Positions 1 through 64,000 of a stretch of 64,000 bases of DNA are shown one piece after another. The position numbers and the translations under genes were made by a program. A model generated the notes under the pieces. The model did not search any database. It saw only the letters and a list, made by a program, of their open reading frames with translations, and had not been told where the DNA came from. The stretch spans positions 75,241-139,240 of the forward strand of contig JBAOHR010000009.1 in assembly GCA_037045245.1 (NCBI GenBank). The letters run 5' to 3'. How positions within the stretch are numbered: the stretch's first letter is position 1; each line of letters starts with the position of its first letter. Source of the DNA: Gemmatimonadales bacterium (lineage in GTDB: Bacteria; Gemmatimonadota; Gemmatimonadetes; Gemmatimonadales; GWC2-71-9).

Positions 1-433
1 GTGCCGAGCAGCCCGACGAACGGGGCGGTCGAACCGACGGTGCCGAGGACGCCCGAGCCGCGCTTGAACTCGGCCAGCGTGATCATCATCTGGCGCTCGA
101 CGGCGCGCTCGGCCGAGTTGATGTCGGCGGCGGTGATCGTCGCGCGGTCGCGGAGGAGCGGCTTGACCTCGGCCAGGGCGCCGCCGAGGACGCGGGCGAC
201 GTGCGAGTCCTTGTTCTTCTCGGCCATCGTGATGGCCTGCTCGATGTTCTCTTCCTGGATGGCGCGCGAGAACTGCGGCGCGAACTTCCGGGTGGCGCCC
301 TCGCTCTTCTTGATCTTGATCAGCTTCTGGATCGTGATCGTCAGCGAGTACACCGACATGATCGCCAGCAAGATGACGATGCCTTTGGCGAAGTAGCCCG
401 CGTCTGACCAGAGCTTCAAGAGTGACGTATTCA
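1..433 (-). CDS. exbB: MotA/TolQ/ExbB-family proton channel (ExbB-like); 3' end runs off the window
   Basis: Own translation of the minus strand from ATG 433-431: MNTSLLKLWSDAGYFAKGIVILLAIMSVYSLTITIQKLIKIKKSEGATRKFAPQFSRAIQEENIEQAITMAEKNKDSHVARVLGGALAEV...GSGVLGTVGSTAPFVGLLGT. It has a TM helix, and the GTxxSxAPxxGLLGT block is typical of ExbB/TolQ. It lies directly downstream of tonB. It is absent from the ORF track because no stop lies inside the window. Confidence 0.8.
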
Positions 434-505
434 TCGCTCAACCTCTTCCGGGTGGATGGCTGGCCGCGACGGCGCGGCCCTGGGTTCCTGCGGCGTGATG
501 CGCCG

Positions 506-1216
506 TCAGCGGATATCGAATGCGATTGACTGCTGGACCAGCTGGCGCACGGGCTGCCCGCGCATCTTCGCCGGCTTGAAGCGGGCCCGGCCGATCGCCG
601 TGACCGCCGGCTCCTCGAAGGCCTTGTTCGTGCTGCTCATCACCTTGATCGACGAGCGCTCGACGCGGCCGTCGGTTCCCACGATGAACTGGAGCGTCAC
701 GCGGCCGGCGATGCCGGCGGCCCGCAGCGAGGGCGGGAAGACCGGGTCGGCGCCGTCGATGTACGCGACGGGGTCGTCGACCTGGTCCTGCGTGAAGGTC
801 TCGCCGGCGACGATGTCGCCGACCGGACCGGTGCCGCCAATGATGCCCTTGGCGATGCCGCCCTCGACGCCCTTACCCGAGAAGTCCTTCGCGTCGAACT
901 TCTCGTTCAGGTTCACCGGCGGGATCTCCGTCGGGATCTTGTCCGGCGGCATGATCGTCTGGAATCCCTGCGGGGGGGGATTGTTGGAGACGATGACGTC
1001 CGGCGGCACCTCGTCGGGTGGCGGCGGCGGGGGCGGCTCGGGGGGCTTGATGAACACCGCGGTGGTGTCCTCAAGGATCTGCTTCACCGTCTCGGCCGCC
1101 CCTTGGGTGGCTTTCACGGCGCCGAAGACCAGCAGGATGTGGACGACCACCGAGACGGCAGTCTGCCCGATGGTGCGATCCTTCTTCGGCTTGGACTCGA
1201 TCAGGTTTTCAAACAC
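506..1216 (-). CDS. tonB: TonB family energy transducer
   Basis: ORF 506..1435 (-). It has an N-terminal TM segment (TAVSVVVHILLVFGAV) and a Pro-rich spacer (PPEPPPPPPPDEVPP). The C-terminal TonB domain reads GRVTLQFIVGTDGRVERSSIKVMSSTNKAFEEPAVTAIGRARFKPAKMRGQPV. I moved the start to GTG 1216 (GGAGG 9 nt upstream) because the upstream part of the ORF overlaps the kinase 3' end. Confidence 0.85.
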   Translation of the reverse strand: MFENLIESKPKKDRTIGQTAVSVVVHILLVFGAVKATQGAAETVKQILEDTTAVFIKPPEPPPPPPPDEVPPDVIVSNNPPPQGFQTIMPPDKIPTEIPPVNLNEKFDAKDFSGKGVEGGIAKGIIGGTGPVGDIVAGETFTQDQVDDPVAYIDGADPVFPPSLRAAGIAGRVTLQFIVGTDGRVERSSIKVMSSTNKAFEEPAVTAIGRARFKPAKMRGQPVRQLVQQSIAFDIR

Positions 1217-1326
1217 GCGGACGAACCTCCGCAAGTGGGGCGGGACCAGCAGACTCGGCAAGGAATGTGGCGGGGCGACTTCGCGACCCGCGTCACCGCC
1301 GGATGACAATTCAATGACAACTTGCG

Positions 1327-2849
1327 TTAGCGATTCCCCTCGACCGGCAGGGATGGCGGCGCGGGATCGAGCTTCGGGATCGTCACCGCGAAGGTACTCC
1401 CCCGCCCGGCCGGCTCTGGACCTGGACCGAGCCACCGTGCGCCTCCGCGACCCACTTCACGATCGCCAGGCCCAGCCCCGTCCCGGGGCGGTCGCCGGTC
1501 CGCGACCGCGCCGGATCGGCGCGCCAGAAGCGGTCGAAGACATGTTCCAGGTCGCCCGGAGCGATCCCGATCCCGGTGTCCTGCACGGAGAGAATCGCCG
1601 CATCGGGCTGATCGAGCAAGGTCAGCGTCACCGTCCCGCCTGCCGGGGTGTACTTGACGGCGTTGGTGACGAGGTTCATGCAGGAGCTGGCGCATCCGCG
1701 GCGGGTCGAGCGGCACCTCCACGGCGACGTCCGGAAGTTCCAGCACCACCGGTGCACGCGCTGCTGCTCGCCAAGGATCTCCGCCGTCTCCGCCGGCTTC
1801 CGCCATCAGGCCGCGGAGGTCCGGCGGGTCGAAGGACGAGCGAGGCGCGTCCTTCGTCGGCCCGGGCGAGCGTGAGCAGGTTGGTGACGAGGTCGCTCAT
1901 CTGGTTGATCTGTCGGAGCGTCTCGTCGAGCGAGGCCACCAGCTCCGCGGGCGTGCGCGGATCGGTCAGCGAGCGCTCCACGCCGGCGCGCAGCACCATC
2001 AGCGGCGTCTTGAGTTCGTGCGAGGCGTCGGCGGTGAAGCGACGGAGCGCCACGAACGACTGCTCGACGCGGTCCAGCATCGCGTTGAGGTTCTGCGCCA
2101 GGCGGCTGAGCTCGTCCTGCCCCGGCGGCACCGGCGATCCGGCGGTGGAGGGAGCGGCCGTCGCGCATCGCGACGAGTTCCTCGACCATGGTGTCCATCG
2201 GCTGCAGGGCGCGGCCGGCGAGCCAGTAGCCGAGGACGATCGAGGCGACGAGGATCACCGGTGCCACAATCAGCATCGCCATCAACAGCTCGTTCGGGCC
2301 GTAGCCGGTGGTCTCGTCCGGGCGCGCCGCGAGCAGCACCGCACGCACCTCGCGCACCGAGTCGGTCGGCAGCATGTAGTAGCGGAACGGCTCGCCATCG
2401 GGCGTGAGCCGGAGGCGACCCGAGCGCAGCATCACGGGGGTGCGGATCAGGATGTCGCGAACCGCGGAGAGGGACGCCGGCTCGAGGTCGTTCGCGGACT
2501 GCGACACGAAGAGGAGGCGGCCCGAGGGGTCGGCAACAAAGAGGTAGTCCTGGCCGAGCCCCTGGAAGTAGCCGCGGATTTCGGGGAGGAGGTCCCAGGT
2601 GGAGTCGGCCGGATTGGTGGAGCCGATCCGGCGCATCCCGCGCACCAGGCGCGGATAGATGCGCGACTGCTGCTCCAGCCAGGAGACCGCGAAGTTCGCC
2701 TCGACCTTCAATCGCGTCTCGACCCGCTCCTCGCGTTCGCGCGCGGCCGCGCTGCGCCGATCGAGGTAGAGCGCGGCGCCGAAGACGCCGAGGGTGGTGG
2801 TGAGCGCCAGCGCGTAGGAGAGGGAGAGCCGGCGCCGGATCGATTGCAC
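1327..2849 (-). pseudogene. Sensor histidine kinase (TM-HAMP-HisKA-HATPase_c); reading frame broken at least 4 times as written
   Basis: The domains are spread over four minus-strand ORFs. N-terminal TM/sensor/HAMP is in 1806..2849 (MQSIRRRLSLSYALALTT...LQPMDTMVEELVAM). HisKA is in 1676..2131 (ELSRLAQNLNAMLDRVEQSFVALRRFTADASHELKTPL). The linker is in 1327..1806 (VVLELPDVAVEVPLDPPRMRQLL). HATPase_c is in 1383..1757 (MNLVTNAVKYTPAGG...DTGIGIAPGDLEHVFDRFWRAD...GTGLGLAIVKWVAEAHGGSV). The tail returns to the 1327 frame (GSTFAVTIPKL). Frame breaks lie near 2140, 1810, 1685 and 1400. Confidence 0.8.
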
Positions 2850-2855
2850 GGCTGG

Positions 2856-3524
2856 CTAGCCCTTGACGACGTAGCCGACGCCGCGAACGGTGTGCACCAG
2901 CTTCTGCGTGGCACCGGCGTCGACCTTCTTGCGGAGCCGGTTGATCACCACGTCGACGATGTTCGTGCCCGGGTCGAAGTGGTAGTCCCACGCGTACTCG
3001 GTGATCAGCGTGCGCGACATGACGCGGCCCTGGTGGCGCATCAGGTACTCGAGGACGGCGTACTCCTTCGGCGTGAGCTCCACCAGCACGCCGGCGCGAC
3101 GGACTTCGCGCGCGTCGAGGTCGACCTCGAGGTCGGCAACGCGGAGCGAGCGCGACGAGAGAAGCCGCGGCCGGCGCGAGAGCGCCTCGATGCGCGCGAG
3201 GAGTTCGTCGAACGCGAACGGCTTGGTGACGTAGTCGTCGGCGCCGGCGCGGAGCGCGTCGACCTTGAACTCGACGCTGTCCTGCGCCGTGAGCACCAGC
3301 ACCGGCATGGTGAGGCCGCGGTCGCGCAGCGTGCGCAACACCTCGAGGCCGGTCATCCCCGGCAGGCGCAGGTCGAGGATCACGAGGTCGTACGCCGTGG
3401 CGGTCATCAGGCGCAGCGCCTCCGCCCCGTCCGGGACCCAGTCGGCGAGGTATTGCTGCTCCTCGAGCCCGCGCTTGACGTACTGGCCGACGGTCTTGTC
3501 GTCCTCCACCACGAGCAGCTTCAT
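2856..3524 (-). CDS. OmpR/PhoB-family response regulator (receiver + winged-helix DNA binding)
   Basis: Intact 222-aa ORF. Receiver domain: MKLLVVEDD...DLVILDLRLPGMTGLEVL...VLVLTAQDSVEFKVDALRAGADDYVTKPFAFDELLARI. Trans_reg_C: VELTPKEYAVLEYLMRHQGRVMSRTLI...NIVDVVINRLRKKVD...VHTVRGVGYVV. Its start overlaps the stop of the upstream kinase (ATGA). Confidence 0.93.
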   Translation of the reverse strand: MKLLVVEDDKTVGQYVKRGLEEQQYLADWVPDGAEALRLMTATAYDLVILDLRLPGMTGLEVLRTLRDRGLTMPVLVLTAQDSVEFKVDALRAGADDYVTKPFAFDELLARIEALSRRPRLLSSRSLRVADLEVDLDAREVRRAGVLVELTPKEYAVLEYLMRHQGRVMSRTLITEYAWDYHFDPGTNIVDVVINRLRKKVDAGATQKLVHTVRGVGYVVKG

Positions 3525-4985
3525 GGCGTGCGGTCCTCGCGAGCGATGGGGAGCGCCATCCGGAAGAGCGACCCGCGCCCCGGTTCGCTGCGCACGTCGA
3601 GCCGTCCCTGATGGTCGGCGACGATGCCGTAGCAGATGGCGAGGCCCAGGCCGGTCCCGCGCGAGGGCCCCTTCGTGGTGTAGAACGGCTCGAACACCTT
3701 CGGGAGCACGTCCGGCGGGATGCCCGGCCCGTCATCCTGGATACTCCACGACGACGAACGTCGCCCTCGACCCGCGTGCGCACGACCACCTGGCCGCGCC
3801 CGCCGGTGGCATCGGCCGCGTTCAGCAGGATCGCCATCGCCGCCTGGATCAGCCGCTCCGCGTTGCCCCAGCACCGAGCGGCAGCGGCTCGGTGAACTCC
3901 CGCGCCACCTGCAGCCGCCGGAAGCGCTGGTGGTGCTTCAGGAGGTAGAGGGTGCGCTCGAGCACGCCGTGGAGGTCGGTCGGCTCCATCGCTCCCCCGG
4001 CGCGTCCCGCCCGCGAGAAGTCGAGCAGGCCGTCGACGATGTTGGTGCAGCGCACGACCTCGCTCTCGATGATGTCGAGATACTCGCGCACGACCGGCTC
4101 CGCCGACGCCCCGAGCCGCGACGAGATCGCCGCGACGCAGGCGCCGATCGTCGCGAGCGGGTTGTTGATCTCGTGCATCACGCCGGCGGCGAGCTGACCG
4201 ACGGCCGCGAGCTTCTCGGTCTGCTGCATCGCCCGCTGGAGCGCGCGCGTCTCGGTGACGTCCTCGCCGATGGTGATGACGTGGCTGATCCCGTCGCCGT
4301 CGAGCCGCATCGGGAGGCGCGACGTGCGGAACGTCCGTCGCTCCTCGCCGCTGGCCACCTCCTGCTCCGTCTCGAAGACCTCGCCGGTCCGGAAGACGTG
4401 GTCGAACTCGGCGAGCAGCATCGCGGCGTCCTGCCGGTGGAGCACCTCGGCGACTGGCCGTCCGATCACGTCATCGCGCCGCAATCCCTGCGTCCCGGTC
4501 TCGCGCTTCCGGTTCCACGCCACGATCCGGTACTGGCGATCGACGACGTAGAGGCCGACGGGCAGCGAGTCGATCGTGAGCCGCGCGAGTCGCCGCTCCA
4601 CGCCCTGGTCGTCGGTGGCGCCGTCCTCGAGCACCGGCAGGACGGTCGCGAGCAGCGCGGCGACGGCGTCGAGGACCGGCCGCAGCTCGGCGGGCGGACG
4701 TCGACTCCCGAGCACCTCGAGGACGGCCGGGCGATCGGTGCGCCACGGCACCGCGACGGCGAAGAGGTCGGCGGGCGTCTCGCGCGGGGCGCCGGCGCGA
4801 CGCTCCCCGGAGCGCAGGCGCACTTCTTCGGCGGGCAGCGTCGTGCGGAGATGTTCGCAGAGCGCGCGCAGGCGGGTCGCCGAGGTGCCGGGCGCGCCGA
4901 GCACCCGCGCGGCACCGACCACGACGGCCAGCGGCGGCGCCAGCAACGGCGCGGCCGGGCTCAGGGTGCCGACCGGATCCGCCAT
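3521..4985 (-). pseudogene. PAS-domain sensor histidine kinase; frame broken twice near the ATPase domain as written
   Basis: ORF 3849..4985 gives the sensor region, PAS (LYVVDRQYRIVAWNRKRE...ITIGEDVTE) and HisKA (LAAGVMHEINNPLATI). The N-box (MAILLNAADATGGRGQVVV) lies in the frame of ORF 1999..3837. The G boxes (DDGPGIPPDVLPKVFEPFYTTK...GTGLGLAICYGIV) lie in ORF 3521..3874. Breaks are near 3855 and 3755. Confidence 0.8.
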
Positions 4986-5452
4986 GGCCCGAATTGGGTG
5001 TGGGCAATCCGCCAGGTGCCGTCGCGGCGGCCGAGGGTGAGCAGGTCGGTTGCCTCGACCTCACCGCCTTCCCCGCCCGCCGGCGCCGTCAGGACGACCC
5101 GCGCCACCGCGGTGTTGCCGTCGACGCGGAACTCGCTGTGGACGAGTCGTGGCGCCGCCCCGGCCGTGCGGCGCTCCGGCACGCCGAGGAGTGCGAGCAT
5201 CGGCACCAGCGTCACGTTCCGCCCGGTCGCATCGAGCAAGGCGCTCCCTCCGGTGAAGGCCACCGCTTCCAACGCGGCGGTGTCGCGCGCGGCCAGCGCG
5301 CGGTAGAAGCCGTCGACGGCGGTCTGCACCGCCGCGTCGTCGCGCCGTGATCCGCTCGGCGGACGCACCTCGAGCTGGCATCCGGCGAGGCCGGCCACCA
5401 GCAGGAGTCCCGCAAGCCGACGCCACGCGCCGGCCGGGTGGTGCAGGGTCAC
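4961..5452 (-). CDS. Lipoprotein with NTF2-like (SnoaL/DUF4440-type) fold
   Basis: C-terminal part of ORF 4961..6679. It has a signal/lipobox ([17 protein letters not shown]), followed by [25 protein letters not shown]...[13 protein letters not shown]...[14 protein letters not shown], a pattern typical of DUF4440/SnoaL-like proteins. The GTG start at 5452 overlaps the peroxiredoxin stop (GTGA). Confidence 0.55.
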
Positions 5453-5910
5453 CCGAGCGCCGCGAGCTGCTCGAGCAGTTCGGCGTTGGCGCGGGAGTGC
5501 CCGAGTTCCGATTCGACGTGCGTCCAGCGTACCGTCCCGGTCTTGTCGATCAGGATGTAGGCGCGCTTCGCCACAAAGGCCTCCTCGAAGTACACCCCGT
5601 ACGCCCGCGACACTTCGCGCTTCGAGTCCGACAGCAGATCGATCGTCATTTTCTCGTGGGTCTTGAACGCCTTGAGGGCTGGGACCCAGTCGACACTGAT
5701 CGGGAGGACCACGGTATCCGCCGAGGCGAAGCGGCCGTAGTCCTCGGAGATGGCACAGAGTTCGGTGGTGCAGACACCGCTGAACGCCGCAGGGAAGAAC
5801 GCGAGAAGCACATGCTTGCCGCCCCGGAACTCCGAGAGCGTCACGGTCGACCCCGACGTGGAGGGGAGCGTGAAATCCGGTGCGGGGGAGCCGACTGCAG
5901 GGACGGTCAT
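5449..5910 (-). CDS. Peroxiredoxin (AhpC/TSA, thiol-specific antioxidant family)
   Basis: ORF 5449..6072, with the start set at ATG 5910 ([52 protein letters not shown]...). The peroxidatic Cys sits in an FxxVCTxE context, and the length of about 153 aa fits the family. Confidence 0.85.
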
Positions 5911-5921
5911 CGGGAGGCCTC

Positions 5922-6535
5922 TCAGCGGCCGGCCGCGTAGCGACGGCCGACCTCGGTCCAGTTGACGACATGCCACCATGCGGCGACGTAGTCGGGGCGG
6001 CGGTTCTGATAGTGCAGGTAGTACGCATGCTCCCAGACGTCGCACGCCGAGCAGCGGCGTCCGTCCTTCCATCGATCGGCGAGTCCTGGTTCGCGGTGCT
6101 CTCGATCAGGAGGGTGCCGTCGGCCGCGCGCGACAACCAGCCCCAGCCCGAGCCGAAGCGCGTGGTGCACGCCTTGACGAACTGTTCCTGGAATCCGGCG
6201 AACGAGCCGAAGGTCGCGTCGATCGCGACCGCCAGGTCGCCCGTGGGCGCGGTCGCGCCGCCCGGCGCCATGATCTCCCAGAAGAGGGTGTGGTTGGCGT
6301 GGCCACCACCGTTGTTCCGCACCGCCGTGCGCTTCGCCTCGGGCACCTGGGCCAGGTCGGCGATCAACTGCTCGATCGGCAGCGCCAACAGGGCGTCCTG
6401 CCCCTCGAGCGCGGCGTTCAGGTTGGTCACGTACGCCGCATGGTGCTTGTCGTGGTGGATCCGCATCGTCTGCTCGTCGATGTGCGGCTCGAGGGCAGTG
6501 TAGTCGTAGGGGAGGGGGGGCAGCGAGAACGGCAT
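5922..6535 (-). pseudogene. Fe/Mn superoxide dismutase; two 1-nt frame breaks 30 nt apart as written
   Basis: The N-terminal 150 aa in the frame of ORF 4961..6679 read [40 protein letters not shown]...[14 protein letters not shown]...GSGWGWL...STANQDSPI. The next 10 aa (MEGRTPLLG) lie in the frame of ORF 5449..6072. The C-terminus ([31 protein letters not shown]) lies in ORF 5922..6677. Deleting one G at about 6073 and one at about 6045 restores a canonical SOD. GAGGAG lies upstream of the ATG. Confidence 0.9.
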
Positions 6536-6730
6536 AAGGCAACTCCTCAGGGAGATGGAGACACGCCCCGAATATGGGCGCTGGCGGGAGCCAGAGCAAC
6601 GCGGTGCAACCCCCTTCCCGTCGATGCGGGACGGAGGCAACTTCCGCCGTGGAGACGGGCCGCTTCCATCCCTCCACACACGCTGCCGATACTCAGGCAG
6701 GTCTTCCCCTGTCCCGGAACCGTGCGCGCC

Positions 6731-7249
6731 ATGTCGCTTTCACTCCGCTTTGCCCTCACCACCCCCGGTCGCGCCGTCGTGGCCCTCGAAGCCGACGACC
6801 TGCGGGTGGCGATGCAGGCCACCGACGACACCGACGCCCTCGGCGACCTGACCCGGGCGGCGGTGACGCTCCTCGAAGGCGCCGACCGCGCCACCGTGGT
6901 CCTCGAGGACGCTCCGGGAGTGCACGAGTGGACGTTCGAGCGCCAGGACGACCTCGTCCAGCTGCGGATCCACAGCTGGGCCGATCGACGCTCCGGCAGC
7001 GCCGAGATGACGCTCTCGCAGGAGCGGACGGTGGCGATCGTCTGTCCCCTGTCGGTCATTGCGCGCGAGTTGGTGTTGGTGCTCGACGTGCTGTGGGTCG
7101 GACACGGCCCCGAAGGGTGGAGCCGACTCTCGCCACGGCATCCCTACCCTGCTGCCGAGCGCCGTCGACTGCGCCAGCTCCTCTCCGTCGCCGCGCGGCG
7201 CACCGCCGAACAGGCCGGACTGGCCGACGGCTCACTCCCCGAGGAATAG
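6731..7249 (+). CDS. Hypothetical protein
   Basis: Downstream part of ORF 5978..7249, starting at ATG 6731 ([33 protein letters not shown]...). Codon bias is consistent with coding. I recognise no domain. Confidence 0.45.
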
Positions 7250-7519
7250 CGCGGCGGCACGCTCCGGCGCGAGGCCCTGGACCTCGACCACCTTGCTGCG
7301 CGAGGCAGCACCCCGCACCAGCGTCACCTGCCGTCCCGGCACGCCACTCCGTTCCGCGACAAACGCCAGCAGCGCCTCGTTCGCCCGCCCGTCGATGGGC
7401 GGCGCGGCGAGGCGCACCTTGATGGCATCGCCGTGGCGACCCGCCACGACGGTCTGGCGCGCCCCCGGCTGGACGTGCAGCATCAGCTGCACGCCACCAG
7501 GCACGGCGCGGATGCTCAC
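7232..7519 (-). CDS. DUF167 (YggU-like) family protein
   Basis: ORF 7232..7645 trimmed to GTG 7519: VSIRAVPGGVQLMLHVQPGARQTVVAGRHGDAIKVRLAAPPIDGRANEALLAFVAERSGVPGRQVTLVRGAASRSKVVEV. This matches the DUF167 pattern (V.PgA....i.g.....lkv.v.ApP.dGkAN..l..fla). The start overlaps the upstream stop (GTGA). Confidence 0.7.
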   Translation of the reverse strand: MSIRAVPGGVQLMLHVQPGARQTVVAGRHGDAIKVRLAAPPIDGRANEALLAFVAERSGVPGRQVTLVRGAASRSKVVEVQGLAPERAAALFLGE

Positions 7520-8958
7520 GGCTTCTTCGGCACTCCGACGGTCGGTGCAGTCGGCGGGGTGACTCCCGTCCCCGGCAAGCCGCCCGGCGCCTGCGGCGCG
7601 CCCGGTTGCACCGCGGTCGTATCGTTGGCATGGAGCTCCGCCCACAGCGTCTGCGTCGTCTTGAGCACCTTGCTGATCGAGGCCGTGTCGACCGTCACCT
7701 CGAACTTGGCGCGGAGCACCCCCGACAGCGCCCCGGGGAGCGGACGATACCGGGACCGCCCGAGCACCATCGAATCGACGAACACCGACGGCGCCTGGGC
7801 CGCGGGGACGCCGGCAGTGCGGGTGTCAAACTCGGTCAGCACTTCGGCCACCGCGGCATGATACTGGGGCGCGAGCAGGCCGCGCGCCTTCGGCGCGACC
7901 TGGTGGCTGGCCCCGGCCCGCGCGAGGATCAACTCGCGCTGGCTCATCTCGCGCAGGAACGCGGTCAGTGCCGCATCCGACGCCACCGCGAGGGTGGCGC
8001 GCTCGGCTGCGGGAATCATCACGATCCAATCGTGCGCCAGCTCCGGCGTGAGCGTGCCGCCCTGCCAGGTGGCGAGCGGACCGCCGGCGGCAACGCGCAT
8101 CGGCTCCGACAGCATCGCCCGGACGCGGTCGCGGGCATCGCCCGCGATTTCGATGTTCGCCGCGCGCGAGAGCGAGTCGACGAAGGTCGAGTCGGCACGG
8201 CGGCTGAACCGCGGCGCGAGCCACCGCTTGAGGCCCTGCCGGGATTCGACCAGCATGGCGCGGCGGATGATGTGCAACCCGATCGGCGACGGGATGATGC
8301 GCGAGACTTCGCCGGCCCCGAGGCCCCAGGCGATCGCGCGGATCTGCGGCGGGAGGTCCTCTCGCGCGACGGCGGGGAGGAAGCCATTGGTCTTGACCGT
8401 CGCCGTGTCCTCCGACACCTCCTGAACCAGCTTGGTGAAGTCCTCCGTCTTCGCGCGCTCGAGGATCGCACGCGCGCGGTCCGCGACCCGCACGATGGCC
8501 ATCGAGTCGGCGCCTTTCGGAAACGCGAGGAAGAGATGCTGGAGCACGCGGACGTTGTCGGACTTGCCGAGCGAATCCGCCTGGGCATCGGTCGGTGCCG
8601 GCCGGGCGTTGGCCCGGCCCGCCCAGAACTCCAGGATCATCCCGCGCGCGGCGTCCGGCCCGATGGCCGCGTCGGTGACGGCGGAATCATTCAACGACAT
8701 CCCGGTGAGCTTCGACTGCTGGACCAGCGCGGCGTCGAGCCAGGAGCCGACCAGGATGGCCGCCGTCGAGTTCGTCGGCGGGGTGGGTGACTTCAGCAGC
8801 CATTGCTGCAGCGCCTTGCCCGACACCTTGGCGTCCCCGACCTGCACGACGGTGGCATCAAGGGCATCCTGCGGCACGGCATCCTTGCCGCAGGCCGCGG
8901 CGAGGACCAACGCCGCCATCACGGCGGACGATCGGAAGGAGCGAGGGAATGCGCGCAT
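7516..8958 (-). CDS. Parvulin-type peptidyl-prolyl isomerase lipoprotein (SurA/PrsA-like)
   Basis: ORF 7516..9027, with the start set at ATG 8958 (MRAFPRSFRSSAVMAALVLAAACG lipobox). The PpiC/rotamase core reads RVLQHLFLAF...RARAILERAKTEDFTKLVQEVSEDTATVKTNGFLPAV...GEVSRIIPSPIGLHIIR. Confidence 0.7.
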   Translation of the reverse strand: MRAFPRSFRSSAVMAALVLAAACGKDAVPQDALDATVVQVGDAKVSGKALQQWLLKSPTPPTNSTAAILVGSWLDAALVQQSKLTGMSLNDSAVTDAAIGPDAARGMILEFWAGRANARPAPTDAQADSLGKSDNVRVLQHLFLAFPKGADSMAIVRVADRARAILERAKTEDFTKLVQEVSEDTATVKTNGFLPAVAREDLPPQIRAIAWGLGAGEVSRIIPSPIGLHIIRRAMLVESRQGLKRWLAPRFSRRADSTFVDSLSRAANIEIAGDARDRVRAMLSEPMRVAAGGPLATWQGGTLTPELAHDWIVMIPAAERATLAVASDAALTAFLREMSQRELILARAGASHQVAPKARGLLAPQYHAAVAEVLTEFDTRTAGVPAAQAPSVFVDSMVLGRSRYRPLPGALSGVLRAKFEVTVDTASISKVLKTTQTLWAELHANDTTAVQPGAPQAPGGLPGTGVTPPTAPTVGVPKKP

Positions 8959-9157
8959 GAGGGATCTGGGGCTCGAGGAAGGGGCTGGTGCCCCGGTCAG
9001 GTCCGGCAACAGAGGAAACTTGGCCATGGGGGACAGCTAGGCAAAGGGTGGGCCAGAAACGAGGAAAGGGGCGGGAGCCTAGGCCCGGAGGCGACCTCGC
9101 CCCCGTCCCGACTCTCCGCCCCTCCCCCACCCCAGCAATCGGGGTGTCCGGCGCCCC

Positions 9158-10792
9158 TTACGGCGTCGGACGGGCCGCCGGAGCCGCCTCAGGCTTCCGC
9201 GGCAACTTCTCGTCGCGCTGCGCCGCCTGCCAGGCGAACGCGGCCAGGACGGCGGCATTCCACTTCATGTCCTCGGGCTGGATCTTCTCGTAAACGTCCA
9301 TGTTCGAGTGGTGGGTCCGGCTGTTGTAGTCGAGCCCGTCCTGAATGAACTGGAAGCCCGGGAGACCGGCGCCATCGATCGACTGGTGGTCCGTGCCGCC
9401 GGTGTTCGAGACGGTCAACGTCTTCATCCCGCCGGCGTTGAACGGCGCCATCCAGGCCTGGAAGATCGGCGCCACGGCCGTGTTGCCCTGCTGGTAGACG
9501 CCGCGGATCTTGCCGCCGCCGTTGTCGACGTTGAAATAGGCCGAGAACTTGGCATGCTCCGGGAGCAACTTGAGCCCGGTCGAGTCGCGCGTGGCATAGT
9601 GCTTCGCCACATAGGCGCGGGAGCCCATCAGCCCCTGCTCTTCACTCGTCCACAGCGCGATCCGGATGGTCCGACGCGGCTTCAGGTTGAGGGTCTTGAG
9701 GATCCGCATCGCCTCCATCATCGTCGCCGAGCCGGCGCCGTTGTCGGTGGCGCCGGTGCCCGAGTGCCACGAATCGAAGTGGCCCCCGATCATCACGACC
9801 TCGTCCTTGAGCGCCGGGTCGGTCCCCGGGATCTCGGCGATCACATTGAACGACGTCGAGTCCGCCGGGATGAAGCGGTTCTGCATGTCGAGCTCGAGCT
9901 GGACGGGAATGTTCTTCTCCGCCATGCGCCAGATCCGGCCGTACGACTCGTACGCGACGTGCACCATCGGCACCTGCGGCGCCTTGAGGTTGCGCGACGC
10001 GCCGTTGTCGGTGAAGAGCGTGCCGTCGCTGCCACGCGCCAGCATCAGGACAGCCGCCACGCCCTGCTGTTCCATGAAGCGAAGCGCCGCGGTGTCGGTG
10101 GTCACGTTGAACGGCCGCACGCCGCCGACGCCAAACCCGCCACGACCACCACCGGCCGGTGCACCACGGCCACCGCCCGCGGCCGGCGGCGGCGGGGCGG
10201 CGGCCATTTGCGCCAACTGCTCATCGGTGTAGCGAACGGCATCCGGGGTGAACTTCTGCGACGGCAGCCCGTTCGGCGCCGCCAGCATCATGAACTTCCC
10301 CTTGATCTTCCCGGCGTACTTCGCCTTGAAGGAATCGAGCGTCATCGCGGTGTCGCGCGGCACGATCACGACGCCGCCGGCCACCTTCCCCTTGGTGCCC
10401 GCCGACCAGGCGCGCGGCGCCGCGATGACCTGGAAGAAATTCGGCGCCGTCGAGACGAAGGTGAAGCGCTGATTCTCCCACCCGAGGCCGGCTGGCGTGC
10501 TCCACGGCTCGAGGGCCACGTTGCTGAGCCCCCATCCCTTCATCGTGGTGGCGGCCCAGTTGCCGGCCTTGGTGAGGTTCGGCGACCAGGCGAGGCGCGG
10601 CCCGTAGACGTCGGTCAGCCAGCTCATGATGTCCATGACCTGCGAGCGATCGGTGGCTTCGGCCTTGATCTTCTCGATCGTGGCGACGTCGACCTTCTCC
10701 TGGGCGAGGAGCGGGGCAGTCGGGGCAACAAGGGCGAGCGCCACGGCGGCGCGGAGCGCCGGAACGAGGCGCGGCACGAAAGCGTGCGACAT
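9158..10792 (-). CDS. M28-family aminopeptidase with PA domain, secreted
   Basis: Intact 544-aa ORF with a signal peptide (LRAAVALALVAPTAPLLAQ). The M28 metal-binding blocks are VVMIGGHFDSWHSGTGATDNGAGSATMMEAMRIL and IRIALWTSEEQGLMGSRAYV, followed later by TDHQSF-like GGTDHQSID. Confidence 0.85.
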   Translation of the reverse strand: MSHAFVPRLVPALRAAVALALVAPTAPLLAQEKVDVATIEKIKAEATDRSQVMDIMSWLTDVYGPRLAWSPNLTKAGNWAATTMKGWGLSNVALEPWSTPAGLGWENQRFTFVSTAPNFFQVIAAPRAWSAGTKGKVAGGVVIVPRDTAMTLDSFKAKYAGKIKGKFMMLAAPNGLPSQKFTPDAVRYTDEQLAQMAAAPPPPAAGGGRGAPAGGGRGGFGVGGVRPFNVTTDTAALRFMEQQGVAAVLMLARGSDGTLFTDNGASRNLKAPQVPMVHVAYESYGRIWRMAEKNIPVQLELDMQNRFIPADSTSFNVIAEIPGTDPALKDEVVMIGGHFDSWHSGTGATDNGAGSATMMEAMRILKTLNLKPRRTIRIALWTSEEQGLMGSRAYVAKHYATRDSTGLKLLPEHAKFSAYFNVDNGGGKIRGVYQQGNTAVAPIFQAWMAPFNAGGMKTLTVSNTGGTDHQSIDGAGLPGFQFIQDGLDYNSRTHHSNMDVYEKIQPEDMKWNAAVLAAFAWQAAQRDEKLPRKPEAAPAARPTP

Positions 10793-10923
10793 CAGCGGGA
10801 ACTCCAGATGAGGGACGTGCGGTGAGGGAACCGGCGAACAATGACGCCCGGGCCGCCGATTGTCACCCCCAGCCGGCCCGGACGTACCAACGCGATACGC
10901 CGGCTGCCCTCGGCAGGTTGGTG

Positions 10924-12016
10924 CTACGGCGCCAACCGGTCGCCCGACGCGGCGTCAAACCAGTGGAGTCCCCCTGGGGCGATGGCGCAGCGGAGGGGTT
11001 GCCCCGGATGAAAGCCGACCCCGGCCGCGACTCGCAGCGTCACCGGGACGCCGGCCGCCAGGACGGTCACCAGTGCCTCGTGGCCAAGCGGCTCGACCTC
11101 CTCGACCACCGCCTCGAAGCCGGGACTCCCCTCCCCCGGCATGATCGCCTCCGGACGAACCCCGAGCACCACCGGCGTGCCCGCAGCGACAGCCGGCAGC
11201 CCGGCCGCGGCGAGTCGCAGGACCAGCCCCCCCTCGCTCCGGAACTGCGGCCCATCGTCGCCGGTGATCACGCCCCGCAGGACGTTCATCGGCGGCGAGC
11301 CGAGGAAGCCGGCGACGAAGAGATTCGCCGGGCGATCGTACACCTCAAGCGGCGCGCCGGCCTGCTGCACGCGGCCCTCGTGCATCACCACGATGCGGTC
11401 GCCGAGCGTCATCGCCTCGACCTGGTCGTGGGTGACATAGATCGTGGTGGTGCCGAGGCGACGGCGCAGCGCGGCGAGTTCGCGGCGCGTCTGCGTCCGC
11501 AACTTGGCGTCGAGATTCGAGAGCGGTTCGTCGAAGAGGAAGACCTGCGGCTGGCGCACGATGGCGCGGCCCAGCGCGACCCGCTGCCGCTGCCCGCCGG
11601 AGAGCTGGCGCGGCTTGCGGTCCAGCAGCCCGCCGATGTCGAGCAGCTCCGCGGCCTCGCGGACCATCGTCGCGATCCGATCCGCGGGCGTCTTCCGCAG
11701 CTTGAGGGCGAACGCGAGGTTCTCGCGGACCGTCATGTGCGGGTAGAGGGCGTAATTCTGGAACACCATCGCGATGTCACGATCGCTGGGCCGGCACGTC
11801 GTTGACGACGCGGTCGCCGATGCGGATCGTCCCCTCGGTGACGTCCTCCAGCCCCGCCACCATCCGGAGCGTGGTGCTCTTGCCGCATCCGGAGGGCCCG
11901 ACCAGCACGAGGAATTCGCCCTCGGCGATCGCGAGATCGATTCGATGGACGGCCACCTGAGCCGAGCCCTTCTCCTCGTATATCTTCCGGACACCTTCCA
12001 GCGTCACTCTTGCCAT
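10924..12016 (-). pseudogene. Sugar-type ABC transporter ATP-binding protein (MalK/UgpC-like); one frame break as written
   Basis: The N-terminus with Walker A lies in ORF 11777..12160 ([75 protein letters not shown]). The rest lies in ORF 10924..11994 ([23 protein letters not shown]...[16 protein letters not shown]...[15 protein letters not shown], with a C-terminal MalK-type regulatory domain). The break is near 11780 in a CCC run. Confidence 0.85.
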
Positions 12017-12369
12017 CGAGATGCCTCGTGCCCGAACCTCGGACGTTCCAGTTTCCGGCCAACTTCCTCTGGGGTGCGGCAACCTCCGCCTACCAGATCG
12101 AGGGCTCGCCCCTCGCCGACGGCGCGGGTCCGAGCAATTGGCACCGGTTCTCCCACACACCCGGCACGACCGAACTCGGGGCCACCGGGGACGTCGCCTG
12201 TGATCACTATCGCCGGGCGCCCGACGACGTGCAGCTGATGCGCGCGCTGGGCCTGCAGGCGTACCGCTTCAGCCTCTCCTGGAGCCGCATCCTGCCGACC
12301 GGCCGCGGCGCCGTGAACGCTGCCGGCCTCGGTTTCTACGATCGCCTGGTCGCCGACCCGGATCGCTGA
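12010..12369 (+). pseudogene. GH1 beta-glucosidase, N-terminal remnant only (about 119 of about 450 codons)
   Basis: The ORF reads ...[40 protein letters not shown]...[54 protein letters not shown]. It then diverges (ADPDR) and stops. None of the downstream GH1 blocks (NEP, ITENG) occurs in any frame afterwards. Confidence 0.8.
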
Positions 12370-12414
12370 CTCCCGGGGGAATCCCGCACGCCAGGATCCG
12401 GTCTGGTAGCACCC

Positions 12415-12448
12415 CGCCGCCCCCCAGTCTTCCGATTGGGGGGCGGCG
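12415..12448 (+). other. GC-rich hairpin in the 300-nt non-coding gap after the truncated GH1 gene
   Basis: CGCCGCCCCCC (12415-12425), a 12-nt loop agtcttccgatt, then GGGGGGCGGCG (12438-12448): an 11-bp perfect stem with no U tract. Confidence 0.6.
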
Positions 12449-12666
12449 TGCTGCGAGGCACGACCGCCAATCCTTGGACAAAGACCCGCCGACAGGGCAA
12501 TTTCGTACCGTGGTGGGGTCGCGTCCCGCGCCCCGCTGCCCGCCCAGTCCCCGTGCCGGTATCCAATGATGCGGTTGGTCCATAGTCCGGCGGTCGCGAG
12601 CCGCCTCCCCCCCTGCCCTTCCGCACTGCCGCGTGCAGGCGATCCAGGGCACACCCCGTCGGGCCA

Positions 12667-13494
12667 GTGACGCAGCCGCTCGCGAAGGGGAGGCTGGAGG
12701 TGAGCGCGCAGGGCCCGGGCCTCTCCGTGCACTGCCAGGAACTCACCTGCTCCTACCGGAGTGACCGGGGCTCCGTCCCCGCGCTCGACCGGATCACGCT
12801 CTCCCTGCGCCCGCAGGAATTCGTCTCGTTGGTGGGACCGAGCGGCTGCGGCAAGTCCACCCTGATCCGCGCGATCGCCGGGCTGATGCCGCCGACGTCG
12901 GGGCGCATCCTCTACGGCGACGTCCCGGGCGGCGCGGGCAGTCCGCGCGGCGGCCTCGTCGTGCAGGAGAACGGCACCTTTCCGTGGATGAGCGTCGTCG
13001 ACAACGTCGCCTTCGGGCTGGAGATGCAGGGTGTCGGCCGAACCGAGCGCCGTGATCGGGCCCAGGCCTACCTCGAGCGCGTCGGACTCGCCGGCCACGC
13101 GCACCACTTCCCGCACGAATTGTCCGTCGGGATGCGGCAGCGTGTCGGCATCGGGCGGGCCTTCGTGGCCGAGTCTCCGATCCTGCTGATGGACGAGCCG
13201 TTCGGCGCCCTCGACGCGCAGACGCGCTGGGTGCTCCAGACCGAGTTGTTGCGGGTCTGGTCGGAGAGCAAGCGGCTGGTGCTCTTCGTCACCCACGACA
13301 TCCACGAGGCGGTCCTCCTCGCCGACCGCGTGGTGGTGATGAGCGGACATCCGGGCCGCATCCGCGAGGAGCTCCCGGTGGCCGTCGGCCGTCCGCGTGA
13401 CCCGCGCGACGTGTCGCGGAAGGCGCAGGAGTTGATCTCCCACATCTGGCGACTGCTCGGCGAAGAGGTCGCGAGCGGCCTCACCGACCGATGA
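12667..13494 (+). CDS. ABC transporter ATP-binding protein, NitT/TauT (nitrate/sulfonate/taurine-like) family
   Basis: Intact 275-aa ORF. Walker A is [12 protein letters not shown], the signature is LSVGMRQRVGIGRAF, Walker B is LLMDEPFGALD, and the H-loop is VTHDIHEA. The stop overlaps the permease start (ATGA). Confidence 0.88.
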   Translation: MTQPLAKGRLEVSAQGPGLSVHCQELTCSYRSDRGSVPALDRITLSLRPQEFVSLVGPSGCGKSTLIRAIAGLMPPTSGRILYGDVPGGAGSPRGGLVVQENGTFPWMSVVDNVAFGLEMQGVGRTERRDRAQAYLERVGLAGHAHHFPHELSVGMRQRVGIGRAFVAESPILLMDEPFGALDAQTRWVLQTELLRVWSESKRLVLFVTHDIHEAVLLADRVVVMSGHPGRIREELPVAVGRPRDPRDVSRKAQELISHIWRLLGEEVASGLTDR

Positions 13495-14276
13495 GCACCC
13501 TGCGCCGATCTGCCGACCGCCTCGCCTGGCTCTCGCCGGCGGTCATCGTCCTGCTGCTCGGCTCCTGGGAAGCCGGCGTGCGCCTTGGCGGGATCTCGCC
13601 GCTCCTCACCCCGGCCCCGAGTACGATCCTTCGCGAGCTGGCCACGCTCCTCGCCAACGGGGTGATGCTGACCAACCTCGGCGCCACGCTGCTGCGGCTC
13701 GGGATCGGCCTGGTGCTCGGCGCCAGCCTCGGCGTCGGTCTCGGACTCGCGATGGGCTGGTGGCCGACACTGCGTCGCACCGTCGATCCGATCGTCGCCG
13801 GGATCCACCCAATTCCGAAGATTGCGCTCTTCCCGATCCTGATCGTGCTGCTGGGTATCGGCGAGGAATCGAAGATCGCCGCGATCGCCATCGGGGCCTT
13901 CTTCCCGAGCCTCATCAACACGATGGCCGGCGTGCGTGCGATCAGCCCGGTGCAACTCGACCTGGCGCGCAACTACGGCGCCGGGACCCGTGCGATGTTC
14001 CTCCGCATCCTGCTGCCAGGAAGCCTGCCGCTGGTGCTCACCGGCCTCCGCATCTCGGCCAACGTCGCCTTCCTCTCCGCCATCGGCGTCGAGATGATCT
14101 CGGCGCACACCGGCCTCGGGTCGCTGCTCTGGCTTTCCTGGCAGGTCTTCCGGATCGAGCAGCTCTATGCGACGCTGATCGTCGTGGCGCTGGTGGGCGT
14201 CTCGCTCACCCTGACGGTCCGCGCCGCGAGCCATCGCTGGGCCCCGTGGTTGACCGACTCGGGCGTCGGGCTCTGA
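13491..14276 (+). CDS. ABC transporter permease (BPD_transp_1; SsuC/TauC-like)
   Basis: Intact 261-aa ORF with about 6 hydrophobic helices. The EAA-like loop reads NTMAGVRAISPVQLDLARNYGAGTRAMFLRILLPGSLP. Confidence 0.85.
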   Translation: MSTLRRSADRLAWLSPAVIVLLLGSWEAGVRLGGISPLLTPAPSTILRELATLLANGVMLTNLGATLLRLGIGLVLGASLGVGLGLAMGWWPTLRRTVDPIVAGIHPIPKIALFPILIVLLGIGEESKIAAIAIGAFFPSLINTMAGVRAISPVQLDLARNYGAGTRAMFLRILLPGSLPLVLTGLRISANVAFLSAIGVEMISAHTGLGSLLWLSWQVFRIEQLYATLIVVALVGVSLTLTVRAASHRWAPWLTDSGVGL

Positions 14277-14371
14277 GCGCCGCGCGCGCGGCCCCGGGCG
14301 ACGACATCGCCTCGGAGCTGGTCGCCTTCGGGCGCTTCCTGCTTGGCCTGCCCCGCTTCCTCCGCCAGCGG

Positions 14372-15916
14372 ATGTCGGCCGCCGAGGCCGAGGCGATCCT
14401 CGCCGATCGGCTCGCACACCGCGAGCAGAATTTCCTCGCGCTCATCCGCCATGGCGTGATCGAGCACGCCGCGAGTCCGTATCGCGCCCTGCTGGCCGAG
14501 GCGCGCTGCGAATTCGCCGACCTGGAACGGCTGGTGACCGAGCGCGGCCTCGAGCCGGCACTCCGAGAGCTCCACGCGGCTGGCGTCCACCTGACGTTCG
14601 AGGAGTTCAAGGGACGGGTGCCGGTGGTGCGGAACGGGCGCGAGATCCCCTGCACCGCCGACGATTTTTCCAACCCGAGCCATCGCCGCTACTTCGCCGT
14701 CGGGTCGGGCGGCACGACTGGCCCGTCGCGGCGCGCGCGGATGGACCTGATGGCGATGCGCGGACGGATGCCGCATCGCGTGATGTTCCGCAAGGTGCAC
14801 GGCATCACCGACGCCGCCGTGGCGCGGTGGCAGAACATTCCGCCCGGGAACGGCCTGACCCATGCCCTGATGGCCGCCCCGGCCGGCGAACGGCTCGAAG
14901 CGTGGTACACCTCGTCGGTGGGCGGAGCGGACGGCACGTCGTCGCGCTTTCTCCTGGCGACGCAGGTGGCAGTGACCGTCGCGCGACTGACCGGTTCGAA
15001 GGTGCCGCGCCCGGTCTTCCTGCCGTTCGACCAGGCGATCCGCCTCGCGCAATGGGCGGAAGCGCGGGTGCGGGCGGAGGGTGTCGCCGTCATTCGCGGC
15101 CCGGTGAGTCGACTCGTGCGCGTCGCGGTCGCGGCCACCGAGGCCGGGATCGACCTTCGCGGCGTGGTCATGGGTGGCGGGGGCGAACCGCCGACCCCGG
15201 CGAAGGTGGCGACCATCCTCAAGAGCGGCGCGCGCTTCGTCGCCAACTACTCGTTCTCGGAAGCCGGCTCGGTCGGCTCGGCCTGCCTGCACTCGGATGA
15301 TCCGAACGACCAGCACTTCCTGCAGGATCATCTCGCACTGATCCAGTCGCCACGCATGGTGCCGGGTTTCGCCGTCGAGGTCGCGGCCTTCTGCTTCACG
15401 ACGCTCCTGCCGACGGCCGGCAAGGTGCTGATCAACGTGGAATCCGACGATTACGGCGTGATCGACCAGCGCCCGTGCGGCTGCGCCTGGGAACGCCTGG
15501 GCTACCCGACGCACCTGCGCGGCATCCGCAGCTTCAAGAAGCTGACCGGCGAGGGAATCACCCTCGTCGGCAGCGACGTCGAGCGCGTGATCGACGAAGT
15601 GCTCCCCGCGCGCTTCGGAGGGTCGCCGCTGGATTATCAGCTTGAGGAGACGGAGGACGAGCGCGGCTTCACCCAGGTCGTGCTGCGGATTGCGCCACAC
15701 CTCCCGAATGTCGACGAAGCCGCGGCAGTGCAGTTGCTGCTCGACGCGCTGCGACGGATCGATGCGGGCGGAGCATCCGCCTCGAACGCCTGGTCGCAGG
15801 CCGGCACCCTCCGGGTCCGGCGCGAGGCGCCGCACGCCACGGCGCGCGGCAAGGTGATGCCATTGCATTCCTCCCGGGCGACTGCGGTCGTCCCTCCGCG
15901 TGGAGACACGTCATGA
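14372..15916 (+). CDS. Adenylate-forming enzyme, PaaK / coenzyme F390 synthetase (CapK)-like
   Basis: Downstream part of ORF 13760..15916. AVGSGGTTGPSR resembles the (S/T)(S/G)G(S/T)TGxP P-loop of ANL-type adenylating enzymes, and the size and layout resemble PaaK/F390 synthetase-like proteins. The start is uncertain: it may be ATG 14372, or GTG near 14249 overlapping the permease. The stop overlaps the next start (ATGA). Confidence 0.55.
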   Translation: MSAAEAEAILADRLAHREQNFLALIRHGVIEHAASPYRALLAEARCEFADLERLVTERGLEPALRELHAAGVHLTFEEFKGRVPVVRNGREIPCTADDFSNPSHRRYFAVGSGGTTGPSRRARMDLMAMRGRMPHRVMFRKVHGITDAAVARWQNIPPGNGLTHALMAAPAGERLEAWYTSSVGGADGTSSRFLLATQVAVTVARLTGSKVPRPVFLPFDQAIRLAQWAEARVRAEGVAVIRGPVSRLVRVAVAATEAGIDLRGVVMGGGGEPPTPAKVATILKSGARFVANYSFSEAGSVGSACLHSDDPNDQHFLQDHLALIQSPRMVPGFAVEVAAFCFTTLLPTAGKVLINVESDDYGVIDQRPCGCAWERLGYPTHLRGIRSFKKLTGEGITLVGSDVERVIDEVLPARFGGSPLDYQLEETEDERGFTQVVLRIAPHLPNVDEAAAVQLLLDALRRIDAGGASASNAWSQAGTLRVRREAPHATARGKVMPLHSSRATAVVPPRGDTS

Positions 15917-16929
15917 CCATCCTGCGACGTTGCCGTCGCCTCGCGCCACTCGTCGTGGCAGCGTCCCTCCTGGCGTGCCGCGCTGACGCCCCCGTGCCGG
16001 CCACCGAGGCCCTCGACACGGTCCGTGTCGCGAATGCGACCGGGCTCAGCCAGGCACCGATGTCGCTCGCGGCGGAAGAGGGCTATTTCCGCGAGGCCGG
16101 CATTGTGGTGGAGTTCGTGCCCGTCCGCCAGCATGAGGACGTGCTCGTGGCGCTGCTCACCGACAAGCTCGACGCCGCGGTCGAACTCTTCCAGGCCGGC
16201 TACTTCGGCGCGATGGCGCGCGGCGGCGCGCTCCGCTTCATCACGTCGACGGTGACGCTGACACCGGGCCACTGCCCCTACGTCGGGGTCGTCCTCCGCC
16301 CCGGCCTCGCCCCGGCGGAGGCGGCGCGGGGACTGCACAAGCTGCGGGTGTCCAACGACGGGATGTTCCGGTACCTGCTCAGCCGCGACCTCGAGTCGCA
16401 GGGCCTCCACCTCGCGTCCTTCGAACTGATCCGCCTGCAGGCCGAGCTCGCCGAGCAGGCGCTGGTGAAGGGCACCTTCGACGGGGCGATCCTCGCGGAG
16501 CCGTTCCTGAGTCGTGCCGCCCGGAGCGGCACCTTCTGGATGCCCTCGCAGGCGGCCACCCCCAACGTCGAGATCGGCGGGCTGCTCGTCGGCAACGCCC
16601 TCCTCACGACGCGCCGCGACGTGGGCATCCGCTTCCTCGCCGCCTACCGCCGTGGCGTGGCGACGTTCAACGAGGGCAAGACCCCGGCGAACTTCGCCGC
16701 GATGCAGCGCGCGACGGGGCTCGACTCCACGACCCTCGCCGGGGCGTGCTGGCCGGCGTTCCGTGCCGATGGCCGGCTCAACCTCGACGGGGTCATGGCC
16801 TACCAGTCCTGGCTGGTCAAGCAGGGGCTCGCCGACGTGACCGCGACACCGGCGCAGTTCTGGGATTCGACCTTGGTGGCGGCTACCGACACCATTCTTC
16901 GCCACACTCCACCGAGGACGCCACAATGA
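15913..16929 (+). CDS. ABC transporter substrate-binding lipoprotein (NMT1/THI5-like, SsuA/TauA family)
   Basis: Intact 338-aa ORF with a lipobox (VVAASLLACRAD). The sequence continues ...LSQAPMSLAAEEGYFREAGIVVEFVPVRQHEDVLVALLTDKLDAAV..., typical of the type-2 periplasmic binding fold of NitT/TauT systems. The stop overlaps the receptor start (ATGA). Confidence 0.7.
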   Translation: MTILRRCRRLAPLVVAASLLACRADAPVPATEALDTVRVANATGLSQAPMSLAAEEGYFREAGIVVEFVPVRQHEDVLVALLTDKLDAAVELFQAGYFGAMARGGALRFITSTVTLTPGHCPYVGVVLRPGLAPAEAARGLHKLRVSNDGMFRYLLSRDLESQGLHLASFELIRLQAELAEQALVKGTFDGAILAEPFLSRAARSGTFWMPSQAATPNVEIGGLLVGNALLTTRRDVGIRFLAAYRRGVATFNEGKTPANFAAMQRATGLDSTTLAGACWPAFRADGRLNLDGVMAYQSWLVKQGLADVTATPAQFWDSTLVAATDTILRHTPPRTPQ

Positions 16930-19054
16930 CCCCCCTGGCACTGCGACGCCTTGTCCCGCGCGGACTGCTCCTGATTTCCCTGGCGTGCCTCCCCCGTCTC
17001 GGGGCCCAGGGCGTGCCCGACAGCGCGCAGCAGCGCCCGGTCACCAAGCTCGGCGAAATCGTCACGACGGCGTCCCGCGTGAGCGAGCTCGTCGGCCAGA
17101 GTCCCGTCAACGTCACGACGATCACCCGCCGCGACCTCGCGACGACGCCAGCGTCGACGGTGCCGAGCCTGCTGTGGCGGATCCCGGGCTTCACGATGCG
17201 CGACCATCAGAGCGCCTCGGCGAGCAGCCCGGGGCGTCGCGTCGCCTCGTTCCGCGGCCTCTCCGGCAGCTCGGGCGGACGCACGCTCATCCTGGTCGAC
17301 GGTGTGCCGCTCAACGACGGATTCAACGGGTACATGCAGTGGAACCGGATTCCGCTCGCACTGGTCGATCGGGTCGAGGTGATCCGTGGTGGTGGTTCGA
17401 TGATCTGGGGCAGTCGTTCGCTGGGCGGCGTGGTCAACATCCTGACCCGGCGTCCGTCGGCGACAGGGCTGCAGGCCCAGGCCGAGGGCGGCACCGGCAA
17501 CAGCTATCGCGGGACCGTGAGCGGCAGCCTGGTGCACGCGAAGCTCCGCGCGTCGGCGACGACCGACTGGTCCGGCACCGATGGCTATCTGGTCACCCGT
17601 CCCGATCTTCGGGGCGCCGCCGACGTGCCATCGGGCGACAAGACGAAGGTGGTCACGGGGCAACTCGCGTATGATCTCACGCCCGCGCTGGAGGCCACGG
17701 CGAGCGGCAGCTATTTCGACCTCGATTCGCGCGGACCGACGCCGGGCGGCGGCAACACCTCCGACGCGTCGGAGCTTCGCGCCGGGCTGCGCTGGCTCTC
17801 CGGCCGCAGGCGGCCTCTGGTCGCTGCGGACGCTACCGGACCCACACGAACTACCTGAACCACAGCGGCATCGTGTCGAGCGACCGGAACACGGAGACGC
17901 CGAACCGCGAGCAGACGCAGGCGGCCACGGTGCTGGCCGCGTCGCTGCAGTGGTCCCAGCTGCTCGCCGGGCGGCACCAGGTATCGGCGGGTCTCGACCT
18001 CTCGCGTGCCGAGGGGACGATCGACGAGCTCGGCAACTACGTCAACGGCGCCTGGACGCTGAACCGCGGCAATGGCGGCGAGCAGCAGCTCGGCGGGCTC
18101 TTCCTCCAGGACAACATCCGGCTGAACGACCGCTGGCAGCTGCAGGCCGCGCTCCGCGGCGACCGCATCCACAACGTCGACGGCTATCGGCTCGACACCA
18201 CGCTCCCCGCGGGGACGGCGGTGCTCGACACGGCGTATGCGACGGTGACCCGGAACCACCTGAACTACAGCGTCGGCCTGCGCTTCGAGGCCTCGCCGCA
18301 GATGACGTGGCGCGCCAGCACCTATTCGGCGCTCCGGGCGCCGACGCTCTTCGAGCTCTACCAGACGAACTACTCGACCCGCGGTGCCGTCATCGCGGCC
18401 AACCCCTCGCTCCGCCCCGAGACGCTCCGCGGCGTCGAACTCGGCGTGGACCTGCTGCCGTCGCCTACCTCGGTCCTGCGCCTCAACGCCTTCCTCAACA
18501 AGGTGGAAGACGCGATCCTCGACTTCACGATCGGGACGGCGACCACGAACGGTCAGGTGTTCACCGAATGCGGGGCCGTGCCGAGGAACCAGGCGTGCCG
18601 GCAGCGCCGCAACGTCGCCGGGCTCCGGACCCTCGGCCTCGAGTCGGAGGTCGAGCTCCATCCCGCCGCGCACTGGAGCGTCTGGGGGAGCTACACCTAC
18701 AACCCGACGCGCATCGACGCCCCGGGCGACGCGATCGACGGCCTGCTCGCGCGCGGGGCGGCGAAGCACATGGCGTCCGCGAGCGTCACCTTCGACGCCC
18801 CGAAGCTGGCGACGCTCACGATCGAGCAGCGCTACGTCGGCCCGCGCCAGGACGACGACCTGAACACCACGCCGCTCGACCACTTCTTCGTCACCGGGCT
18901 GCGCGCCTCGCGCCAGCTGGTGCCGCAGGCGACGCTCTACGTGAAGGTGGAGAACCTCTTCGACACCCGGTATGAGGTGACCCGCAGCACCAACGGCTAT
19001 GTCGAGGTCGCGATGCCGCGCTGGATCACCGTGGGGATGAAGACTTCGTGGTGA
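16926..19054 (+). pseudogene. TonB-dependent receptor; two closely spaced frame breaks as written
   Basis: Signal peptide and plug lie in ORF 16746..17858 (GEIVTTASRVSELVGQSPVNVTTITRRDL...SFRGLSGSSGGRTLILVDGVPLNDGFNGYMQWNRIPLALVDRVEVIRGGGSMIWGSRSLGGVVNILT). The barrel lies in ORF 17873..19054 and ends ...VKVENLFDTRYEVTRSTNGYVEVAMPRWITVGMKTSW. A short bridging piece (WSLRT) lies in the frame of ORF 17581. Breaks are near 17800-17835. Confidence 0.88.
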
Positions 19055-19078
19055 CCGGACGCGGGTGATGGGGACGTC

Positions 19079-20939
19079 GTGCGGATAAGGCCCTCGCAGC
19101 GCGGCGAGGGCCAGGGAAAGTTCATCCCGGCGAACGCGGAGGACACGCGCCACCAGCGCGCCTCCCTCCGGAGCGCCTGGCGCGAGTCACGCGACCTGCT
19201 CCGGCAGCACCGCGCGCGCCTCGGGGCCGGCGTGCTGCTGATGGTGATCAGCCGGGGGGCCGGGCTCGTCCTCCCCGCATCGTCCAAGTACCTGATCGAT
19301 CACGTGATCGTCGCCGGCCAGTACGACCTGCTCCTGCCGCTGGCCGCCGTCGTCGCCGTGGCGACCCTGGTGCAGGCCGGCACCGGCTTCGCGCTGTCCC
19401 AGGTGCTCGGCATCGCGGCCCAGCGCGCCGTGGCGAACATGCGCCGGCGCGTCGAGGCGCACGTGCTCCGGCTGCCGGTGCGGCAGTTCGATGCGACGCA
19501 GGTCGGCGTCCTCGTCTCGCGGATCATGACCGACGCCGACGGGCTCCGGAACCTCGTCGGCACGGGCTTCACCGAGCTGCTCGGCGGCCTCTTCACCGCG
19601 ACGGCCGCGCTCGCGGTGCTGATCTCGATCAGCTGGCAGATCACCGCGGTCGTGATGGTGGTGCTGGCGATCTTCGGCGCCACGCTCGCGATCGCCTTCT
19701 CCCGGCTGCGGCCGGTCTTCCGCGAACGGAATCGCCAGAGCGCGGAGGTCACCGGGCGGCTCGCCGAGACGCTTGGCGGGATCCGGATCGTCAAGTCGTA
19801 CGTGGCCGAGCGGCGCGAAGACCTGGTCTTCGCGCGCGGCATCCACCGGATCTTCCGGAGCAGCGCCATCTCGATCACCGGCTGGTCGCTGATCAGCGCG
19901 ATGACCACCCTGGTCATCGGGGCGATTGCGGTGATCATGATCCTGCTGGGCGGCAACGCGCTCCGTGCCGGCGCGCTCACGCTGGGCGACCTCGGCATGT
20001 ACGTCCTCTTTGCCGGCCTGGTCGCGGCGCCACTGATCCAGATCGCCCAGGTCGGGACGCAGGTCGCGGAGGCGTTCGCGGGACTCGACCGGATCCGGGA
20101 ACTCCTCGACCTCCCGACCGAGGACCAGGAGGATGCGGGGCGGCTCCCCGTGCCGCCGCTCCGGGGCGAAGTCCGCTTCGAGGATGTCAGCTTTGCCTAC
20201 GTGCCGGGGGTCCCGGTCCTGCGCCACGTCTCGTTCGTGGCGCCCGGCGGGCACGACGACGGCCCTCGTGGGCGCGAGCGGGTCCGGCAAGAGCACCCTG
20301 CTCTCGCTGATGACGGCGTTCAACCGGCCGACATCGGGCCGCATCCTGATCGACGGACTCGACCTCGCCTCGCTGCGGTTGCGCGAGTTCCGCGGGCGAC
20401 TCGGGATGGTGCTCCAGGACAACTTCCTCTTCGACGGGACGATCCTCGAGAACATCCGGTTTTCGCGCCCCGAGGCGACGCTCGCGCAGGTGCGGGCGGT
20501 CGGGCGGATCGCGCACTGCGACGAGTTCATCGCGCTCTTCCCCGACGGCTATGACACCATCGTGGGCGAGCGCGGCATCAAGTTGTCGGGCGGGCAGCGG
20601 CAGCGCGTGGCGATCGCCCGCGCGATCCTGGCGGACCCGGCCATCCTGCTGCTGGACGAGGCCACCTCGTCGCTCGACAGCGAAAGCGAGGCGATGGTGC
20701 AGGAGGGATTGGAGGCGCTGCGCCGCGGGCGCACCTCATTCGTGATTGCGCACCGGCTCTCGACCATCACCAGCGCCGACCGGATCCTCGTGCTCGAGGC
20801 CGGCGCGGTCGTCGAATCAGGTACGCACGAGGAACTGCTGGCCCTGGGTGGCCGGTACCACGCGCTCTACCAGCGCCAGTACCGCCGGGAGCGCAATCGC
20901 TTCACGAATCCCGGCGAAGAGCTCATCCCCCCGAGCTGA
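19079..20939 (+). pseudogene. ABC exporter, fused TMD-NBD (MsbA/ABCB-type); one frame break at Walker A as written
   Basis: The six-helix TMD lies in ORF 19079..20554, ending ...VRFEDVSFAYVPGVPVLRHVSFVAPGG. The NBD lies in ORF 20133..20939 (TTALVGASGSGKSTLLSL...[16 protein letters not shown]...LLLDEATSSLD...VIAHRLSTI). The break is near 20248 in a GGG run. The 3' end overlaps the convergent GT gene by 17 nt. Confidence 0.88.
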
Positions 20940-22158
20940 CGTCCGCGGCGCCCGCCTCCCCGCGCACGTCCCGGATCAGCGCGAGAAAACGCTCCACCAC
21001 GACCTCCTCCGACCAGTGCGCCGCGACGGCCGGTTCCGCCCGGGCGGCAAGGTCGTCCCGGTAAACCGGGTCGTCCACGAGTCGGCGCAGGATGCCAAGG
21101 AGCTCCTCCGGCGTCCGGAAGAGTGTGCCGGCGCCCGACCGCTCGGCGACTTCGGGGGCCGGACCGATGTCGCGCGCCACGAACGGCACCCCCGCCTGGA
21201 GCGACTCGATGAGCACGCGGGCGAATGCCTCGAAACCCATGGAGGGGGCGATCGTGGCGATGGCCCCGCGGTACAGGTCGGCCACCTCCGCATGGGGGAT
21301 CCGTCCGAGGAAGTGCACGTTGGGCAATGGCTGTGCAAGCGCCCGCAGCGCGGCGCCGTGACTCCCGTCGCCGGCAATGAGGAGGTCGACATCCGGCAGC
21401 GCCCCGAAGAGCGGGATCACGTCGTCGAGGCCCTTGATATGTTCGAGGCGGCCGACGAAGAGGAAGTAGCGTCGTGCCCGGCGCGGGGGCGGCGTCGCCG
21501 GGCGGCGCTCCGGCAGGAAGTTCGGCAGCACCGTCATCGGCTGCGTGATCCCGTGCTCGCGGTGCTTCTGGCGACTGAATTCGCTGAGCGCGATGATCAG
21601 GTCCATCCTCGCGAGGCCGCGCGAGATCGCGCCGGTGTGGCGCCAGAGCTGCGGCGGCCGCCGGTAGGTCAGGCTGCAGCGCACGCAGGTGCGGGTCGTG
21701 CACGGCTCGCGCCGGTGACGGAGCAGCACGTGCGTGGCGCAGACGAGCCAATGCTCCCGGGCGACGTAGACGGTGGTGGCCGGCGTCGGCCAGGCGAGCA
21801 TGCCGGGACCACCGATGAGCGACGGGTTGTGATAGACGATCACGTCGAAGCCGCCGCCCTGCACCAGGGCCCGGAGTCGGCGGCGGTGCACGACCGGCGC
21901 GCCGACCTGCTGGACCAGCGCGGCGGAAAACGTCGGCCACCGGCTCCGGAGGGCAATGACCTCGATCCCGTCGTCGGCAGCGGTCGGGTGGTGTGGCGGG
22001 GGAGGATCGGGATGGAGGGCCGCGAACGCTTCGGCCGAGTGGACCACGGTCACCTGATGCCCACGACGAACCAGCGCCTGCGACCATTCCCGGACGCTGA
22101 TCGCGTCGCCGCCAAAGGAGTGCGGCGGATAGAAGGTGCAGACCATCAGGAAGCGCAT
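20923..22158 (-). CDS. Glycosyltransferase, GT-B fold, family 4-like
   Basis: ORF 20923..22215, with the start set at ATG 22158 (MRFLMVCTFYPPHSFGGDAISVREWSQALVRRGHQVTVV). The C-terminal half has the GT4 pattern YFLFVGRLEHIKGLDDVI...LLIAGDGSHG...FLGRIPHAEVADLYRGA...PSMGFEAFARVLIESLQAGVPFVA. Confidence 0.8.
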   Translation of the reverse strand: MRFLMVCTFYPPHSFGGDAISVREWSQALVRRGHQVTVVHSAEAFAALHPDPPPPHHPTAADDGIEVIALRSRWPTFSAALVQQVGAPVVHRRRLRALVQGGGFDVIVYHNPSLIGGPGMLAWPTPATTVYVAREHWLVCATHVLLRHRREPCTTRTCVRCSLTYRRPPQLWRHTGAISRGLARMDLIIALSEFSRQKHREHGITQPMTVLPNFLPERRPATPPPRRARRYFLFVGRLEHIKGLDDVIPLFGALPDVDLLIAGDGSHGAALRALAQPLPNVHFLGRIPHAEVADLYRGAIATIAPSMGFEAFARVLIESLQAGVPFVARDIGPAPEVAERSGAGTLFRTPEELLGILRRLVDDPVYRDDLAARAEPAVAAHWSEEVVVERFLALIRDVRGEAGAADVSSGG

Positions 22159-22174
22159 CGCGACACCCGATCCA

Positions 22175-22247
22175 TGGAGCGGAGGGGAATCGAACCCCTG
22201 ACCCCCTGCTTGCAAAGCAGGTGCTCTCCCAACTGAGCTACCGCCCC
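22175..22247 (-). tRNA. tRNA-Ala (anticodon UGC)
   Basis: The reverse complement reads GGGGCGGTAGCTCAGTTGGGAGAGCACCTGCTTTGCAAGCAGGGGGTCAGGGGTTCGATTCCCCTCCGCTCCA (73 nt). It has a 7-bp acceptor stem with the G3:U70 alanine identity pair, a D loop AGCTCAGTTGGGAGAGC, an anticodon loop TTTGCAA and a T arm GGTTCGATTCC. No CCA is encoded. Confidence 0.93.
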
Positions 22248-22377
22248 GACGCCGGGGAAGGTAGCGCGGTGCCCCCCGACGAAAAAGGCGTCAGGGGGGG
22301 ATTACGTTTCATCAAGGCCGCCCCCGACCGGGTGCCCAATCAGCCGCCTCACCATTCTCTGCCCGGAGTGCCTCGCC

Positions 22378-22842
22378 ATGCCCTTCTCGCGTCCCGCCGC
22401 CCTCGCCCTCGCCGTTCTCCTCGTCGCCGCGTGCGGCGATTCCGGCACCAACTCCGGCAATGAAAGCACTATGACGGCGACGGTCGCCGGCAGCGCCTGG
22501 AGCGGCACGCTGGCCGTGCAGGGCACCCACAATGGCAACGTGCTGGCCATCAGTGGCACCAATGGCACCTACCAGCTCTCGCTGACGATTCCGGGCGTAG
22601 CCGCCACCGGCACCTTCAACTTCGGGCCGGGCAACCTCGGCATCGCCCAGCTGGTCCAGGTCACGACAGGCACGCCCGCGTGGACGACCTCCCTCGTCGG
22701 TGGCACCGGGTCGATCACCGTGACCACGCTCACCGCGACCCGCGCCGCCGGCAGCTTCTCCTTCACGGGCGCCGCGTCGCCTGGCACGTCGGCGACCGGG
22801 ACGCGGGCGGTGACGAGTGGGTCGTTCGATGTGACGTTCTAG
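22378..22842 (+). CDS. Small lipoprotein, unknown function
   Basis: Intact 154-aa ORF with a lipobox (LAVLLVAACGD) and a Thr/Gly/Ser-rich beta-type sequence (TATVAGSAWSGTLAVQGTHNGNVLAISGTNG...). I recognise no domain. Confidence 0.6.
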   Translation: MPFSRPAALALAVLLVAACGDSGTNSGNESTMTATVAGSAWSGTLAVQGTHNGNVLAISGTNGTYQLSLTIPGVAATGTFNFGPGNLGIAQLVQVTTGTPAWTTSLVGGTGSITVTTLTATRAAGSFSFTGAASPGTSATGTRAVTSGSFDVTF

Positions 22843-22943
22843 TCGTTAGTCGTTGGTCGGTAGTCATTTGCACTCGGAGGCCGGCTCCCACTACGGGCAC
22901 CGGCCTTCTTGCGGTCCAACAACGACTAACGACTAACGACTCA
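22840..22943. repeat. Heptad-periodic palindrome between convergent genes (TAGTCGT units), with an inner GC hairpin
   Basis: The left arm is TAGTCGT TAGTCGT TGGTCGG TAGTCAT (22840-22867) and starts with the lipoprotein stop codon. The right arm is AACGACT x3 (22921-22941) and runs into the dipeptidase stop (tca 22941-22943). There is a 15-bp perfect inverted repeat, 22841-22855 / 22920-22934. The inner hairpin is AGGCCGG (22878-22884) / CCGGCCT (22900-22906). Confidence 0.85.
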
Positions 22944-24261
22944 CGATGTCTTCTGCAGCTTCGCCGCCACCTTCTCCACCTCCCCCATCACCCGCAACAG
23001 ATTCCCGCCCCAGATCTTGGCGATCTGCGCCTCGGTGTAGCCGCGCTTCACCATTTCGAGCGTGACGTTGAAGGTCTCGCCGGCGTTCCGCCACCCTTCG
23101 ACGCCGCCACCGCCATCGAAATCCGAAGATGATCCCCACATGGTCGATGCCGATCAATTTGACCGCGTAGTCGATATGGTCGACGAAGTCGGCGACGGTC
23201 GCAGCGGCGTCGGCGGGATAGCGGCGATTGGTGATGTCTTCCTGGGCGGCGAGGTAGCGGTTGCGTGCCTCGTTCGGGAGCGCCTCGACCTGGGCCGTCA
23301 CCTGCGCCTGCTGGGTCGCGGTGATGCCGAACTCCTTCCGCAGGCTGGCGATCGCGTCGCGACGCGCGGAATCGCGCACGGCCGCGTCGGCGTTGCACTT
23401 CACATAACCGTTGAAGGCCACGAGCTGCGCGACGCCGCCATTCTTCGCGAGCGCCCGCAACTGCTCGTCGTCGAGGTTGCGGCTGTGGTTGCAGATCGCC
23501 CGGACACCGGAATGCGACGCAATGATCGGCGCCTTGGTGATTGCCAACGTCTGCATCATCGATTCCTTCGACGGGTGCGAAATGTCGATCATCATCCCGA
23601 CCCGGTTCATCTCGACGATCACCTCGCGACCGAGCGGCGAGAGGCCATGATGCAGCCAGACGCCGTCCCGTTCGCCGGTATTCGAATCGGAGAGCTGGGA
23701 GTGGCCGTTGTGCGCCAGGGACATATACCGGCCGCCAAGGGCATGGAACTTGGCGACGTTCGTGATGTCGGTCCCGATCGAGAAGCCGTTTTCGACCCCG
23801 ATGAAGATGACCTTCTTCCCTTCCTTGTGGATCCGCCGCGCATCCGCGGCCGTCAAGGCGAGCGCGGCCCGGGTCGGCGCGATCGAATCGACCAGCCGGT
23901 GGACCGCCGCAAACTTCTCCAGTGCCTGGGCGTTCGCGCGCGCGAAACTCGCCGGCGTAAGGTCTGCGGACTGTCCGACGTACGCAATCAGGAACGCGCC
24001 GCCGAGGCCACCCTTTTCCATCTTGACCAGGTCGACCTGCTGCCGGCCCGGGAGGTCGGTGCCGTAGTTGGGCATCCCGACGCGAAATGCCGACGGATTG
24101 ATGTCGACGTGGGTATCGATCGACAGGACCTTGTCGTGGATCGCGCGGGCCTTGGCGAGCAGCTTGGCGTCCGGGACGGCCGCTGGTGCCTGAGCGGCCG
24201 CTGGCGACGCGCCAATCGCGGTGAACAGCAGCAGCGGCAAGACGGAACGGAAACGGGTCAC
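22941..24261 (-). pseudogene. Membrane dipeptidase (peptidase M19, renal dipeptidase family); one frame break near the 3' end as written
   Basis: ORF 22933..24603 from GTG 24261 (GGAG upstream) begins VTRFRSVLPLLLFTAIGASPAAAQ. It carries the M19 blocks VLSIDTHVDIN, FLIAYVG, YMSLAHNGHSQLSDS, GMMIDISHPS, IIASHSGVRAICNHSRNL and IGIDHVGI. The C-terminus SSDFDGGGGVEGWRNAGETFNVTLEMVKRGYTEAQIAKIWGGNLLRVM lies in ORF 22941..23141. The break is near 23135. Confidence 0.88.
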
Positions 24262-24346
24262 GACGGGCTCCGGAGAGGAGGGAAACGATGATCGCGAGTG
24301 CGCTGGCTCAAAAGTAACGTCCGATCCGGCAGGTGGCCTCGGTCGC

Positions 24347-25705
24347 TCAGCGGGCCGGGGCGACAAGCTGTTCGGCGGCGCGCAGACCGCCGAGCATGAC
24401 CTCATGTACGGCGAGACCCGCACGCCAGGCGCCGGTGAAGCGCAGGCCCGGTCGGCTCGCTTCGAGTGCCGCTGCCGGTGCGAGCCGCGCCGCATGGCCA
24501 CGCGTCGCAATCGGCAGCGCCGCGCGCCACCGACGCACTTCACAGAACGCCGGCTCACCGGCCGCACCCAGCAGATCCCGCAGCTCCGCGCGCACCATCT
24601 CAACGATGCTCGCGTCGGTCATCTCGGCGACCTCCGGATGACGCATCCCTCCAGCGAACGCGGTGAGCAGCACGTGGCCTGCGGGGACACGTTCGGGGAA
24701 GAGTGTCGACGGGAAGAGAGTGCCGAGGATCCGACGCCCTTCACTCGACGGCGCGAGGAGGCCGGAGCCGTCGAGCGGGTGGGCAACATGTTCGCGTCGA
24801 TAGCCGAGCGAGACGGTCACCAACGAGGAATGCGGGATGGTCGCGACGCTGCGGGTGGCGTCGCCACCGGGGAAGTCGAGCTGTAACGACTCGAAGGCGC
24901 TCGCCGGGCAGGCGAAGATCACGCCGTCGACTTCCGCACTCGCGCCGTCGGCGGTGTGGACGGAATAGCCATTGTCGCGCGCGGCGACGCGCACGACAGG
25001 GCGCCCGGACCGAACCTGGGGCCCGAGCAGGGTCGCGAGTTGCTCGATGATTTCCCCGAGGCCGTGCCGACACGACCAGAGTCCGCCACCGAGTGCTTCG
25101 CCGCGTCGACGCGCCTGGCTGCGTGAACGCACGGCCCCCTTGAGGACCGAGCCACCGATCTGCTCGTACTCCACCAGCTTCGGGAAGGCGACGCGTACCA
25201 GCATTTGCGTGGGGTCCGCCCCGCTCGTGCCCGCCACCAGCGGATCGAAGAGTCTGGCGGCAACCTCGTCGCCGAAGCGTCGGCGCGCGAAGGCGTCCAC
25301 ACTCTCATCCGGGTCATTCCTCCCCTTCGCGACGAACGGCTCCTTCAACATGCGGAGTCGACCGGCGACCGAGAGGATCGGCGTCGCGACGAGATCGCCG
25401 GGCGAGAGCGGCAGGAGCTGCGGTGCACCATCGTGCACGAGGTAGCGTCGCTTCACCGCGTCCGTGGGGCGCACGATCCGACCGGCAAGGCCCGCGCGAT
25501 CGAGCAACGCGCGCACGTCGCGGTCGGGTTCGTTCACCGTATTGGGTCCGCATTCGGCCAGCCACCCGTCGCGGCGGATGGTCTCGATCGAGCCGCCCAG
25601 TCTGTTCGAGGCCTCAAAGACCAGCGGCTCGGCGTCGAGCTCCTGCAGCCGACGCGCCGCGACCAAACCAGCGGCCCCGGCACCGACGATGGCGATCCGA
25701 GGCAC
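24347..25705 (-). CDS. hemY: Protoporphyrinogen/coproporphyrinogen oxidase (HemY-type FAD amine-oxidase fold)
   Basis: Intact 452-aa ORF (GTG start). The FAD dinucleotide fold reads RIAIVGAGAAGLVAARRLQE...VFEASNRLGGSI. The sequence continues ...DESVDAFARRRFGDEVAARLFDPLVAGTSGADPTQMLV... and has a C-terminal ...TGAWRAGLAVHEVMLGGLRAAEQL, typical of HemY. Confidence 0.8.
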   Translation of the reverse strand: MPRIAIVGAGAAGLVAARRLQELDAEPLVFEASNRLGGSIETIRRDGWLAECGPNTVNEPDRDVRALLDRAGLAGRIVRPTDAVKRRYLVHDGAPQLLPLSPGDLVATPILSVAGRLRMLKEPFVAKGRNDPDESVDAFARRRFGDEVAARLFDPLVAGTSGADPTQMLVRVAFPKLVEYEQIGGSVLKGAVRSRSQARRRGEALGGGLWSCRHGLGEIIEQLATLLGPQVRSGRPVVRVAARDNGYSVHTADGASAEVDGVIFACPASAFESLQLDFPGGDATRSVATIPHSSLVTVSLGYRREHVAHPLDGSGLLAPSSEGRRILGTLFPSTLFPERVPAGHVLLTAFAGGMRHPEVAEMTDASIVEMVRAELRDLLGAAGEPAFCEVRRWRAALPIATRGHAARLAPAAALEASRPGLRFTGAWRAGLAVHEVMLGGLRAAEQLVAPAR

Positions 25706-25852
25706 GCTCAGCGGTTCTCGAACGCCGCTACGCCGGCACGGCGCGACCGACGATGGTTAGACGGAAGGTCCACGACTCAACCTGCACGTGAGGGGAGGAC
25801 GGGGGTGCCGCATGCCTGGGGGTTCCTGCGAAGATAGCGCAGACCGGCCGCG

Positions 25853-26236
25853 TCAGGGACGGGTGACGAGCGTGGCCCCCCATTGCGTGGCATCGAGCAG
25901 CGCGAAGGTCGCCCCGTCGGCCACCTGGTCCACCCGCACCACGTAGCGACTCGCGAGCGCACGATCGGGAATGCGGAGCACCGCGACCTCCCCGGCACCC
26001 GCCGGGCCGAGCAGCAGCAGGTGCGTGCCACTGCCGTCGCTCGTCATGGCCTCCTCGAGTCCGCCCCCGGGCACCACACTGGTCACGAGCCCGCCGCTCA
26101 CCGTGAGCACGATCGCACCGGCGGCCGCCCCTCCGGGTACCGTGAGGTGGACCGCGAGTTCCCCCGGCGTCGGTGGCACGGCGTCGGTCCCGCCACACCC
26201 CGCCACGAGCAGCACGACCATCAGCGTTCGGCGCAT
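25853..26236 (-). CDS. Small lipoprotein, unknown function
   Basis: C-terminal part of ORF 25853..26686 from ATG 26236 (MRRTLMVVLLVAGCGG lipobox). The start overlaps the stop of the M6 protease (ATGA). Confidence 0.55.
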   Translation of the reverse strand: MRRTLMVVLLVAGCGGTDAVPPTPGELAVHLTVPGGAAAGAIVLTVSGGLVTSVVPGGGLEEAMTSDGSGTHLLLLGPAGAGEVAVLRIPDRALASRYVVRVDQVADGATFALLDATQWGATLVTRP

Positions 26237-28520
26237 CAGCGCCCTCCCGCGCCGACCAGGCGCTGCAAGGCAGTGGGCAGCGGGCGTCCGGTCCGACGCA
26301 ACCACGCCAGCAGGTCGCCGACGTCGTAGCTGCCGTTCCGATTGCCGATCACGTCGAGATACGAAACGCTGGTCGGCGCGCGAGCGCCGGCGCCACCGAG
26401 CACCGCGGCCACCGCCGCAGGCAAGGTCGACCGTCACGGCCTGGACGAAGTCGGCCGTCAGATCGTAGGGATGCTGCACCGTGAGGTTCACGGTCGCGTT
26501 CGAGGTCGTGCTGTCGCCGCGCCAGCCGAGGAACTCGACCCCGGCCCCGGGCGCGGCGTCCAGTCGGACGGTGAGCCCGATGTCGAGGAAGCTCCCGGTG
26601 CCGACCACGCCGCTGACCGAAGTGGTGACGGTGCCGGGCCCATTCACCACGACCCGGATCACGGTGCGCCGCGGCGAAGTCGGCAAAGAGCGAATCGGGC
26701 GGCCCAGCGCGCGTGACCAATGTCTGGGTGCGGGCGCCGCCGTTGCTCCAGCCGAGCCAGCGCAACGCGCTCCGCCCGTCGAAGCTCGACTGGATCGAAT
26801 CGGCGGTGATCGTCACCGCCTCGCCGGGCGGGAAGACCTCGCGATACGTCTGGGCATTGACGCCGTTGACGCGCACCCGGGCCTGGGCGCTGCGCGAGGC
26901 GACCACCGTCGGGGCGCGGCGCAGGAAGCGGAAGTGCACCCGACCACCGGCTTCCGTTTGGATGCGGTCGACGCGCACCTGCAATGGGGTGCCATCGACG
27001 CGCGCCGCCTGCGGCACGGTCGCGAGGCCGAAATCGTGGTTCGCCGTGGTGCCGGGAAAGGGGTCGCCCCCGTCGCCGCGATTGCCGACGCCGGGCACCG
27101 CCGAGCGGAGCTGATTGAGCCCGTCGGCCTGCACGAGCGCCACCCCCTGACCGATGCCCGCGTTCACGGTGTTGCTCGATCGGGTGGCCGCGACGCGCGC
27201 GGCGTCGATCTGCCAGATCAGGAGCCCCGGCCCCTTGGCCCGACTGAACGCCGGATTCATCATCGCGGTGTCGCTGCCGACCCGCTGGCGATTCTCGAGC
27301 AGCAGGTAGGTCGAGGGATCGGCGGTGGCGCCGTAATACACGGTGTCCGCCGTTTGCACCGCCGGCGCCGAACGCTCGGCGCCGCTGCTCAGCGTGTCGA
27401 CGGTCACCCAGCCGAGCTCGACCAGCGACCACGCCTCGAACGATGCCGGCGACCAGGGCCGCGCGTAGTTGCCGGAACCCATCAGCCCCCACTCGCCGAT
27501 CCCCTCGGTGTTCGAGTTGGCGTCGGTGTCGTAAAGGTCAGGGAGCCCGAAGGCGTGACCGGTTTCGTGCGCGACGGTGCCCACCGGCATGATCTGTCCG
27601 GTGGTGCAGGCGGTGTTGCCACCGACCGCGCTCTGCAGCGTGTACGAGTTCACCCGCAGGAAACTGCCGGGAACGACGACGCCGCCGGGCCCGCGACGCG
27701 GCGTGCGCGTCAGGTACGCCTGGCCGCCATTCCACCCGGAGATGCGGAAGCGGTGCGCCCAGAGGCCGGTGCCCCCGCACGCGCCATCGACACGCGCCTG
27801 CAGGAAGGTCACGAAGTCGACGATGCCGTCGTCGTCACCGGAATTCGGCAGGCCATCGGGGCCGTCGTTGTCGTAGGCACCCCAGACGGTCGCGCTGTCG
27901 GCTCGCAGGGAGACGGCGTCGAGCGCGCCGAGGAGCAGGTCGGCCATCCGGCTCCGGACACGCGCGGGACAGGGGCCGTTCACCCCGATGCCGTTGCAGC
28001 CGTCCTCGTAGAAGCCGGCAGTGCTGTCCATCGTGACCCAGTCGAAGACCGCGCCATCGAGGGTGATCTTCCCGCGCGACTGGGCCGCATAGAACGTCTT
28101 CAGGCTCCACGCCTGTCCCACCGGGGCGGCCGAGAAGAGCACCTGCTGGTAGTCGGGAGCCGGAAAGGGGGCGACGACGTCGCGGAAGGCGATCGGGACG
28201 ACCGGAACGAAGTAGTTGCCGGTGACCCGGAGGCCCGCATCGTTGGCGTTCAGCCGGGCCAGGGCGCCGCCCCGGAGGATCGCCTCGCGGGTGGCCAGGA
28301 TCCGGGATGTGGCGAGGCGCCAGGCGCCGTCCGGCGCGATGTCGAAGCCCCGGACCTCGAACTGCCCCGGTCGGGCCCTGGGGTACTGCGCCTGCGCCGG
28401 CCAGGCGCCGAGCAGCGCCAGACCGACCCCGAGGAATCCCCGAAGCCCCCGCCGACGCCCCGGCCCCGTGGGGCCTGACTTGCCTTGTCTCGCCCCGCCG
28501 TCGGTCATAGCTTTCCCCAT
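26236..28520 (-). pseudogene. Secreted M6-family (immune inhibitor A-like) zinc metalloprotease; two frame breaks in the C-terminal third as written
   Basis: ORF 26349..28520 has a signal peptide (FLGVGLALLGAWPAQAQ) and the zincin motif TVAHETGHAFGLPDLYD with a downstream GEWGLMGSGN. The C-terminal beta domains lie in ORF 25853..26686 (VIRVVVNGPGTVTTSVSGVVGTGSFLDIGLTVRLDAAPGAGVEFLGWRGDSTTSNATVNLTV). The last 60 aa lie in ORF 26236..26424 (SVSYLDVIGNRNGSYDVGDLLAWLRRTG, dockerin/EF-hand-like). Breaks are near 26685 and 26425. Confidence 0.8.
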
Positions 28521-28622
28521 TGGCCAAGCTCCAACTTAGGCCCCATCCCTATCGAAGTTCCACCCGTAACTCCGCGAGGAACCGTGGCGACTGAGACACA
28601 CCCCACGCAGGAGGCCCAGGTG

Positions 28623-29801
28623 ATGCTCTTCGACAAGTGTCGGCAGTTCACCCAGGCCCGCGAGATCCAGGCGGCCGGGTTGTACCCCTACTTCAAGCCG
28701 ATTTCCGAGTCCGAGGACACGGTCGTCACCATCGACGGCCAAAAGCGGATCATGCTCGGCTCGAACAACTACCTCGGCCTGACCCACCACCCCAAGGTGC
28801 TCGAGGCGGCCACCCGGGCGCTGCACCGCTACGGGGCGGGCTGCACCGGCTCACGCTTCCTGAATGGCTCGCTCGACCTGCATGAGCAGCTCGAAGCGGC
28901 GCTGGCCAAGTTCCTCGGCAAGGAAGCCGCCCTGGTCTTCTCGACCGGCTACGGCGCGAACCTCGGCCTGATCTCCGGCCTCCTCGGGCGCGGCGAGACG
29001 GTGTATCTCGACAAGCTCGACCACGCCTGCATCGTCGACGGCGCCAAGCTCTCGTACGGCGAGACGCAGCGCTTCAACCACGGCGACCTCGACCACCTGA
29101 CTCGGCTGCTCGAGCGGAACACGACAGGCAAGGGGACGATGGTCGTGGTCGACGGCGTGTATTCGATGGAAGGGGACATCGCCGACATCCCGGGCCTCAG
29201 CAAGATCTGCAAGCGCTTCGGCGCGGCCCTCGTGGTGGACGATGCCCACGCCCTCGGCGTGATCGGCCCGAATGGCGAAGGCACCGGCGCGCACTGGGGG
29301 ATGCAGGACGACGTCGACATCATCGCCGGCACCTTCTCGAAGTCGCTCGCGTCGGTCGGCGGCTTCGTCGCCGCCGATGAGTCGGTGATCCACTTCCTCA
29401 AGCACCACTCGCGGCCCTTCATCTTCACCGCCTCGCTCCCGCCCGCCAACACGGCCGGCGTGCTCGCGGCGCTGGAAGTGCTGCAGGAGGAGCCGGAACG
29501 CCGCACCACGCTGTGGGCCAACGCCAAGCACCTCGCCGACGGCTTCCGCGCCCTCGGCTTCGAGATCGGCGAGACCGTCACGCCGATCATCCCCGTGCTG
29601 ATCGGCCCGCTCGAGACCACCTTCGTCTTCTGGCGGAAGCTGTACGACGCCGGCGTCTTCACCAATCCGGTGGTGCCGCCCGCCGTGCCGCCCTCGCAGT
29701 GCCGCCTCCGCACCAGCGTGATGGCGACCCACACGCCGGCCCAGATCGACACCGCCCTGGAGGCCTTCGGGCGCATCGGTCGCGAGCTGGGGGTCATCTG
29801 A
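28623..29801 (+). CDS. spt: Alpha-oxoamine synthase, serine palmitoyltransferase-like (PLP-dependent)
   Basis: ORF 28485..29801, with the start at ATG 28623 (AGGAGG 8 nt upstream). The sequence reads MLFDKCRQFTQAREIQAAGLYPYFKPISESEDTVVTIDGQKRIMLGSNNYLGLTHHPKVLEAA...GSRFLNGSLDLHEQLE...VFSTGYGANLGLIS...DGVYSMEGDIA...VDDAHALG...GTFSKSLASVGGFV...PFIFTASLPP...THTPAQID. The N-terminal extension and the GTFSKS PLP-lysine block resemble bacterial Spt more than BioF or Kbl. Confidence 0.75.
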   Translation: MLFDKCRQFTQAREIQAAGLYPYFKPISESEDTVVTIDGQKRIMLGSNNYLGLTHHPKVLEAATRALHRYGAGCTGSRFLNGSLDLHEQLEAALAKFLGKEAALVFSTGYGANLGLISGLLGRGETVYLDKLDHACIVDGAKLSYGETQRFNHGDLDHLTRLLERNTTGKGTMVVVDGVYSMEGDIADIPGLSKICKRFGAALVVDDAHALGVIGPNGEGTGAHWGMQDDVDIIAGTFSKSLASVGGFVAADESVIHFLKHHSRPFIFTASLPPANTAGVLAALEVLQEEPERRTTLWANAKHLADGFRALGFEIGETVTPIIPVLIGPLETTFVFWRKLYDAGVFTNPVVPPAVPPSQCRLRTSVMATHTPAQIDTALEAFGRIGRELGVI

Positions 29802-30938
29802 CCGGGGCGCCGGCCATCCGGCGCGTCGAGACCGCCAAGGACCTCGCCGCCTTCATCGACTTGCCGTATCGGCTGCATCGGCGGGACCCGAACTGGGTCC
29901 CGCCGTTTCGCGCCGAGGTGAAGAAGCTGCTCGATCGCGCGAAGAATCCGTTCTTTGCCCACGCCGAGGCCGAATATTTCCTGGCCGAGCGCGGTGGCGA
30001 GGTCGTCGGCCGGATCGCCGCGATCCACAACCGGCTGCACAACGAAGTACACCACGACCGCGTCGGCTTCTTCGGCTTCTTCGAGTGCATCAACGACTTC
30101 ACCGTCGCGGCCCCGCTCCTCGACGCCGCCTCGGCGTGGGTCAAGGCGAAGGGGCTCGACACGGTGCGCGGCCCCGCGTCGTTCTCGGTCAACGACGAAT
30201 GCGGCCTCCTCATCGACGGCTTCGACACGCCGAACACGCTGATGATGCCGCACAATCCGCCCTACTATCTCACGCTCCTCGAGGACCGCGGGCTTCGTGA
30301 AGGCCAAGGACCTGGTCTGCCTGCAGGCCGGCTCGCTCGAGAATCCGCTGGAGCCGCCCGAACGCACCGCGCGCGCCGTCGAGCTGCTGAAGAAGCGCTA
30401 CGGCCTCACGATTCGCGGCCTCGACATGAAGCACTTCCAACAGGAAGTCGAGCTGGTGAAGGTGCTGTACAACGCCTGCTGGGAGAGCAACTGGGGCTTC
30501 GTGCCGATGACCGATGCGGAGATCGACGCGCTGGCCGAGGGCTTCAAGCCGGTGGTGATCCCGAACCTCGTCCCGTTCATCGAGAAGGACGGCAAGCCGA
30601 TCGCCTTCGGCCTGGCGATGCCCGACCTGAACGAGGTGCTGCGGCACAACCATTCGGGCGGGATGTTCCCCGCCTCGCTCACGATGCTCTGGAAGCTCAA
30701 GACCAAGCAGATCACGCGGGCCCGCATCCTGTTGCTCGGCGTGCTGCCGGAGTGGCGCGGCAAGGGAATCGACTCGGCGCTGTACCACTGGATCTGGAGC
30801 AAGGCGGCCGAGATCGGCATCGGCTGGGGCGAGGCCGGCTGGCTGCTCGAAGACAACGGGGCGATCATCCAGGGCCTCACCAAGACCGGCTTCACCCCCT
30901 ACAAGACGTACCGGCTCCTCGACCGCCCCGCGACATGA
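29798..30938 (+). pseudogene. GNAT-fold N-acyltransferase (candidate bacterial ceramide synthase-like); one frame break; start codon unclear
   Basis: The N-terminal half lies in the frame of ORF 29513 (IRRVETAKDLAAFIDLPYRLHRRDPNWVPPFRAEVKKLLDRAKNPFFAHAEAEYFLAERGGEVVGRIAAI...GFFECINDF...MMPHNPPYYLTLLEDRG). The C-terminal half lies in ORF 30297..30938 (KAKDLVCLQAG...NACWESNWGFVPMTDAEIDAL...LLGVLPEWRGKGIDSALY..., a GNAT acyl-CoA site). The break is near 30293 (extra G). There is no ATG/GTG/TTG between the spt stop and the conserved N-terminus; CTG 29798 is the only in-frame candidate. Confidence 0.6.
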
Positions 30939-31909
30939 AGGCGCTCGTCACCGGGGCCACCGGCTTCGTGGGCGGTCACCTGGTGGATCGCCTGCTCGCG
31001 CGCGGCGACACGGTCACCGCGCTGGTGCGCTCCCCCGCGAAGGCGGCGGAGCTCGCCTCGCGTGGCGTGCGGCTGGTGCGCGGCGATCTCGGCGATCATG
31101 CCGCGCTGGCCGAGGCCGCGGCGGCGCAGGAGGTCGTCTACCACGCCGCCGCGCTGACCGGCGCGGTCGACGAGGCGGAGTTCCTCGCGGCCAATCGTGA
31201 TGGGACCGCGAACCTGGTGCAGGCCGCACTCGCCGGCGGAGCACCACGCTTCGTCCTGGTGAGCTCGATGGCGGCCGGCGGCCCTGCCTCGCGGGGTCGG
31301 CCCAAGGGTGCCGATGGGCACGACGCGCCGGTCACGATGTACGGTCGGAGCAAGCTCGCCTCCGAGCAGGTGCTCCGCGGCGCCGCGCTGCCGTGGGTGA
31401 TCCTGCGGCCGCCGACGGTGTATGGCCCCCGCGACCGCGACAACCTGATCACCGTCTACAAGGCGGCGCGCCTCGGCATCGCACCGGTCTTCGGCGACGG
31501 CTCGATGGAGGTGTCGATCGTGCACGTCGAGGACCTCGCCGATGCCATCGTCCTCGCCGGCACAACGGGCGATGCCGTGCTCGGACAGACGTACTACGCC
31601 AACCATCCCGAGGTCCTCTCCTCCGCCGACCTCGTGCGCGAGATCGCGCGGAGCATGGGGCGCGGCGTCACGCTGCTGCCGATTCCGGAATGGGCCGCGC
31701 GCATGGCGCTGACCGCCACCGGCGCTTGGGCCGCGGCGCTCCGGCGCAAGACGATCCTCCGCGCCGACAAGGCGAACGAGTTCTACCAGCCCGCCTGGAC
31801 TGGCGACGCGGCACCCTTCATCGCCGCGACCGGCTGGCAGCCGCGTTTCGACGCGGCCAGCGGGCTGGCCCACACCCACGACTGGTACCGCCAGGCGGGA
31901 TGGCTCTGA
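30935..31909 (+). CDS. NAD(P)-dependent epimerase/dehydratase-family reductase (extended SDR)
   Basis: MKALVTGATGFVGGHLVDRLLARGDTVTALVRS is the Rossmann TGxxGxxG motif. YGRSKLASE is the YxxxK catalytic motif. The start overlaps the stop of the GNAT gene (ATGA). Confidence 0.85.
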   Translation: MKALVTGATGFVGGHLVDRLLARGDTVTALVRSPAKAAELASRGVRLVRGDLGDHAALAEAAAAQEVVYHAAALTGAVDEAEFLAANRDGTANLVQAALAGGAPRFVLVSSMAAGGPASRGRPKGADGHDAPVTMYGRSKLASEQVLRGAALPWVILRPPTVYGPRDRDNLITVYKAARLGIAPVFGDGSMEVSIVHVEDLADAIVLAGTTGDAVLGQTYYANHPEVLSSADLVREIARSMGRGVTLLPIPEWAARMALTATGAWAAALRRKTILRADKANEFYQPAWTGDAAPFIAATGWQPRFDAASGLAHTHDWYRQAGWL

Positions 31910-32808
31910 GCGCGAAGCACGCGTGGCGGCGCGTCGACGTCATGGTCGCCGGCTATGGGCTCTTCGTGGCCAGCCTTGGCCTCACGCGCATCGGCCAGCG
32001 CGGCGTGCCGTGGATCGTCGCCGCACACCTCGCACTCCCGCTGCTGACCTGGCTCGTGACGCGCGCCTCCGACGGCGCGATCGGCCGCGCGCTTCGCGCG
32101 AGCTACCCGGTCCTGCTGCTCGCCGGGCTCTACTCGGCGATCGACATCATGAATGGCTTCGGCGCGGCAGCCACCTGGGATGCACCGCTCCAGGCCGCCG
32201 AGGCGTGGATCTTCCACGGCCAGCCGAGTCGCGACTGGTGGCGCGCTGCACCCAACGCCTTCTGGTCGACGCTGCTGCACGGCGTGTACTTCTCGTACTA
32301 CATCCTCGTGCCGCTCCCGGTGCTCGTCTTCCTGGCACAGCGCCGTCCGGCGGCGCTCGAGCGCTATCTCGACGGCCTGATCGCGACCTTCCTGCTCTGC
32401 TACGTCGCCTATCTGCTGCTGCCCGTCGCGGGGCCGTACTACCAGTTCACGCGCCCGACGGGGGCGTTCGTTGCGAATGGCGCGGCGCAGCTGGTGTACG
32501 CCACGCTCGCGCGCGGAAGCGCGTTCGGCGCCGCATTCCCGTCGTCGCATGTCGCCGCGACCGTCGCCGCGACCGTCGGCGCGTGGCTCGGCTCGAAGCG
32601 GCTCGGGATGGCCATGGCCATCCCCACCGTGCTGCTCGCGGTGGGCGTGGTCTACTGCCAGATGCATTATGTGGTGGACAGTGCGGCCGGGGTGCTGCTC
32701 GGGGTGAGCGTGCCGCTGCTGATGGCGCGGGGCGAACGCAACGCGGGGGCGTCCGATGGACGCCCCCGCGCGGATGGTGCAACCGCCGTCCGACTTACTG
32801 GACGGTGA
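31900..32808 (+). CDS. PAP2-superfamily integral membrane phosphatase/phosphotransferase
   Basis: Downstream part of ORF 31393..32808 from ATG 31900 (MALSAKHAWRRVDVMVAGYGLFVASLG...). It has at least 6 hydrophobic helices. The PAP2 motifs are FTRP (C1-like), FPSSHVAATVA (C2, SxH) and CQMHYVVDSAAG (C3, HxxxD). It overlaps the SDR gene by 10 nt. Confidence 0.7.
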   Translation: MALSAKHAWRRVDVMVAGYGLFVASLGLTRIGQRGVPWIVAAHLALPLLTWLVTRASDGAIGRALRASYPVLLLAGLYSAIDIMNGFGAAATWDAPLQAAEAWIFHGQPSRDWWRAAPNAFWSTLLHGVYFSYYILVPLPVLVFLAQRRPAALERYLDGLIATFLLCYVAYLLLPVAGPYYQFTRPTGAFVANGAAQLVYATLARGSAFGAAFPSSHVAATVAATVGAWLGSKRLGMAMAIPTVLLAVGVVYCQMHYVVDSAAGVLLGVSVPLLMARGERNAGASDGRPRADGATAVRLTGR

Positions 32809-33253
32809 TCTTGCCGTGCATCCCCATCGCCATGTGCGGCAGGCAGGTGAACCGGTACTCACCAACCGGCGCGCCGGCGAAGTTGATCGTCATCTCTTCG
32901 CCCGTGTTCAGCAGCGCAGAGGCCAGCGGGCCCTGCTTGTTCGTGATGGCAGCATCCAGGACCGCGGCGGCGCCGGCCGGAATGCTGTCGCCATGGAACT
33001 GGACGTTGTGCAGGCCGCCCGAGACGCTCTTGAACGTCACGGCATCGCCCGCCTTGATGGTGAGCTCGGCCGGCGAGAACTTGAACGTCGTGCCGTCCTG
33101 GATCATCTCCACCACATGCGTGGTGCCCGTCACCGCCGGGGCCGCCGCCGGAGCGGTCGCTTCCGGGGTCGCAGTCTCCGCCCCTTCCTTCTTCTCTCCA
33201 CCGCAGGCCGCGAGCACCAGGGCCACTGCAGCAATCATCGCAGGAACGCGCAT
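32795..33253 (-). CDS. Lipoprotein-anchored type-1 (blue) copper protein, plastocyanin/auracyanin-like cupredoxin
   Basis: ORF 32795..33436, with the start at ATG 33253 (MRVPAMIAAVALVLAACGG lipobox, then an Ala/Pro/Glu-rich tether). The cupredoxin domain reads HVVEMIQDGTTFKFSPAELTIKAGDAVTFKSVSGGLHNVQFH...EYRFTCLPHMAMGMHGKITV. The ligand spacing C-x2-H-x4-M is identical to plastocyanin, with the upstream His in GGLHNV. Confidence 0.8.
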   Translation of the reverse strand: MRVPAMIAAVALVLAACGGEKKEGAETATPEATAPAAAPAVTGTTHVVEMIQDGTTFKFSPAELTIKAGDAVTFKSVSGGLHNVQFHGDSIPAGAAAVLDAAITNKQGPLASALLNTGEEMTINFAGAPVGEYRFTCLPHMAMGMHGKITVQ

Positions 33254-33468
33254 CGTTCGTCTTGCCTCATCCCTGGTGTGTGATGTGTGCGTCGATGCTG
33301 CCCCCCGGCAGCGCCGGCTCCCGGCCACCAGGATCACGGGAAGGCGGAAGGATAACGCCTTGGCCCGCGATCCTCTAGGCAAGGGGAGGAAGACGCTGGC
33401 GATTCCGTCGGGCCCCGCTACTTTCCGGCCGGTCACCTGCCCCCCCGTACCTCTCGCCCCGGACGGCC

Positions 33469-34230
33469 ATGTCGCTCCCCCCCTGTAGTTCGCTCGGCCG
33501 GCACTGCCGGGCGCTCAAGCTCACCATCCGGGTGGCAGCCATCGAAGGGAACGAGGACCACGACGCGACCTGGCTCTTCGGCCATACCCAGCGGGTGGAT
33601 TTCGGCAGGACGTTCGAGGACGACGAGGAGCTCTGGGTCGAGGCCGAGGTGCACGTCCCGTGTCGCCACCTGCAACAGCGGGAGGATGGCACGGTGCGCT
33701 GCGCCGGGTACGGATACACCGGAAGGGTGGCCGTGCCGAAACGTCCCCCCGCCCCGCGTCGGTTGGGCGGCGACCAGTTCAAGGTGGTCGAGAAGCACCG
33801 CCTGGTGACCCGGACCCTCAAGGCACCGCCGCGGATGTTGCCGGTCCTGGAACACGACCTCGCCCCCGATGCCAATCCCTGCGCCGGGGCGCCATGCCGC
33901 ACCGCCGACCACACCCGGAAGGCCGCCTGCTGCCGGGACCTCCAGGTCGACATCCGCTGCACCCCGCGCCAGGCCAAGCTCGAGGCGCTGCTGCGGCATC
34001 GGAAGTCTCCCTACCTCTGCAAGGTCGAACGGGAGGACGAGCTCCTCCTGAATGCCGAGATCATCTCGGCGTGCACCTACCTGATGGAAGATGGGCTACA
34101 TTGTGACCTGCATGGGCGGCTCCGGGCGGATGGTCGCCCCGCCAAGCCGCTGATGTGTTCACACTGGCCTGAAAAGAGGACAGGGCTCCATCCGGGGTGT
34201 GCCTTCCGGAATCGGCGGATTCCGCTCTAA
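33469..34230 (+). CDS. Cysteine-rich hypothetical protein (possibly YkgJ/UPF0153-like metal-binding cluster protein)
   Basis: Intact 253-aa ORF with 14 Cys. It contains NPCAGAPCRTADHTRKAACCRDLQV and ...LHCDLHGRLRADGRPAKPLMCSHWPE, which recall the CxxCxxCC ... CxxxxxRPxxC pattern of YkgJ-type proteins. The assignment is weak. Confidence 0.4.
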   Translation: MSLPPCSSLGRHCRALKLTIRVAAIEGNEDHDATWLFGHTQRVDFGRTFEDDEELWVEAEVHVPCRHLQQREDGTVRCAGYGYTGRVAVPKRPPAPRRLGGDQFKVVEKHRLVTRTLKAPPRMLPVLEHDLAPDANPCAGAPCRTADHTRKAACCRDLQVDIRCTPRQAKLEALLRHRKSPYLCKVEREDELLLNAEIISACTYLMEDGLHCDLHGRLRADGRPAKPLMCSHWPEKRTGLHPGCAFRNRRIPL

Positions 34231-34237
34231 GTCGTTG

Positions 34238-34266
34238 CAGCACAATACATTATATTGATGTGTGCA
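34238..34266. promoter_or_regulatory. AT-rich island upstream of the ECF sigma gene (candidate promoter/operator)
   Basis: cagcacaatacattatattgatgtgtgca is by far the most AT-rich stretch in the window. It lies 55-83 nt upstream of the sigma start and contains an imperfect palindrome, CACAAT...ATTGATGTG. Confidence 0.4.
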
Positions 34267-34320
34267 AGTTGGCGCATGGTGTGCGTCTTCTATGTGGCGT
34301 CTCTCGCCCCTGGAGGACCA

Positions 34321-34845
34321 ATGGCATTCGATCTCGAAGGTCTCTACCGCACCACCTATGACTCCGTCGTCCGCTTCCTGTACCGCAAGGTGTGGGACGC
34401 CGATCGTGCGGAGGACCTCGCGCAGGAAGTCTTCATGCGCGCCCTGCACCACCAGCCCGAAAAGCCCCGTTCCTGGGTCTTCGCCGTCGCCGCCAACATC
34501 GCGCGCGACGAGGCCCGTTCGGCCATTCGCCGCCGGAAGCACCTGGTCCTCCTGACGCACGAGCCGATTGCCTCGCCCTCGGTGGGCAAGGAAGTCGAGG
34601 AACGGCTGGATTCGGAGGAGCGCCAGGCCGAGGTGCAACGCGCCCTCGCCACGCTGTCGCCGCGAGACCGCGAGGTCCTGCTGTTGTGGGACGCCGGCTT
34701 GTCCTATCCCGAAATCGCTGAACAGACTGGGCTGGCGGTCGGTGCCGTGGGCACGACCCTCGCCCGGGCGCGCAAGCGCCTGGTGGCCGCCCACGACATG
34801 CTGGAGGAGTCCGATGAGCAGGTGCGCTCGTCCGCACGTGCCTGA
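34321..34845 (+). CDS. ECF (group IV, sigma-70 family) RNA polymerase sigma factor
   Basis: ORF 34255..34845, with the start at ATG 34321. Region 2 reads VVRFLYRKVWDADRAEDLAQEVFMRAL...PRSWVFAVAANIARDEARS. Region 4 reads LSPRDREVLLLWDAGLSYPEIAEQTGLAVGAVGTTLARARKRL. Confidence 0.9.
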   Translation: MAFDLEGLYRTTYDSVVRFLYRKVWDADRAEDLAQEVFMRALHHQPEKPRSWVFAVAANIARDEARSAIRRRKHLVLLTHEPIASPSVGKEVEERLDSEERQAEVQRALATLSPRDREVLLLWDAGLSYPEIAEQTGLAVGAVGTTLARARKRLVAAHDMLEESDEQVRSSARA

Positions 34846-35710
34846 GGAGGAGTTCCACGCCTGGCTCGACGGTGCCCTCTCCAAGGTGCAGTCGGCCGAG
34901 ATCGCGGAGCATCTCCTTGGTTGCCTGATCTGCCGTGCGGCGCATTCCGAGGCGGTGGCGGTCCGTGACCGGGCCACCGCCATCCTCGCCTTTGCCGCCC
35001 CCATGGGCCACCGTCGGGCGCTGCCGATGGTCCAGCACACCTCGCGGCGCCGCCAGTCCGCAATCGCCGCGGCCGTGGGCGTCCTGATGCTGGGCGGCTG
35101 GCTCGCCAATCAGCCAGCGACCCTGGCCCTGCCGACGCCTCGCCTCTCGACGATGGCCTTTGTCGCGCCGGCGATGCACGCCTCGTTCCTCGAGACCGCC
35201 GCGCTGCAGGACAACGCGCTGCGCTCGCGGCAGCGCCGCCTCTCGATCGAGTCGACGCTCCGACCCGAGATGGTGCGGCCGGCGGCGCTGGGACGGGTCG
35301 TCACGCTCGCGCCGGTGGTCGAGGTGGACCCGGCCATCAACTGGGAGCCGATCAGCTGGGATGACGCCCTGGCGGCCGCTGGCGGCTCCCTTGCCCGCCT
35401 CGAGGGCCTCCCGGTGACGGGCGTCCGCCTGCAGCGGAACGGCAGCGGCGTCCGGCCGACCTTCTTCGTCAAGCAGCGGCTCCCCGACGGCCGCGCCGTC
35501 TGGGTGATCGAGGGCCCCGAGGACCGCGTCGAGCCCGTCCACGCCGCCGTCGAGGCCTCGGGCCTCTCCTCGTCCGTCGCGCTGCGGACCAAGCCGGACT
35601 ACGTCACCAGTGGCGAGTCGACGGTCCGGACGCTGCGGCTGGTGACGGTCTCGGCGTCGCTGCCGAAGGATTCGGTGGATGCGTTGACGGCGAAGTTGCG
35701 GCTGGAGTAG
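34814..35710 (+). CDS. Anti-sigma factor (zf-HC2 N-terminal domain, one TM, periplasmic domain)
   Basis: Starts at ATG 34814, overlapping the sigma gene by 32 nt. MSRCARPHVPEEEFHAWLDGALSKVQSAEIAEHLLGCLICRAAHSE carries the H-x3-C-x2-C zinc motif. The TM segment is AIAAAVGVLMLGGWLA. Confidence 0.75.
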   Translation: MSRCARPHVPEEEFHAWLDGALSKVQSAEIAEHLLGCLICRAAHSEAVAVRDRATAILAFAAPMGHRRALPMVQHTSRRRQSAIAAAVGVLMLGGWLANQPATLALPTPRLSTMAFVAPAMHASFLETAALQDNALRSRQRRLSIESTLRPEMVRPAALGRVVTLAPVVEVDPAINWEPISWDDALAAAGGSLARLEGLPVTGVRLQRNGSGVRPTFFVKQRLPDGRAVWVIEGPEDRVEPVHAAVEASGLSSSVALRTKPDYVTSGESTVRTLRLVTVSASLPKDSVDALTAKLRLE

Positions 35711-35878
35711 TCCTGAGTCCTGAGTCGTGAGTCCTGAGCGTCGAGGGGCCGGCATTCCAGTTGGGATGCCGGCCCCTTCGCATGTCAGCCGCGAGCACGC
35801 AAGCAGAAGGCCGGCCCATCTACCACAGGGCCGGCCTCCGCAATCTCAGGACTCAGCACTCACCTCTCACAACTTCTA
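35708..35878. repeat. Heptad-periodic stop-codon arrays (GTCCTGA type) flanking two GC hairpins between convergent genes
   Basis: The plus strand reads TA[G TCCTGA] GTCCTGA GTCGTGA GTCCTGA (35710-35737). The minus strand reads CTAGAA GTTGTGA GAGGTGA GTGCTGA GTCCTGA (35878-35846). Between them lie hairpin 1, AGGGGCCGGCAT / ATGCCGGCCCCT (35744-35755 / 35766-35777), and hairpin 2, AGGCCGGCCC / GGGCCGGCCT (35808-35817 / 35828-35837). Confidence 0.85.
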
Positions 35879-37141
35879 GTGCCCCTGCTCCTTCTCCAAC
35901 GTGATCATCGCCAACCGCGGGCTCACCATCGGATACGTCTTCGCGAACCAGCCGTAGCAGAGGAAGAAGAGGCCGAGGAAGAGGAGGATCGGGCCGACCT
36001 CGGGGAGGCCGAAGACCGGGCCAGACTCGAGGGTGACCGACGGCATCACCATCAGGTAGCGCTCGAGCCAGAGGGCGCAGAGCGAGATCGTGGCGAAGAG
36101 GCCCATCGTGAGCGGCATCTTCTTGGGGCCGACGCCGAGGAGACCGGTGAACGGAATCACGAACATCCCGAGGAAGACCGCGGTGCCGACCGGGCGCCAA
36201 GGGCCCCAGAGGCGGGCAAAGACGAAGCCGGTCTCTTCCGGGAGGTTGCCGTACCAGATCACCAGGAACTGGGCCCACATCAGGTAGGTCCAGAAGACGG
36301 TGAAGCCGAAGCAGAGCTTGCCGAGGTCGTGGCGCTGCTTGGCCGAGATGAACTCGTCGAGGCCGACGGCCTTGCGCGAGTGCAGCATGAGGAGCGCCAG
36401 CAGCATGTGGCCGCCGAGGAACGACCCCATGAAGTACCAGCCGCCGAGCAGGTTTGAGAACCAGTGCGGCTGGAGCGCCATGATCGCGTCGAAGGCGACC
36501 ATCGTGAAGACCATCGCGTAGGTCGCGGCGTAGATCGGCGCCAGCTTGTAGGTGCTGGTGTGGTTCGCCGCCTCGTCGTAGCCCTGCAGCATCGCGTCAT
36601 ACTTGGCCTGGCGCGCCCCGGCCTTCCCCTTCATCAGCGCCAGGTCGGCGAGGATGTCGGTGCGGATCAGCCGGATGCCGATCCAGTAGAGCAGCGCGAG
36701 CCCGCCGACGAGGCGGACGGCCATCCACGGCCGCGACAGCCAGAGCGCCTTCCCGTGCGACAGCCCGCCGAGTTCCTCGGCCATGTGGCCGTAGATGTCG
36801 TGGTAGCCCAGCGTCAGCACCAGCACCGCACCGATCAGCGAGACCGGGATCATCGCCGACATCGCCTGCGAGAGGCGGATGATCACGCCCGACCACTTGG
36901 CGTTGGCGATCTTGTGGACCGCGGTGATGGCGATCGAGCCGCCCGTCAGGCCGGTCCAGAAGACCCAGTTCACGTGGAACGTCTGCCACGCGCGGTGCGA
37001 CCCCTCGCCCAGCAACGCCATCACGAAGAGCGCGAGCCCGACGACGGCCAACCCGGCGCCGATTATCGTGAAGTTCTTGTAGTCGGCGGTCAGGCTCTTC
37101 TCGACCAGGCGGTCGCGGATCGCCATCAGATCGGCGGCCAT
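35876..37141 (-). CDS. actF: Alternative complex III subunit ActF (NrfD-like polytopic membrane protein)
   Basis: C-terminal 421 aa of ORF 35876..37702 from ATG 37141 (MAADLMAIRDRLVEKSLTADYKNFTIIGAGLAVVGLALF...). It has about 10 TM helices and is the last gene of the act operon. Confidence 0.75.
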   Translation of the reverse strand: MAADLMAIRDRLVEKSLTADYKNFTIIGAGLAVVGLALFVMALLGEGSHRAWQTFHVNWVFWTGLTGGSIAITAVHKIANAKWSGVIIRLSQAMSAMIPVSLIGAVLVLTLGYHDIYGHMAEELGGLSHGKALWLSRPWMAVRLVGGLALLYWIGIRLIRTDILADLALMKGKAGARQAKYDAMLQGYDEAANHTSTYKLAPIYAATYAMVFTMVAFDAIMALQPHWFSNLLGGWYFMGSFLGGHMLLALLMLHSRKAVGLDEFISAKQRHDLGKLCFGFTVFWTYLMWAQFLVIWYGNLPEETGFVFARLWGPWRPVGTAVFLGMFVIPFTGLLGVGPKKMPLTMGLFATISLCALWLERYLMVMPSVTLESGPVFGLPEVGPILLFLGLFFLCYGWFAKTYPMVSPRLAMITLEKEQGH

Positions 37142-37746
37142 TACTTGGTCCCTCCGGCAGGAGCCGCCGGCAGCGGCGAGGCCGCCTGCAGCGAACGAAC
37201 GTAGTCGACCACCGCCCAGCGCTCGTCGCGGCGGACGATCTTGTCGCCATACTGCGGCATGCCCGCCCGGCCATACCGGATGATGCTGTACAGGTAGCCG
37301 TCGGACCAGTTGCGCGCGACCGGCGTCAGCAGCGAGAACGCCGCCACATACGGGCCGACCGGGCCGTCCCCGACGCCCGTCGGGCCGTGACAGGTCTGGC
37401 AGTAGATCTCGTAGAGTTCCTTGCCGCTCCGCGCGCCCGGGAGCGGCGGCGTGGTCGGCCGGACCTGACGATTGGCGACGACGGTGTCGAAGCCATAGGT
37501 CGGGAACGTGGGCGACGAGGGATCGCCGACGCGATAGTCGCGTTCGCCGCCGCCGACCGGGACGATCCCCGCGGGGACGTTCCGCGGGATGTCGCTCCGC
37601 TGATACGGATGGACGCCCTTCGAGAGGATCATGTGGTCGAACCAGGGCACCTTGTGCATCAGCTGGTCCGGCGACGGCACCTCGTTGTACCACCAGTTGC
37701 ACCCACCGGCCCCGAGGAGGACGGCGGCGAGGAGGACCTTACGCAT
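37141..37746 (-). CDS. actE: Alternative complex III subunit ActE (monohaem cytochrome c lipoprotein)
   Basis: ORF 37141..37770, with the start at ATG 37746 (MRKVLLAAVLLGAGGCN lipobox). It has a single CQTCH haem-binding motif followed by ...YGRAGMPQYGD (Met ligand). Confidence 0.8.
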   Translation of the reverse strand: MRKVLLAAVLLGAGGCNWWYNEVPSPDQLMHKVPWFDHMILSKGVHPYQRSDIPRNVPAGIVPVGGGERDYRVGDPSSPTFPTYGFDTVVANRQVRPTTPPLPGARSGKELYEIYCQTCHGPTGVGDGPVGPYVAAFSLLTPVARNWSDGYLYSIIRYGRAGMPQYGDKIVRRDERWAVVDYVRSLQAASPLPAAPAGGTK

Positions 37747-38248
37747 CACGGGTGACCTCCACGGAGCCATGCCCCGTCAGGAGCTGCTCGACCGCCGCGG
37801 CCTGGTCGGCTCGGCACGGAACGAAGACGCCGATGTGGTCGTCGCTGAACTTCGGGTGGTACGGCCGGCCCTTGAGCGACTTCATCGCGGAGAGGATGAT
37901 CACGCCGAGGACGGTGGCGAGCGAGCCGAAGAGAATCGTCAGCTCGAAGCCGATGACGACGAACGACGGGATCGCGGTGATCGGCTTGCCGCCGACCAGG
38001 AGCGGCCAGTCGCTCGACATCCAGATCGCGAGCGAGAAGCCCGCGGCGCAGCCGGTGAGGCCGGCGACGAGCGTCCAGAGGCGGACCGGCGAGATCGGGT
38101 CGCCGATGGCGGCCTCGAGCTCGTGGTTGTGCGCGGCACAGTAGACCGTCAGATCCTTGTGGCCGGTCTTCTTCAGCTCGCGGATCGCGTCCGCGGCGGC
38201 GTCGACGTGGGCGAAGTGGGCCAGCACGCCCGGCACGGAGGCGGCCAT
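37739..38248 (-). CDS. actD: Alternative complex III subunit ActD (DUF3341-type membrane protein)
   Basis: Starts at ATG 38248, overlapping the actC stop (ATGA): MAASVPGVLAHFAHVDAAADAIRELKKTGHKDLTVYCAAHNHELEAA... It has two TM helices, and its position between actC and actE fits ActD. Confidence 0.75.
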   Translation of the reverse strand: MAASVPGVLAHFAHVDAAADAIRELKKTGHKDLTVYCAAHNHELEAAIGDPISPVRLWTLVAGLTGCAAGFSLAIWMSSDWPLLVGGKPITAIPSFVVIGFELTILFGSLATVLGVIILSAMKSLKGRPYHPKFSDDHIGVFVPCRADQAAAVEQLLTGHGSVEVTRDA

Positions 38249-39612
38249 CAGTGCGCCCCCCCATGGCTGGACGCCTTCCGGCGGGGCATCGGGATCATTT
38301 CCTTGATCTCCTGGATCGCCACGATGGGGAAGTTCTTGTAGAACAGCGTGAACCAGAGCCCGAACCAGCCGAACGACCCGAGGAGCACGAGCCAGTCCGC
38401 CCACGTCGGGTTGATCTGGCCCCAGGCGTACGGCACGTAGTCATTCGCCAGCGACGAGGTGACGATCACGTAGCGCTCGAACCACATCCCGAGGTTGATG
38501 AAGATCGAGATGATGAAGAGCGACGTCAGGTTGGTCCGGATCTTCTTGAACCAGAGCAGCTGCGACACGAAGGCGTTGCAGATGATCATCGCCCAGCCCG
38601 CCCACCACGCCGGCCCGAAGGCACGACGCCAGAAGGTGGTCTGCTCGAAGGTGCTGCCCGAGTACCAGGCGACGAAGTACTCCATCCCGTAGGCGTAGAA
38701 GAGGATGGTGCCGGTGAACAGCGTCAGCTTCGAGAGGTTGTCGAAGTGGTAGTCGGTGATCATGTGCTCGACCTTGAGCACCTTCCGCAGCGGGATCATC
38801 AGCGTCAGCACCATGCCGATGCCGGAATAGATCGCGCCGGCGACGAAGTACGGGGCGAAGATCGTCCCGTGCCAGCCCGGCACGATCGAGACGGCGAAGT
38901 CCCACGAAACGACCGAGTGCACCGAGAGCACCAGCGGCGTCGCGAGGGCGGCGAGGTAGAGGTAGGCGCGGCTGTAGTGGCGCCACTGCGAGTCCGCGCC
39001 GGTCCAGCCGAGCGAGAGCGCACCGTAGAGCTTCTTGCGCCACCCGCTGACGTGGTCGCGAACCGCCGCGATGTCCGGCACGAGGCCGACCATGAGGAAG
39101 GTCGACGACACCGTGAGGTAGGTCGAGATCGCGAAGACGTCCCAGAGCAGCGGCGACTTGAAGTTCGGCCAGAGGTAGCGCGCGTTCGGGTACGGAATCA
39201 GCCAGTAGAAGATCCACTGCCGGCCGATGTGGATGATCGGGAAGAGCGCGGCGGTCATGACGGCGAACACCGTCATCGCTTCGGTCGCCCGGTAGACCGC
39301 CGTGCGCCACGGCGACCGGAAGAGGAAGAGGATCGCCGAGATCAGCGTGCCGGCGTGGCCGATGCCGACCCAGAAGACGAACGTCGTGATGTACACCGAC
39401 CACATGATCGGCGGGGCGTAGCCGGCGAGGCCGAGGCCCTCCTTCAGCAGCAGCGTCACCGTGCCGAGCAGCACCGCGGTGAGGAACGCCATGGTGCCGA
39501 GGAGGATGTAGTACCCCTTCGTCGGCTTCGACGTGATGGTCGCCAGGACGTCACGGGTGACTTCACCGTGCGTCTGGGTCGGCAGGGACGGATCGTGCGC
39601 GATCACGGCCAT
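38248..39612 (-). CDS. actC: Alternative complex III subunit ActC (NrfD/PsrC-like quinol-interacting membrane subunit)
   Basis: Intact 454-aa ORF with about 10 TM helices and NrfD-type composition (...WSVYITTFVFWVGIGHAGTLISAILFL...). Confidence 0.8.
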   Translation of the reverse strand: MAVIAHDPSLPTQTHGEVTRDVLATITSKPTKGYYILLGTMAFLTAVLLGTVTLLLKEGLGLAGYAPPIMWSVYITTFVFWVGIGHAGTLISAILFLFRSPWRTAVYRATEAMTVFAVMTAALFPIIHIGRQWIFYWLIPYPNARYLWPNFKSPLLWDVFAISTYLTVSSTFLMVGLVPDIAAVRDHVSGWRKKLYGALSLGWTGADSQWRHYSRAYLYLAALATPLVLSVHSVVSWDFAVSIVPGWHGTIFAPYFVAGAIYSGIGMVLTLMIPLRKVLKVEHMITDYHFDNLSKLTLFTGTILFYAYGMEYFVAWYSGSTFEQTTFWRRAFGPAWWAGWAMIICNAFVSQLLWFKKIRTNLTSLFIISIFINLGMWFERYVIVTSSLANDYVPYAWGQINPTWADWLVLLGSFGWFGLWFTLFYKNFPIVAIQEIKEMIPMPRRKASSHGGAH

Positions 39613-39613
39613 C

Positions 39614-42600
39614 TCAGTGGCCCTCCCCGGCGGCGGCCGGTGCGTGAGTCACGGGCTCCGCATGCAGCACCTTGGCCAGGTACGTCACCGCAGGCCGCAC
39701 ATTGGTTTCCTCGAGCATGGTGTAGCCGCGCGGGTCGCGCTTCGCCTTGACCACCGCGGCCTCCGGGTCCTTCACGTTGCCGAAGGTCAGGGCGCCGGAC
39801 GGGCAGCCCTGCACGCAGGCCGGCTTGATCTCGCCGTCGCGCACCGTGCGATCCTCGAGCCGCGCGACGTTCTGCTTCTCGCGGATGCGCTGCACGCAGA
39901 AGGTGCACTTCTCCATCACGCCGCGGGCACGCGTCGTCACCTCGGGATTGAGCTGGAGGTTGAGCGGCGCCGGCCAGGCGGTCTCGTTGTACTTGAGCCA
40001 GTTGAAGTAGCGGACCTTGAACGGGCAGTTGTTGCTGCAGTAGCGCGTCCCGACGCAGCGGTTGTAGACCTGGCCGTTGAGGCCGTCCGGCGTGTGGTAC
40101 GCGGCGTAGACCGGGCAGACCGGCTCGCAGGGCGCGTTGTCGCAGTGCTGGCACATCACCGGCGCGAAGCGCGCCTCGAGCTTCTCGCCGTCGGTGCCGC
40201 CCTCCCAGTACCGCTCGATGCGCATCCAGCTCATCTCGCGACCCTTGAAGATCTGCTCCTCGCCGACCGTCGGGATGTTGTTTTCGGCATAGCACGCCGT
40301 GACGCACGCCGAACAGCCGGTGCAGCGCGACAGGTCGACCGCCATGCCCCACTTCGGGGTGGCGTCGTCGGCGTAGTTGCCCAGCTTCCAGCGCTCCTTC
40401 TGCGCGTCGTACCAGCCGTCGATCGCCTCGACTTCCTTCGGCGTGTTGATCTCGTGCTCGGCATGCCCCGCGGCGCTGTACGCCTCCTTCGGCGTCATCC
40501 CCTTGGCGGCATACGCGAGCGGCATCGCCTCGATGATGCCGCGGCCCAGCTGGCGCGGGGTGCCTTCCGTCTTCGAGACCTTCCGGAAGTCGCCGGTGGT
40601 CTTCACCGAGACCTTGGTGGCGACGTACGGCAGGAAGCCCTGGCCATCCGCGGCGCCGAGCAGGTCGAGCGGGTTGGTCCCGCGACCCTTGGCGTAGCGG
40701 CCGTACTCGGTGTGCCCGAGGCCAAGCGGCATCGCGAGCACGTTCGGGTGGACACCCGGGAAGACGTAGACCTGCGCGCGCACGCTGCCGTGCGGCGAGG
40801 TGAGCTCGAGATATTCGCCCTCGCGGACGTCGATCGCCTTGGCGGTGTCGGGGTGCACCTCGACCCAGCTCTGCCAGGTGATCTTGGTCATCGGGTCGGG
40901 GTTCTCGAGCAGCCACGGCTTGTTCGCGCCGCGGCCGTCGTAGTACATCGACGAGGCATACGGCAGCAGCGTGTAGGCGCCGTCGCCGTCGAAGGACGGG
41001 GCCTTCCAGCTCGGCGCGCCGGCCGTCGAGGTCGGCTGGGCCGACGCCGTGGCCGCGGCGTAGACGCCGCCATTGCCGAGCGCGGTGCGCCACGCCTCGT
41101 CGGCATCGCCGACGAGCTTCGGCGCCCACGCGGCCTTCAGGTAGGCCTCGAAGTTCGCGGCGGTGAAGGTCGCCAGCGGTCCGCCGGCCTTCTTCGCGAC
41201 GGCGAGGAGGACGTCGCCGGTGTGCTTCGCGGCGAACACCGGCTCGGTCACGGGCTGCAGCAGCCCGGTGACGCCGGCGCGCGGCTGGAGGTCGTCCCAG
41301 CGCTCGAGGGCATGCAGGTTCGGGATGATCAGGTCGCAGGCCGCGGCGGTCTCGTCGAGCACCTGCGCCGTCGAGACCTTGAAGCCGGCCTTGGCGAAGC
41401 GCTCGGTGAACTTGCCGCTCTTCGGCAGCGCGTACAGCGGGTTCGCCTCGTGCACGAGGAGCACCCCGACCTGGCCCTTGTCGATCGCGTCGAAGAGCCC
41501 GGTGATGCCGGCGTAGCCGTCGTTCGTCGCCGGCTCGGCGCCGAAGACGACCGTCTTGCCGAGGTTGCCTGCGACGAGGTTCAGCGTGTTGACGGCGGCG
41601 CAGAGGTCGATCGCCCCGCGGTGCTGCGCGGCAATGCCGCCGGCGACCGCGAGCGACGGCTGGGCGGCTGCGAATGCCTCGGCGATCGCGGTGAGCTGCG
41701 CCTCGGCGACCCCGGTTTCCTTGGCGACCATCGCCGGCGTGTAGGCCGAGAGCGAGCCGGCGAGCGGATGGCCGCGCTTGGCGGCAACCAGCTGCGCGAT
41801 GCCGAGGGCGACCAGCGTCTCCTGGCCCGGCGCGACCTGGACGTACTCATCGGCGTTCGCGCCGGTCAGCGACATCCGTGGCCCGACGAAGACATGCTTC
41901 GCCATCGTGCCGTCGTGCAGGCCGTGCGACGTCGCGAAGCCGCGCTGCTGCTCGACCACCGGGCCCCACGTCTCGAGGAAGTCGGCGCCGAACGAGAGGA
42001 TGTGCTTGGCGGCGCCGAACTCGTAGCTCGGCAGATCGGTGCGGCCGAAGCTCCGCTCGTTGGCCTTCCGCTCGGCCTCGCGGGCGAACGGCTCCCACTG
42101 CACCATCTGGCCGCCGATCGCAGCAACCCAGTCGCGGACGAGGCCGGTGAACGTCGACGGACCATACCCGTTGAGGACGGCGACCTTCCCCGGCGCGGCA
42201 GCCACCTTGGCCGCGAGGCGGGCGATCGCGTCGTCCCAGGTGATCTCGTCGAAGCCGCCGGCCGCGTTGCGCGCCATCGGGGCGCCGAGCCGGTCCGGAT
42301 TGTAGAGCGCCTGGAGCCCGGCCTGGCCGCGGCTGCAGAGCGTCCCGGCGTTGACCGGGTGGTCGGGATTGCCTTCGAGCTTGATCGGGCGGGCCTCGCG
42401 CGTCTTCACGTGCAGGCCGCAGCCGGTGGCGCACTCGGTGCAGGTGCTGGCGTACCACGTCGCCACGCCGGGCACTTCCTGCTCCGACTGCACGAGGTAC
42501 GGCACCAGCTTGGCGACCCGGTCGGTCGAGCAACCGGAGAGGACTGCCGTCCCCGCGCCGGTCACGCCAAGCACCTTGAGGAACTGTCGCCGGTCGACCC

Positions 42601-42658
42601 CGGTGGTCCCCTGTTCGTCGGCCATCGCCGCTCCCTGGTCAGGCAGTCGCGTCGTCAT
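39614..42658 (-). CDS. actB: Alternative complex III subunit ActB (fused molybdopterin-oxidoreductase-like + 4Fe-4S ferredoxin domains, Tat-exported)
   Basis: Intact 1014-aa ORF. The twin-arginine signal is GVDRRQFLKVLGVTGAGTAVLSGC. The MopB-like N-terminal part contains CTECATGCGLHV. The C-terminal part has four ferredoxin Cys clusters (CTGCSACVTAC, CQHCDNAPCEPVC, CVGTRYCSNNC, CTFCVQR...CVQGCP). Confidence 0.88.
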   Translation of the reverse strand: MTTRLPDQGAAMADEQGTTGVDRRQFLKVLGVTGAGTAVLSGCSTDRVAKLVPYLVQSEQEVPGVATWYASTCTECATGCGLHVKTREARPIKLEGNPDHPVNAGTLCSRGQAGLQALYNPDRLGAPMARNAAGGFDEITWDDAIARLAAKVAAAPGKVAVLNGYGPSTFTGLVRDWVAAIGGQMVQWEPFAREAERKANERSFGRTDLPSYEFGAAKHILSFGADFLETWGPVVEQQRGFATSHGLHDGTMAKHVFVGPRMSLTGANADEYVQVAPGQETLVALGIAQLVAAKRGHPLAGSLSAYTPAMVAKETGVAEAQLTAIAEAFAAAQPSLAVAGGIAAQHRGAIDLCAAVNTLNLVAGNLGKTVVFGAEPATNDGYAGITGLFDAIDKGQVGVLLVHEANPLYALPKSGKFTERFAKAGFKVSTAQVLDETAAACDLIIPNLHALERWDDLQPRAGVTGLLQPVTEPVFAAKHTGDVLLAVAKKAGGPLATFTAANFEAYLKAAWAPKLVGDADEAWRTALGNGGVYAAATASAQPTSTAGAPSWKAPSFDGDGAYTLLPYASSMYYDGRGANKPWLLENPDPMTKITWQSWVEVHPDTAKAIDVREGEYLELTSPHGSVRAQVYVFPGVHPNVLAMPLGLGHTEYGRYAKGRGTNPLDLLGAADGQGFLPYVATKVSVKTTGDFRKVSKTEGTPRQLGRGIIEAMPLAYAAKGMTPKEAYSAAGHAEHEINTPKEVEAIDGWYDAQKERWKLGNYADDATPKWGMAVDLSRCTGCSACVTACYAENNIPTVGEEQIFKGREMSWMRIERYWEGGTDGEKLEARFAPVMCQHCDNAPCEPVCPVYAAYHTPDGLNGQVYNRCVGTRYCSNNCPFKVRYFNWLKYNETAWPAPLNLQLNPEVTTRARGVMEKCTFCVQRIREKQNVARLEDRTVRDGEIKPACVQGCPSGALTFGNVKDPEAAVVKAKRDPRGYTMLEETNVRPAVTYLAKVLHAEPVTHAPAAAGEGH

Positions 42659-42659
42659 A

Positions 42660-43235
42660 TCAGTAGTGGCACACGGTGCAATCGCGCGAAACCTTCCGCT
42701 CGATGTGACAGCTGATGCAGAAGCCCATGTTGTTCACGTTGTTCACCTTGTAGACCTGCGGCATGCGCGCGACGTTGCCGTGGCAGGTGGCGCAGGCGTT
42801 CGCCCCGAGCGCCTTGATGTGGCGCTGGTGCGGGAAGTGGACGTGGCGGGCGAGCTCGTGCACGCGCGTCCACTCCACCGGGAGCTTCTTGCTCCAGGCG
42901 TCCTTGAGCTTCTTGATCTCGACCTGGTTTTCCTTGGTCTTGCCGTTCACGGCGATGTGGCAGCCCATGCAGGTCTGCATGCTCGGGATGCCCGGCTCCG
43001 ACGAGACGCCCACCGAGTAGTGGCAGTACTGGCACTGCATCTTCAGCATGCCGGCATGCACGTCGTGTCGGAAGAGGATCGGCTGCTTCGGACCCTTGAG
43101 CCCCGCCGAGTCGGAGGCCGTGAGGGCCGCGACGGTGGGAAGGGTCGCCTTCTGCGCGCTGACGGGCGAGACGAGCGCCAAGGCGCCCACCGCCGCCATC
43201 GCCGCACCGAGTCCAAGGAAGAACCGCTTGTGCAT
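42660..43235 (-). CDS. actA: Alternative complex III subunit ActA (pentahaem cytochrome c)
   Basis: ORF 42660..43364, with the start at ATG 43235 (MHKRFFLGLGAAMAAVGALALV). It has five CxxCH motifs: CQYCH, CMGCH, CATCH, CISCH and CTVCH. Confidence 0.85.
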   Translation of the reverse strand: MHKRFFLGLGAAMAAVGALALVSPVSAQKATLPTVAALTASDSAGLKGPKQPILFRHDVHAGMLKMQCQYCHYSVGVSSEPGIPSMQTCMGCHIAVNGKTKENQVEIKKLKDAWSKKLPVEWTRVHELARHVHFPHQRHIKALGANACATCHGNVARMPQVYKVNNVNNMGFCISCHIERKVSRDCTVCHY

Positions 43236-43265
43236 AGTCGCTGACCGCCGAAGAGGATCCGACTT

Positions 43266-43281
43266 TGTGAAAGATTTCACG
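43266..43281. promoter_or_regulatory. CRP/FNR-family-type palindrome upstream of actA
   Basis: TGTGA AAGATT TCACG matches the TGTGA-N6-TCACA consensus at 9 of 10 positions. It is centred 38-39 nt upstream of the actA ATG, and no Shine-Dalgarno motif lies in between. Confidence 0.45.
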
Positions 43282-43299
43282 ATCGAGGTCCTGCAATAG

Positions 43300-43324
43300 G
43301 AAGGGGTCGAACGACGACCCCTTC
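43300..43324 (-). terminator. Hairpin downstream of the trmJ-like gene / upstream of the act operon
   Basis: GAAGGGGTCG aacga CGACCCCTTC: a 10-bp perfect stem with a 5-nt loop, 41 nt after the stop at 43365. The U tract is weak (CUAUU on the minus strand). Confidence 0.55.
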
Positions 43325-43364
43325 TGCCGGGCGCAAAGTTAGCGGAGGACCCCCCTCCGTTCAA

Positions 43365-44207
43365 CTACGGTCGGTCCGGCGATGGAGCGGGGTCGAGGGC
43401 GGTACCCGGCGCCTCCGCCGGGGTTCCGGGAGGAGCGTCGCGTTCCCGGGGCGGCAGGAGCCCGGCCCGGCGCATGTAGTGGCCGACCTCGAGGCCGATG
43501 GCCCGGAAGAGGGTGGCCTCCCGGCCGTCGGGATCGGCCCGGTAGATCAGTTCCCGGAAGCCGCGCATGACCAGCTCCGGATCGCGCTTCTTGAAGAACT
43601 GGATCGCGGTCAGGGCCCCCTCCCAGTCGTGGAAGAGCGCCTCCATCTGTTCGTGGGTGGCCGGCCCGGCGGCATGCCGCGGCGCCTTCAGCGGAATCGT
43701 GTCACCTCCGCGCGCCACCCAGAGCTCATGGGCCATCACCGCCCACGCCTGCGCCAGGTTCAGCGACGAGTAGTCGGGGTTGGCCGAGATGGTGACCAGC
43801 TGCGCACAGCGATCGAGCTCCTCGTTCTGGAGGCCGTGCGCCTCGCGCCCGGCGAGGATGCCGACCCGGCCGACCCGCGAGCGCTCCACCAGCTCGGCCG
43901 CGGCTTCGCGCGGGCGGAGGGTGGTGCGCTTGGCGGTGCGCTCGCGCCCGGTCAGGGCCACGACGTGCGTCAGGTCGGCGAACGCCTCGTCGAGCGAATC
44001 GTGGATCGTCATCCGCTCGAGCAAGTCGGCGGTGTTGTGCGCGACCCCTTCGATGCGATAGTGATCGATCGGGCACTCGGGCTGCACCAGCCGCACGTCC
44101 ATCACGCCGAAGTTCTTCGCGATGCGAATGCACGACGCGAGATTCACGAGATCCTGGATCGCGACCAGGATCAAGACTGGCGGTTCGCCCTGCAGCTGGT
44201 CGGTCAT
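43365..44207 (-). CDS. SpoU/TrmH-class RNA 2'-O-methyltransferase (TrmJ-like)
   Basis: Intact 280-aa ORF. The SPOUT motifs are VLILVAIQDLVNLASCIRIAKNFG, VGILAGREAHGLQNEE and LVTISANPDYSSLNLAQAWAVMAHEL. Confidence 0.75.
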   Translation of the reverse strand: MTDQLQGEPPVLILVAIQDLVNLASCIRIAKNFGVMDVRLVQPECPIDHYRIEGVAHNTADLLERMTIHDSLDEAFADLTHVVALTGRERTAKRTTLRPREAAAELVERSRVGRVGILAGREAHGLQNEELDRCAQLVTISANPDYSSLNLAQAWAVMAHELWVARGGDTIPLKAPRHAAGPATHEQMEALFHDWEGALTAIQFFKKRDPELVMRGFRELIYRADPDGREATLFRAIGLEVGHYMRRAGLLPPRERDAPPGTPAEAPGTALDPAPSPDRP

Positions 44208-45097
44208 CCGCGGAGCAGCACGCCCGCCGCCGCTTCGGCCGCGCGGATCGGGTCGAGGTAGTCCGCCTGTTCACCGAGCGAGGCGCGGAGGCCGCGATAC
44301 TCCTCGCGCACCGAGCTGAGCACCGGGGCCGCCACGCCCACCTCGCGCGCCAGCGCCTCGGCGATGCCGATGTCCTTCTCCAGCAGCGCGAGCCGGAAGA
44401 GCTGCGGATAGAGACCGGTGAGCACGCGTTCGGGAATCAGCACTTCGCTGACCAGCGAGCGACCGCTCGAGGCGTTGAGGACGTCGATCGCGGCGCGCGG
44501 ATCGATCCCCGCCTTGGCGAGCGTGACCATCCCCTCGCCCAGCGCGAGAATGTGCACCGCGAGCAGCGCGTTGTTCACGGCCTTCATCGCATGCCCCGCC
44601 CCGACCGGTCCGAGGTGCACGACCTTCCCCGCGAACGGGGCGACGACCTCCTCGGCCCGCGCGACGTCCTCCGCCGTGCCACCGCACATGATCGTCAACG
44701 CCCCCTTGGCGGCGAGCGGCGGGCCGCCACTCACCGGCGCGTCGACGAAGGCGATCCCCCGCTCCGCCAGCCGCGCCGCGATCACCCGCGAGGTGGCCGG
44801 ATCGCCGGAGGTGCAGTCGACCAGGATCGCGCCCTCCGCGAGGCCGGCGAGGAGCCCGTCCGGCCCCTCCAGCAGCGCCGCGACGTCGCCCGAGGTGGGG
44901 AGGCAGGTGATCACCGCCTCCTTCCCCTCCGCGAGCTCGCGCGGGGTTCCCGCCACGGCGGCCCCCGGGTGGTCCGCCGCGAAGGCCCCGGCCTTGGCCG
45001 CCGTCCGGTTCCAGACGACCAGCCCCTCGCGGGCGGCGCAGCGGGCGGCCATCGGGGTGCCGATGGCCCCCAGGCCGGCGAATCCGATCTTCATCAC
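44204..45097 (-). CDS. NAD(P)-dependent oxidoreductase, 3-hydroxyisobutyrate / 6-phosphogluconate dehydrogenase-like family
   Basis: Intact 297-aa ORF. MKIGFAGLGAIGTPMA is the Rossmann motif. It continues ...FVDAPVSGGPPLAAKGALTIMCGG... and ...GAGHAMKAVNNAL..., typical of the HIBADH family. Confidence 0.8.
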   Translation of the reverse strand: MMKIGFAGLGAIGTPMAARCAAREGLVVWNRTAAKAGAFAADHPGAAVAGTPRELAEGKEAVITCLPTSGDVAALLEGPDGLLAGLAEGAILVDCTSGDPATSRVIAARLAERGIAFVDAPVSGGPPLAAKGALTIMCGGTAEDVARAEEVVAPFAGKVVHLGPVGAGHAMKAVNNALLAVHILALGEGMVTLAKAGIDPRAAIDVLNASSGRSLVSEVLIPERVLTGLYPQLFRLALLEKDIGIAEALAREVGVAAPVLSSVREEYRGLRASLGEQADYLDPIRAAEAAAGVLLRG

Positions 45098-45132
45098 GAC
45101 TCCAGTGGTGCGGGACCGCTAGAATCTAGGGG

Positions 45133-46350
45133 ATGTCCACCCGGATCCTGCATTGCGATCTCGACGCCTTCTTCGTCGAGGTCTGCCGCCGCCACGACCC
45201 CGCCCTCGAGGGCGTCGACCTGCTGATCGTCGGCGGCCGACGGCAGTCGCGCGGCGTGGTGCAATCGGCCTCGTACGGGGCGCGCGCGTTCGGCGTGCGG
45301 AGCGGCATGCCGATCGCCGAGGCCGCGCGGCGCTGCCCGGGGGCGACGTTCGTAAAGGGGGAGTTCGCGTGGTACAAGGAGGCGTCGCGCGCGGTGCGCG
45401 CCGTCCTCGAGCGGCATGCCCCGCTGGTCGTGATGACCGGAATGGACGAGGGCTACCTCGACTTCACCGGCACCGACCTCCTGCATCCGGTCTCGCTGCT
45501 GGATGTCGCGACCCAGATCCGCCGCGACGTCCGCGCCGACGCGAACCTCGACTGCTCGATCGGCATCGGCCCGAACCGGATGCTCGCGAAACTCGCATCC
45601 GACTACGCCAAGCCGCGCGGCATCTGCGAGGTGCGTGGTGGCTGGGAGCGCGGCTTCCTCGCGGGATTGCCGTTGAAGGCGTTGCCGGGGATCGGCCCCA
45701 AGACCGCGGATCGGCTGGCGGCGCGCGGCCTCAACGACGTGGCGCAAGTGCAGGTGATGCCGCTGGACGAGCTCGGCGCGCTGCTCGGACGCGAGGAGGC
45801 GATCGCGCTCAAGAGACGCGCCGACGGCGCCGGCGGCAGCATCGTCCGCGCGTCCGGGCCGCCGAAGTCGATTTCGCGCGAGACCACCTTTCCGCGCGAC
45901 GTCACCGACGCCGCAGCGCTCGACCGCATGCTCCACCTGCTGACCGCACGCGTCGCGGGTCAACTGCGAGACGAAGCGCTGCAGGCCGGGGCGGTCGTGC
46001 TCAAGCTGCGCCACAGCGACTTCACCACGGTGACGCGACGGACCACGCTCACCTCGCCGACCGCCATCGATGGCGAACTGATGGCGGCGGCGCGGCGGCT
46101 GCTCACGCCGGCCCTCGCCACCGCGCGCGGGAAGCGGCAGGGCGTCCGCCTGCTCGGGATCGCCGCCACCGCCCTCGGACAGGCCGAGGCGCCGGACCTC
46201 TTCGAGCCCGAGGCACGCGGCAAGGCGCGCGAGGTGTCGCGGGCCGTCGACGCGGTGCGGGCGCGGTTCGGCTTCGAGGCGATGCAGGCCGCCCGGCTCG
46301 TGGGCCGCCCCGACCCGCGGCGCGCCGAGCCCGACGGGGACGCCGACTAG
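45133..46350 (+). CDS. dinB: DNA polymerase IV (Y-family translesion polymerase)
   Basis: Intact 405-aa ORF: MSTRILHCDLDAFFVEVCRRHDP...VVQSASYGARAFGVRSGMPIAEAARRCP...MDEGYLDFTG...IGIGPNRMLAKLASDYAKP...LPGIGPKTADRL. Confidence 0.92.
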   Translation: MSTRILHCDLDAFFVEVCRRHDPALEGVDLLIVGGRRQSRGVVQSASYGARAFGVRSGMPIAEAARRCPGATFVKGEFAWYKEASRAVRAVLERHAPLVVMTGMDEGYLDFTGTDLLHPVSLLDVATQIRRDVRADANLDCSIGIGPNRMLAKLASDYAKPRGICEVRGGWERGFLAGLPLKALPGIGPKTADRLAARGLNDVAQVQVMPLDELGALLGREEAIALKRRADGAGGSIVRASGPPKSISRETTFPRDVTDAAALDRMLHLLTARVAGQLRDEALQAGAVVLKLRHSDFTTVTRRTTLTSPTAIDGELMAAARRLLTPALATARGKRQGVRLLGIAATALGQAEAPDLFEPEARGKAREVSRAVDAVRARFGFEAMQAARLVGRPDPRRAEPDGDAD

Positions 46351-46384
46351 ATTTCCGGCCGGACACTTCTTTCTGGAGTACTGC

Positions 46385-46771
46385 ATGGCGACCGCCGAAG
46401 GCCGCACCATTCCATTCACGGGACCCGAGGCCATCGATGTGGCCGTCCTCGAGACCTTTCCGTATCAGGGCCCCGATCAGCAGATCGTGACCACCACCGA
46501 CGAGTTCTCGGCGGTCTGTCCGTTCAGTGGGCTGCCGGATATCGCGAAGCTCACGCTCGAATACGTGCCCAGCGATGCCTGCATCGAGCTCAAGAGCCTC
46601 AAGTACTACATGATGAGCTATCGCAATGTGGGGATCTTCCAGGAGCACGCCACCGCGCGCTTCGCCGAAGACCTGCAGCGCGTGCTCAAGGCGAAGCGCC
46701 TCTCGGTCACGACCGTCTACAACGTCCGCGGCGGCTTCCTCACGACCTGCACGGTGGCGCTCCCGGCGTAA
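46385..46771 (+). CDS. queF: NADPH-dependent 7-cyano-7-deazaguanine (preQ0) reductase, unimodular type
   Basis: Intact 128-aa ORF: ...TTTDEFSAVCPFSGLPDIAKLTLEYVPSDACIELKSLKYYMMSYRNVGIFQEHATARFAEDL. It carries the catalytic Cys and the QueF motif E(S/L)K(S/A)hK(L/Y)(Y/F/W). Confidence 0.9.
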   Translation: MATAEGRTIPFTGPEAIDVAVLETFPYQGPDQQIVTTTDEFSAVCPFSGLPDIAKLTLEYVPSDACIELKSLKYYMMSYRNVGIFQEHATARFAEDLQRVLKAKRLSVTTVYNVRGGFLTTCTVALPA

Positions 46772-46873
46772 GCTGGCCGCTTGCCGGTTCCGGTACCGGG
46801 CTGCATCCTCAACGTGGCGTCATTCCCACGTCCTGCTCCGTGACGCCACCCCCGGACCGGAGAGCTCCCCACG

Positions 46874-47332
46874 ATGCGTACTCCCCTGCTCTGCACCATC
46901 CTCCTGGCGGCCTGCGCGGGCGGCGAGAAGGCCCCCGCGACTGGCGACTCGACCCCACCCGCTGCCCCGGCGCCACCGCCGGCGCTGACCGCAGCCCAGG
47001 TGACCGGCAGCTGGAGCGGCACCTCCAAGCTGGCCGGGACCGACTCGGTGGTCAGCACGTGGACCGCCACCACGACCAGTGACAGCACCGGCGTCTTCGC
47101 CGAGCCGGGGCAGAAGGACGTCAAGTACACGACGGTTCTCTCGGGCGACAGCATGATCGTGACCTCCGAGCCCCACGTGGCCCCGATGATGGGAAAAGCG
47201 AAGGTCATGTGGGTGTCTGTTGGCCGGCTCGATGCCAGCGGGGCCCTCGTGGGCACCGGCGTGACGATGCTGGCCGAGAAGCACGACTCGGTGCTCGGAC
47301 GCGTTACCTGGTCGGCGACCAAGAAGCCCTGA
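46874..47332 (+). CDS. Small lipoprotein, unknown function
   Basis: Intact 152-aa ORF with a lipobox (LLCTILLAACAGG) and a Pro/Ala linker. I recognise no domain. Confidence 0.6.
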   Translation: MRTPLLCTILLAACAGGEKAPATGDSTPPAAPAPPPALTAAQVTGSWSGTSKLAGTDSVVSTWTATTTSDSTGVFAEPGQKDVKYTTVLSGDSMIVTSEPHVAPMMGKAKVMWVSVGRLDASGALVGTGVTMLAEKHDSVLGRVTWSATKKP

Positions 47333-47348
47333 AGCATTCTGGAACGTG

Positions 47349-47389
47349 AACGGCGGCCCCCCACTCCGATGAGTGGGGGCCGCCGTTTT
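47349..47389 (+). terminator. Rho-independent terminator
   Basis: AACGGCGGCCCCCCACT ccgatg AGTGGGGGCCGCCGTT followed by TTTG: a 16-bp GC-rich stem (one bulged C) with a short U tract, 17 nt after the lipoprotein stop. The left flank (GGAACGTGAACGG) resembles the GTGAACG heptads at 55245. Confidence 0.8.
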
Positions 47390-47432
47390 GTCAGGCGCTG
47401 GACGCACGATTCTTGCGAATGCAGGCGGCGTC

Positions 47433-49394
47433 ATGGCCCTCTCCCCCGAATTCATCGCCCTCCAGGAATCCCTCCTCGGCCGCTATTCGCTCGAGCGCGA
47501 GCTCGGTCGGGGCGGCATGGGGACGGTCTATCTGGCGCGAGACGTGAAGCTCGACCGCCCCGTGGCCATCAAGTTCCTGCACGCCGAGCTCGCCGCTGAC
47601 ACCGCGGCCCGCTCCCGCTTCCTGCACGAGGCCCGGACCGCCGCGCGGCTCGCCCACCCCCATGTCGTGCCGATCTTCGCCGTCGAGGCCGAGGGATCCC
47701 GACCGTTCCTGGTGATGGCGCTGATCGATGGCGAGACGCTGGGGGCCCGACTCCGCCGGCGCGGGGCACTCGGCCCCGACGAGGGGGAGCGGTTGCTGCG
47801 CGAGATGGCGTGGGCTCTCGGCTATGCGCACGCGCAGGGTGTCATCCACCGCGACCTCACGCTCGAGAACGTCCTCATCGAGCGCGACTCGGGGCGGGTG
47901 CTACTGGCCGACTTCGGCCTCGCGACCGCGCGCGAGACGGTCGAGTCGCAGCCGCGGTTCGGCACGCCGGGCTACCTGGCCCCTGAAGTGATTCGCGGCG
48001 AACCGGCAACGACCTCGAGCGATCTCTACGCCCTCGGCGTGGTGACCTGGCACGCGCTCGCCGGACGGGCACCGTTCGAGGCCGACACCGCCGGCGCGCT
48101 CCTCGCCAAGCACCTCGTGCAGCAGGCGCCATCGCTCGCGCCGCTGGCGCGCGGTGCCTCGCGACGGCTGGTCGCTGCGGTGGAGCAGTGCCTGGCGAAG
48201 GACGCCGAGGCTCGACCCGCCGACGCCGCGGCATTGCTCGCCCTGCTCGAGCGCGCGCCGGAACCGGTGGCGATCGCACCGGCATTGCGGCACTGGTTCA
48301 CCCGATGGGAACGGTTCCGGCCCGTCTACGCGCTGGCCACCCCGATCCTCGCGCTGCAGACCTGGCTGCTCTTCCTCAGCGCATCAGAGTTTGCGTCGCG
48401 AAGTCTGCTCGTCGCCGCGGTCGTCTCGGCGGTACTCACCGTGACGGCCATTCCGCTGCTGGCGCACCTCGCCTTCGAGACCCTCGCCCTGCGCGAGTTG
48501 CACCGCGTCGGCTTCGGCATCGCCGACATCCGCGCGGCGTATCCGCACTGGCGTGACACGCTCCTGCGCGAGCGCCGGCAGGAGGGACTTCCGCCGCTCC
48601 CCGGGCGCGTCGTCCTCGACCTTACCGTGATCGGTGCCGTGGTGCTCGCGCTCTTCATGTTCGTCTGGTACCCCAACGCCGACCGCTGGTATGATGCCAA
48701 CGGACATGCGTTCTATATCAAGAACCTCCTGATCGAGACGTCGACCAGCCTCTACCCAGCCGTCCTGATCGGCGTCGGGATCGGCTTCGCCTCACCCGGC
48801 TTCCGGATCGCGCCGAACGGCCGCTTCCGCCAGCTGGTCGAGCGCTTCTGGCAGTCGCGCCTCGCGGCCGGGATCACGAAGCTCGCGTCGCTGTGGCAGC
48901 CGCAGCGTGTCCTCGCCGCGTCGACGCTCCATCGCAACACCGAACTCGTCCTCGGGCTCGCGGTCGACGATCTCTGGCACGCCATCCCCGCCGCGCTCCG
49001 CGAGGGACTCGGCGATGTCCCCGCCCTGGCGCACACGCTGCAGGCGAGTGCCGGGGAGCTGCGCGACATTGCCGACCACCTCCGCGAGAGCGAGCGCGAT
49101 ACCGACCACGACGAGGCAGAGCAGCGGCGACTGATCGCGTCGCGCGAAGCGGTGGAATCGCGGCATCGCGAGGCAGTCGCCACGCTCGAGCGGTTGCGCC
49201 TGCAACTGCTCCGGCTCGTGGCCTCGAAGGAGCAGAGCCAGGAACTCACCGCCCACCTCGCGGGCGCGCGTGCCCTGGAGCAGTCGCTGCTGGTCGACCT
49301 CGCCGCGCACAACGAAGTGCGGGTGCTGCTCGGCCGCCCGGTGCGCCGCCCTGACACCGGCTCGAGCCCGACGCCGACCCCCAGGGCCGCGTGA
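47433..49394 (+). CDS. Membrane Ser/Thr protein kinase, paralogue 1 (Hanks-type kinase + about 4 TM + conserved unknown C-terminal helical domain)
   Basis: ORF 47373..49394, with the start moved to ATG 47433 because the upstream part lies inside the terminator. Kinase motifs: LGRGGMGTVYLA, VAIKFL, HEARTAA, HRDLTLENVLI, LADFGLA, GYLAPEV, DLYALGVV. TM helices follow (ALATPILALQTWLLFL, LVAAVVSAVLTVTAIPLLA, VLDLTVIGAVVLALFMFVW, LYPAVLIGVGIGF). The C-terminal blocks are LHRNTELVLGLAVDDLWHAIP and LERLRLQLLRL. Confidence 0.88.
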   Translation: MALSPEFIALQESLLGRYSLERELGRGGMGTVYLARDVKLDRPVAIKFLHAELAADTAARSRFLHEARTAARLAHPHVVPIFAVEAEGSRPFLVMALIDGETLGARLRRRGALGPDEGERLLREMAWALGYAHAQGVIHRDLTLENVLIERDSGRVLLADFGLATARETVESQPRFGTPGYLAPEVIRGEPATTSSDLYALGVVTWHALAGRAPFEADTAGALLAKHLVQQAPSLAPLARGASRRLVAAVEQCLAKDAEARPADAAALLALLERAPEPVAIAPALRHWFTRWERFRPVYALATPILALQTWLLFLSASEFASRSLLVAAVVSAVLTVTAIPLLAHLAFETLALRELHRVGFGIADIRAAYPHWRDTLLRERRQEGLPPLPGRVVLDLTVIGAVVLALFMFVWYPNADRWYDANGHAFYIKNLLIETSTSLYPAVLIGVGIGFASPGFRIAPNGRFRQLVERFWQSRLAAGITKLASLWQPQRVLAASTLHRNTELVLGLAVDDLWHAIPAALREGLGDVPALAHTLQASAGELRDIADHLRESERDTDHDEAEQRRLIASREAVESRHREAVATLERLRLQLLRLVASKEQSQELTAHLAGARALEQSLLVDLAAHNEVRVLLGRPVRRPDTGSSPTPTPRAA

Positions 49395-51340
49395 CGACTC
49401 CCGCCGACGACACGCGCGCGTTCGAGCGGCTGCAGGAGTCGCTGGCCGGCACCTGGTCGATCGAGCGGGAGCTCGGCCGCGGCGGCATGGGCACGGTCTA
49501 TCTGGCTCGCGACGTGGCGCTCGACCGGCCGGTCGCGCTGAAGGTGCTGCACCCTTTACTGGCGGCTGATCCGGAGCAGCGCGAGCGTTTCCTCCGCGAG
49601 GCGCGCACCGGGGCCAGGCTCTCGCATCCGCACATCGTCCCGATCTATGCCGTCGAGGCGCACGACGACCTCGTCTACTTCGTGATGGGACTGATCGATG
49701 GCGAAAGCGTCGGCGATCGACTCCGCCGCGAGGGACCGTTGCGCGGCGAGGACGCCGAACGGATCCTGCGCGAGGTCGCCTGGGCGCTTGCGTATGCCCA
49801 CGCGATGGGGATCGTCCACCGCGACGTCACCATCGAGAACATCCTGCTCGAGCGGCAGACCGGCCGGGCCGTCCTCGCCGACTTCGGCATCGCCGCCGCC
49901 GTCGATCGTGACGGCGAGGAGCCGTTGCTCGGCACGCCATCGTACATCGCCCCCGAGGTGATCCAGGGCGCCCAGGCCACCGCCGCGAGCGACCTCTACG
50001 CGCTCGGCATCACCGGCTGGACGATGCTGGTCGGGCACACGCCGTTCATGGCCGACGACACGCCGGCGCTGCTCCTCAAGCAGCTGACCGAGCCGGTACC
50101 GCCGCTGGTCCGCGCGGCGCCGGGTACGTCTTCACGACTCGCGCGCGCACTCGAGGCGGCAATGGCGAAGGACCCCGCCGAACGCCCGGATGGCGCCCAG
50201 GGGTACCTCGCGCTGCTTGCCGGCGACGGGGAGAGCGTGGCGCTGGCCGAGCCACTCCGCCGCTGGCTGAACCGCTTCGAACTCGTCCGTCCGTTCTACG
50301 CCCTCGGGATGACGGTGATGGCGTTCACGACGTTCATGGCAATCGGAATCCGCCTGAATTCTGAGGCCCTCGCGGCTCCTTTCATCGCAATTGCCATTCT
50401 CGCGAGTCCGGTCCTCGTCTCCCTCGGCCTCATCCACTTGGGAATCGAACTGACGGCATTGCGGCGCCTCGCCCGCGCTGGCTACACGCACGGCGACCTG
50501 GTGCAAGCGGTGCAGCGGGCGCGGCAGGCCGCCCAGCGCGTCGGCCCACGTCGCCCCTCGTTGCTCGGTCGCGTCGTCCATGACATCGCCTGCCTCGGCG
50601 GCATCATCACCGTGCTGCTGATGGCCGGGCTGGCCGAGCTGCTGCTCCCCTACTCGCCGGACCGCCAGGGCTGGCGTCACCTCGGACAGTTCCTCCATCT
50701 CCTGCAGACCACCAGCCAGTACGCCTATCTCGTCTTCCTGTCAGGCCTCGGCTTCAACTTCCTGGTCCCCGCCTTTCACTTCAAACCCAATGGGCTCTGG
50801 GCCAGGCTTCGTGACGGCTTCTGGCGCTCGGCGCTGGGCGCCGGGATGCTCAAGCTGGCCTCGTTCGGGCTCGGCAAGTCCGAGGCGACCGACCGCACCT
50901 TGCACCGCCCCACCGAGCTGGTGCTCGACCTCGCGATCGAGGAGATGTGGCGGGCGCTGCCGCCAAGCGCGCGCGAAGGGACGTCGGACCTCCCGAAGAT
51001 CGCGCGCGCACTGAGCGACCGCGTGGCCGAGGCGCGCGAGCTGCGCGCCGCGTTGCAGGGGCCGCGGGTGCGCCGCTCGGCCGAGGCCGATGCGCTCGAT
51101 GCACGCCTCGCGACGAGGCAGGAACGTGCCGTGATCGCACTCGAGCGACTGCGCATGGTGCTCGGCCGGGTCGGTGGCGCAGCCGCGATGAGCGGAGAGC
51201 TCACCGCTAAGCTGCACGACGCCCGTGCCCTGGAGCAGGAGCTGCTGCTCGAACTCGGTGCCCATGCGGAGGTCAAGCGGCTGCTGCGGCAAGGGCGGGC
51301 GCCGAGCAAGAGCCTCACGCCGAAGGCGACGCCGGCGTGA
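49391..51340 (+). CDS. Membrane Ser/Thr protein kinase, paralogue 2
   Basis: Intact 649-aa ORF. The GTG start overlaps the paralogue 1 stop (GTGA). The layout is the same: LGRGGMGTVYLA, VALKVL, HRDVTIENILL, LADFGIA, SYIAPEV, TM region, LHRPTELVLDLAIEEMWRALP, LERLRMVL, LTAKLHDARALEQELLLELGAHAEVKRLL. Confidence 0.88.
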   Translation: MTTPADDTRAFERLQESLAGTWSIERELGRGGMGTVYLARDVALDRPVALKVLHPLLAADPEQRERFLREARTGARLSHPHIVPIYAVEAHDDLVYFVMGLIDGESVGDRLRREGPLRGEDAERILREVAWALAYAHAMGIVHRDVTIENILLERQTGRAVLADFGIAAAVDRDGEEPLLGTPSYIAPEVIQGAQATAASDLYALGITGWTMLVGHTPFMADDTPALLLKQLTEPVPPLVRAAPGTSSRLARALEAAMAKDPAERPDGAQGYLALLAGDGESVALAEPLRRWLNRFELVRPFYALGMTVMAFTTFMAIGIRLNSEALAAPFIAIAILASPVLVSLGLIHLGIELTALRRLARAGYTHGDLVQAVQRARQAAQRVGPRRPSLLGRVVHDIACLGGIITVLLMAGLAELLLPYSPDRQGWRHLGQFLHLLQTTSQYAYLVFLSGLGFNFLVPAFHFKPNGLWARLRDGFWRSALGAGMLKLASFGLGKSEATDRTLHRPTELVLDLAIEEMWRALPPSAREGTSDLPKIARALSDRVAEARELRAALQGPRVRRSAEADALDARLATRQERAVIALERLRMVLGRVGGAAAMSGELTAKLHDARALEQELLLELGAHAEVKRLLRQGRAPSKSLTPKATPA

Positions 51341-53328
51341 CGGCGCGCGCCGAATTCATCGCGCTGCAGCAGGCGCTCCTCGGCCGCTACTCGCTCGAGC
51401 GGGAGCTTGGCCGCGGCGGGATGGGGACGGTCTACCTGGCGCGCGACCTCCGCCTCGAGCGACCGGTCGCGATCAAGGCACTGCACCCGGCACTCGCCGC
51501 CGACCCCGAGGCGTGCGCGCGCTTCCTGCGCGAGGCACGCACCGCCGCCGGGCTGGCCCACCCGCACATCGTGCCGATCTACTCCGTCGAGGAATCCGAC
51601 GCGGCACCGCTGCTGGTGATGGCCATGATCGATGGCGAGACGCTCGGCGCGAGGCTCCGGAGCCGCGGACCGCTCCCCGCCGACGACGCCGCGCGCGTCC
51701 TCCGCGAGATCGCCTGGGCGCTCGACCACGCCCACGCCCACGGCGTCGTGCACCGCGACCTCACGGTCGACAACATCCTGCTGGAGCGCCACACCGGCCG
51801 CGCGCTGCTCGGCGACTTCGGACTCGCCCAGCGCAGCGACACCATCGACGTGGGGCCGGTGTTCGGCACGCCGGGCTACCTGGCCCCCGAACTGATCCGT
51901 GGCGATGCGGCCACGCCGGCCAGCGATCTCTACGCCCTCGGCGTCGTCGGCTGGGCAACGCTTACCGGCAAGCTTCCCTTCGCGGGCGATGCCTCGGCGG
52001 TGCTTGCGAGGCACCTGATGCAACCCGCCCCGGCCCTGGCCCCGCTCGCGCACGGGGCGTCGCCGCGGCTGGTGGCGGGCATCATGCAGTGCCTGGCAAA
52101 GGACCCCGATGCGCGCCCTGCGAGTGCCACCGCGTTCCTCGGGCTCGCTCGAGCGCGCACCGGAGCCGATCGCGATTGCGGCACCGCTCCGAGGGGTGGT
52201 TCACTCGTTGGGAGCGGATCGCGCCGATCTACTCAATCGTCGACGCCGTTGCTCGCGCTTGCCAGACCTCGCTGCTGACCTACGCGCTACTACCGGACGG
52301 TGGACCAGCGCATTCTCGTCGCGATGATGGTCAGCACCGCGCTGTCGCTCTCTCTGCGATCCCCCTCGCCGCCCACCTGCTGTTCGAGTTCGTCGCAGCT
52401 CGCGGCGTCTTGCGCGGCCGAAGGATTCACGTTGGCGGACGTTCGGGCAGCGCTTCCCGCACTGGCGCGCCGACCGAGCGCCTCCTCCAGGAGCGGGAGG
52501 GGCTGCGACCGCTCGCGAGCCGGGTGATCCTCGACTTGACCGTGGTCTTCGCCATCACGATCCTGGTCGACATCCTCGATCATCGAGCCGAACATCGGCC
52601 TGCTTGAAGTCACGTCTCGGAGGCGGTCCGCACCTGGGTGCTCGGCCTCACCGGCTTCATGCCCGACGCTCTACCTCTTCACGATGATCGGCGTCGGCGT
52701 CGGCTTCGTCTCACCCGGCTTCCGGATTCCTGCGCAGGGGCGGGCGCGCCGGCTTCCTCGACCGGCTCTGGAGCTCGCTCGGTGGCCCAGCGCTTCGCCG
52801 GCGCTTGCCGGGCGAGGCCAGCGTACCCTCGCCGCGAACGCGTCGACGCTGCATCGCCCCACCGAAATGGTGCTCGGCCTGGCGGTCGACGATCTCTGGC
52901 GCGCCATCCCCGAGGCCCTCCGCGCCGACCTCGGCGACGTCCCGGCGCTGGCGCACACGCTCGAACAGGGCGCAACGGAGTTGCGCGGGCTGATCACGTC
53001 GCTGCAGGAGAGCGAGGCGAGCGATGGCGTCGCGGATGCCGATCGCGCGGCGATCGTCGAGACGCGCCTCGGCCTCGAGAGCGCGGCACCGCGAGACGAT
53101 CGCCACCCTCGGAGCGGGTGCGGCTGCAACTGCTGCGGCTGCTCGCCGACCGCCAGCAAACGGGCGCGCTCACGCAGCAACTCGAGGCCGCGAGAGCCAT
53201 CGAGGCGTCGCTCCACCGCGACGTCGCGGGGCACGCCGAGGTGCGCCGGCTGCTGCATCGGCCGCGGCGTGCCTGCCGCCCCGGGGACGCCGACGCCCAC
53301 GCCGCCGTCGGAGCGCGCCGCCGCATGA
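51337..53328 (+). pseudogene. Membrane Ser/Thr protein kinase, paralogue 3; reading frame broken at least 7 times as written
   Basis: The kinase domain is intact in ORF 51337..52278 up to ...ASATAFLGL. After that the homologous sequence hops between frames. ERAPEPIAIAAPLRG lies in ORF 52109. WFTRWERIAPIYS...AIPLAAHLLFEF...LASRVILDLTVVFAITILV lies in ORF 51225..52607. AEGFTLADVRAALP lies in ORF 52300. GVGVGFVSPGFRI...LHRPTEMVLGLAVDDLWRAIP lies in ORF 52684. ERVRLQLLRLLADRQQTGALTQQLEAARAIEASL lies in ORF 52638. The tail ...TPTPTPPSERAAA is back in ORF 52684. The stop overlaps the paralogue 4 start (ATGA). Confidence 0.8.
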
Positions 53329-55239
53329 GCACCACCACCGCCCACGACGACGACTTCCTCGCGCTGCAGGATGCGCTGGCCGGGCAATGGTCGCTCGAGC
53401 GCGAGCTCGGGCGGGGCGGGATGGCGACGGTGTACCTGGCGCGCGACGTCTCGCTTGATCGACCGGTTGCTATCAAGGTGCTCGCCACCGAGCATGCGGC
53501 CGACCCGGCGATGCGGGCCCGCTTCGAACGCGAGGCGATCACCAGCGCGCGGTCTCTCGCACCCGCACATCGTGCCGACGTACGCGGTTGCCGAGGCGGC
53601 GGGGCGGCCGTACCTCGTGATGGGCTACATCGACGGCGAGTCGCTGGCGCAGCGGCTGCATCGCGCCGGGCCGTTGCCGGGTGCCGAGGGTGAGCGCGTC
53701 ATCCGGGAGGTCGCCTGGGCGCTCGGGCACGCGCATGCCACCGGCGTGCTGCATCGTGACGTCACGCTCGACAACATCCTGCTCGAACGGAGCACCGGCC
53801 GCGCGGTGCTGGTGGACTTCGGCATCGCCGCGCTGGTCGATGGCGACGGCGATGGCACCCTCCTCGGGACGCCGGCGTATCTGGCGCCCGGAAGTCATTC
53901 AGGGTGAGCCGGCGTCGCGGGCGAGTGACCTCTACGCCCTGGCCACGGTGGCGTGGGCCACCTTTGCCGGGCGGCTCCCCTACCATGGCGAGGACAGCGC
54001 CGCCGTGCTGCTCCAGCAGGTGACGGCCTCGGTGCCGTCGCTCGCGGCCGCGGCACCCGGGGTGCCCCGCCGGATCGTCGCGGCTATCGAGGGAGCGCTC
54101 GCCAAGGCTCCAGTGGAGCGCCCCACGACGGTGGAGGCGTGGATCGGTTCGTGGGAGGGGCATCAGGTGGCAGTGCCTCTCGCAGCGCCACTGGAGCGCT
54201 GGCGCGGGCATTGGAGGCAGGTACGGACGTTTTATGCATTCGCCGCGACGATTACCGCCATGTTCGGGGGAATGGCGGGTGGAGCCGGGGGTTACACCGA
54301 CAACATCGCCCTCTGGATGGCGTACCTACTCATGTTCGCGGTGCCGGGCTTAGTGGTGGCAGCAGCGATCCACGTCGCGATGGCCGCCAACCAGCTCCGA
54401 CGCCTTGCACGATCAGGGTTCGGCATTGAGGATCTTCGACTGACCCTCCGTCGTGCCGATCCGGAATCGTCGCGGACCCCCGTCCCACTGGTGGGCCGGC
54501 TCACCTCGGACGCGGTCGTGATCTCCCTGATTGTCTATCTCGCCATGGCCGTCCATGAGTCCGCCTGGAACCGGACTGGCGGTATGACTGGCTGATTCAG
54601 GACTTCTATCGTGAAGTGGCGAGGTGGGCCTTCGTCGGATTCTGGACGGGCCTTGGGCTCTCGGTGCTGACCCCGACCCGCCCGATGCTCCGCCCCGGCA
54701 CACGCGAGGGGATCCGGCGCGCATTCTGGAACTCCCCGCTCGGCGCGCTCTGGTTCGGCCTGGCGCGGGTCGGGCTCGGCAAGCGGATCGCCGCCGCCGA
54801 GACACTGCACCGCCCGACCGAGCTGGTGCTCGACCTCGCCATCGAGGAGCTGTGGCGCGCCCTGCCGGCCGGCGCGCGCCGGGAGGCGGCCGAGCTGCCG
54901 TCGGTGGCGCGGGACCTCCGCCGCCGGGTGGCCTCGTTGCGCGCCATTGCGGGCCACTTCGGCGACCCGAGTCGCGACTCGCCCGCCGAGGCGGCGCTGC
55001 GGGCGAAGGTGAGTGGGCGCATCACCGCCGCGCTCACGGCGCTCGAGCAGCTCCGGCTTCAGCTCCTGCGGCTCGACGACGCGACGCTGCCGACGGGGGC
55101 CCTCACCGCGCAGCTGCATGACGCCCGCGCGCTGGAGCGGGAGCTGCTGACGGACCTCGGCGCGCACCACGGGATCGGGCGGTTGCTGCGGCGCGGCCCG
55201 GTGCGGCGGTCGCCGGGGATGACGCCGACGCCGGCGTAG
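53325..55239 (+). pseudogene. Membrane Ser/Thr protein kinase, paralogue 4; frame broken at least 3 times as written
   Basis: The N-terminus lies in the frame of ORF 52638 (MSTTTAHDDDFLALQDALAGQWSLERELGRGGMATVYLARDVSLDRPVAIKVL). ORF 53371 follows (LSHPHIVPTYAV...HRDVTLDNILLERSTGRAVLVDFGIA...TPAYLAP), then ORF 53681 (EVIQGEPASRASDLYALATVAW...TM region). ORF 54616 carries the rest (ARWAFVGFWTGLG...LHRPTELVLDLAIEELWRALP...LEQLRLQLLRL...LTAQLHDARALERELLTDLGAHHGIGRLL...TPTPA). Breaks are near 53555, 53890 and 54570. Confidence 0.8.
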
Positions 55240-55244
55240 GAACT

Positions 55245-55361
55245 GGTGAACGGTGAACGGGGAACGGGTGCGAAAGCGGTGAGACGTGAGACGTGAGACG
55301 TGCCCACCCCTGACCTCCGTTTCACGCCTTACGTTTCACCGCATACCGTTCACCGTTCACC
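55245..55361. repeat. Nested heptad-periodic palindrome (GGTGAAC outer arms, GTGAGAC/GTTTCAC inner arms) between convergent genes
   Basis: The outer arms, GGTGAACGGTGAACGG (55245-55260) / CCGTTCACCGTTCACC (55346-55361), form a perfect 16-bp pairing. The inner arms are GTGAGAC x3 (55279-55299) and GTTTCAC GCCTTAC GTTTCAC (55319-55339), complementary only with G-U pairs in the plus-strand RNA. The element starts 6 nt after the kinase-4 stop and ends 12 nt before the phytase-like stop (55373-55375). Confidence 0.85.
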
Positions 55362-55372
55362 CTTCCCCGCCC

Positions 55373-56564
55373 CTACTTCACCGTGCAGTCACTCCGCACC
55401 CCGGTCGCCTTCGCGATCGCCTCCCACGAGATCGCCGCGACGCCACCATCATCATGCACCGCGAAGAGGGCGCCCGGCCGGGAAGCCCGGGAGGGCGCGC
55501 TGCGTCAGCGCGATGCCGTCGGTGTTCTTGATGGTCGGTGACCCGAAGGCGCCGACGTGCGCCAGCGTCTTCCGATCGAAGAGGTGATAGGTGTTGATGA
55601 CCTTCCCCTGATCGGTGGCGACCCAGTAGCCGGCGCTGTCGCCGCAGGCATAGAGGACGATCCCTTCCGCCTGGTTGGGGAAGAAGCGCCGCGGCACCGT
55701 GTCGCCGGTGAAGCGGCCGGCGAGGGTGTAGCGCTTCAGCTGTGACGCCCCTTCCAGCTCCTCCGCGATCAGCAGCTGGTCGTTGGCCGGGTCGGCCATG
55801 ATCGACTCGACCACGCGCAGCACCCCCGGCGCCGTGACGTATCCCCGAAGGTGCGCAGCAAGCGTTGCCGTGGCGCGCCCGCGCTCCACGACGACCTGAT
55901 ACTCCCGCACCCGCCGCCCGAGCGCACTGTCGGGTGGCACCGAGTCCTTCACCAGCTCATAGCTGTCGGTGATCCAGCTCCGGTAGCGCCCGGCCCCCTG
56001 GTCGGCGATGGTGACGCCGTACGGCTTCATCAGGTCGCGCTCGCCGTAAGCTGCCGAGCGGCGTGAACTCCGGACAGCTGCAGTACCTGCACGCGCCGAC
56101 CGTCGCGCTCGACGACCCACAAGCAGATCGCCCGCGCACCGCGAGGCCATTCGGCCGCTCGAACTGCCCCGGCCCGCGTCCCGTGCCGTCCCGACGTCCC
56201 GCAGCCACTTGCCGGTGGCGGCCTCGTGCACGCGAATCAGGTTGCCCGCCTTGGCCGAGACGAGCAGCCACGCTTCACCATTCGGTCCGTGCCAGATCGC
56301 CGGCGAATCGATGTCCATCAACGTGTCGCGGACCGTCTGCCACGCCTCGCTGCACCTGCTGCCGCGACTCGGCAGCGCTGTCCGTTGTGGTCCGCGGCAG
56401 GCGGCGGCGTTGGCGGGACGGCCGCAGGCCGAGACGAGCAGGAGGAGCACCAGCAGGAGTCGACACGCAACGACGAAGGGGCCACGACGCGACCTCGCAC
56501 GGAAAGGAAGGAAGAGCGGATCGGCGACGAATCTTCGCGGTCCCGATGTCACGAACGGCTTCAC
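55373..56564 (-). pseudogene. Beta-propeller phytase-like (3-phytase / BPP domain) lipoprotein; several frame breaks as written
   Basis: ORF 55452..56564 has a lipobox (LLLVLLLLVSACG) and DIDSPAIWHGPNGEAWLLVSAKAGNLIRVHEAATGKWLRDVG, the classic BPP DDPAIW...GL.VYDL pattern. A middle segment, GPGQFERPNGLAV...PEFTPLGS, lies in ORF 55957..56271. The sequence then continues ERDLMKPYGVTIADQGAGRYRSWITDSYE...NQAEGIVLYACGDSAGYWVATDQ...TDGIALTQ. My own translation places the true C-terminus, GALFAVHDDGGVAAISWEAIAKATGVRSDCTVK, in a third frame ending at TAG 55375-55373. Confidence 0.65.
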
Positions 56565-56691
56565 AGGATCAGCCGATGGTCGTGACCGGAATGGGACAGG
56601 TGCCGCACCGCAACCCGTGACAGCCGCGGAGAGAACATCTGCGCGGTCGTATTCCGCACACCATGACCACCTTCGCCTCAGGATCCGTCAC

Positions 56692-59485
56692 ATGCCGCTT
56701 GCCGGTCTGTCCCGCGCCCTCCGCTGGGCCGCGCTGCTCACTGCTTCCTCCCCGCGGCCGCGCATGGCGCAGGGCGCCGTCGCGGGCACCGTCGTCGACG
56801 ACGCGTCCGGCATCGCGCTGACCGGCGTGGTGGTCCGCGTCGAGGGCAGCCACGCGCGAGGTGCTGACAGACCGCACCGGCCGATTCCTCCTCACCGGCC
56901 TCCCGACCGGCCGCCAGGAAATCGTCACGCGCTACATCGGCTATGCCGTGGCGCGCGCCACGGTCGTGGTCGAGAGCGGGCGCACTGCCACCACCATCTT
57001 CCGCCTGCGGTCGGTCACGACCGACCTCGGCACCCTCGTGGTCACCGCCACGCGGAGCGGCCAGGCCTCGGCGCTCAACCAGCAGCAGAACGCCGCCAAC
57101 GTGACCAACGTCGTCGCCGCCGACCAGATCGGTCGCTTCCCGGACGCCAACATCGGCGACGCGCTGAAGCGCATCCCGGGCATCACCGTTGCGATCGACC
57201 AGGGCGAGGCCCGCTTCGGCTCGATCCGCGGCACCGAGCCGCGCTTCAATTCGGTGATGGTCAACGGCGAGCGCGTGCCCTCGGCCGAGGCGGAGGTGCG
57301 CCAGGTGCAGCTCGACCTGATTCCGGCGGACATGGTGCAGGCGGTCGAGGTGAACAAGTCGCTCACGCCGGAGATGGATGCCGACGCGATCGGTGGGGCC
57401 GTCAACATCGTGACGCGGGCCGCTCCCGCCGGCTTCCGCCTCTCGACCACGCTCGGCTCCGGCTACAACTGGATCCGCAACGAGCCGGTCCTGCTCGGCT
57501 CCGCCATCATCGGCACGCGCTTCCTCAACGACCGCCTCGGCGTCATCGCGAGCGGCTCGTACTACGACCAGCAATACGGCTCCGACAACAAGGAAGGGGT
57601 CTGGGACAAGAGCGGCACCGGCGCGGTGTACATGACCCAGTTCGACGTCCGCCGCTATGACATCCAGCGGATCCGCAAGTCGGTCTCCGGCTCGGTGGAC
57701 TACCGGTTCGACGCAGGCAACACGGTGATGTTCCGCGCGATCTACAACAACCGCAACGACTGGGAGAACCGCTTCCGCGCCCGCTACGCCTTTGGCGCAC
57801 CGAACGCGAGCGGCGTCCAGAACACCGAGATCCGCCGGCAGACGAAGGGCGGCGGCCCGGCCGACCGCCTCAAGGATGCGCGGCTGGAGGATCAGCGCAC
57901 CCAGAGCTACCAGCTCTCGGGCGAGCACCTCTTCGGCCGCCGGGGCCAGCTCAGCTGGTCGGCGTCGACGGCGAAGGCCTCCGAGAGCCGCCCGGATGAG
58001 CGCTACATCGACTGGCGCGTGCGGAACATCGCCTACACGGCCGACTATTCGGACGAACAGACGCCCCAGTTCGCGCCCGTCAATCCCGCGCTGGTGACCC
58101 CGGACCGCTACACCTTCCGGCGGATCGAGCAGTTGGAGAGCTTCACCGAGGATCGCGACCGCAACGGGCGCCTGGACCTCCGGCTGCCGCTGGTGGATGG
58201 CGATCGGGGCACCACGCTGAAGGTGGGCGCGCGGTACCGCGACAAGGAGAACCTCCGCGACAACAGCTACAATTTTGCGGCACCCGTCACGGGGAGCGCC
58301 TTTGCCAACCTGACGCTCAAGGGCAATGCCGACTTCACGACCGATCGGAACTACGCCGGCAACTATCAGTACGGTGTCTTCACGACGCCGGCCCAGCTGG
58401 CCGCGCTTGACCTCTTCAACGCCTCGCAGTTCACGCTGACCGACCAGCCGGCGGAGTACGCGGCAGGCAACTTCACCGCCACCGAGACCATCACCGCCGG
58501 CTACGCCCAGGTCGAGCAGCGCCTCGGCGCGGCGGTGTCGCTGATCGGCGGGGCCCGCGTGGAACGGACCAAGGTGGACTACCGCGGCTTCGAGTTCAAC
58601 GTGGACGACGAGACGGTCTCGCCCACCAGCGGCGGCCAGTCCTACACCGATGTGCTCCCCAGCGTGAACCTGCGCTGGCAGGCCGCGCCGAGCACCGTCG
58701 TCCGTGCCGCCTGGACGAACTCGCTGGCTCGGCCGAACTACTATGACCTCGTCCCGTACCGCTCCGTCTCGCTCGACGACGACGAGCTCTCGACCGGCAA
58801 CCCCGACCTCAAGCCGACCCGGGCGATGAACCTCGACCTGACCGCGGAGCGCTACTTCGCCTCCGTCGGCCTCCTGTCCGGCGGGATCTTCCACAAGCAG
58901 ATCGACGACTTCATCTACAACTTCACCGCGTTCAATGAAGTGGACGCGGTCACCGGGCGGACCTTCGCCCAGATCTCCCGGCCCCGGAACGGCGCCAAGG
59001 CGCGCCTCACCGGCGCCGAAGTCGCCGTGCAGCGCCAGCTGGACTTCCTTCCCGGCATGCTGAAGGGGCTGGGGATCTACCTCAACTACACCTACACCGA
59101 TTCGAAGGTGGAGGGGCTCGACATCGCCGGCCGGGAGAACGAGAAGCTGCCGCTCCTCGGCACCGCGAAGCACAGCGCGAACGCCTCCCTCTCCTACGAC
59201 GGCAGCCGGCTCTCCTTCCGCGTGGCGCTCAACTACCAGAGCGAATCGCTCGACGCCGGCGAGGGCGGGTACAATGAGGATGCCTTCTTCGACCGCTGGG
59301 CGGACCGGCGGACCGACATCGATGCCAACGCCTCGTTCGCGCTGACCCCGAAGGCGCGGTTCTTCGTCGAGGCGAACAACCTCAACAACCGCCCGCTCCG
59401 CTACTACCAGGGCACCCGCGGCCGCCTGGCCCAGGACGAGTTCTACGGCCGGCGCGTGCAGACGGGGTTGAAGATCGACTTCTAG
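56692..59485 (+). pseudogene. TonB-dependent receptor with N-terminal carboxypeptidase-regulatory-like domain; one frame break as written
   Basis: The signal peptide and start of the CarbopepD_reg domain lie in the frame of ORF 56209 (MPLAGLSRALRWAALL...GAVAGTVVDDASGIALTGVVVRVEGSHA). The rest lies in ORF 56861..59485 (VLTDRTGRFLLTGLPTGRQEIVTRYIGYA...TonB box/plug LGTLVVTATRSG...FPDANIGDALKRIPGITV...GSIRGTEPRFNSVMVNGERVPSAE...). The barrel ends RRVQTGLKIDF with the terminal Phe. The break is near 56855. Confidence 0.88.
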
Positions 59486-59494
59486 CGGCAAGGC

Positions 59495-59558
59495 GGTGAA
59501 ACGTGAAAGGTGAAACGGGCGCCCAGGGCTGGGCACGTTTCACCTTTCACGCTTCACG
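59495..59558. repeat. Heptad-periodic palindrome, GTGAAAC/GTGAAAG type, copy 1 (after the TonB-dependent receptor)
   Basis: GGTGAAACGTGAAAGGTGAAACG (59495-59517) pairs with CGTTTCACCTTTCACGCTTCACG (59536-59558) at 21 of 23 positions. The 18-nt spacer itself folds (GCCCAG gg CTGGGC, 59521-59534). Confidence 0.9.
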
Positions 59559-59563
59559 CCGTA

Positions 59564-59591
59564 CACAGGCCACAGGTCACTGGTCACTGGT
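59564..59591. repeat. Unpaired tandem heptads CACAGGC CACAGGT CACTGGT CACTGGT
   Basis: Four consecutive 7-nt units lie directly after copy 1 of the palindrome. I found no inverted partner within 200 nt. The minus strand reads ACCAGTG ACCAGTG ACCTGTG GCCTGTG, with TGA spanning the unit boundaries in the first two. Confidence 0.8.
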
Positions 59592-59685
59592 CGCCGCGCC
59601 CCGACGGCCGCGGCTGACGGCATCCCATTGCCCTCCCCCGGCCCCGCCCCTAACTTGCTTGCTGACAAGTAAGCGAGGTCCGCCG

Positions 59686-60363
59686 ATGTCGCGCCCCCCT
59701 GCCACCCCCCTCCCCCCGCGCCTCCGCGACGCCGAGCGGAGCCGCGCCGCGATCCTCGAGGCCGGCGCCGAGCTCTTTGCGGAGCAGGGCTACGAGGCCA
59801 CCTCGCTCGCCGCCGTCGGCGTGCGCGCGGGCCTCTCGCGCGGGACGCCGGGCTACTTCTTCGGCTCCAAGGCCGAGCTCTACCACGCCGTGCTGGAGCA
59901 CGCCTTTGCCGATGCCCTCGAGGCGATCCGCGCCGGGCGCCTCCGGGCGATGCGGAGCGCGCGCCCGCCGGCCGAGGTGCTGGCCGGCGTCGTCTCCGAC
60001 TACGTGGACTTCGTGGCGGCCCACCCGAACTTTCTCCGCCTGATCCAGCGCGAGGCGCTCGGGGAGGGGGCTGGCCTCGACCCGCGTTCGCTCCGGCAGG
60101 CGGTGGGGAGCGAGGCGGTCACCGCCCTGGCGCAGGAACTCGGCTTTCCGCCGCGCGCGCGGACGCAGGTGATGCACCTGCTGCTGTCGATGCTCGCCCT
60201 GACCTGGTTCCCCGCCCTGCACGACACGACCCTCGTGCCGGCGATCGGCTTCGATCGACCCTCCCCGGCGTTCCTCGCCGCCCGCAAGCGGCACATCACC
60301 ACCCTGCTCCTCGGCGCCCTGCCCTCGCGGCGCGCCACCCCGTCCAAGCGGAGTGCCCGATGA
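59686..60363 (+). CDS. TetR/AcrR-family transcriptional regulator
   Basis: ORF 59503..60363, with the start at ATG 59686. RSRAAILEAGAELFAEQGYEATSLAAVGVRAGLSRGTPGYFFGSKAELYHAVLE is the TetR HTH. The stop overlaps the start of the acyl-CoA dehydrogenase (ATGA). Confidence 0.9.
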   Translation: MSRPPATPLPPRLRDAERSRAAILEAGAELFAEQGYEATSLAAVGVRAGLSRGTPGYFFGSKAELYHAVLEHAFADALEAIRAGRLRAMRSARPPAEVLAGVVSDYVDFVAAHPNFLRLIQREALGEGAGLDPRSLRQAVGSEAVTALAQELGFPPRARTQVMHLLLSMLALTWFPALHDTTLVPAIGFDRPSPAFLAARKRHITTLLLGALPSRRATPSKRSAR

Positions 60364-62198
60364 CCGACCTGCTCACGCCCCCAGCCGCCCCTGCCGCCCC
60401 GTCGGTCGACGAGGCACGTGCCGTCGCCGAAGCGGCCCGCGAAGCGGAGTGGACCGCACCGTCCTTCCTGCGCGAGCTCTTTGCCGGCCGGCTCCCGATC
60501 GGACTGGTGCATCCCTTTCCCGCCCCCGACCCGGCGATGGTCGCCAAGGCCGCTCCGTTCCTGACCGAACTCGAGCGGTTCCTCCGCGAGGAAGTCGACA
60601 GCGATGCGATCGATCGGGCCGGCAAGGTCCCGGCCGACGTGATCCAGTCGCTCCGCGAGATGGGGGCCTTCGGCATCAAGATCGACGAGCAGTACGGCGG
60701 CCTCGGCCTCTCGCAGTTGATGTACACCAAGGCGATCGGCATGGTGACGTCCCAGGACGGCTCGCTGACCGCCCTCCTCTCGGCGTCGCAGTCGATCGGC
60801 GTTGCCGTGCCGCTCAAGCTCTTCGGCACCCCGGAGCAGAAGCAGCGCTACCTGCCCCGTCTGGCGCAGGGCGCGATCTCGGCGTTCGCGCTGACCGAGA
60901 CCGGCGTCGGCTCCGACCCGGCCGGCCTCACCACGACCGCCGAGCCGAGCGACGACGGGACGCACTGGATCCTCAACGGCGAGAAGCTCTGGTGCACCAA
61001 CGGCCCGGTCGCCGAGGTGATGGTGGTGATGGCGAAGACCGGCAAGCGGATCACCGCGTTCATCGTCGAGGCCGACATGCCCGGCGTCGAGGTGGTGCAC
61101 CGTCTCGGCTTCATGGGACTCAAGGCGATCGAGAACGGCGTGATGCGCTTCACCAACGTGAAGGTGCCCGCCGAGAACGTCATCTGGGGCGAGGGGAAGG
61201 GCCTGAAGCTGGCGCTGATCACCCTCAACACCGGGCGGCTCACGCTGCCGGCCTCGGGGGTCGCGGGCGCCAAGCGTGCACTCCAGATCGCCAGGAAGTG
61301 GGCCGCGACGCGCACGCAGTGGGGCAAGCCGATCGGCAAGCACGACGCGGTGGCGCAGATGATCGGCAGGATGACCGCCGACACCTTCGCGATGGAGGCG
61401 GTCGCGGAACTCGCCTCGCTGCTCGCCGATCGCGGCGACACCGACATCCGCCTCGAGGCGGCGATCGCCAAGCTGTGGAACTCGGAAATCAGCGGCCGGA
61501 TCGTCGACGACTGCCTGCAGATCAAGGGAGGACGCGGCTACGAGACCGCCGATTCGCTCCGGATGCGCGGCGAGGTCCCGGACCCGGTCGAGCGGATGTA
61601 CCGCGACTCGCGCATCAACCGGATCTTCGAGGGATCCAGCGAGATCATGCGACTGTTCATCGCGCGCGAGGCGGTTGACGCGCACCTCAAGGTCGCCGGC
61701 GACCTCATCGACCCGCGCACGCCGCTCGGCACCAAGTTCTCCGCCCTGCTCCGCTCGGCCGTCTTCTATGCCGGCTGGTATCCGCGACTCTGGATCGGCA
61801 CCGAGTGGCTGCGCTTCGGCGGCTTCGGGAAACTGGCAGGCCACCTGCGCTTCGTCGGCCGACGTTCCCGCAAGCTGGCGCGCACGTTGTTCCACGCGAT
61901 GGTGCGTTTCGGCCCGAAGCTCGAGCAGCGGCAGGCGGTGCTCTTCCGCCTGGTCGACGTCGGCGCCGAACTGTTCGCGATGACGGCGGCGATCAGCCGG
62001 GCCGAGACGATGGCGCGTGACGGCAACCGGGATGCGATCGCGGTGGCCGACGTCTTCTGCCGCCATGCGCGGCAACGCGTGGACCACCTCTTCCGGCAGG
62101 CCTTCGGACCGGACGATGTGGCGACGTACCAGTTGGCACAGCGGGTCGTGAAGGAAGAGATGACGTGGCTGGAGGAGGGAATTGTTCGTGGAGCGTGA
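60360..62198 (+). CDS. Long-form acyl-CoA dehydrogenase (ACAD core plus C-terminal helical extension, VLCAD/FadE-like)
   Basis: Intact 612-aa ORF: ...GAFGIKIDEQYGGLGLS...AFALTETGVGSDPAGLTTTA...WILNGEKLWCTNGPVAEVMVVMAKT...ENGVMRFTNVKVPAENVIWGEGKGLK...QIKGGRGYET...ERMYRDSRINRIFEGSSEIM, followed by a tail of about 170 aa. Confidence 0.88.
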   Translation: MTDLLTPPAAPAAPSVDEARAVAEAAREAEWTAPSFLRELFAGRLPIGLVHPFPAPDPAMVAKAAPFLTELERFLREEVDSDAIDRAGKVPADVIQSLREMGAFGIKIDEQYGGLGLSQLMYTKAIGMVTSQDGSLTALLSASQSIGVAVPLKLFGTPEQKQRYLPRLAQGAISAFALTETGVGSDPAGLTTTAEPSDDGTHWILNGEKLWCTNGPVAEVMVVMAKTGKRITAFIVEADMPGVEVVHRLGFMGLKAIENGVMRFTNVKVPAENVIWGEGKGLKLALITLNTGRLTLPASGVAGAKRALQIARKWAATRTQWGKPIGKHDAVAQMIGRMTADTFAMEAVAELASLLADRGDTDIRLEAAIAKLWNSEISGRIVDDCLQIKGGRGYETADSLRMRGEVPDPVERMYRDSRINRIFEGSSEIMRLFIAREAVDAHLKVAGDLIDPRTPLGTKFSALLRSAVFYAGWYPRLWIGTEWLRFGGFGKLAGHLRFVGRRSRKLARTLFHAMVRFGPKLEQRQAVLFRLVDVGAELFAMTAAISRAETMARDGNRDAIAVADVFCRHARQRVDHLFRQAFGPDDVATYQLAQRVVKEEMTWLEEGIVRGA

Positions 62199-62250
62199 AC
62201 AGCCATAGTTGACCGGTGAAGCGTGCAGTGCGGTGACGCGAGGGGTAAGA

Positions 62251-62305
62251 GGTGAAAGGTGAAAGGTGAAACGGCGAGGAGACTCGCGTTTCACCTTTCA
62301 TCTTT
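62251..62305. repeat. Heptad-periodic palindrome, GTGAAAG type, copy 2 (after the acyl-CoA dehydrogenase)
   Basis: GGTGAAAGGTGAAAGGTGAAACGGCGAG gaga CTCGCGTTTCACCTTTCATCTTT: a hairpin of about 24 bp (62255-62305) with a GAGA tetraloop, one bulge and one G-U pair. It is preceded by degenerate units (GGTGAAG CGTGCAG ... GGTGACG) from 62215. Confidence 0.9.
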
Positions 62306-62465
62306 GCGCGAAGTACTCACTCACGCCCGCATGTGCCACTTCGCGGGAACTCCGGCGTCATCCCTTCTGTCCGCGCACTGATGCTTCGCGCGGCGCATGC
62401 ATCGATCCGCACCCGATACTAGCCAGACCACTGGCGCATCCTTTCCTGTTACCCCGGAGCACCTC

Positions 62466-63119
62466 ATGAATCGCACTGCACTCTTCACTGCCCTCATGCT
62501 CTCCGCCGCCGTGGCGGCGTGTAGCGATGACCCCACCGGCAACGGCGACCCTGGTCCGATCCTCGTGGTCGGGAGCGACATGGGCGTCAGGTTCCAGAAC
62601 TTCACCCTCAGCCGCGATGGGGCACCGCTGACGAACGCGGTGGTCAAGATCAATGGCACCACCGTGCCGAACAGCGGGACGGGGAGCTACAGCTACGATC
62701 TCGGGACGCCCCTCACCGCCGGACAGGAACTGGTGCTTCGCGTGGAGCACGATGGCGACGTCGTCGAGGGACGGGCCACCATCATCGACGGCCCCACGTT
62801 GACGGCACCGGCGGCGGACCAGCTGATCACCTTCGGGCAGCCGCTGACCGTCACCTGGACCTCCACGGCGCAGCCAGATTTCTGGGTCACCACGCTGACC
62901 TACACCAACGCAGGGGCAGGCAACGGGGTGACCGATTCCCTTCCCCCGGCGGCGCGGACCAGCGTCCTGGCAACGACGACCGTCCCCGCCACGGCGATCA
63001 ACCCCGCAGCCGGCGTCTACAGCTATCTGCGAGGCACGTTCACCGGCCCCGCGGCGGCCGGTTCGACGATGAAGGTGCGCACCGGCTCTGCCACGGTGAA
63101 CTTGGTCAAGGCGCCGTAG
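62466..63119 (+). CDS. Lipoprotein, unknown function
   Basis: ORF 62397..63119, with the start at ATG 62466 (MNRTALFTALMLSAAVAACSD lipobox). The sequence is beta-rich and Thr/Gly-rich. I recognise no domain. Confidence 0.6.
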   Translation: MNRTALFTALMLSAAVAACSDDPTGNGDPGPILVVGSDMGVRFQNFTLSRDGAPLTNAVVKINGTTVPNSGTGSYSYDLGTPLTAGQELVLRVEHDGDVVEGRATIIDGPTLTAPAADQLITFGQPLTVTWTSTAQPDFWVTTLTYTNAGAGNGVTDSLPPAARTSVLATTTVPATAINPAAGVYSYLRGTFTGPAAAGSTMKVRTGSATVNLVKAP

Positions 63120-63128
63120 CGGGAACGA

Positions 63129-63188
63129 CGTGAAACGTGAAAGGTGAAACGGTCCGCAAGAGCGACGTTTCACCTTTCACGTATCACG
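63129..63188. repeat. Heptad-periodic palindrome, GTGAAAC/GTGAAAG type, copy 3 (between convergent lipoprotein and OMP genes)
   Basis: CGTGAAACGTGAAAGGTGAAACG (63129-63151) pairs with CGTTTCACCTTTCACGTATCACG (63166-63188) at 22 of 23 positions, with a 14-nt loop. Its left arm is identical to copy 1 over 22 nt. Confidence 0.9.
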
Positions 63189-63209
63189 GCTCCTTTCCGG
63201 ACAGCCGCG

Positions 63210-63875
63210 TCAACGCCTCACGCCCACCACCACGGTCGGATTCCAATTGCCGACAATCCCACCCGAGTAGTTGTGAATCAGCCGCGTCATGCGTCCCTCG
63301 ACGAACAGCGCCACCGGCCACGAGGTCGGGCGCGCCGTGACCCCCGCCCCGAGGTGACCCTGCAGCGCCGGATCGTTGAAGCTGCCCTCGAAGGTGAAGT
63401 TCTCGAGCCGGTCGCCGTTGTCATCGGTCACCACTTGCTGCTCGTGCTCGCGCACGGTCAGATAGCCGAGGCCGACGAGGGCGTAGGGCCGCACCGGGCC
63501 ACTGCCGGGGGCGAAGCGCAGCGTGGTCCCGAGCGACCAGCCGGTGTCGCGGTTGCGACTGTCGAAGTGGCATGGTCCCGTGCCGCCGCCGGGGAGGAAG
63601 CAGGTCGTACTCGACTGGCGGTGGATCTCGTTCAGCCGCTCCATGCCGCCCTCGAGCGCCAGGGACAGGTGCGCCCGGCTCAGCAGGTCGACACCGACGC
63701 GGACGAACCGTGCCGTGGTCCGACTGGGAGTCGCCGAGACGGCCCTCCATCTTGGTGTAGCCGGCACCGAGGGAGATCCGCTGCGCCGAGAGGGGGAGGG
63801 CCGCCGAGGTCAGGAGCAGGACGAACAACGACCCGCGCGTCAGGGTCGTGCGAATGGCAGTGATGGGTGCAGCCA
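63210..63875 (-). pseudogene. Outer-membrane beta-barrel protein (OmpW/OMP_b-brl-like); one frame break as written
   Basis: The N-terminus lies in ORF 63421..63909 from ATG 63875 (GGAGG upstream): MAAPITAIRTTLTRGSLFVLLLTSAALPLSAQRISLGAGYTKMEGRLGDS. The remainder lies in ORF 63210..63767 (FVRVGVDLLSRAHLSLALEGG...PYALVGLGYL...ALFVEGRMTRL...). It shows alternating beta-strand patterns. The break is near 63715. Confidence 0.6.
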
Positions 63876-64000
63876 TGGGAACCTCCAGGTTGGTCAAGCG
63901 TCCGGCCACCCACCGAAACGGGGCGCCGGACGCGGACCTAACGGTAAGCCGAACGCGTTTGTTTCAAAACGTTACGAGACATCCTCGAACAGCACCCGCC

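What the first reader, a model, noticed from the sequence alone, without database searches (positions are those of the whole stretch)
35708..35878. GTNNTGA heptad arrays start inside both stop codons of a convergent gene pair and bracket two GC hairpins
The anti-sigma gene ends TAG at 35708. The G of that codon begins GTCCTGA GTCCTGA GTCGTGA GTCCTGA (35710-35737), giving TGAs at offsets 6, 13, 20 and 27, i.e. frames 0, 1, 2, 0.

On the other strand actF ends TAG (35878-35876). It is followed by GTTGTGA GAGGTGA GTGCTGA GTCCTGA, with TGAs at offsets 9, 16, 23 and 30, again frames 0, 1, 2, 0.

Between the two arrays lie two separate GC-rich hairpins with 12-bp and 10-bp stems, one for each direction.

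The unit sequence differs from the GTGAAAC family, but the architecture is the same: stop codon, about four 7-nt units each ending in TGA, then a hairpin. Different sequences sharing one design suggests convergence on a function, or rapid local homogenisation of a common element.
Basis: partly seen in the sequence, partly recalled or inferred. Interest (0 to 1): 0.68.

Follow-up and report, generated by a model that had tools for sequence, protein, structure and literature searches.

The report
Heptad-repeat arms around convergent terminator hairpins
The spacer between two convergent operons of a Gemmatimonadales bacterium holds two terminator-like hairpins flanked by mirror-image runs of a 7-base repeat; this is a local case of the widespread, still unexplained bacterial intergenic heptamer repeats, and the stop codons in the repeat look more like a by-product than its purpose.

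Summary
GTCCTGA GTCCTGA GTCGTGA GTCCTGA (35710-35737, +) starts at the G of the anti-sigma stop codon. GTTGTGA GAGGTGA GTGCTGA GTCCTGA (35873-35846, -) starts 2 nt after the ActF-like stop. Chance predicts no such arrays.

The organism is a Gemmatimonadales MAG. In 934 kb of this clade, tandem arrays of period 7 (52) and period 8 (15) are almost entirely intergenic. They lie near gene 3' ends, and 53 of 67 have an inverted partner. The repeat unit differs between orthologous loci.

Stop triplets are enriched but not required. Of period-7 units, 27 of 46 carry one against 16.6 expected; of period-8 units, 1 of 13. Within arrays the stop triplet is no better conserved than other positions. The stronger rule is that the 5' arm is G-rich (33 to 2).

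GTCSTGA arrays also occur in metagenome contigs of 32-74% GC. The closest described case is the Xanthomonas GGGAATC heptamer repeats.

Most likely this is a two-way transcript-end module whose stem was extended by heptanucleotide repeats. It is a new variant of a known kind, of moderate interest.

The parts
34814..35710 (+). Anti-sigma factor gene (zf-HC2 domain), last gene of a sigma/anti-sigma pair. Stop codon TAG at 35708-35710.
   Evidence: The ORF ends at 35710. Pfam zf-HC2 matches. The upstream ORF is an ECF-type sigma-70 factor. Public contigs call a 298-aa gene here. The start coordinate is inferred from that length; my own call was 34838.
35710..35737 (+). Heptad array GTCCTGA GTCCTGA GTCGTGA GTCCTGA. 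It is the 5' arm for the + transcript, and its first G is the last base of the stop codon.
   Evidence: 0 expected by chance.
35744..35777 (+). GC-rich hairpin 1, with 16-nt arms and a GGCCGGC core. It is followed on the + strand by TTCGCATG, which makes it the presumed terminator for the anti-sigma transcript.
   Evidence: (I4) and the fold. Stems are unchanged in the 96% relative, where the SNPs fall in loops and spacers.
35808..35837 (-). GC-rich hairpin 2, with a 10-bp perfect stem and a 10-nt loop. It is followed on the - strand by TTCTGCTTGCG, which makes it the presumed terminator for the act operon transcript.
   Evidence: (I8), the fold, and the sequence.
35846..35873 (-). Heptad array GTTGTGA GAGGTGA GTGCTGA GTCCTGA, read on the - strand. 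It is an inverted copy of the + array and degenerates towards its outer end.
   Evidence: (I1-I3). The 96% relative has 3 units instead of 4, with 5 substitutions that all fall in the NNN positions.
35876..37141 (-). ActF-like gene (421 aa), last gene of the alternative complex III (act) operon. Stop codon TAG at 35878-35876.
   Evidence: Gene calls. The upstream genes are NrfD (ActC-like), ActD and cytochrome c. The gene has no Pfam hit of its own, so it is named by its position in the operon.
22840..22946 (.). Related module: TAGTCGT x4, a GC hairpin, then AACGACT x4. The stop codons of both convergent genes lie inside the arrays.
   Evidence: z = -8.4. Flanking genes were checked with Pfam.
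55240..55369 (.). Related nested module: outer arms GGTGAAC / GTTCACC and inner arms GTGAGAC / GTTTCAC.
   Evidence: z = -7.8.
59496..59560 (.). Related module: GTGAAAC-type arms around a short GC hairpin. It lies between two genes of the same direction (TonB-dependent receptor, then TetR).
   Evidence: z = -6.8.
62250..62305 (.). Related module: AGGTGAA x3 and its inverse, downstream of an acyl-CoA dehydrogenase gene. The flanking genes run in the same direction.
   Evidence: z = -8.3.
63128..63188 (.). Related module: GTGAAAC/G x3 and its inverse, between convergent genes.
   Evidence: z = -8.2.

Best explanation
The 165-bp spacer is a two-way transcript-end module between two convergent operons: sigma/anti-sigma on the + strand and alternative complex III on the - strand.

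Shown:
- Each coding strand, after its stop codon, carries about four copies of a G-rich heptanucleotide (TGAG-NNN). It then carries its own GC-rich hairpin, followed by a short T-rich stretch in that direction only.
- The two arrays are inverted copies of each other.
- Such arrays are a clade-wide feature near gene 3' ends. They have period 7 (sometimes 8) and units that turn over between species.

Inferred:
- The hairpins are intrinsic terminators.
- In RNA that reads through the first hairpin, or in single-stranded DNA, the distal array pairs with the proximal one. This forms a long outer stem that encloses both hairpins. It would act as a back-up terminator or as a block to 3' exonucleases.
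- The arms are heptanucleotide simple-sequence repeats of the kind over-represented in many bacterial genomes. They grow and are remodelled one unit at a time by slippage or conversion. That is a cheap way to lengthen a stem, because adding unit U on one side and its complement on the other adds 7 bp without coordinated point mutations.
- The TGA in each unit does give stops in all three frames. I read this mainly as a consequence of the purine-rich, T-containing 5' arm and not as the selected function.
For: Anatomy and folding:
- The anatomy is as described.
- The outer stem plus two inner hairpins form in both directions, with z = -7.9 and -7.1.
- Five other modules in the window fold as long hairpins whose stems are the heptads, with z = -6.8 to -8.4.

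Distribution in 934 kb of Gemmatimonadales DNA:
- Period-7 arrays: 52 intergenic and 3 coding. Period-8 arrays: 15 and 1. Other periods that are not multiples of three: 4 or fewer intergenic each (7 at period 14, i.e. double heptads). A local shuffle gives 1 intergenic period-7 array.
- Arrays sit between convergent or same-direction genes and almost never between divergent ones. They typically start within 0-16 nt of a stop codon.
- 53 of 67 arrays have an inverted partner with at most 3 mismatches in 14-16 nt.
- Modules between same-direction genes keep both arms.
- Convergent spacers with arrays are about 40 nt longer (median 123.5 against 83 nt) and fold slightly better per nucleotide.

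Evolution:
- Orthologous spacers keep the hairpin, with a GGCCGGC core, while the units differ: CGATGAT, GTCATAG, ACCGAGG, GTCGTGA, GGAGAAC, GCGGGGAA and others. Both arms change together.
- In a 96% relative the stems are intact and the centre has 5 SNPs in 105 nt. One array has lost a unit and been rewritten.

Genomic context and precedent:
- The module lies at the ends of two operons whose genes otherwise overlap or abut.
- Xanthomonas GGGAATC heptamers mostly have 4 units. There are 70-75 convergent inverted pairs, about 28 nt from the upstream ORF, and they are rare between divergent genes (PMC4692102).
- Heptanucleotides are the commonest long simple-sequence repeat in most genomes (Mrazek 2007, as cited in PMC4679880).
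Against: - There are no expression or 3'-end data.
- The consensus terminator scan finds nothing here, because the T tracts are short.
- An RNA that ends at its proximal hairpin would contain only the 5' array, so the outer stem could form only in read-through RNA or in DNA.
- The outer units pair only through 4-bp TGAG/CTCA rungs.
- In L043 the two arms have different units and periods and are not complementary. Each is G-rich in the sense of its own gene.
- The strict polarity cannot come from duplex thermodynamics and is unexplained. The G-rich arm is 5' in 33 cases against 2. The inverted partner of GTCSTGA lies to the right in 16 cases and to the left in none.
- In other taxa the same repeat sits in antisense orientation directly in front of start codons.
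- Neither slippage bias nor the stem model by itself explains why the period is 7 or 8.
Confidence: 0.55

Rival explanations
1. Three-frame stop pad. The arrays are selected because each unit carries a stop triplet. Any ribosome that reads through or frameshifts near the gene end would then be released within about 30 nt, before it meets the very stable hairpins.
For: - Both genes have an in-frame TGA 2-3 codons after the stop, and all frames are covered.
- Sense-strand stops are enriched in 5'-arm heptads: 27 of 46 against 16.6 +/- 2.7 expected by permuting the letters, and 9 of 46 on the antisense strand.
- Nearly all units in this genome carry TGA or TAG.
- Between the window and a 96% relative, 5 substitutions in two units all fall in NNN and none in TGAG, which has a probability of about 0.003 if substitutions were placed at random.
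- Arrays typically start within 0-16 nt of stop codons.
- In the metagenome set TAA variants outnumber TGG, 25 to 11.
Against: - 41% of period-7 units and 92% of period-8 units in the same clade have no stop.
- Stop positions are not less variable than other positions.
- In the Gemmatimonadales set TGG variants (6) equal stop-preserving variants (6).
- Units without stops obey the same G-rich 5' polarity, so polarity is the deeper rule.
- Same-direction modules keep a second arm where no gene ends.
- The same repeat occurs in antisense orientation upstream of start codons in other taxa.
- The Xanthomonas GGGAATC repeats have no stop triplets.
- A systematic study found no selection for additional stop codons in bacteria (PMC6764699).
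Confidence: 0.12
2. Periodic binding sites. The 7-nt (or 8-nt) spacing reflects the footprint of a single-strand nucleic-acid-binding protein that coats the arms. Candidates include a cold-shock-domain protein or S1-like OB-fold protein. Binding would control whether the stem and terminator form.
For: - The period preference is sharp: 7 far more than 8, with almost nothing else among non-triplet periods, in two independent data sets.
- The G-rich arm is always the 5' arm, a strand-specific polarity.
- GTCSTGA arrays recur in contigs of 32-74% GC.
- TGAG is constant while NNN is free at this locus.
- S1, Csp and CsrA were proposed as binders of TAACTGA heptamer repeats (PMC4679880).
Against: - At least five unrelated units occur within 64 kb of one genome and dozens across the clade. 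That argues against sequence-specific recognition.
- No candidate protein was identified or tested.
- Most arms are complementary to a partner, which a coating protein does not require.
Confidence: 0.12
3. Functionless simple-sequence repeats. Heptamer slippage is a mutational bias, and the arrays merely accumulate in the only unconstrained DNA, the spacers between stop codons and terminator hairpins. Under this view the arms are made symmetric by hairpin-templated repair and not by selection.
For: - Heptanucleotide repeats are over-represented in many genomes and have been attributed to polymerase slippage.
- Units turn over quickly between orthologous loci.
- About 70% of convergent spacers do without arrays.
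- Some orthologs have a bare hairpin or no spacer at all (L011, L013-L016, L020, L021).
- No function was found for the Xanthomonas repeats.
Against: - The arrays are invariant across 10 independently assembled contigs per locus at 99.6% identity or more, so they are not hypermutable.
- The strong G>C polarity and the avoidance of divergent spacers are not predicted by a strand-symmetric mutational process.
- The same unit family persists at this locus in relatives with only 73-74% ActF identity.
Confidence: 0.15
4. Mobile element. The whole unit of array, hairpins and array is a MITE- or REP-like insertion whose terminal inverted repeats happen to be heptads.
For: - The GTGAAAC-type modules at 59496 and 63128 share a 23-nt identical arm, and a similar module occurs in L008.
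- The arms are inverted repeats.
Against: - The GTNNTGA array occurs only once, as one pair, in the window.
- The units differ at each locus.
- The module sits at the same orthologous position across the clade, with conserved hairpins and changing arms.
- No target-site duplication or transposase was seen. Neither was searched for systematically.
Confidence: 0.04

Closest known systems
G-rich heptamer repeats GGGAATC / GGGGA(C/T)T of Xanthomonas and Nostoc (Rehm et al. 2015, PMC4692102)
   Same: - Tandem 7-nt units, most often about four copies, and strongly intergenic.
- Close to the upstream ORF (about 28 nt) and rare between divergent genes.
- 70-75 pairs per genome in convergent inverted orientation, able to form stem-loops.
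[quoted passage not shown] I recover it for GTCSTGA arrays (20 vs 5 and 14 vs 2).
- Function unknown.
   Different: - Xanthomonas has one dominant unit per genome, built around a G-tract and interpreted through G-quadruplex formation.
- Here there are many unrelated units per genome. Most have no G-tract (GTCCTGA, TAGTCGT, GTGAAAC), so a quadruplex cannot be the common denominator.
- Here the arrays abut stop codons more tightly and flank separate GC hairpins.
Long simple-sequence repeats with heptanucleotide units (Mrazek et al. 2007, as summarised in PMC4679880) and cyanobacterial STRR heptamers (from my own knowledge)
   Same: Period 7 is the favoured unit length of non-coding tandem repeats. 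Polymerase slippage has been proposed as the cause.
   Different: Those surveys describe abundance. They do not describe an inverted-pair architecture around terminator hairpins, a G-rich 5' polarity, or contact with stop codons.
TAACTGA direct repeats of marine Beggiatoaceae, Cyanobacteria and Bacteroidetes (MacGregor 2015, PMC4679880)
   Same: - Heptamer with an internal TGA, 2-6 copies (up to 43), and intergenic.
- Patchy distribution across phyla.
- Located within a few nucleotides of gene boundaries.
   Different: - TAACTGA lies in sense orientation just upstream of start codons, and only one inverted pair was found among 170 sets.
- Here the arrays follow stop codons and are mostly inverted pairs.
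- In other taxa GTCSTGA does occur next to start codons, but in antisense orientation.
Bidirectional intrinsic terminators between convergent genes; REP/BIME extragenic palindromes of enterobacteria (from my own knowledge)
   Same: GC-rich palindromes at the 3' ends of convergent transcription units. They are thought to stop transcription and to protect mRNA 3' ends.
   Different: - Classical terminators have an A-tract and a U-tract and do not have tandem-repeat arms.
- REPs are dispersed copies of one conserved sequence spread by a RAYT transposase.
- Here each locus has its own unit, and the arms are simple-sequence repeats.

Membership tests
Intrinsic (Rho-independent) terminator | GC-rich stem-loop at the 3' end of a transcription unit | tested here: met
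   Two GC hairpins lie at the ends of two convergent operons. The folds are far below those of shuffles.
Intrinsic (Rho-independent) terminator | U-rich tract directly 3' of the stem | tested here: inconclusive
   The consensus scan, which requires at least 5 T in 8 nt, finds none. Each hairpin is followed, in its own direction only, by a weak T-rich stretch: TTCGCATG and TTCTGCTTG.
Intrinsic (Rho-independent) terminator | Mapped transcript 3' ends at the tract | not testable with these tools
   No transcriptome data are available for this uncultured organism.
Intergenic heptanucleotide repeats (Mrazek 2007; Rehm 2015 type) | Tandem units of 7 nt, at least 2-4 copies, beyond chance | tested here: met
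   In one search there are 52 intergenic period-7 arrays, against 1 in the shuffle.
Intergenic heptanucleotide repeats (Mrazek 2007; Rehm 2015 type) | Strong bias to non-coding DNA; close to the upstream ORF; rare between divergent genes | tested here: met
   52 intergenic against 3 coding. One of about 70 arrays lies in a divergent spacer, although such spacers make up 31% of intergenic DNA.
Intergenic heptanucleotide repeats (Mrazek 2007; Rehm 2015 type) | Frequent convergent inverted pairs | tested here: met
   53 of 67 arrays have an inverted partner. The partner always lies 3' of the G-rich arm (16 to 0).
Intergenic heptanucleotide repeats (Mrazek 2007; Rehm 2015 type) | G-tract in each unit (G-quadruplex potential) and one dominant unit per genome | tested here: not met
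   GTCCTGA, TAGTCGT, GTGAAAC and others have no GGG tract. At least five different units occur in 64 kb. This feature defines the Xanthomonas/Nostoc subtype and not heptanucleotide repeats in general.
Fail-safe additional stop codons | In-frame stop shortly after the primary stop | tested here: met
   TGA lies at +6 (anti-sigma gene) and +9 (ActF-like gene), both in frame 0.
Fail-safe additional stop codons | Stops enriched and conserved relative to neutral expectation across loci | tested here: inconclusive
   Stops are enriched (27 of 46 against 16.6 expected). They are absent from 41% of heptad units and 92% of octad units, and are not preferentially conserved within arrays.
Phase-variable (contingency) simple-sequence repeat | Copy-number polymorphism among close strains; position in a promoter or the 5' coding region | tested here: not met
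   Ten contigs per locus from different samples, at least 99.6% identical, have identical arrays. The arrays lie 3' of genes.
REP / MITE-type dispersed palindromic element | Many dispersed copies of one conserved sequence; empty sites; associated transposase | tested here: not met
   The GTNNTGA array is unique in the window, and the orthologous position is conserved with changing arms. GTGAAAC-type modules do recur, so a partial REP-like character is not excluded for that family. Transposase association was not tested.
Any Rfam RNA family | Covariance-model match above the gathering score | tested here: not met
   Only sub-threshold chance hits were found.

The most novel reading that the evidence does not exclude
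G-rich-5' / C-rich-3' arrays of 7-8 nt units are a distinct cis-element class that acts on RNA and is shared across phyla. One possibility is an iterated 'zipper' terminator. Each newly transcribed 3'-arm unit, which is about the length of a terminator's release tract, first serves as the release tract. It then pairs and extends the stem right behind RNA polymerase. This would give several termination attempts without a long U-tract in GC-rich genomes. That would explain the 7/8 period by function, not by slippage bias, and it would explain the strict arm polarity. The stop triplets could add ribosome release ahead of the structure.
Probability: 0.15. Interest if true: 0.75.

Novelty: new variant of a known kind. 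Interest (0 to 1): 0.45.

Why it matters
Heptanucleotide repeats have been known since 2007 as the commonest long tandem repeat in bacterial intergenic DNA, and no function or cause has been established. This locus and its relatives add four points:

- G-quadruplex formation cannot be the common explanation, because most units here lack G-tracts.
- The repeats follow three strict rules: they lie near gene 3' ends, they form inverted pairs, and the G-rich arm is always the 5' arm.
- The same GTCSTGA unit recurs in organisms of 32-74% GC.
- The arrays are stable among strains but are rewritten between species, while the hairpins they flank persist.

These points give concrete designs for experiments in culturable Gemmatimonas or Xanthomonas: vary arm polarity, unit length, complementarity and stop content. 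Annotators should also know that in this clade stop codons can lie inside such arrays.

Tried and rejected
- **Chance.** Rejected.
- **Known RNA family.** Nothing reached the threshold in Rfam.
- **Consensus terminator and promoter scan.** It found nothing in 35000-36500. This is uninformative for short T tracts.
- **Hypervariable or phase-variable repeat.** Rejected, because 10 contigs per locus at 99.6% identity or more are identical.
- **Array seeded by duplication of the stop codon itself.** This fits 22840 (TAGTCGT) and L012. It does not fit this locus, where the sequence just before the array has no similarity to the unit.
- **Purifying selection on the stop triplet within arrays.** The per-position variability is flat, and TGG is as common as stop-preserving variants in the Gemmatimonadales set. 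There is only a weak TAA-over-TGG excess in the metagenome set.
- **Literature search for the exact repeat strings and for Gemmatimonadetes repeats.** Nothing relevant was found.
- **Rho-utilisation reading of the C-rich 3' arms, and Shine-Dalgarno-like reading of units such as GAGGTGA.** I considered both from general knowledge. Neither is general across units, and neither can be tested here.
- **Caveats on the data.**
  - My gene calls come from a crude composition-based caller. It was checked with Pfam on 39 called genes, 31 of which gave a domain hit.
  - Most Gemmatimonadales arrays come from one orthologous spacer. Only about 20 modules are independent loci.
Full report
**What is there.** The window is about 70% GC.

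On the + strand, an ECF sigma-70 factor gene is followed by an overlapping zf-HC2 anti-sigma gene that ends in TAG at 35708-35710.

On the - strand, an operon encodes NrfD (ActC-like), ActD, cytochrome c and a 421-aa last gene. That gene is ActF-like by its position and has no Pfam hit of its own. It ends in TAG at 35878-35876.

The 165 bp between the two stop codons read, on the + strand:
- GTCCTGA GTCCTGA GTCGTGA GTCCTGA at 35710-35737;
- a GC hairpin with 16-nt arms at 35744-35777;
- a spacer;
- a GC hairpin with a 10-bp stem at 35808-35837;
- the reverse complement of GTTGTGA GAGGTGA GTGCTGA GTCCTGA at 35846-35873.

**Is it more than chance?** Yes. The pattern (GTNNTGA)x4 with at most one mismatch matches only these two sites in 64 kb. 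One hundred dinucleotide-preserving shuffles give zero matches.

I add four corrections.
- Only the anti-sigma array overlaps its stop codon. The other array starts 2 nt after the stop.
- GAGGTGA departs from GTNNTGA at position 2, so the constant part is better written TGAG-NNN.
- Most importantly, the two arrays are inverted repeats of each other (I1-I3).

Folded as RNA in either direction, the arrays pair into an outer stem that encloses both hairpins. The energies are -104.7 and -110.4 kcal/mol, with z = -7.9 and -7.1. No Rfam family matches.

**Context in the same genome.** Tandem Repeats Finder lists about a dozen period-7 arrays in the window. They group into six modules with the same plan:
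- 22840-22946: TAGTCGT / AACGACT;
- 35710-35873: this finding;
- 55240-55369: nested GGTGAAC and GTGAGAC arms;
- 59496-59560, 62250-62305 and 63128-63188: GTGAAAC-type arms.

All fold as long hairpins whose stems are the heptads, with z = -6.8 to -8.4.

Two of the modules lie between genes of the same direction. One lies between a TonB-dependent receptor gene and a TetR gene, and the other lies downstream of an acyl-CoA dehydrogenase gene. Both still have both arms. The second arm therefore does not depend on a second gene ending there.

**Organism and orthologous loci.** The ActF-like protein retrieves 80 loci, all from Gemmatimonadales or Gemmatimonadota MAGs.

Downstream of the ortholog, many loci show the same plan with other units:

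| Locus | ActF identity | Unit(s) |
|---|---|---|
| L002 | 95% | CGATGAT |
| L003 | 92% | GTCATAG / GTCGTAG |
| L004 | 91% | ACCGAGG |
| L005 | 84% | GTCGTGA |
| L009, L031 | 73-74% | GTCCTGA |
| L012 | – | GTCGTAG |
| L019 | – | GGATGGT |
| L024 | – | GGAGAAC x13 |
| L034, L037, L041, L042 | – | octads such as GCGGGGAA |

Other orthologs have only a bare hairpin with short A/T flanks (L011, L014-L016). In L020 and L021 the two stop codons are about 10 nt apart. The central hairpin, often with a GGCCGGC core, is therefore the older and more stable part. The arrays are additions that turn over.

**Statistics over 934 kb of this clade.** I used a composition-based gene caller, which called 84% of the sequence as coding.
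- Arrays with a self-match score of at least 10 number 52 intergenic and 3 coding at period 7, and 15 and 1 at period 8. Every other period that is not a multiple of three has 4 or fewer intergenic arrays, except period 14 (double heptads) with 7. A local shuffle gives 1 intergenic period-7 array.
- Arrays lie between convergent or same-direction genes. Only one of about 70 lies in a divergent spacer, although divergent spacers hold 31% of intergenic DNA.
- The proximal array end typically lies within 0-16 nt of a stop codon.
- 53 of 67 arrays have an inverted partner within 260 nt.
- Convergent spacers with arrays (26 of 93) are about 40 nt longer than those without.

One caveat applies to all of this. 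Most of these arrays come from the single orthologous spacer, and only about 20 modules are independent loci.

**Testing the stop-codon idea.** I read each unit as the 5' arm and scored it for a stop triplet.
- 27 of 46 period-7 units contain a stop. Permuting each unit's letters predicts 16.6 +/- 2.7. The antisense strand has 9 of 46.
- For period-8 units the figure is 1 of 13.

So stops are enriched, but they are absent from a large share of arrays.

Within arrays whose consensus carries a stop, the three stop positions are as variable as the other four. Variants that destroy the stop (TGG, 6) equal variants that preserve one (6). In an independent metagenome set, position 6 of GTCSTGA is the most variable position, and TAA exceeds TGG only 25 to 11.

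A stronger rule underlies the enrichment. In paired modules the 5' arm has G>C in 33 cases against 2 (p = 4e-8) and A>T in 23 against 11. Units without stops obey this rule as well. In a purine-rich arm, any T followed by two purines is a stop in three cases out of four. Much of the enrichment is therefore a by-product.

Published work also finds no selection for additional stop codons in bacteria (PMC6764699).

In favour of a local role, nearly all units in this genome carry TGA or TAG.

**Microevolution.**
- Ten contigs from different samples with an identical ActF protein (nucleotide identity at least 99.6%) have an identical spacer. The same holds for ten contigs at the TetR locus, apart from 1 SNP in one contig. 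The arrays are therefore not hypervariable.
- A relative at 96% ActF nucleotide identity (L001) keeps both hairpin stems and differs at 5 of 105 central positions.
- In L001 the ActF-side array has 3 units instead of 4 and starts at the G of TAG.
- That array differs from the window at 5 positions, all within NNN and none within TGAG. If substitutions were placed at random this has a probability of about 0.003.

Either TGAG is constrained at this locus or whole units are exchanged.

**Beyond the clade.** The contigs range from 32% to 74% GC, and arrays reach 20 copies.
- Where a strict inverted partner exists, it always lies 3' of the GTCSTGA arm (16 to 0).
- The 5' end of the GTCSTGA strand abuts a gene in 34 arrays. 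The 3' end does so in only 7.
- After stop codons the repeat is in sense orientation 20 times against 5.
- Before start codons it is in antisense orientation 14 times against 2.
- Pfam confirmed the called flanking gene in 10 of 10 and 8 of 10 cases tested.
- Excluding the ascertained family, period 7 (41) and period 8 (10) again dominate intergenic arrays in these contigs.

**Comparison with the literature.**
- Mrazek et al. 2007, as summarised in PMC4679880, found heptanucleotides to be the commonest long simple-sequence repeat in most genomes and suggested polymerase slippage.
- Rehm et al. 2015 (PMC4692102) described about 186 GGGAATC arrays per Xanthomonas genome. Most have four units, and 70-75 form convergent inverted pairs. 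They lie about 28 nt from the upstream ORF and are rare between divergent genes. [quoted passage not shown] This is the same architecture and the same orientation rule as here.
- The differences are that the Gemmatimonadales units are many and mostly lack G-tracts, so the G-quadruplex reading cannot be general. The arrays here also sit flush with stop codons around separate GC hairpins.
- MacGregor 2015 described TAACTGA repeats just upstream of start codons.
- I found no paper describing GTCCTGA or GTCGTGA arrays, or such repeats in Gemmatimonadota.

**Interpretation.** The best-supported reading is a two-way transcript-end module.
- Each operon ends in its own GC hairpin, which has a weak T-rich tail in its own direction only.
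- Both hairpins are bracketed by inverted heptanucleotide arrays. In read-through RNA or single-stranded DNA these arrays can extend the structure.
- The anatomy, distribution, polarity, turnover and predicted folds are shown. Termination, stabilisation and the way the arrays grow are inferred.

Four things remain unexplained:
- why the period is 7 or 8;
- why the G-rich arm is always 5';
- why some arm pairs are not complementary, as in L043 with GGCGGTA against the complement of GGGCGATT;
- why the same repeat sits in antisense orientation in front of start codons in other taxa.

The three-frame stop reading remains a minority possibility. Periodic protein binding, functionless repeats and a mobile element are the other rivals.

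**Verdict.** The feature is a new variant of a known but unexplained kind, the intergenic heptamer arrays. Interest is moderate.

Noticed in passing
window 22840-22946, 55240-55369, 59496-59560, 62250-62305, 63128-63188: Five further heptad-armed hairpin modules with other units (TAGTCGT, GGTGAAC + GTGAGAC nested, GTGAAAC/G). At 22840-22946 the stop codons of both convergent genes lie inside the arrays. The modules at 59496 and 63128 share a 23-nt identical arm (GTGAAACGTGAAAGGTGAAACGG).
   Followed up: partly
window 59564-59592: An unpaired period-7 array, CACAGGC CACAGGT CACTGGT CACTGGT. It lies just after the GTGAAAC module and about 95 nt upstream of a TetR gene. It has no sense-strand stop and no inverted partner. 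It might be an operator or promoter feature.
   Followed up: no
L034, L037, L041, L042, L060, L063 (e.g. L042 7337-7512, 9168-9216, 10714-10754): Some Gemmatimonadales lineages use 8-nt units (GCGGGGAA / TTCCCCGC, GCGAGAAG) in the same architecture, at several loci per contig. Almost none contain stop triplets.
   Followed up: partly
L043 2353-2564: The two arms have different units and different periods: GGCGGTA x7.5 against AATCGCCC x9. They are not complementary, yet each is G-rich in the sense of its own adjacent gene, and each touches that gene's stop codon.
   Followed up: partly
L024 7273-7367; L044 7375-7476; L101, L136 (metagenome): Very long arrays occur: GGAGAAC x13, GCGCCTC x14, GTCCTGA x10 (L101), and about 17 units of GTCCTGA with GTCCTAA variants (L136). 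Copy number is therefore not capped at about four.
   Followed up: no
L082-L161 (e.g. L101, L111, L129, L130, L135, L145, L155): GTCSTGA arrays occur in contigs of 32-74% GC, so in very different taxa. In several the complementary strand (TCASGAC)n runs directly into a Shine-Dalgarno-like sequence and a start codon, which places the repeat in a 5' leader. The G-rich strand always points away from the nearest gene boundary.
   Followed up: partly
L001 4040-4210 versus window 35876-35700: In a 96%-identical relative, one array has lost exactly one unit and differs at 5 positions, all in the NNN part of TGAG-NNN. Both hairpin stems are unchanged.
   Followed up: yes
L020 and L021, just after the ActF ortholog (about 4255 and 7266): In these relatives the two convergent stop codons are only about 10 nt apart, with no hairpin and no array. 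The whole module is therefore dispensable at this locus.
   Followed up: no
window 47333-47432: A conventional terminator (GGCGGCCCCCCAC...GTGGGGGCCGCC followed by TTTT) is preceded by GGAACGTGAACGG, which looks like two partial heptads. It may be an incipient or decayed array.
   Followed up: no
window 22175-22247 (-): A tRNA-Ala (TGC) gene lies in the divergent spacer next to the 22840 module.
   Followed up: yes

Follow-up and report, generated by a model that had tools for sequence, protein, structure and literature searches.

A tandem AB-AB array of four-TM Ser/Thr kinases with a Lys-less catalytic loop, built from an order-wide Gemmatimonadales gene pair

What is known of bacterial Hanks-type kinases comes mostly from single-pass receptors whose sensor domains are extracellular. 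The co-operonic Hanks-type pair of Actinobacteria, PknA and PknB of Mycobacterium and Corynebacterium, consists of single-pass proteins with no C-terminal module common to both, PknB carrying extracellular PASTA repeats; in eukaryotes, the TGF-beta type I and type II receptors are heteromeric receptor Ser/Thr kinases. The array described here, located in a 64,000-nt stretch of Gemmatimonadales DNA (hereafter, the window), resembles PknA/PknB in that adjacent, same-strand genes encode ePK-fold membrane Ser/Thr kinases with N-terminal cytoplasmic kinase domains. Unlike PknA and PknB, however, the two kinase types of the window, A and B, are both predicted to cross the membrane four times with both ends in the cytoplasm, have a helical domain in common, lack PASTA repeats, and carry the catalytic loop HRDxTxxN. 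By analogy, the combination of a TM-hairpin anchor and negligible extracytoplasmic loops with cytoplasmic helical bundles would place them functionally close to the intramembrane-sensing histidine kinases of the LiaS/BceS/DesK type, although chemistry and fold (Ser/Thr kinase versus HisKA/HATPase) are entirely different. The TGF-beta receptors provide another analogy, namely, two paralogous membrane Ser/Thr kinases that would form one signaling unit, in which a conserved Thr motif, juxtamembrane or helical, might be trans-phosphorylated, but the homology is limited to the kinase fold, the window proteins have no ligand-binding ectodomain, and the A/B interaction is one that we infer. The locus thus ties a kinase to a 4-TM and helical-bundle module that is absent from the databases searched, and one clade has fixed it as an overlapping gene pair with a Lys-less catalytic loop.

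The array occupies positions 47433–55239 on the plus strand and, in agreement with the initial annotation, comprises four consecutive Hanks-type Ser/Thr kinase genes, as judged from the open reading frames and Pfam Pkinase matches: K1 (47433–49394; A-type, 653 aa, identical to NCBI MEI2720710.1), K2 (49391–51340; B-type, 649 aa, identical to MEI2720711.1), K3 (51337–53328; A-type), and K4 (53325–55239; B-type). The reading frames of K1 and K2 are intact, and those of K3 and K4 are broken as deposited. Consecutive genes are joined by the 4-nt start-stop overlaps originally described, GTGA at K1/K2 (the GTG start of K2 lying in the K1 stop), GTGA at K2/K3, and ATGA at K3/K4, with SD-like GGAG/GAAGG/AGGG motifs located 8 to 15 nt 5′ of the junction starts. 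The proposed layout of each gene, a kinase domain followed by four TM helices and a helical region of about 170 aa, likewise held up by Pfam, hydrophobicity, and AF2 modeling. In K1, the kinase domain (~47484–48221) with its catalytic loop HRDLTLEN (47847–47870) precedes four TM helices (~48324–48788) and a helical bundle (~48924–49328) that carries the TLHRNTELV motif around 48927 and is followed by the Thr/Pro tail, which had also been recognized initially. The catalytic loop and the C-terminal motif are found at 49817 (HRDVTIEN) and 50900 in K2, at 51751 (HRDLTVDN) and 52849 in K3, and at 53752 (HRDVTLDN) and 54805 in K4, all on the plus strand.

The kinase domains are readily recognized. 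Pfam Pkinase (PF00069) matches residues 18–263 of K1 and 23–266 of K2 at E ~1e-46, with scores of 157 and 160 bits, respectively, against a curated cutoff of 31.7. The top NCBIfam match is the PknB/Stk1 model NF033483, which at 255 and 251 bits stays below its cutoff of 450 and aligns with the kinase domain alone (model positions 4–268); Pfam detects no PASTA repeats in K1 or K2, which are thus not classified as PASTA kinases. The G-loop, VAIK Lys, alpha-C Glu, HRD Asp, catalytic Asn, DFG, and APE motifs are at least 90% conserved in both types, and the catalytic motifs other than the loop Lys are present in K1, K2, and the corrected K3 and K4 (see below); the RD arginine, DFG, APE, and the GT of the P+1 loop are all conserved. 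The exception is the catalytic loop itself, which reads HRD(L/V/I)T(L/I/P)(E/D/A)N in all four genes, that is, HRDxTxxN in place of HRDxKxxN, with no compensating Arg at position +2 or +4. The Lys-to-Thr replacement extends to 102 of 103 close relatives forming the paired clade, whereas, among more distant proteins with the module, all 54 in which a non-Thr loop could be detected have one of the HRDxKPDN type. With the Thr loop, both the A and the B type are probably weak or atypical as catalysts and may need the partner protein for activity. The initial annotation was silent on the Lys-less loop common to both types.

The membrane part and C-terminal module have no counterpart in the libraries searched. 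Four hydrophobic segments follow the kinase domain, and the loop between TM2 and TM3 is rich in Lys and Arg, which places it in the cytoplasm; in the AF2 models, which are all-helical and confident (pLDDT 88 and 83), two helical hairpins are predicted to cross the membrane. Downstream lies the helical domain of ~170 aa, in which the sequence blocks quoted in the initial annotation were found and are partly invariant (TLHRxTELVL.LA...W.A.P, LE.LRLQLLRL, and LT..L..AR.LE). The RxTE, LGDxP, and LExxRLxLLRL motifs characterize the 4TM and helical module as a whole, including its distant Gemmatimonadota members. The module had been considered unassignable to any named domain, and profile and structure searches turned up no well-known domain: the C-terminal 378 aa gave nothing below E = 0.1 against Pfam and NCBIfam and a best E of 0.57 against PDB sequences, and Foldseek comparison of the full AF2 module with the PDB yielded a best E of 0.79 with TM below 0.25. 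The soluble domain alone reached E = 0.07, matching just generic long-helix proteins; the insignificant Foldseek matches (E ≥ 0.07) include talin, ABC exporter TMDs, axonemal coiled coils, and Vipp1. None of the named sensor or regulatory domains considered (PASTA, TPR, FHA, WD40, PQQ, HAMP, HisKA, and others) produced a profile or structure match in the C-terminal region, and our literature searches yielded no account of this kinase family. We considered a HisKA H-box reading of TLHRxTE and dropped it, because the His is replaced by Tyr, Phe, or Gln in distant members.

The family bearing this module, so far known solely from Gemmatimonadota, is large, comprising at least 735 clusters at 50% identity. 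Relatives of the P0151, P0268, and P0277 type have the same 4TM and helical module fused to, or encoded beside, a Hanks kinase domain, but, unlike the window kinases, carry the canonical HRDVKPDN loop. In the few loci of such relatives that were inspected, three (L031–L033) lack A/B pairing and one (L034) has a module gene followed by another kinase gene; in one lineage, kinase and module are encoded by two overlapping ORFs.

Comparison of the four paralogues revealed that the array is AB-AB, that is, two tandem copies of an order-wide Gemmatimonadales gene pair. A neighbor-joining tree divides first from second genes throughout, K1 and K3 falling in clade A and K2 and K4 in clade B; pairwise identities follow the same partition (57.5% for K1–K3 and 48.4% for K2–K4, versus 41% to 45% across types). 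Among the 27 genome loci retrieved, all from Gemmatimonadota, 20 contain a presumably coupled A/B pair at the same chromosomal position, within the conserved backbone dinB-queF-[A-B]-tetR-acad, the remaining 7 being short or end-truncated contigs; wherever the contig permits a check, two adjacent kinases are present, and A and B are never split. Nearly all loci have ATGA or GTGA where A meets B; a few (L009, L013, and L024) have a short A-B gap in place of the 4-nt overlap. The A and B types are therefore ancient and always paired, and the pair is ancestral to the quadruplet, which is confined to one subclade and intact in five other assemblies (L001, L002, L003, L005+L028, and L035). Conservation of the quadruplet as a unit thus holds within that subclade, but the order-wide unit is the A/B pair; by the same token, the array is not a recent strain-specific duplication. 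In that subclade, the pair was duplicated to give two diverged A/B sets, all retained by selection. Across three genome pairs, pN/pS of the four genes ranges from 0.10 to 0.17 in the kinase domain, from 0.06 to 0.61 in the TM region, and from 0.11 to 0.28 in the helical domain, so that purifying selection acts on every domain of each of the four genes. The original view that the copies are not simply redundant is borne out by this selection and by the antiquity and constant pairing of the two types. The TM regions evolve fastest, with 23% to 45% identity between paralogues; the TM cassette of K1 occurs in two forms within one species, and the K2 TM segment is allelic with respect to the same-species contig L002.

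The frames of K3 and K4 are almost certainly broken by sequencing errors in the contig as deposited, not by biology. Because GC3 frame plots were too noisy for window-wide frameshift mapping, the window was aligned directly to two independent same-species contigs, L002 and L035. Relative to the same-species sequence, K3 carries 23 indel events, which are spread over 52140–53272 and add a net 24 nt, and K4 contains four +1 insertions, at 53549, 53886, 54552, and 54558. These belong to a 4.7-kb stretch (52140–56849) with ~55 insertion-only events, which covers K3, K4, the downstream palindrome, a minus-strand ORF of 370 aa (55452–56564) that is also broken by insertions, and the region just 5′ of a TonB-receptor ORF. 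Outside this stretch, the L035-aligned sequence (37429–52139 and 56850–59456) contains just one +3 and one +1 event, and L002 gives the same picture, apart from the allelic K2 TM segment. The annotated breakage of copies 3 and 4 is thus correct for the sequence as deposited, but is not specific to them. Once corrected, K3 (655 aa) and K4 (636 aa) have no internal stop and are 97.3% and 98.1% identical, respectively, to their L035 orthologues; in the nearest relatives, the K3 gene is intact at 655 aa. This confinement of insertion-only events to one stretch that crosses genes and strands, together with the identity of the corrected orthologues, identifies the breaks as artefacts. The frames as deposited would also fit true pseudogenes, a second pair decaying in this strain after duplication, but we regard this as very improbable: the insertions are mostly not homopolymer extensions and continue across the palindrome between the genes and into the gene on the opposite strand, the underlying codons remain under purifying selection (pN/pS ~0.35 in the indel-ridden part, similar to the intact genes), and all five other quadruplet assemblies are intact. 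Such local error-laden stretches call for caution with pseudogene calls in metagenome-assembled genomes.

Taken on its own, the descriptive part of this account (architecture, AB-AB orthology, conservation, selection, the Lys-to-Thr change, and the sequencing artefact) can be held with high confidence. The functional proposal goes further. Each protein has an N-terminal cytoplasmic kinase domain, two TM hairpins with almost no periplasmic exposure, and a cytoplasmic bundle of four long helices bearing the T-L-H-R-x-T-E motif, with the Thr/Pro tail at its end. The conserved ATGA/GTGA stop-start overlap suggests that A and B are most likely translationally coupled and produced in fixed proportion. 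Through their shared TM and helical modules, A and B would assemble into hetero-oligomeric kinase complexes; because the hairpins have negligible extracytoplasmic loops, these would sense a signal in or at the membrane, in the cytoplasm, or via partner proteins, and would trans-phosphorylate each other and further substrates. Hetero-oligomerization, this mode of sensing, and trans-phosphorylation are the most likely course of events, but the Lys-less loop counts against the proposal, leaving protein-kinase function a prediction, and so do the A-B gaps at a few loci and the lack of a substrate, phosphatase, or FHA gene among the flanking genes scanned; for the whole, from the AB-AB array and order-wide pair to the A/B heteromer, we see the case as evenly balanced. 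If A and B do form a heteromer, bacteria would have in this pair an equivalent of the heteromeric receptor Ser/Thr kinases, and the pair would lend itself naturally to studying how the Lys of the catalytic loop becomes dispensable. A bolder version is distinctly doubtful: the pair would be a receptor kinase of a new bacterial class, obligately heteromeric and sensing within the membrane, in which the Lys-less 4-TM paralogues would be competent only in complex and signal by trans-phosphorylation of the RxTE and TP-tail threonines, and in which the dimorphic TM cassettes would form a recognition surface for a ligand or partner, their variability being kept by balancing or diversifying selection.

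Conserved pairing and overlaps could equally reflect a relay, in which neither A and B nor the two pairs form a stable complex and each kinase phosphorylates and activates the next, as has been proposed for other co-operonic bacterial Ser/Thr kinase pairs. Both types keep the catalytic residues other than the loop Lys, and the invariant RxTE Thr and the TP tail could serve as acceptor sites, yet the partners have the same membrane and helical module, and co-translation at a fixed ratio suits assembly better than an amplifying cascade; a relay is unlikely, if a serious contender. Slightly less probable is that the paralogues act independently, each a homo-oligomeric sensor with its own signal, the tandem overlap serving just for co-regulation. 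The fast-evolving TM regions are as expected for diverged input specificity, but independence sits poorly with A and B never being split on contigs that permit a check and with a 4-nt overlap conserved across the order.

With the catalytic-loop Lys lost, the proteins could instead be ATP-binding or ATPase switches or small-molecule kinases. DxT/SxxN loops occur in Bud32 and Rio, Bud32 models from NCBIfam match the kinase core weakly, and the Thr is fixed throughout nearly the entire paired clade, whereas module relatives not seen paired keep Lys. This reading is nevertheless improbable, as every other catalytic motif is conserved and the best family matches are PknB-type kinases. Finally, the PADLOC models for PD-T4-6 and mad6 match at E 1e-60 to 1e-78, and the within-species dimorphism of the K1 TM cassette might also be expected of an anti-phage defense kinase system of the PD-T4-6 or MADS-like kind. 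However, these matches are limited to the generic kinase domain (aa 12–277), and the pair is fixed in an order-wide housekeeping backbone (dinB-queF...tetR-acad-citrate synthase) rather than a variable island; we therefore dropped membership in PD-T4-6 or MADS, and a defense role is extremely improbable.

The array is bounded by two hairpins, both noted in the initial annotation and both supported by folding, although a simple promoter/terminator scan returned nothing at either. The upstream hairpin (47351–47389, plus strand) is a GC-rich stem with a U-tract and lies 44 nt from the start of K1. Its folding energy is −36 kcal/mol (z = −5.8), and the sequence UUUUGU comes next; a one-base bulge in the stem is the probable reason why the scan missed it. 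The hairpin and UUUUGUCAG are kept in L001, L003, and L004, the stem being retained there despite a different sequence in its apical part, and the hairpin is a probable intrinsic terminator of the preceding lipoprotein gene. Downstream, K4 and the minus-strand gene that converges on it are separated by a long, imperfect palindrome with GTGAACG/GTGAGAC heptads (55245–55362; arms 55245–55260 and 55346–55361). Its folding energy is −73.8 kcal/mol (z = −7.7), and it is probably a bidirectional terminator or repeat element.

The predicted lipoprotein ORF upstream (46874–47332, plus strand; 152 aa, MRTPLLCTILLAAC...) has no Pfam match. By tblastn, it was found in L001, L003, L004, and L006; the pair locus L023 gave a weak partial match, and the remaining pair-only loci, in which kinase A lies directly 3′ of queF, lack it. 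Gene tables list a gene of 147/152 aa at the corresponding position in L001, L035, and L036. Apart from the weak L023 match, it is a neighbor seen within the quadruplet subclade, and it is probably not part of the kinase system. No substrate, PP2C phosphatase, or FHA partner was found among the flanking genes scanned; the conserved ones encode SpoU, a dehydrogenase, DinB, QueF, TetR, acyl-CoA dehydrogenase, citrate synthase, and arginine decarboxylase. The Rfam and tRNA scan of the window gave a single result, tRNA-Ala at 22175.

Four consecutive genes on the forward strand (K1 to K4, window 47433-55239) encode Hanks-type Ser/Thr kinases of 2 types, A (K1 and K3) and B (K2 and K4), arranged as AB-AB in a window of ~70% G+C. 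According to the ORF listing and translation, K1 (47433-49394; 653 aa counted from the ATG) and K2 (49391-51340; 649 aa) are intact, and K3 (51337-53328) and K4 (53325-55239) can be read only with frame switches. The K1/K2, K2/K3, and K3/K4 junctions are GTGA, GTGA, and ATGA, respectively, with GGAG, GAAGG, and AGGG motifs 8-15 nt upstream, and these overlaps recur identically in 2 related contigs. The kinase domain (K1, aa 18-263; K2, aa 23-266) was the only part recognized by Pfam and NCBIfam, and neither database matched the remaining ~380 aa of the 2 proteins. Folding revealed an upstream hairpin at 47351-47389 (-36 kcal/mol) followed by UUUUGU, the stem of which is retained in 3 relatives while its apical sequence varies, and a downstream palindrome at 55245-55362 (-73.8 kcal/mol). 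Every element of the initial annotation's description of the array, including the ORFs, overlaps, kinase domain, 4 transmembrane (TM) helices, hairpins, and frame breaks, is thus present.

The palindrome at 55245-55362 consists of repeated heptads (GTGAACG/GTGAGAC). A run related to it, GGTGAAAGGTGAAAGG, is found at 62251-62266, so the two may belong to a dispersed family of intergenic repeats. Between the upstream terminator hairpin and the K1 start (47390-47432) lies a conserved motif, GACGCACGATTCTTGC, also present in the related loci L001 (9958-10000), L003, and L004. The motif could serve the kinase operon as a promoter or as an element of its 5' UTR; a sigma-70 scan of 47390-47432 returned no promoter match. 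Rfam and ARAGORN searches over the window had a single match, a tRNA-Ala (TGC) on the minus strand (22175-22247).

The initial annotation regarded copies 3 and 4 as frame-broken. The frames are indeed broken as deposited, but the breaks are traced to a local sequence-quality artefact by alignment of window 37429-59456 to 2 independent contigs of the same species, L002 (Logan assembly of SRR27977617) and L035 (NCBI GCA_964575115.1), in both of which the flanking TonB-receptor gene is 99-100% identical to that of the window. The 4.7-kb segment 52140-56849 contains ~55 indel events relative to the 2 contigs, nearly all being single-base insertions in the window, with essentially no deletion, and the L035-aligned flanks (37429-52139 and 56850-59456) contain only one +3 and one +1; the L002 alignment agrees on the flanks, apart from the allelic TM segment of K2. 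The insertions run on across K3, K4, the intergenic palindrome, and a minus-strand 370-aa phytase-like ORF (55452-56564), which they likewise break, and reach the sequence immediately 5' of the TonB-receptor ORF; only 7 of the 30 inserted bases scored in a cleanly alignable sub-stretch extend a homopolymer. Because the spectrum is insertion-only and blind to gene and strand boundaries, it is technical rather than evolutionary in origin. K3 carries 23 indel events (net +24 nt) and K4 four +1 insertions (at 53549, 53886, 54552, and 54558). Once corrected, the 2 genes encode proteins of 655 and 636 aa without internal stops, 97.3% and 98.1% identical to their respective L035 orthologues. All 4 kinases are intact in 5 other assemblies (L001, L002, L003, L005+L028, and L035), and pN/pS in the indel-ridden part of K3 (~0.35) is close to that of the intact genes. 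Despite the broken frames, K3 and K4 are very unlikely to be genuine pseudogenes. The K1 and K2 products are identical to the NCBI MAG proteins MEI2720710.1 and MEI2720711.1 (227-kb contig). In 2 Microflora Danica MAGs (L008 and L013), the A/B kinase genes are likewise broken up into several ORFs, so the source assembly of the window may not be the only one with frameshift artefacts in this family.

K1 and K3 are 57.5% identical, K2 and K4 48.4%, and cross-type comparisons yield 41-45%. Scanning an alignment of the C-terminal module (the TM helices and helical region common to these kinases) against one genome per GTDB species identified 27 loci, every one of which belongs to a MAG of the Gemmatimonadales or Gemmatimonadota. 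Motif and ORF counts revealed 2 adjacent kinases in most of these loci, and 4 kinases were seen only in the subclade of the window. In a neighbor-joining tree of 53 kinases, all first genes were cleanly split from all second genes, the first-gene clade (A) containing K1 and K3 and the second-gene clade (B) K2 and K4. Nearly all loci have ATGA or GTGA where the A stop meets the B start, a short gap replacing the overlap in L009, L013, and L024. The spoU-dehydrogenase-dinB-queF genes always lie upstream of the kinase pair, and in pair-only genomes tetR, acyl-CoA dehydrogenase, citrate synthase, and arginine decarboxylase genes usually follow it. In the window, tetR (59500-60363) and the acyl-CoA dehydrogenase gene (up to 62198) are farther downstream of the kinases than in pair-only genomes, beyond 2 genes (55452-59485, between K4 and tetR), one phytase-like and one for a TonB receptor, that were seen only in the quadruplet subclade. 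Judged from the tree, the junctions, and the conserved backbone, the ancestral unit, passed on vertically, is a coupled A/B pair within a housekeeping neighborhood, and duplication of this pair gave rise to the quadruplet. Across 3 quadruplet genomes, in which synonymous sites are saturated (pS about 0.5-0.6), pN/pS of K1 to K4 was 0.10-0.17 in the kinase domain, 0.06-0.61 in the TM region, and 0.11-0.28 in the helical domain; purifying selection acts on all 3 domains, and none of the 4 genes is decaying.

The phytase-like beta-propeller ORF has a weak match to Pfam PF02333 (E = 3.7e-5, intact L002 orthologue), and together with the TonB-dependent receptor gene it possibly constitutes a co-acquired phosphate or phytate uptake module. 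Upstream of K1, a predicted 152-aa lipoprotein ORF was likewise seen only in the quadruplet subclade, except for one weak partial match in the pair locus L023.

Both kinase types keep the G-loop, VAIK Lys, alpha-C Glu, HRD Asp, catalytic Asn, DFG, and APE, and the catalytic loop of K1 to K4 reads HRD(L/V/I)-T-(L/I/P)-(E/D/A)-N. In eukaryotic-type protein kinases, the catalytic-loop Lys contacts the gamma-phosphate; in Tyr kinases a nearby Arg replaces it, and the atypical Bud32 and Rio kinases have DxT/SxxN loops. Thr occupies the Lys position in 102 of 103 close relatives, the remaining one having Ser, whereas most of the distant module-bearing proteins have a canonical HRDxKPDN-type loop, with Thr in nine 50%-identity cluster representatives. 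Judged from this distribution, the Lys-to-Thr change is derived and fixed, and it accompanies A/B pairing. No compensating basic residue is visible in the A/B kinase family.

Each kinase has 4 hydrophobic segments in hydropathy profiles. The TM2-TM3 loop is rich in Lys and Arg and hence cytoplasmic, so that the kinase and C-terminal domains both lie on the cytoplasmic side of the membrane. A 4-TM topology without an ectodomain and a helical module are common to the A and B types. An AF2 model of a 378-aa C-terminal construct, built with an 86-sequence alignment, is all-helical and confident (pLDDT 88.1; 83 for the soluble part modelled alone). In construct numbering, it comprises a first TM hairpin (H16-45/H48-83), a cytoplasmic helix (88-109), a second TM hairpin (H114-148/H150-178), amphipathic helices (189-212), a low-confidence linker (217-225), 4 long helices (223-357), and a disordered TP tail after 357, with outer-face turns of just 1 or 2 residues in the TM hairpins. 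Foldseek searches of the PDB produced nothing significant (best E 0.79 for the module and 0.07 for the soluble part), the matches being generic long-helix proteins with TM-scores <0.4, and phmmer found no match to the module among PDB sequences. The earlier statement that the module cannot be assigned to a named domain held for Pfam, NCBIfam, PDB sequences, and Foldseek against the PDB, placing it outside every named family.

Invariant positions in the close family include the juxtamembrane W13 and R16, T223, H225, R226, T228, V231, L232, L234, and W240 of the TLHRxTExVL...W block, E311 and R314 (LExxR), and A337. A kinase-free module profile searched against 1.84 billion representatives matched 735 clusters at E <=1e-3 and 422 at <=1e-10, and all members with a source name are from Gemmatimonadota. 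Distant members retain R-x-T-E, LGDxP, and LExxRLxLLRL, with the His of the first block replaced by Y, F, or Q. In one distant lineage with a canonical catalytic loop (L031:5054-7017, also L032 and L033), separate ORFs encode the kinase domain (326 aa) and the TM+helical module (338 aa, P0151). These ORFs share 34 nt in different frames, reproducibly across the 3 assemblies, which reflects either natural splitting or the fixation of a frameshift between TM1 and TM2. The many clusters, retained motifs, and reproducible split ORFs thus define a domain family that is real and widespread but has so far been seen in Gemmatimonadota alone; no paper describing it was found in the literature.

K1 to K4 are members of the Hanks-type kinase superfamily that lack one signature residue. 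The nearest analogies are co-operonic PknA/PknB pairs, which resemble the A/B pair in gene arrangement, intramembrane-sensing histidine kinases, similar in membrane architecture, and TGF-beta type I/II receptors, similar in the heteromeric logic proposed here; for none of them does homology extend past the kinase fold. New, testable features of the family are its undescribed module, its apparently obligate A/B pairing, and its catalytic loop without Lys. An identity as PASTA kinases was rejected, the NF033483 score being below the cutoff and covering only the kinase domain.

For the function, we infer that A and B would be produced in fixed proportion and form hetero-oligomers held together by their TM and helical modules. 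The complexes would respond to a cue in the membrane or the cytoplasm by phosphorylating one another's subunits in trans as well as substrates, with the TP tail and the invariant Thr of RxTE as candidate acceptor sites. Alternatively, the 2 kinases may form a relay without a complex, act as independent homo-oligomeric sensors, or function as an ATPase or switch other than a protein kinase. A role in defence is unlikely, since the PADLOC matches do not extend outside the generic kinase domain and the locus is fixed in the core genome.

Within the species, allelic dimorphism affects the K1 TM region (48393-48870) and the kinase C-lobe and TM region of K2 (49871-50830). Eight K1 alleles (>=90% identity) fall into 2 TM-cassette classes, with synonymous divergence in the cassette (0.27-0.50) as high as between species; for example, between the window allele and protein P0112 there are 23 differences in the TM region, 3 in the helical domain, and none in the kinase domain. 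In DNA alignments with L002, the K2 segment reaches only 73.5% identity and the K2 helical domain 98%, a pattern which suggests that the membrane segments may be under recombination or balancing selection.

What the first reader, a model, noticed from the sequence alone, without database searches (positions are those of the whole stretch)
47847..47870. All four kinases replace the invariant catalytic-loop lysine: HRD-(L/V)-T-(L/I/V)-(E/D)-N instead of HRD-x-K-x-x-N
The catalytic loops read HRDLTLEN (47847-47870), HRDVTIEN, HRDLTVDN and HRDVTLDN. In Hanks-type Ser/Thr kinases the consensus is HRD(L/I)KPxN, and the Lys contacts the ATP gamma-phosphate. Tyr kinases use HRDLAARN and compensate with Arg at +2.

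Here the Lys is Thr, the Pro is aliphatic and position +2 is acidic, so neither known solution applies. Every other catalytic element is retained: the Gly-rich loop GRGGMG, the VAIK Lys, the alpha-C Glu, DFG and APE.

The substitution is conserved across four paralogues, so it is not a random lesion. Either a different residue supplies the charge, or these enzymes have altered chemistry or substrate, or they are regulated pseudokinase-like proteins.
Basis: partly seen in the sequence, partly recalled or inferred. Interest (0 to 1): 0.6.

Follow-up and report, generated by a model that had tools for sequence, protein, structure and literature searches.

The report
Membrane kinases with threonine replacing catalytic lysine
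Four neighbouring membrane protein kinases of a Gemmatimonadales bacterium really do carry threonine where kinases normally have a catalytic-loop lysine, but the same swap turns out to be frequent in some other bacteria, so it is a conserved and unstudied variant, not a unique oddity.

Summary
Four tandem + strand Hanks-type kinases read HRDLTLEN, HRDVTIEN, HRDLTVDN and HRDVTLDN. The Thr aligns with Lys140 of M. tuberculosis PknB.

The change is inherited, not a lesion. In 114 full-length relatives Thr is invariant, and one further member has Ser. On a tree they form one clade nested among Gemmatimonadota kinases of the same 650-aa architecture that keep HRDVKPDN. All other catalytic residues are conserved. 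Kinase-domain dN/dS is 0.05-0.06.

No conserved basic residue was gained with the change. There is no Arg or Lys at D+4 and no Lys in the P+1 loop.

The lysine is not invariant in bacteria. In 81 Myxococcota genomes I counted 170 Thr-type against 1,104 Lys-type loops (13%). In 60 Actinomycetota genomes the count was 0 against 232. I found no paper describing the variant.

Best reading: these are functional, probably active, four-pass membrane Ser/Thr kinases with a retuned acceptor site. Activity is inferred, not shown.

Kinases 3 and 4 are broken in this assembly by 26 one- or two-base insertions. These look like assembly errors.

The parts
47433..49394 (+). Kinase 1, 653 aa from the ATG at 47433 (a GTG at 47373 would give 673 aa). 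Hanks kinase domain aa 1-275, four hydrophobic membrane segments aa 298-450, helical C-terminal module aa 460-634.
   Evidence: ORF list. Pfam PF00069 157 bits. Homologues of 651-653 aa cover 97% of the query. AlphaFold model pLDDT 83.9. Hydropathy.
47847..47870 (+). Catalytic loop HRDLTLEN of kinase 1. The Thr codon ACG is at 47859-47861.
   Evidence: Sequence, translation. Aligned to the PknB loop HRDVKPAN.
49391..51340 (+). Kinase 2, 649 aa. Its start overlaps the kinase 1 stop (GTGA). Catalytic loop HRDVTIEN at 49817-49840.
   Evidence: PF00069 160 bits.
51337..53328 (+). Kinase 3. Catalytic loop HRDLTVDN at 51751-51774. The reading frame is broken after about 52140 in this assembly.
   Evidence: tblastn with the intact orthologue from genome G107. 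DNA alignment.
53325..55239 (+). Kinase 4. G-loop GRGGMA, catalytic loop HRDVTLDN at 53752-53775. It is read in four frame pieces in this assembly.
52140..54558 (.). Stretch with 26 uncompensated 1-2 nt insertions relative to two related genomes. Probably an assembly or consensus error patch.
   Evidence: The same sites appear against G107 and G233. All extra bases are in the window and none in the relatives, and they are not in homopolymers. Nucleotide identity here is 88%, against 81% in kinases 1-2, where gaps are compensated or multiples of three.
48750..49391 (+). C-terminal helical module of kinase 1 (conserved T-x-H-R-x-T-E...W motif). No Pfam family and no match to a solved fold.
   Evidence: No Pfam hit. 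355 clusters in 1.84 billion representatives. Second model pLDDT 87.7, best Foldseek E-value 2.2.

Best explanation
The four genes form an operon-like array of paralogous, four-pass membrane-anchored Hanks-type Ser/Thr kinases. Both the kinase domain and the helical C-terminal module face the cytoplasm.

They belong to a clade found so far only in Gemmatimonadales. That clade arose from Lys-type ancestors of the same architecture (HRDVKPDN) by one Lys-to-Thr change in the catalytic loop. Part of the clade later lost the following Pro.

The domain is still a working nucleotide-binding catalytic domain, most likely an active but kinetically altered protein kinase. I infer the following steps:
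- The Thr hydroxyl takes over hydrogen bonding to the gamma-phosphate and the catalytic Asp.
- The metal ions and the beta-3 Lys carry the charge.
- Co-changes next to the acceptor site (APE-1 Ser to Ala, APE+2 Ala to Ile, DFG-2 Val to Leu) retune substrate handling.

Shown here: the residue state, its single origin, the conservation and purifying selection, and the lack of a conserved compensating basic residue. Inferred: that phosphotransfer still occurs, and how.
For: - Among the best 120 homologues, 116 of 118 readable loops have Thr, one Ser, one Lys. In a 114-sequence set Thr is 114/114, against Lys 39/39 in sister proteins.
- Tree of 99 kinase domains: 57 Thr plus 1 Ser form one clade (SH-aLRT 98). 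Its sister has HRDIKADN, and the group is nested within Lys-type proteins of the same family.
- Distant holders of the same C-terminal module all have HRDVKPDN/EN. At 50% clustering there are 21 Lys-type and 4 Thr-type full-length clusters.
- The beta-3 Lys, alpha-C Glu, HRD, Asn, DFG, GT, APE and the RP Arg are invariant or at least 90% conserved.
- dN/dS against the G107 orthologues is 0.059 and 0.053 in the kinase domain. That is below both other regions in kinase 1 and below the membrane region in kinase 2.
- The model is confident and matches PknB at TM 0.89.
- The four-gene array, with the same four loops, is intact in another species of the genus.
- Thr-type loops are kept in many other bacterial lineages, which argues that the state is compatible with function.
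Against: - No activity data exist for any Thr-type Hanks kinase that I could find.
- Published work holds that a Lys or Arg at this site is a feature of all protein kinases and stabilises the transferred phosphate (PMC4702295; PMC4718504).
- No conserved basic residue was gained with the change.
- Strong conservation of the ATP site is also expected for an ATP-binding switch that does not transfer phosphate.
- Model coordinates could not be inspected, so no geometry supports the hydrogen-bonding idea.
Confidence: 0.55

Rival explanations
1. The proteins are ATP-binding pseudokinase-like switches. The domain binds nucleotide and changes conformation or scaffolds partners at the membrane, but transfers phosphate very poorly because the gamma-phosphate-positioning Lys is gone.
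For: - No compensating basic residue is present.
- The literature describes a key role for this Lys.
- Kinase 2 has no Ser/Thr in its activation loop before the GT motif, and kinase 4 has one. Both loops are acidic, so regulation by loop phosphorylation is unlikely in them.
Against: - The catalytic Asp, Asn, DFG Asp and beta-3 Lys are invariant over a clade that has diverged to 45% identity.
- By the standard three-residue definition this is not a pseudokinase (PMC12599244).
- The acidic, Ser/Thr-poor activation loops are shared with the Lys-type sisters.
Confidence: 0.22
2. The chemistry or substrate has changed. The enzymes could be ATPases or kinases acting on a non-protein or unusual acceptor. 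This would resemble the atypical RIO and Bud32 kinases, which carry Ser or Thr at the same position.
For: - The RIO1 signature LVHADLSEYNTL has Ser at this position (PMC2564912). That Bud32 has Thr there is from my own knowledge.
- Small-molecule kinases of this fold generally lack the Lys (PMC4702295).
- The clade-defining co-changes cluster around the acceptor site.
Against: - The full protein-substrate apparatus is kept: activation segment, GT, APE, alpha-F Asp and the RP Arg.
- Bud32 models score only 41.7 bits against cut-offs of 125-188.
- The nearest solved folds are PknB and StkP, not RIO or Bud32.
Confidence: 0.13
3. The active site is completed in trans. A Lys or Arg from a partner, for example another of the four co-expressed paralogues joined through the helical C-terminal module, reaches into the site.
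For: - The four paralogues are translationally coupled, and the array is conserved in the genus.
- The long C-terminal helices are suited to oligomerisation.
Against: - There is no direct evidence.
- Other genomes hold only one to three copies.
- No conserved surface Lys/Arg specific to the clade was seen in the kinase domain.
Confidence: 0.05
4. The Thr is a sequencing or assembly artefact, or the genes are decaying pseudogenes.
For: Kinases 3 and 4 contain 26 frame-breaking insertions.
Against: - Thr is encoded in all four copies and in over 110 independent public sequences.
- Kinases 1 and 2 are intact and under strong purifying selection.
- The insertions are one-directional, are absent from two relatives and lie outside the loops, so they look like consensus errors.
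Confidence: 0.02

Closest known systems
PknB/StkP-type bacterial Hanks Ser/Thr kinases (M. tuberculosis PknB, PDB 1MRU/1O6Y; S. pneumoniae StkP)
   Same: Same fold (Foldseek TM 0.89, E about 1e-18). 33-36% identity. Same G-loop, beta-3 Lys, alpha-C Glu, HRD, Asn, DFG, GT and APE. Also membrane-anchored with a cytoplasmic kinase domain.
   Different: Thr instead of the catalytic-loop Lys, and an aliphatic residue instead of Pro in the window's copies. Four membrane passes and a cytoplasmic helical module instead of one pass and extracellular PASTA domains. Below the NCBIfam PknB_PASTA cut-off (255 against 450 bits).
Lys-type Gemmatimonadota kinases with the same C-terminal module (HRDVKPDN; for example loci L123-L142)
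   Same: Same length of about 640-680 aa, same membrane region and same C-terminal HRxTE module. They are the phylogenetic sisters of this clade.
   Different: They keep Lys-Pro in the loop. They have SPE instead of APE, Ala instead of Ile at APE+2 and Val instead of Leu at DFG-2.
Tyrosine kinases and JAK2 JH2 (HRDLAARN type)
   Same: The residue at the PKA-K168 position is not Lys.
   Different: They supply Arg or Lys two residues downstream (PMC4718504). Here that residue is Glu, Asp or Ala. About 12 of the 121 Thr-type bacterial kinases found do have Arg/Lys there, including one elsewhere in this genome (HRDLTPRN).
RIO and Bud32 atypical kinases
   Same: Ser or Thr at the same catalytic-loop position (RIO1 signature LVHADLSEYNTL, PMC2564912; Bud32 from my own knowledge).
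   Different: They lack the activation segment and the APE/GHI substrate-binding apparatus that is fully present here. Sequence scores are far below their family cut-offs.
Thr-type Hanks kinases of Myxococcota and Melainabacteria with Lys in the P+1 loop (KGKxxYMxPE)
   Same: Same HRDxT(P)xN loop.
   Different: 38 of 121 carry Lys at the PKA-T201 position, an apparent Lys/Thr swap between two touching residues. None of 60 Lys-type kinases does. The window's clade keeps Thr at both positions.

Membership tests
Hanks-type (eukaryote-like) protein kinase, Pfam PF00069 | Profile score above the curated cut-off | tested here: met
   153-160 bits against a cut-off of 31.7 for kinases 1-3. Kinase 4 scores 75 bits on one frame piece.
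Hanks-type (eukaryote-like) protein kinase, Pfam PF00069 | Gly-rich loop, beta-3 Lys, alpha-C Glu, HRD Asp, catalytic-loop Asn, DFG Asp | tested here: met
   All are invariant or at least 90% conserved in 62- and 112-sequence alignments.
Hanks-type (eukaryote-like) protein kinase, Pfam PF00069 | Basic residue (Lys, or Arg at D+4) in the catalytic loop | tested here: not met
   Thr at D+2 and Glu/Asp at D+4 in all four copies. Thr in 114/114 clade members.
Hanks-type (eukaryote-like) protein kinase, Pfam PF00069 | Activation segment with GT...APE, alpha-F Asp and alpha-H/I Arg (protein-substrate lobe) | tested here: met
   G177, T178, P184, E185, D197 and R261 are invariant or nearly so.
Hanks-type (eukaryote-like) protein kinase, Pfam PF00069 | Bilobal kinase fold | tested here: met
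   AlphaFold pLDDT is about 90 over residues 1-275, apart from the activation loop at about 160-180. Foldseek TM 0.89 to PknB.
Hanks-type (eukaryote-like) protein kinase, Pfam PF00069 | Phosphotransfer to Ser/Thr of proteins | not testable with these tools
   Needs an enzyme assay.
Pseudokinase (standard sequence definition) | Loss of at least one of the beta-3 Lys, HRD Asp or DFG Asp | tested here: not met
   All three are invariant. Definition as in PMC12599244.
Tyrosine-kinase-type catalytic loop | Arg (or Lys) at D+4 replacing the D+2 Lys | tested here: not met
   D+4 is Glu, Asp or Ala across the clade.
RIO / Bud32 atypical kinases | Family profile above cut-off, and no activation segment or APE | tested here: not met
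   Best Bud32 model scores 41.7 bits against cut-offs of 125-188. The activation segment and APE are present.
PASTA kinase (PknB/Stk1 equivalog, NF033483) | Full-length equivalog score and PASTA repeats | tested here: not met
   255 bits against a cut-off of 450, on the kinase domain only. No PASTA domain in Pfam.

The most novel reading that the evidence does not exclude
Thr-type Hanks kinases may be a large, so far undescribed class of bacterial protein kinases that has arisen many times. It would have at least three active-site solutions:
- Lys moved to the P+1 loop (GT to GK, a swap of the two residues that touch in PKA).
- Arg or Lys at D+4, as in tyrosine kinases.
- No basic residue at all, as in the window's Gemmatimonadales clade and in Micromonospora.

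If the third type is fully active, phosphotransfer to protein Ser/Thr does not need the catalytic-loop positive charge. That would contradict a textbook generalisation.
Probability: 0.25. Interest if true: 0.6.

Novelty: new variant of a known kind. Interest (0 to 1): 0.4.

Why it matters
The catalytic-loop Lys (PKA K168) is treated as a hallmark that separates protein kinases from small-molecule kinases of the same fold. It is not part of the three-residue test used to call pseudokinases, so Thr-type kinases pass as ordinary in every automated annotation.

These data show a well-conserved clade that lost the Lys without any visible replacement. They also show that the same loss makes up about one in eight Hanks kinases in Myxococcota.

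If such enzymes are active, the assumed requirement for this charge is too strict. If they are not, a sizeable share of annotated bacterial Ser/Thr kinases are really non-catalytic.

Either result is cheap to obtain: one autophosphorylation assay on kinase 1, its Thr143Lys variant and a Lys-type sister.

For this window the finding is otherwise ordinary. It is a lineage-specific expansion of membrane kinases of unknown input and targets.

Tried and rejected
- **Compensating basic residue in cis.** I contrasted 114 Thr-type with 39 Lys-type sisters and with 21 own-genome paralogues. No Lys or Arg was gained in the kinase domain against the sisters. R171 and R265, which stood out against own-genome paralogues, are not clade-specific against the true sisters. 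The G-loop Arg (GRGGMG) is shared with Lys-type relatives and is not enriched among other Thr-type kinases.
- **Model geometry.** The structure tool returns no coordinates, so distances to the gamma-phosphate site could not be measured.
- **Literature.** Full-text searches for the strings HRDLT, HRDIT, HRDVT and HRDxT found no kinase paper. The bacterial kinase atlas and the pseudokinase review do not mention the variant. Perez et al. 2008 on the myxobacterial kinome is not held.
- **C-terminal module.** No Pfam family and no PDB fold match, with best E-value 2.2. Its function stays unknown.
- **Gene neighbourhood.** The neighbours are a SpoU methylase, a dehydrogenase, a TonB-dependent receptor, a TetR regulator and a molybdopterin oxidoreductase. 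There is no FHA or PP2C partner.
- **One mistyped Lys pattern.** It had one N too many and gave 0 of 81 genomes. It is useful only as an accidental negative control.
- **Low sensitivity of the DNA pattern.** It requires CAC for His and exactly DFG. Only 13 of 151 Gemmatimonadota genomes matched, although the protein family is in 161 of 401. Pattern counts are therefore valid as Thr:Lys ratios, not as absolute numbers.
Full report
**What is there**

The window is 70% G+C. It lies in a 3.55 Mb, 12-contig genome whose closest proteins are named Gemmatimonadales or Gemmatimonadota.

Four + strand genes run head to tail between 47433 and 55239, with 4-nt start/stop overlaps. Six-frame translation finds the four catalytic loops:
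- HRDLTLEN at 47847-47870
- HRDVTIEN at 49817-49840
- HRDLTVDN at 51751-51774
- HRDVTLDN at 53752-53775

Kinases 1-3 score 153-160 bits on Pfam PF00069, against a cut-off of 31.7. A DNA pattern for this loop followed by DFG matches three times in the window and never in 100 shuffles.

In HMMER alignments to solved structures, the Thr aligns with the catalytic-loop Lys of PknB (HRDVKPAN) and StkP. The following Leu aligns with their Pro.

Three corrections apply:
- Kinase 4 has GRGGMA.
- Kinases 3 and 4 are not continuous ORFs in this assembly.
- The four copies are paralogues and count as one inherited state.

**Anatomy**

Kinase 1 most likely starts at the ATG at 47433, giving 653 aa. Homologues are 651-653 aa and cover 97% of the longer reading.

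An AlphaFold model built on 62 sequences has mean pLDDT 83.9. It has a confident kinase domain (residues 1-275) and a low-confidence activation loop. Its best structural matches are M. tuberculosis PknB chains (TM up to 0.89, E about 1e-18).

Four hydrophobic segments follow, at about 298-316, 325-343, 393-411 and 432-450. The 41-residue loop between the second and third holds eight Arg/Lys. This puts the kinase domain, that loop and the C-terminal module all in the cytoplasm. Only about 8 and 20 residues are exposed outside.

The C-terminal helical module has no Pfam family. A second model of the membrane and C-terminal part (pLDDT 87.7) matches no solved structure, with best E-value 2.2. The module is rare: 355 clusters among 1.84 billion representatives.

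The neighbouring genes give no functional hint and include no FHA or PP2C gene.

**Origin of the Thr**

Among the 120 best full-length homologues, 116 of 118 readable loops have Thr, one has Ser and one has Lys.

The same C-terminal module occurs in 161 of 401 sampled genomes of the phylum, in 64 of 147 genera. The more distant holders all read HRDVKPDN or HRDVKPEN, followed by GTPEFMSPEQ. At 50% clustering the full-length module-bearing proteins are 21 Lys-type and 4 Thr-type.

A tree of 99 kinase domains places 57 Thr-type and the one Ser-type sequence in a single clade (SH-aLRT 98). Its sister has HRDIKADN. The group is nested, with support 95, among the Lys-type proteins.

One Lys-to-Thr change therefore founded the clade, and AAG to ACG is a single base change. 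The Pro was lost later in part of the clade, because HRD(L/I)TP(E/A)N members are common.

No member of the 114-sequence set has reverted to Lys.

A species of the same genus (G107) has the same four-gene array, intact, with the loops HRDLTLEN, HRDVTIEN, HRDLTLDN and HRDVTLDN.

**Is the domain still under selection for catalysis?**

The following residues are invariant or at least 90% conserved across sequences that have diverged to 45% identity:
- the beta-3 Lys and the alpha-C Glu
- His, Arg and Asp of HRD, and the loop Asn
- DFG, the GT of the P+1 loop and APE
- the alpha-F Asp and the RP Arg

Against the G107 orthologues, dN/dS is 0.059 (kinase 1) and 0.053 (kinase 2) in the kinase domain. 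It is 0.28-0.34 in the membrane region and 0.12 and 0.03 in the C-terminal module. Branch lengths inside the Thr clade are similar to those of the Lys-type sisters.

This is not a decaying domain. By the usual three-residue definition it is also not a pseudokinase (PMC12599244).

**Is the charge supplied from elsewhere?**

I contrasted 114 Thr-type with 39 Lys-type sister sequences. The columns that switch together with K143T in the kinase domain are:
- V158L, two residues before DFG
- S183A (SPE to APE)
- A187I
- P243S
- A269L

None is a gain of Lys or Arg.

The residue at D+4 is Glu, Asp or Ala, so the tyrosine-kinase and JAK2-JH2 solution (PMC4718504) is absent. This acidic residue is simply the canonical one of HRDxKP(E/D)N.

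The P+1-loop residue equivalent to PKA Thr201 stays Thr. The G-loop Arg of GRGGMG is shared with Lys-type relatives and is not enriched in other Thr-type kinases. It remains a possible substitute, in the manner described for ROP5B (PMC4718504), but it is not specific to the clade.

I could not inspect model coordinates, so no geometric test was possible.

**How unusual is Thr at this position?**

The literature I could reach states that all protein kinases have Lys or Arg here (PMC4702295). Full-text searches for the motif strings found no kinase paper. The 2025 atlas of bacterial Ser/Thr kinases does not discuss it.

The genomes say otherwise.
- **All prokaryotes.** The hits came from Myxococcota, Actinomycetota, Cyanobacteria, Melainabacteria, Planctomycetota, Deinococcota, Acidobacteriota, Chloroflexota, Proteobacteria and Gemmatimonadota. 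All 121 matches lie in frame, in typical kinase context.
- **Myxococcota.** In an evenly drawn sample of 81 genomes the Thr pattern matched 170 times, in 51 genomes. The same pattern with a Lys codon matched 1,104 times, so Thr-type loops are 13%. A mistyped, out-of-frame version matched nothing.
- **Actinomycetota.** In 60 evenly drawn genomes the counts were 0 Thr and 232 Lys. Micromonospora has 2 Thr-type among 17.
- **This genome.** There are 21 Lys-type and 5 Thr-type Hanks kinases. The fifth Thr-type is an unrelated HRDLTPRN / DWG protein.

The variant is therefore recurrent and lineage-dependent, not unique. Nearly all other Thr-type loops keep the Pro (111 of 121). Thr followed by an aliphatic residue is much rarer, although it also occurs in a few Myxococcota.

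**A by-product: three kinds of Thr-type kinase**

Of the 121 Thr-type kinases, 38 have Lys at the position of PKA Thr201 (KGKxxYMxPE instead of GTPxYMxPE). None of 60 Lys-type kinases examined does.

This therefore looks like a swap that keeps a Lys in the site.

About 12 others have Arg or Lys at D+4. The remainder, including the window's clade and the Micromonospora group, have neither.

That is a lead, not support.

**Interpretation**

The best-supported reading is a functional catalytic domain, probably an active Ser/Thr kinase with altered kinetics or acceptor handling.

I infer that the Thr hydroxyl replaces the Lys as hydrogen-bond partner of the gamma-phosphate and the catalytic Asp. 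The same position holds Ser in RIO1 (signature LVHADLSEYNTL, PMC2564912) and Thr in Bud32 (my own knowledge).

The rivals cannot be excluded by computation:
- an ATP-binding switch with little transfer
- RIO/Bud32-like altered chemistry
- completion of the site in trans

The RIO/Bud32 reading is weakened because the whole protein-substrate lobe is retained, and Bud32 models score far below their cut-offs.

**Kinases 3 and 4**

Against G107 and G233, the window carries 26 extra stretches of 1-2 bases between 52140 and 54558. They fall at the same sites in both comparisons, there are no deletions, and they are not in homopolymers. This region is otherwise more similar to the relatives (88%) than kinases 1-2 are (81%). 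In kinases 1-2, gaps are compensated or multiples of three.

This pattern fits an unpolished consensus stretch and not gene decay.

**Verdict**

This is a new, uncharacterised variant of a known kind of enzyme. The open question it raises is modest but testable: whether protein phosphotransfer needs the catalytic-loop charge.

Noticed in passing
window 52140-54558: There are 26 uncompensated 1-2 nt insertions relative to two related genomes, breaking kinases 3 and 4 into several frames. All are one-directional, none is in a homopolymer, and the region is otherwise highly similar to the relatives. This is probably an assembly or consensus error patch.
   Followed up: partly
loci L003-L122 (all-prokaryote scan): 38 of 121 Thr-type Hanks kinases, mostly from Myxococcota and Melainabacteria, have Lys at the PKA-Thr201 position of the P+1 loop (KGKxxYMxPE). 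None of 60 Lys-type kinases does. This looks like a Lys/Thr swap between two touching active-site residues. Most of these 38 also lack a recognisable GxGxxG loop under my pattern.
   Followed up: partly
own genome C10:295372-295986 (outside the window): A fifth, unrelated Thr-type kinase in this genome reads HRDLTPRN with DWG instead of DFG. The Arg at D+4 is the tyrosine-kinase-like arrangement.
   Followed up: no
Gemmatimonadota genomes G004, G007, G025, G041, G056, G073, G094, G120, G131; also L094, L018: A second Thr-type family reads HRDLTPFNVFVCE...KLGDFG and has no recognisable APE motif. It is present in several genera of the phylum and in Vicinamibacterales.
   Followed up: no
window 48258-49391 and the equivalent parts of kinases 2-4: The four-pass membrane region plus helical C-terminal module (conserved T-x-HR-x-TE...W) has no Pfam family and no PDB fold match. 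It is confined to about 355 clusters, and all named ones are Gemmatimonadota.
   Followed up: partly
protein P0116 (sister of the Thr clade): Its loop is HRDIKADN: Lys is kept but Pro is already replaced. This could be an intermediate state, or an independent loosening of the loop before the Lys was lost.
   Followed up: no
window 46874-47332: A small ORF with a lipoprotein-like signal (LLAACAGG) lies directly upstream of kinase 1 on the same strand. It has no Pfam family.
   Followed up: no
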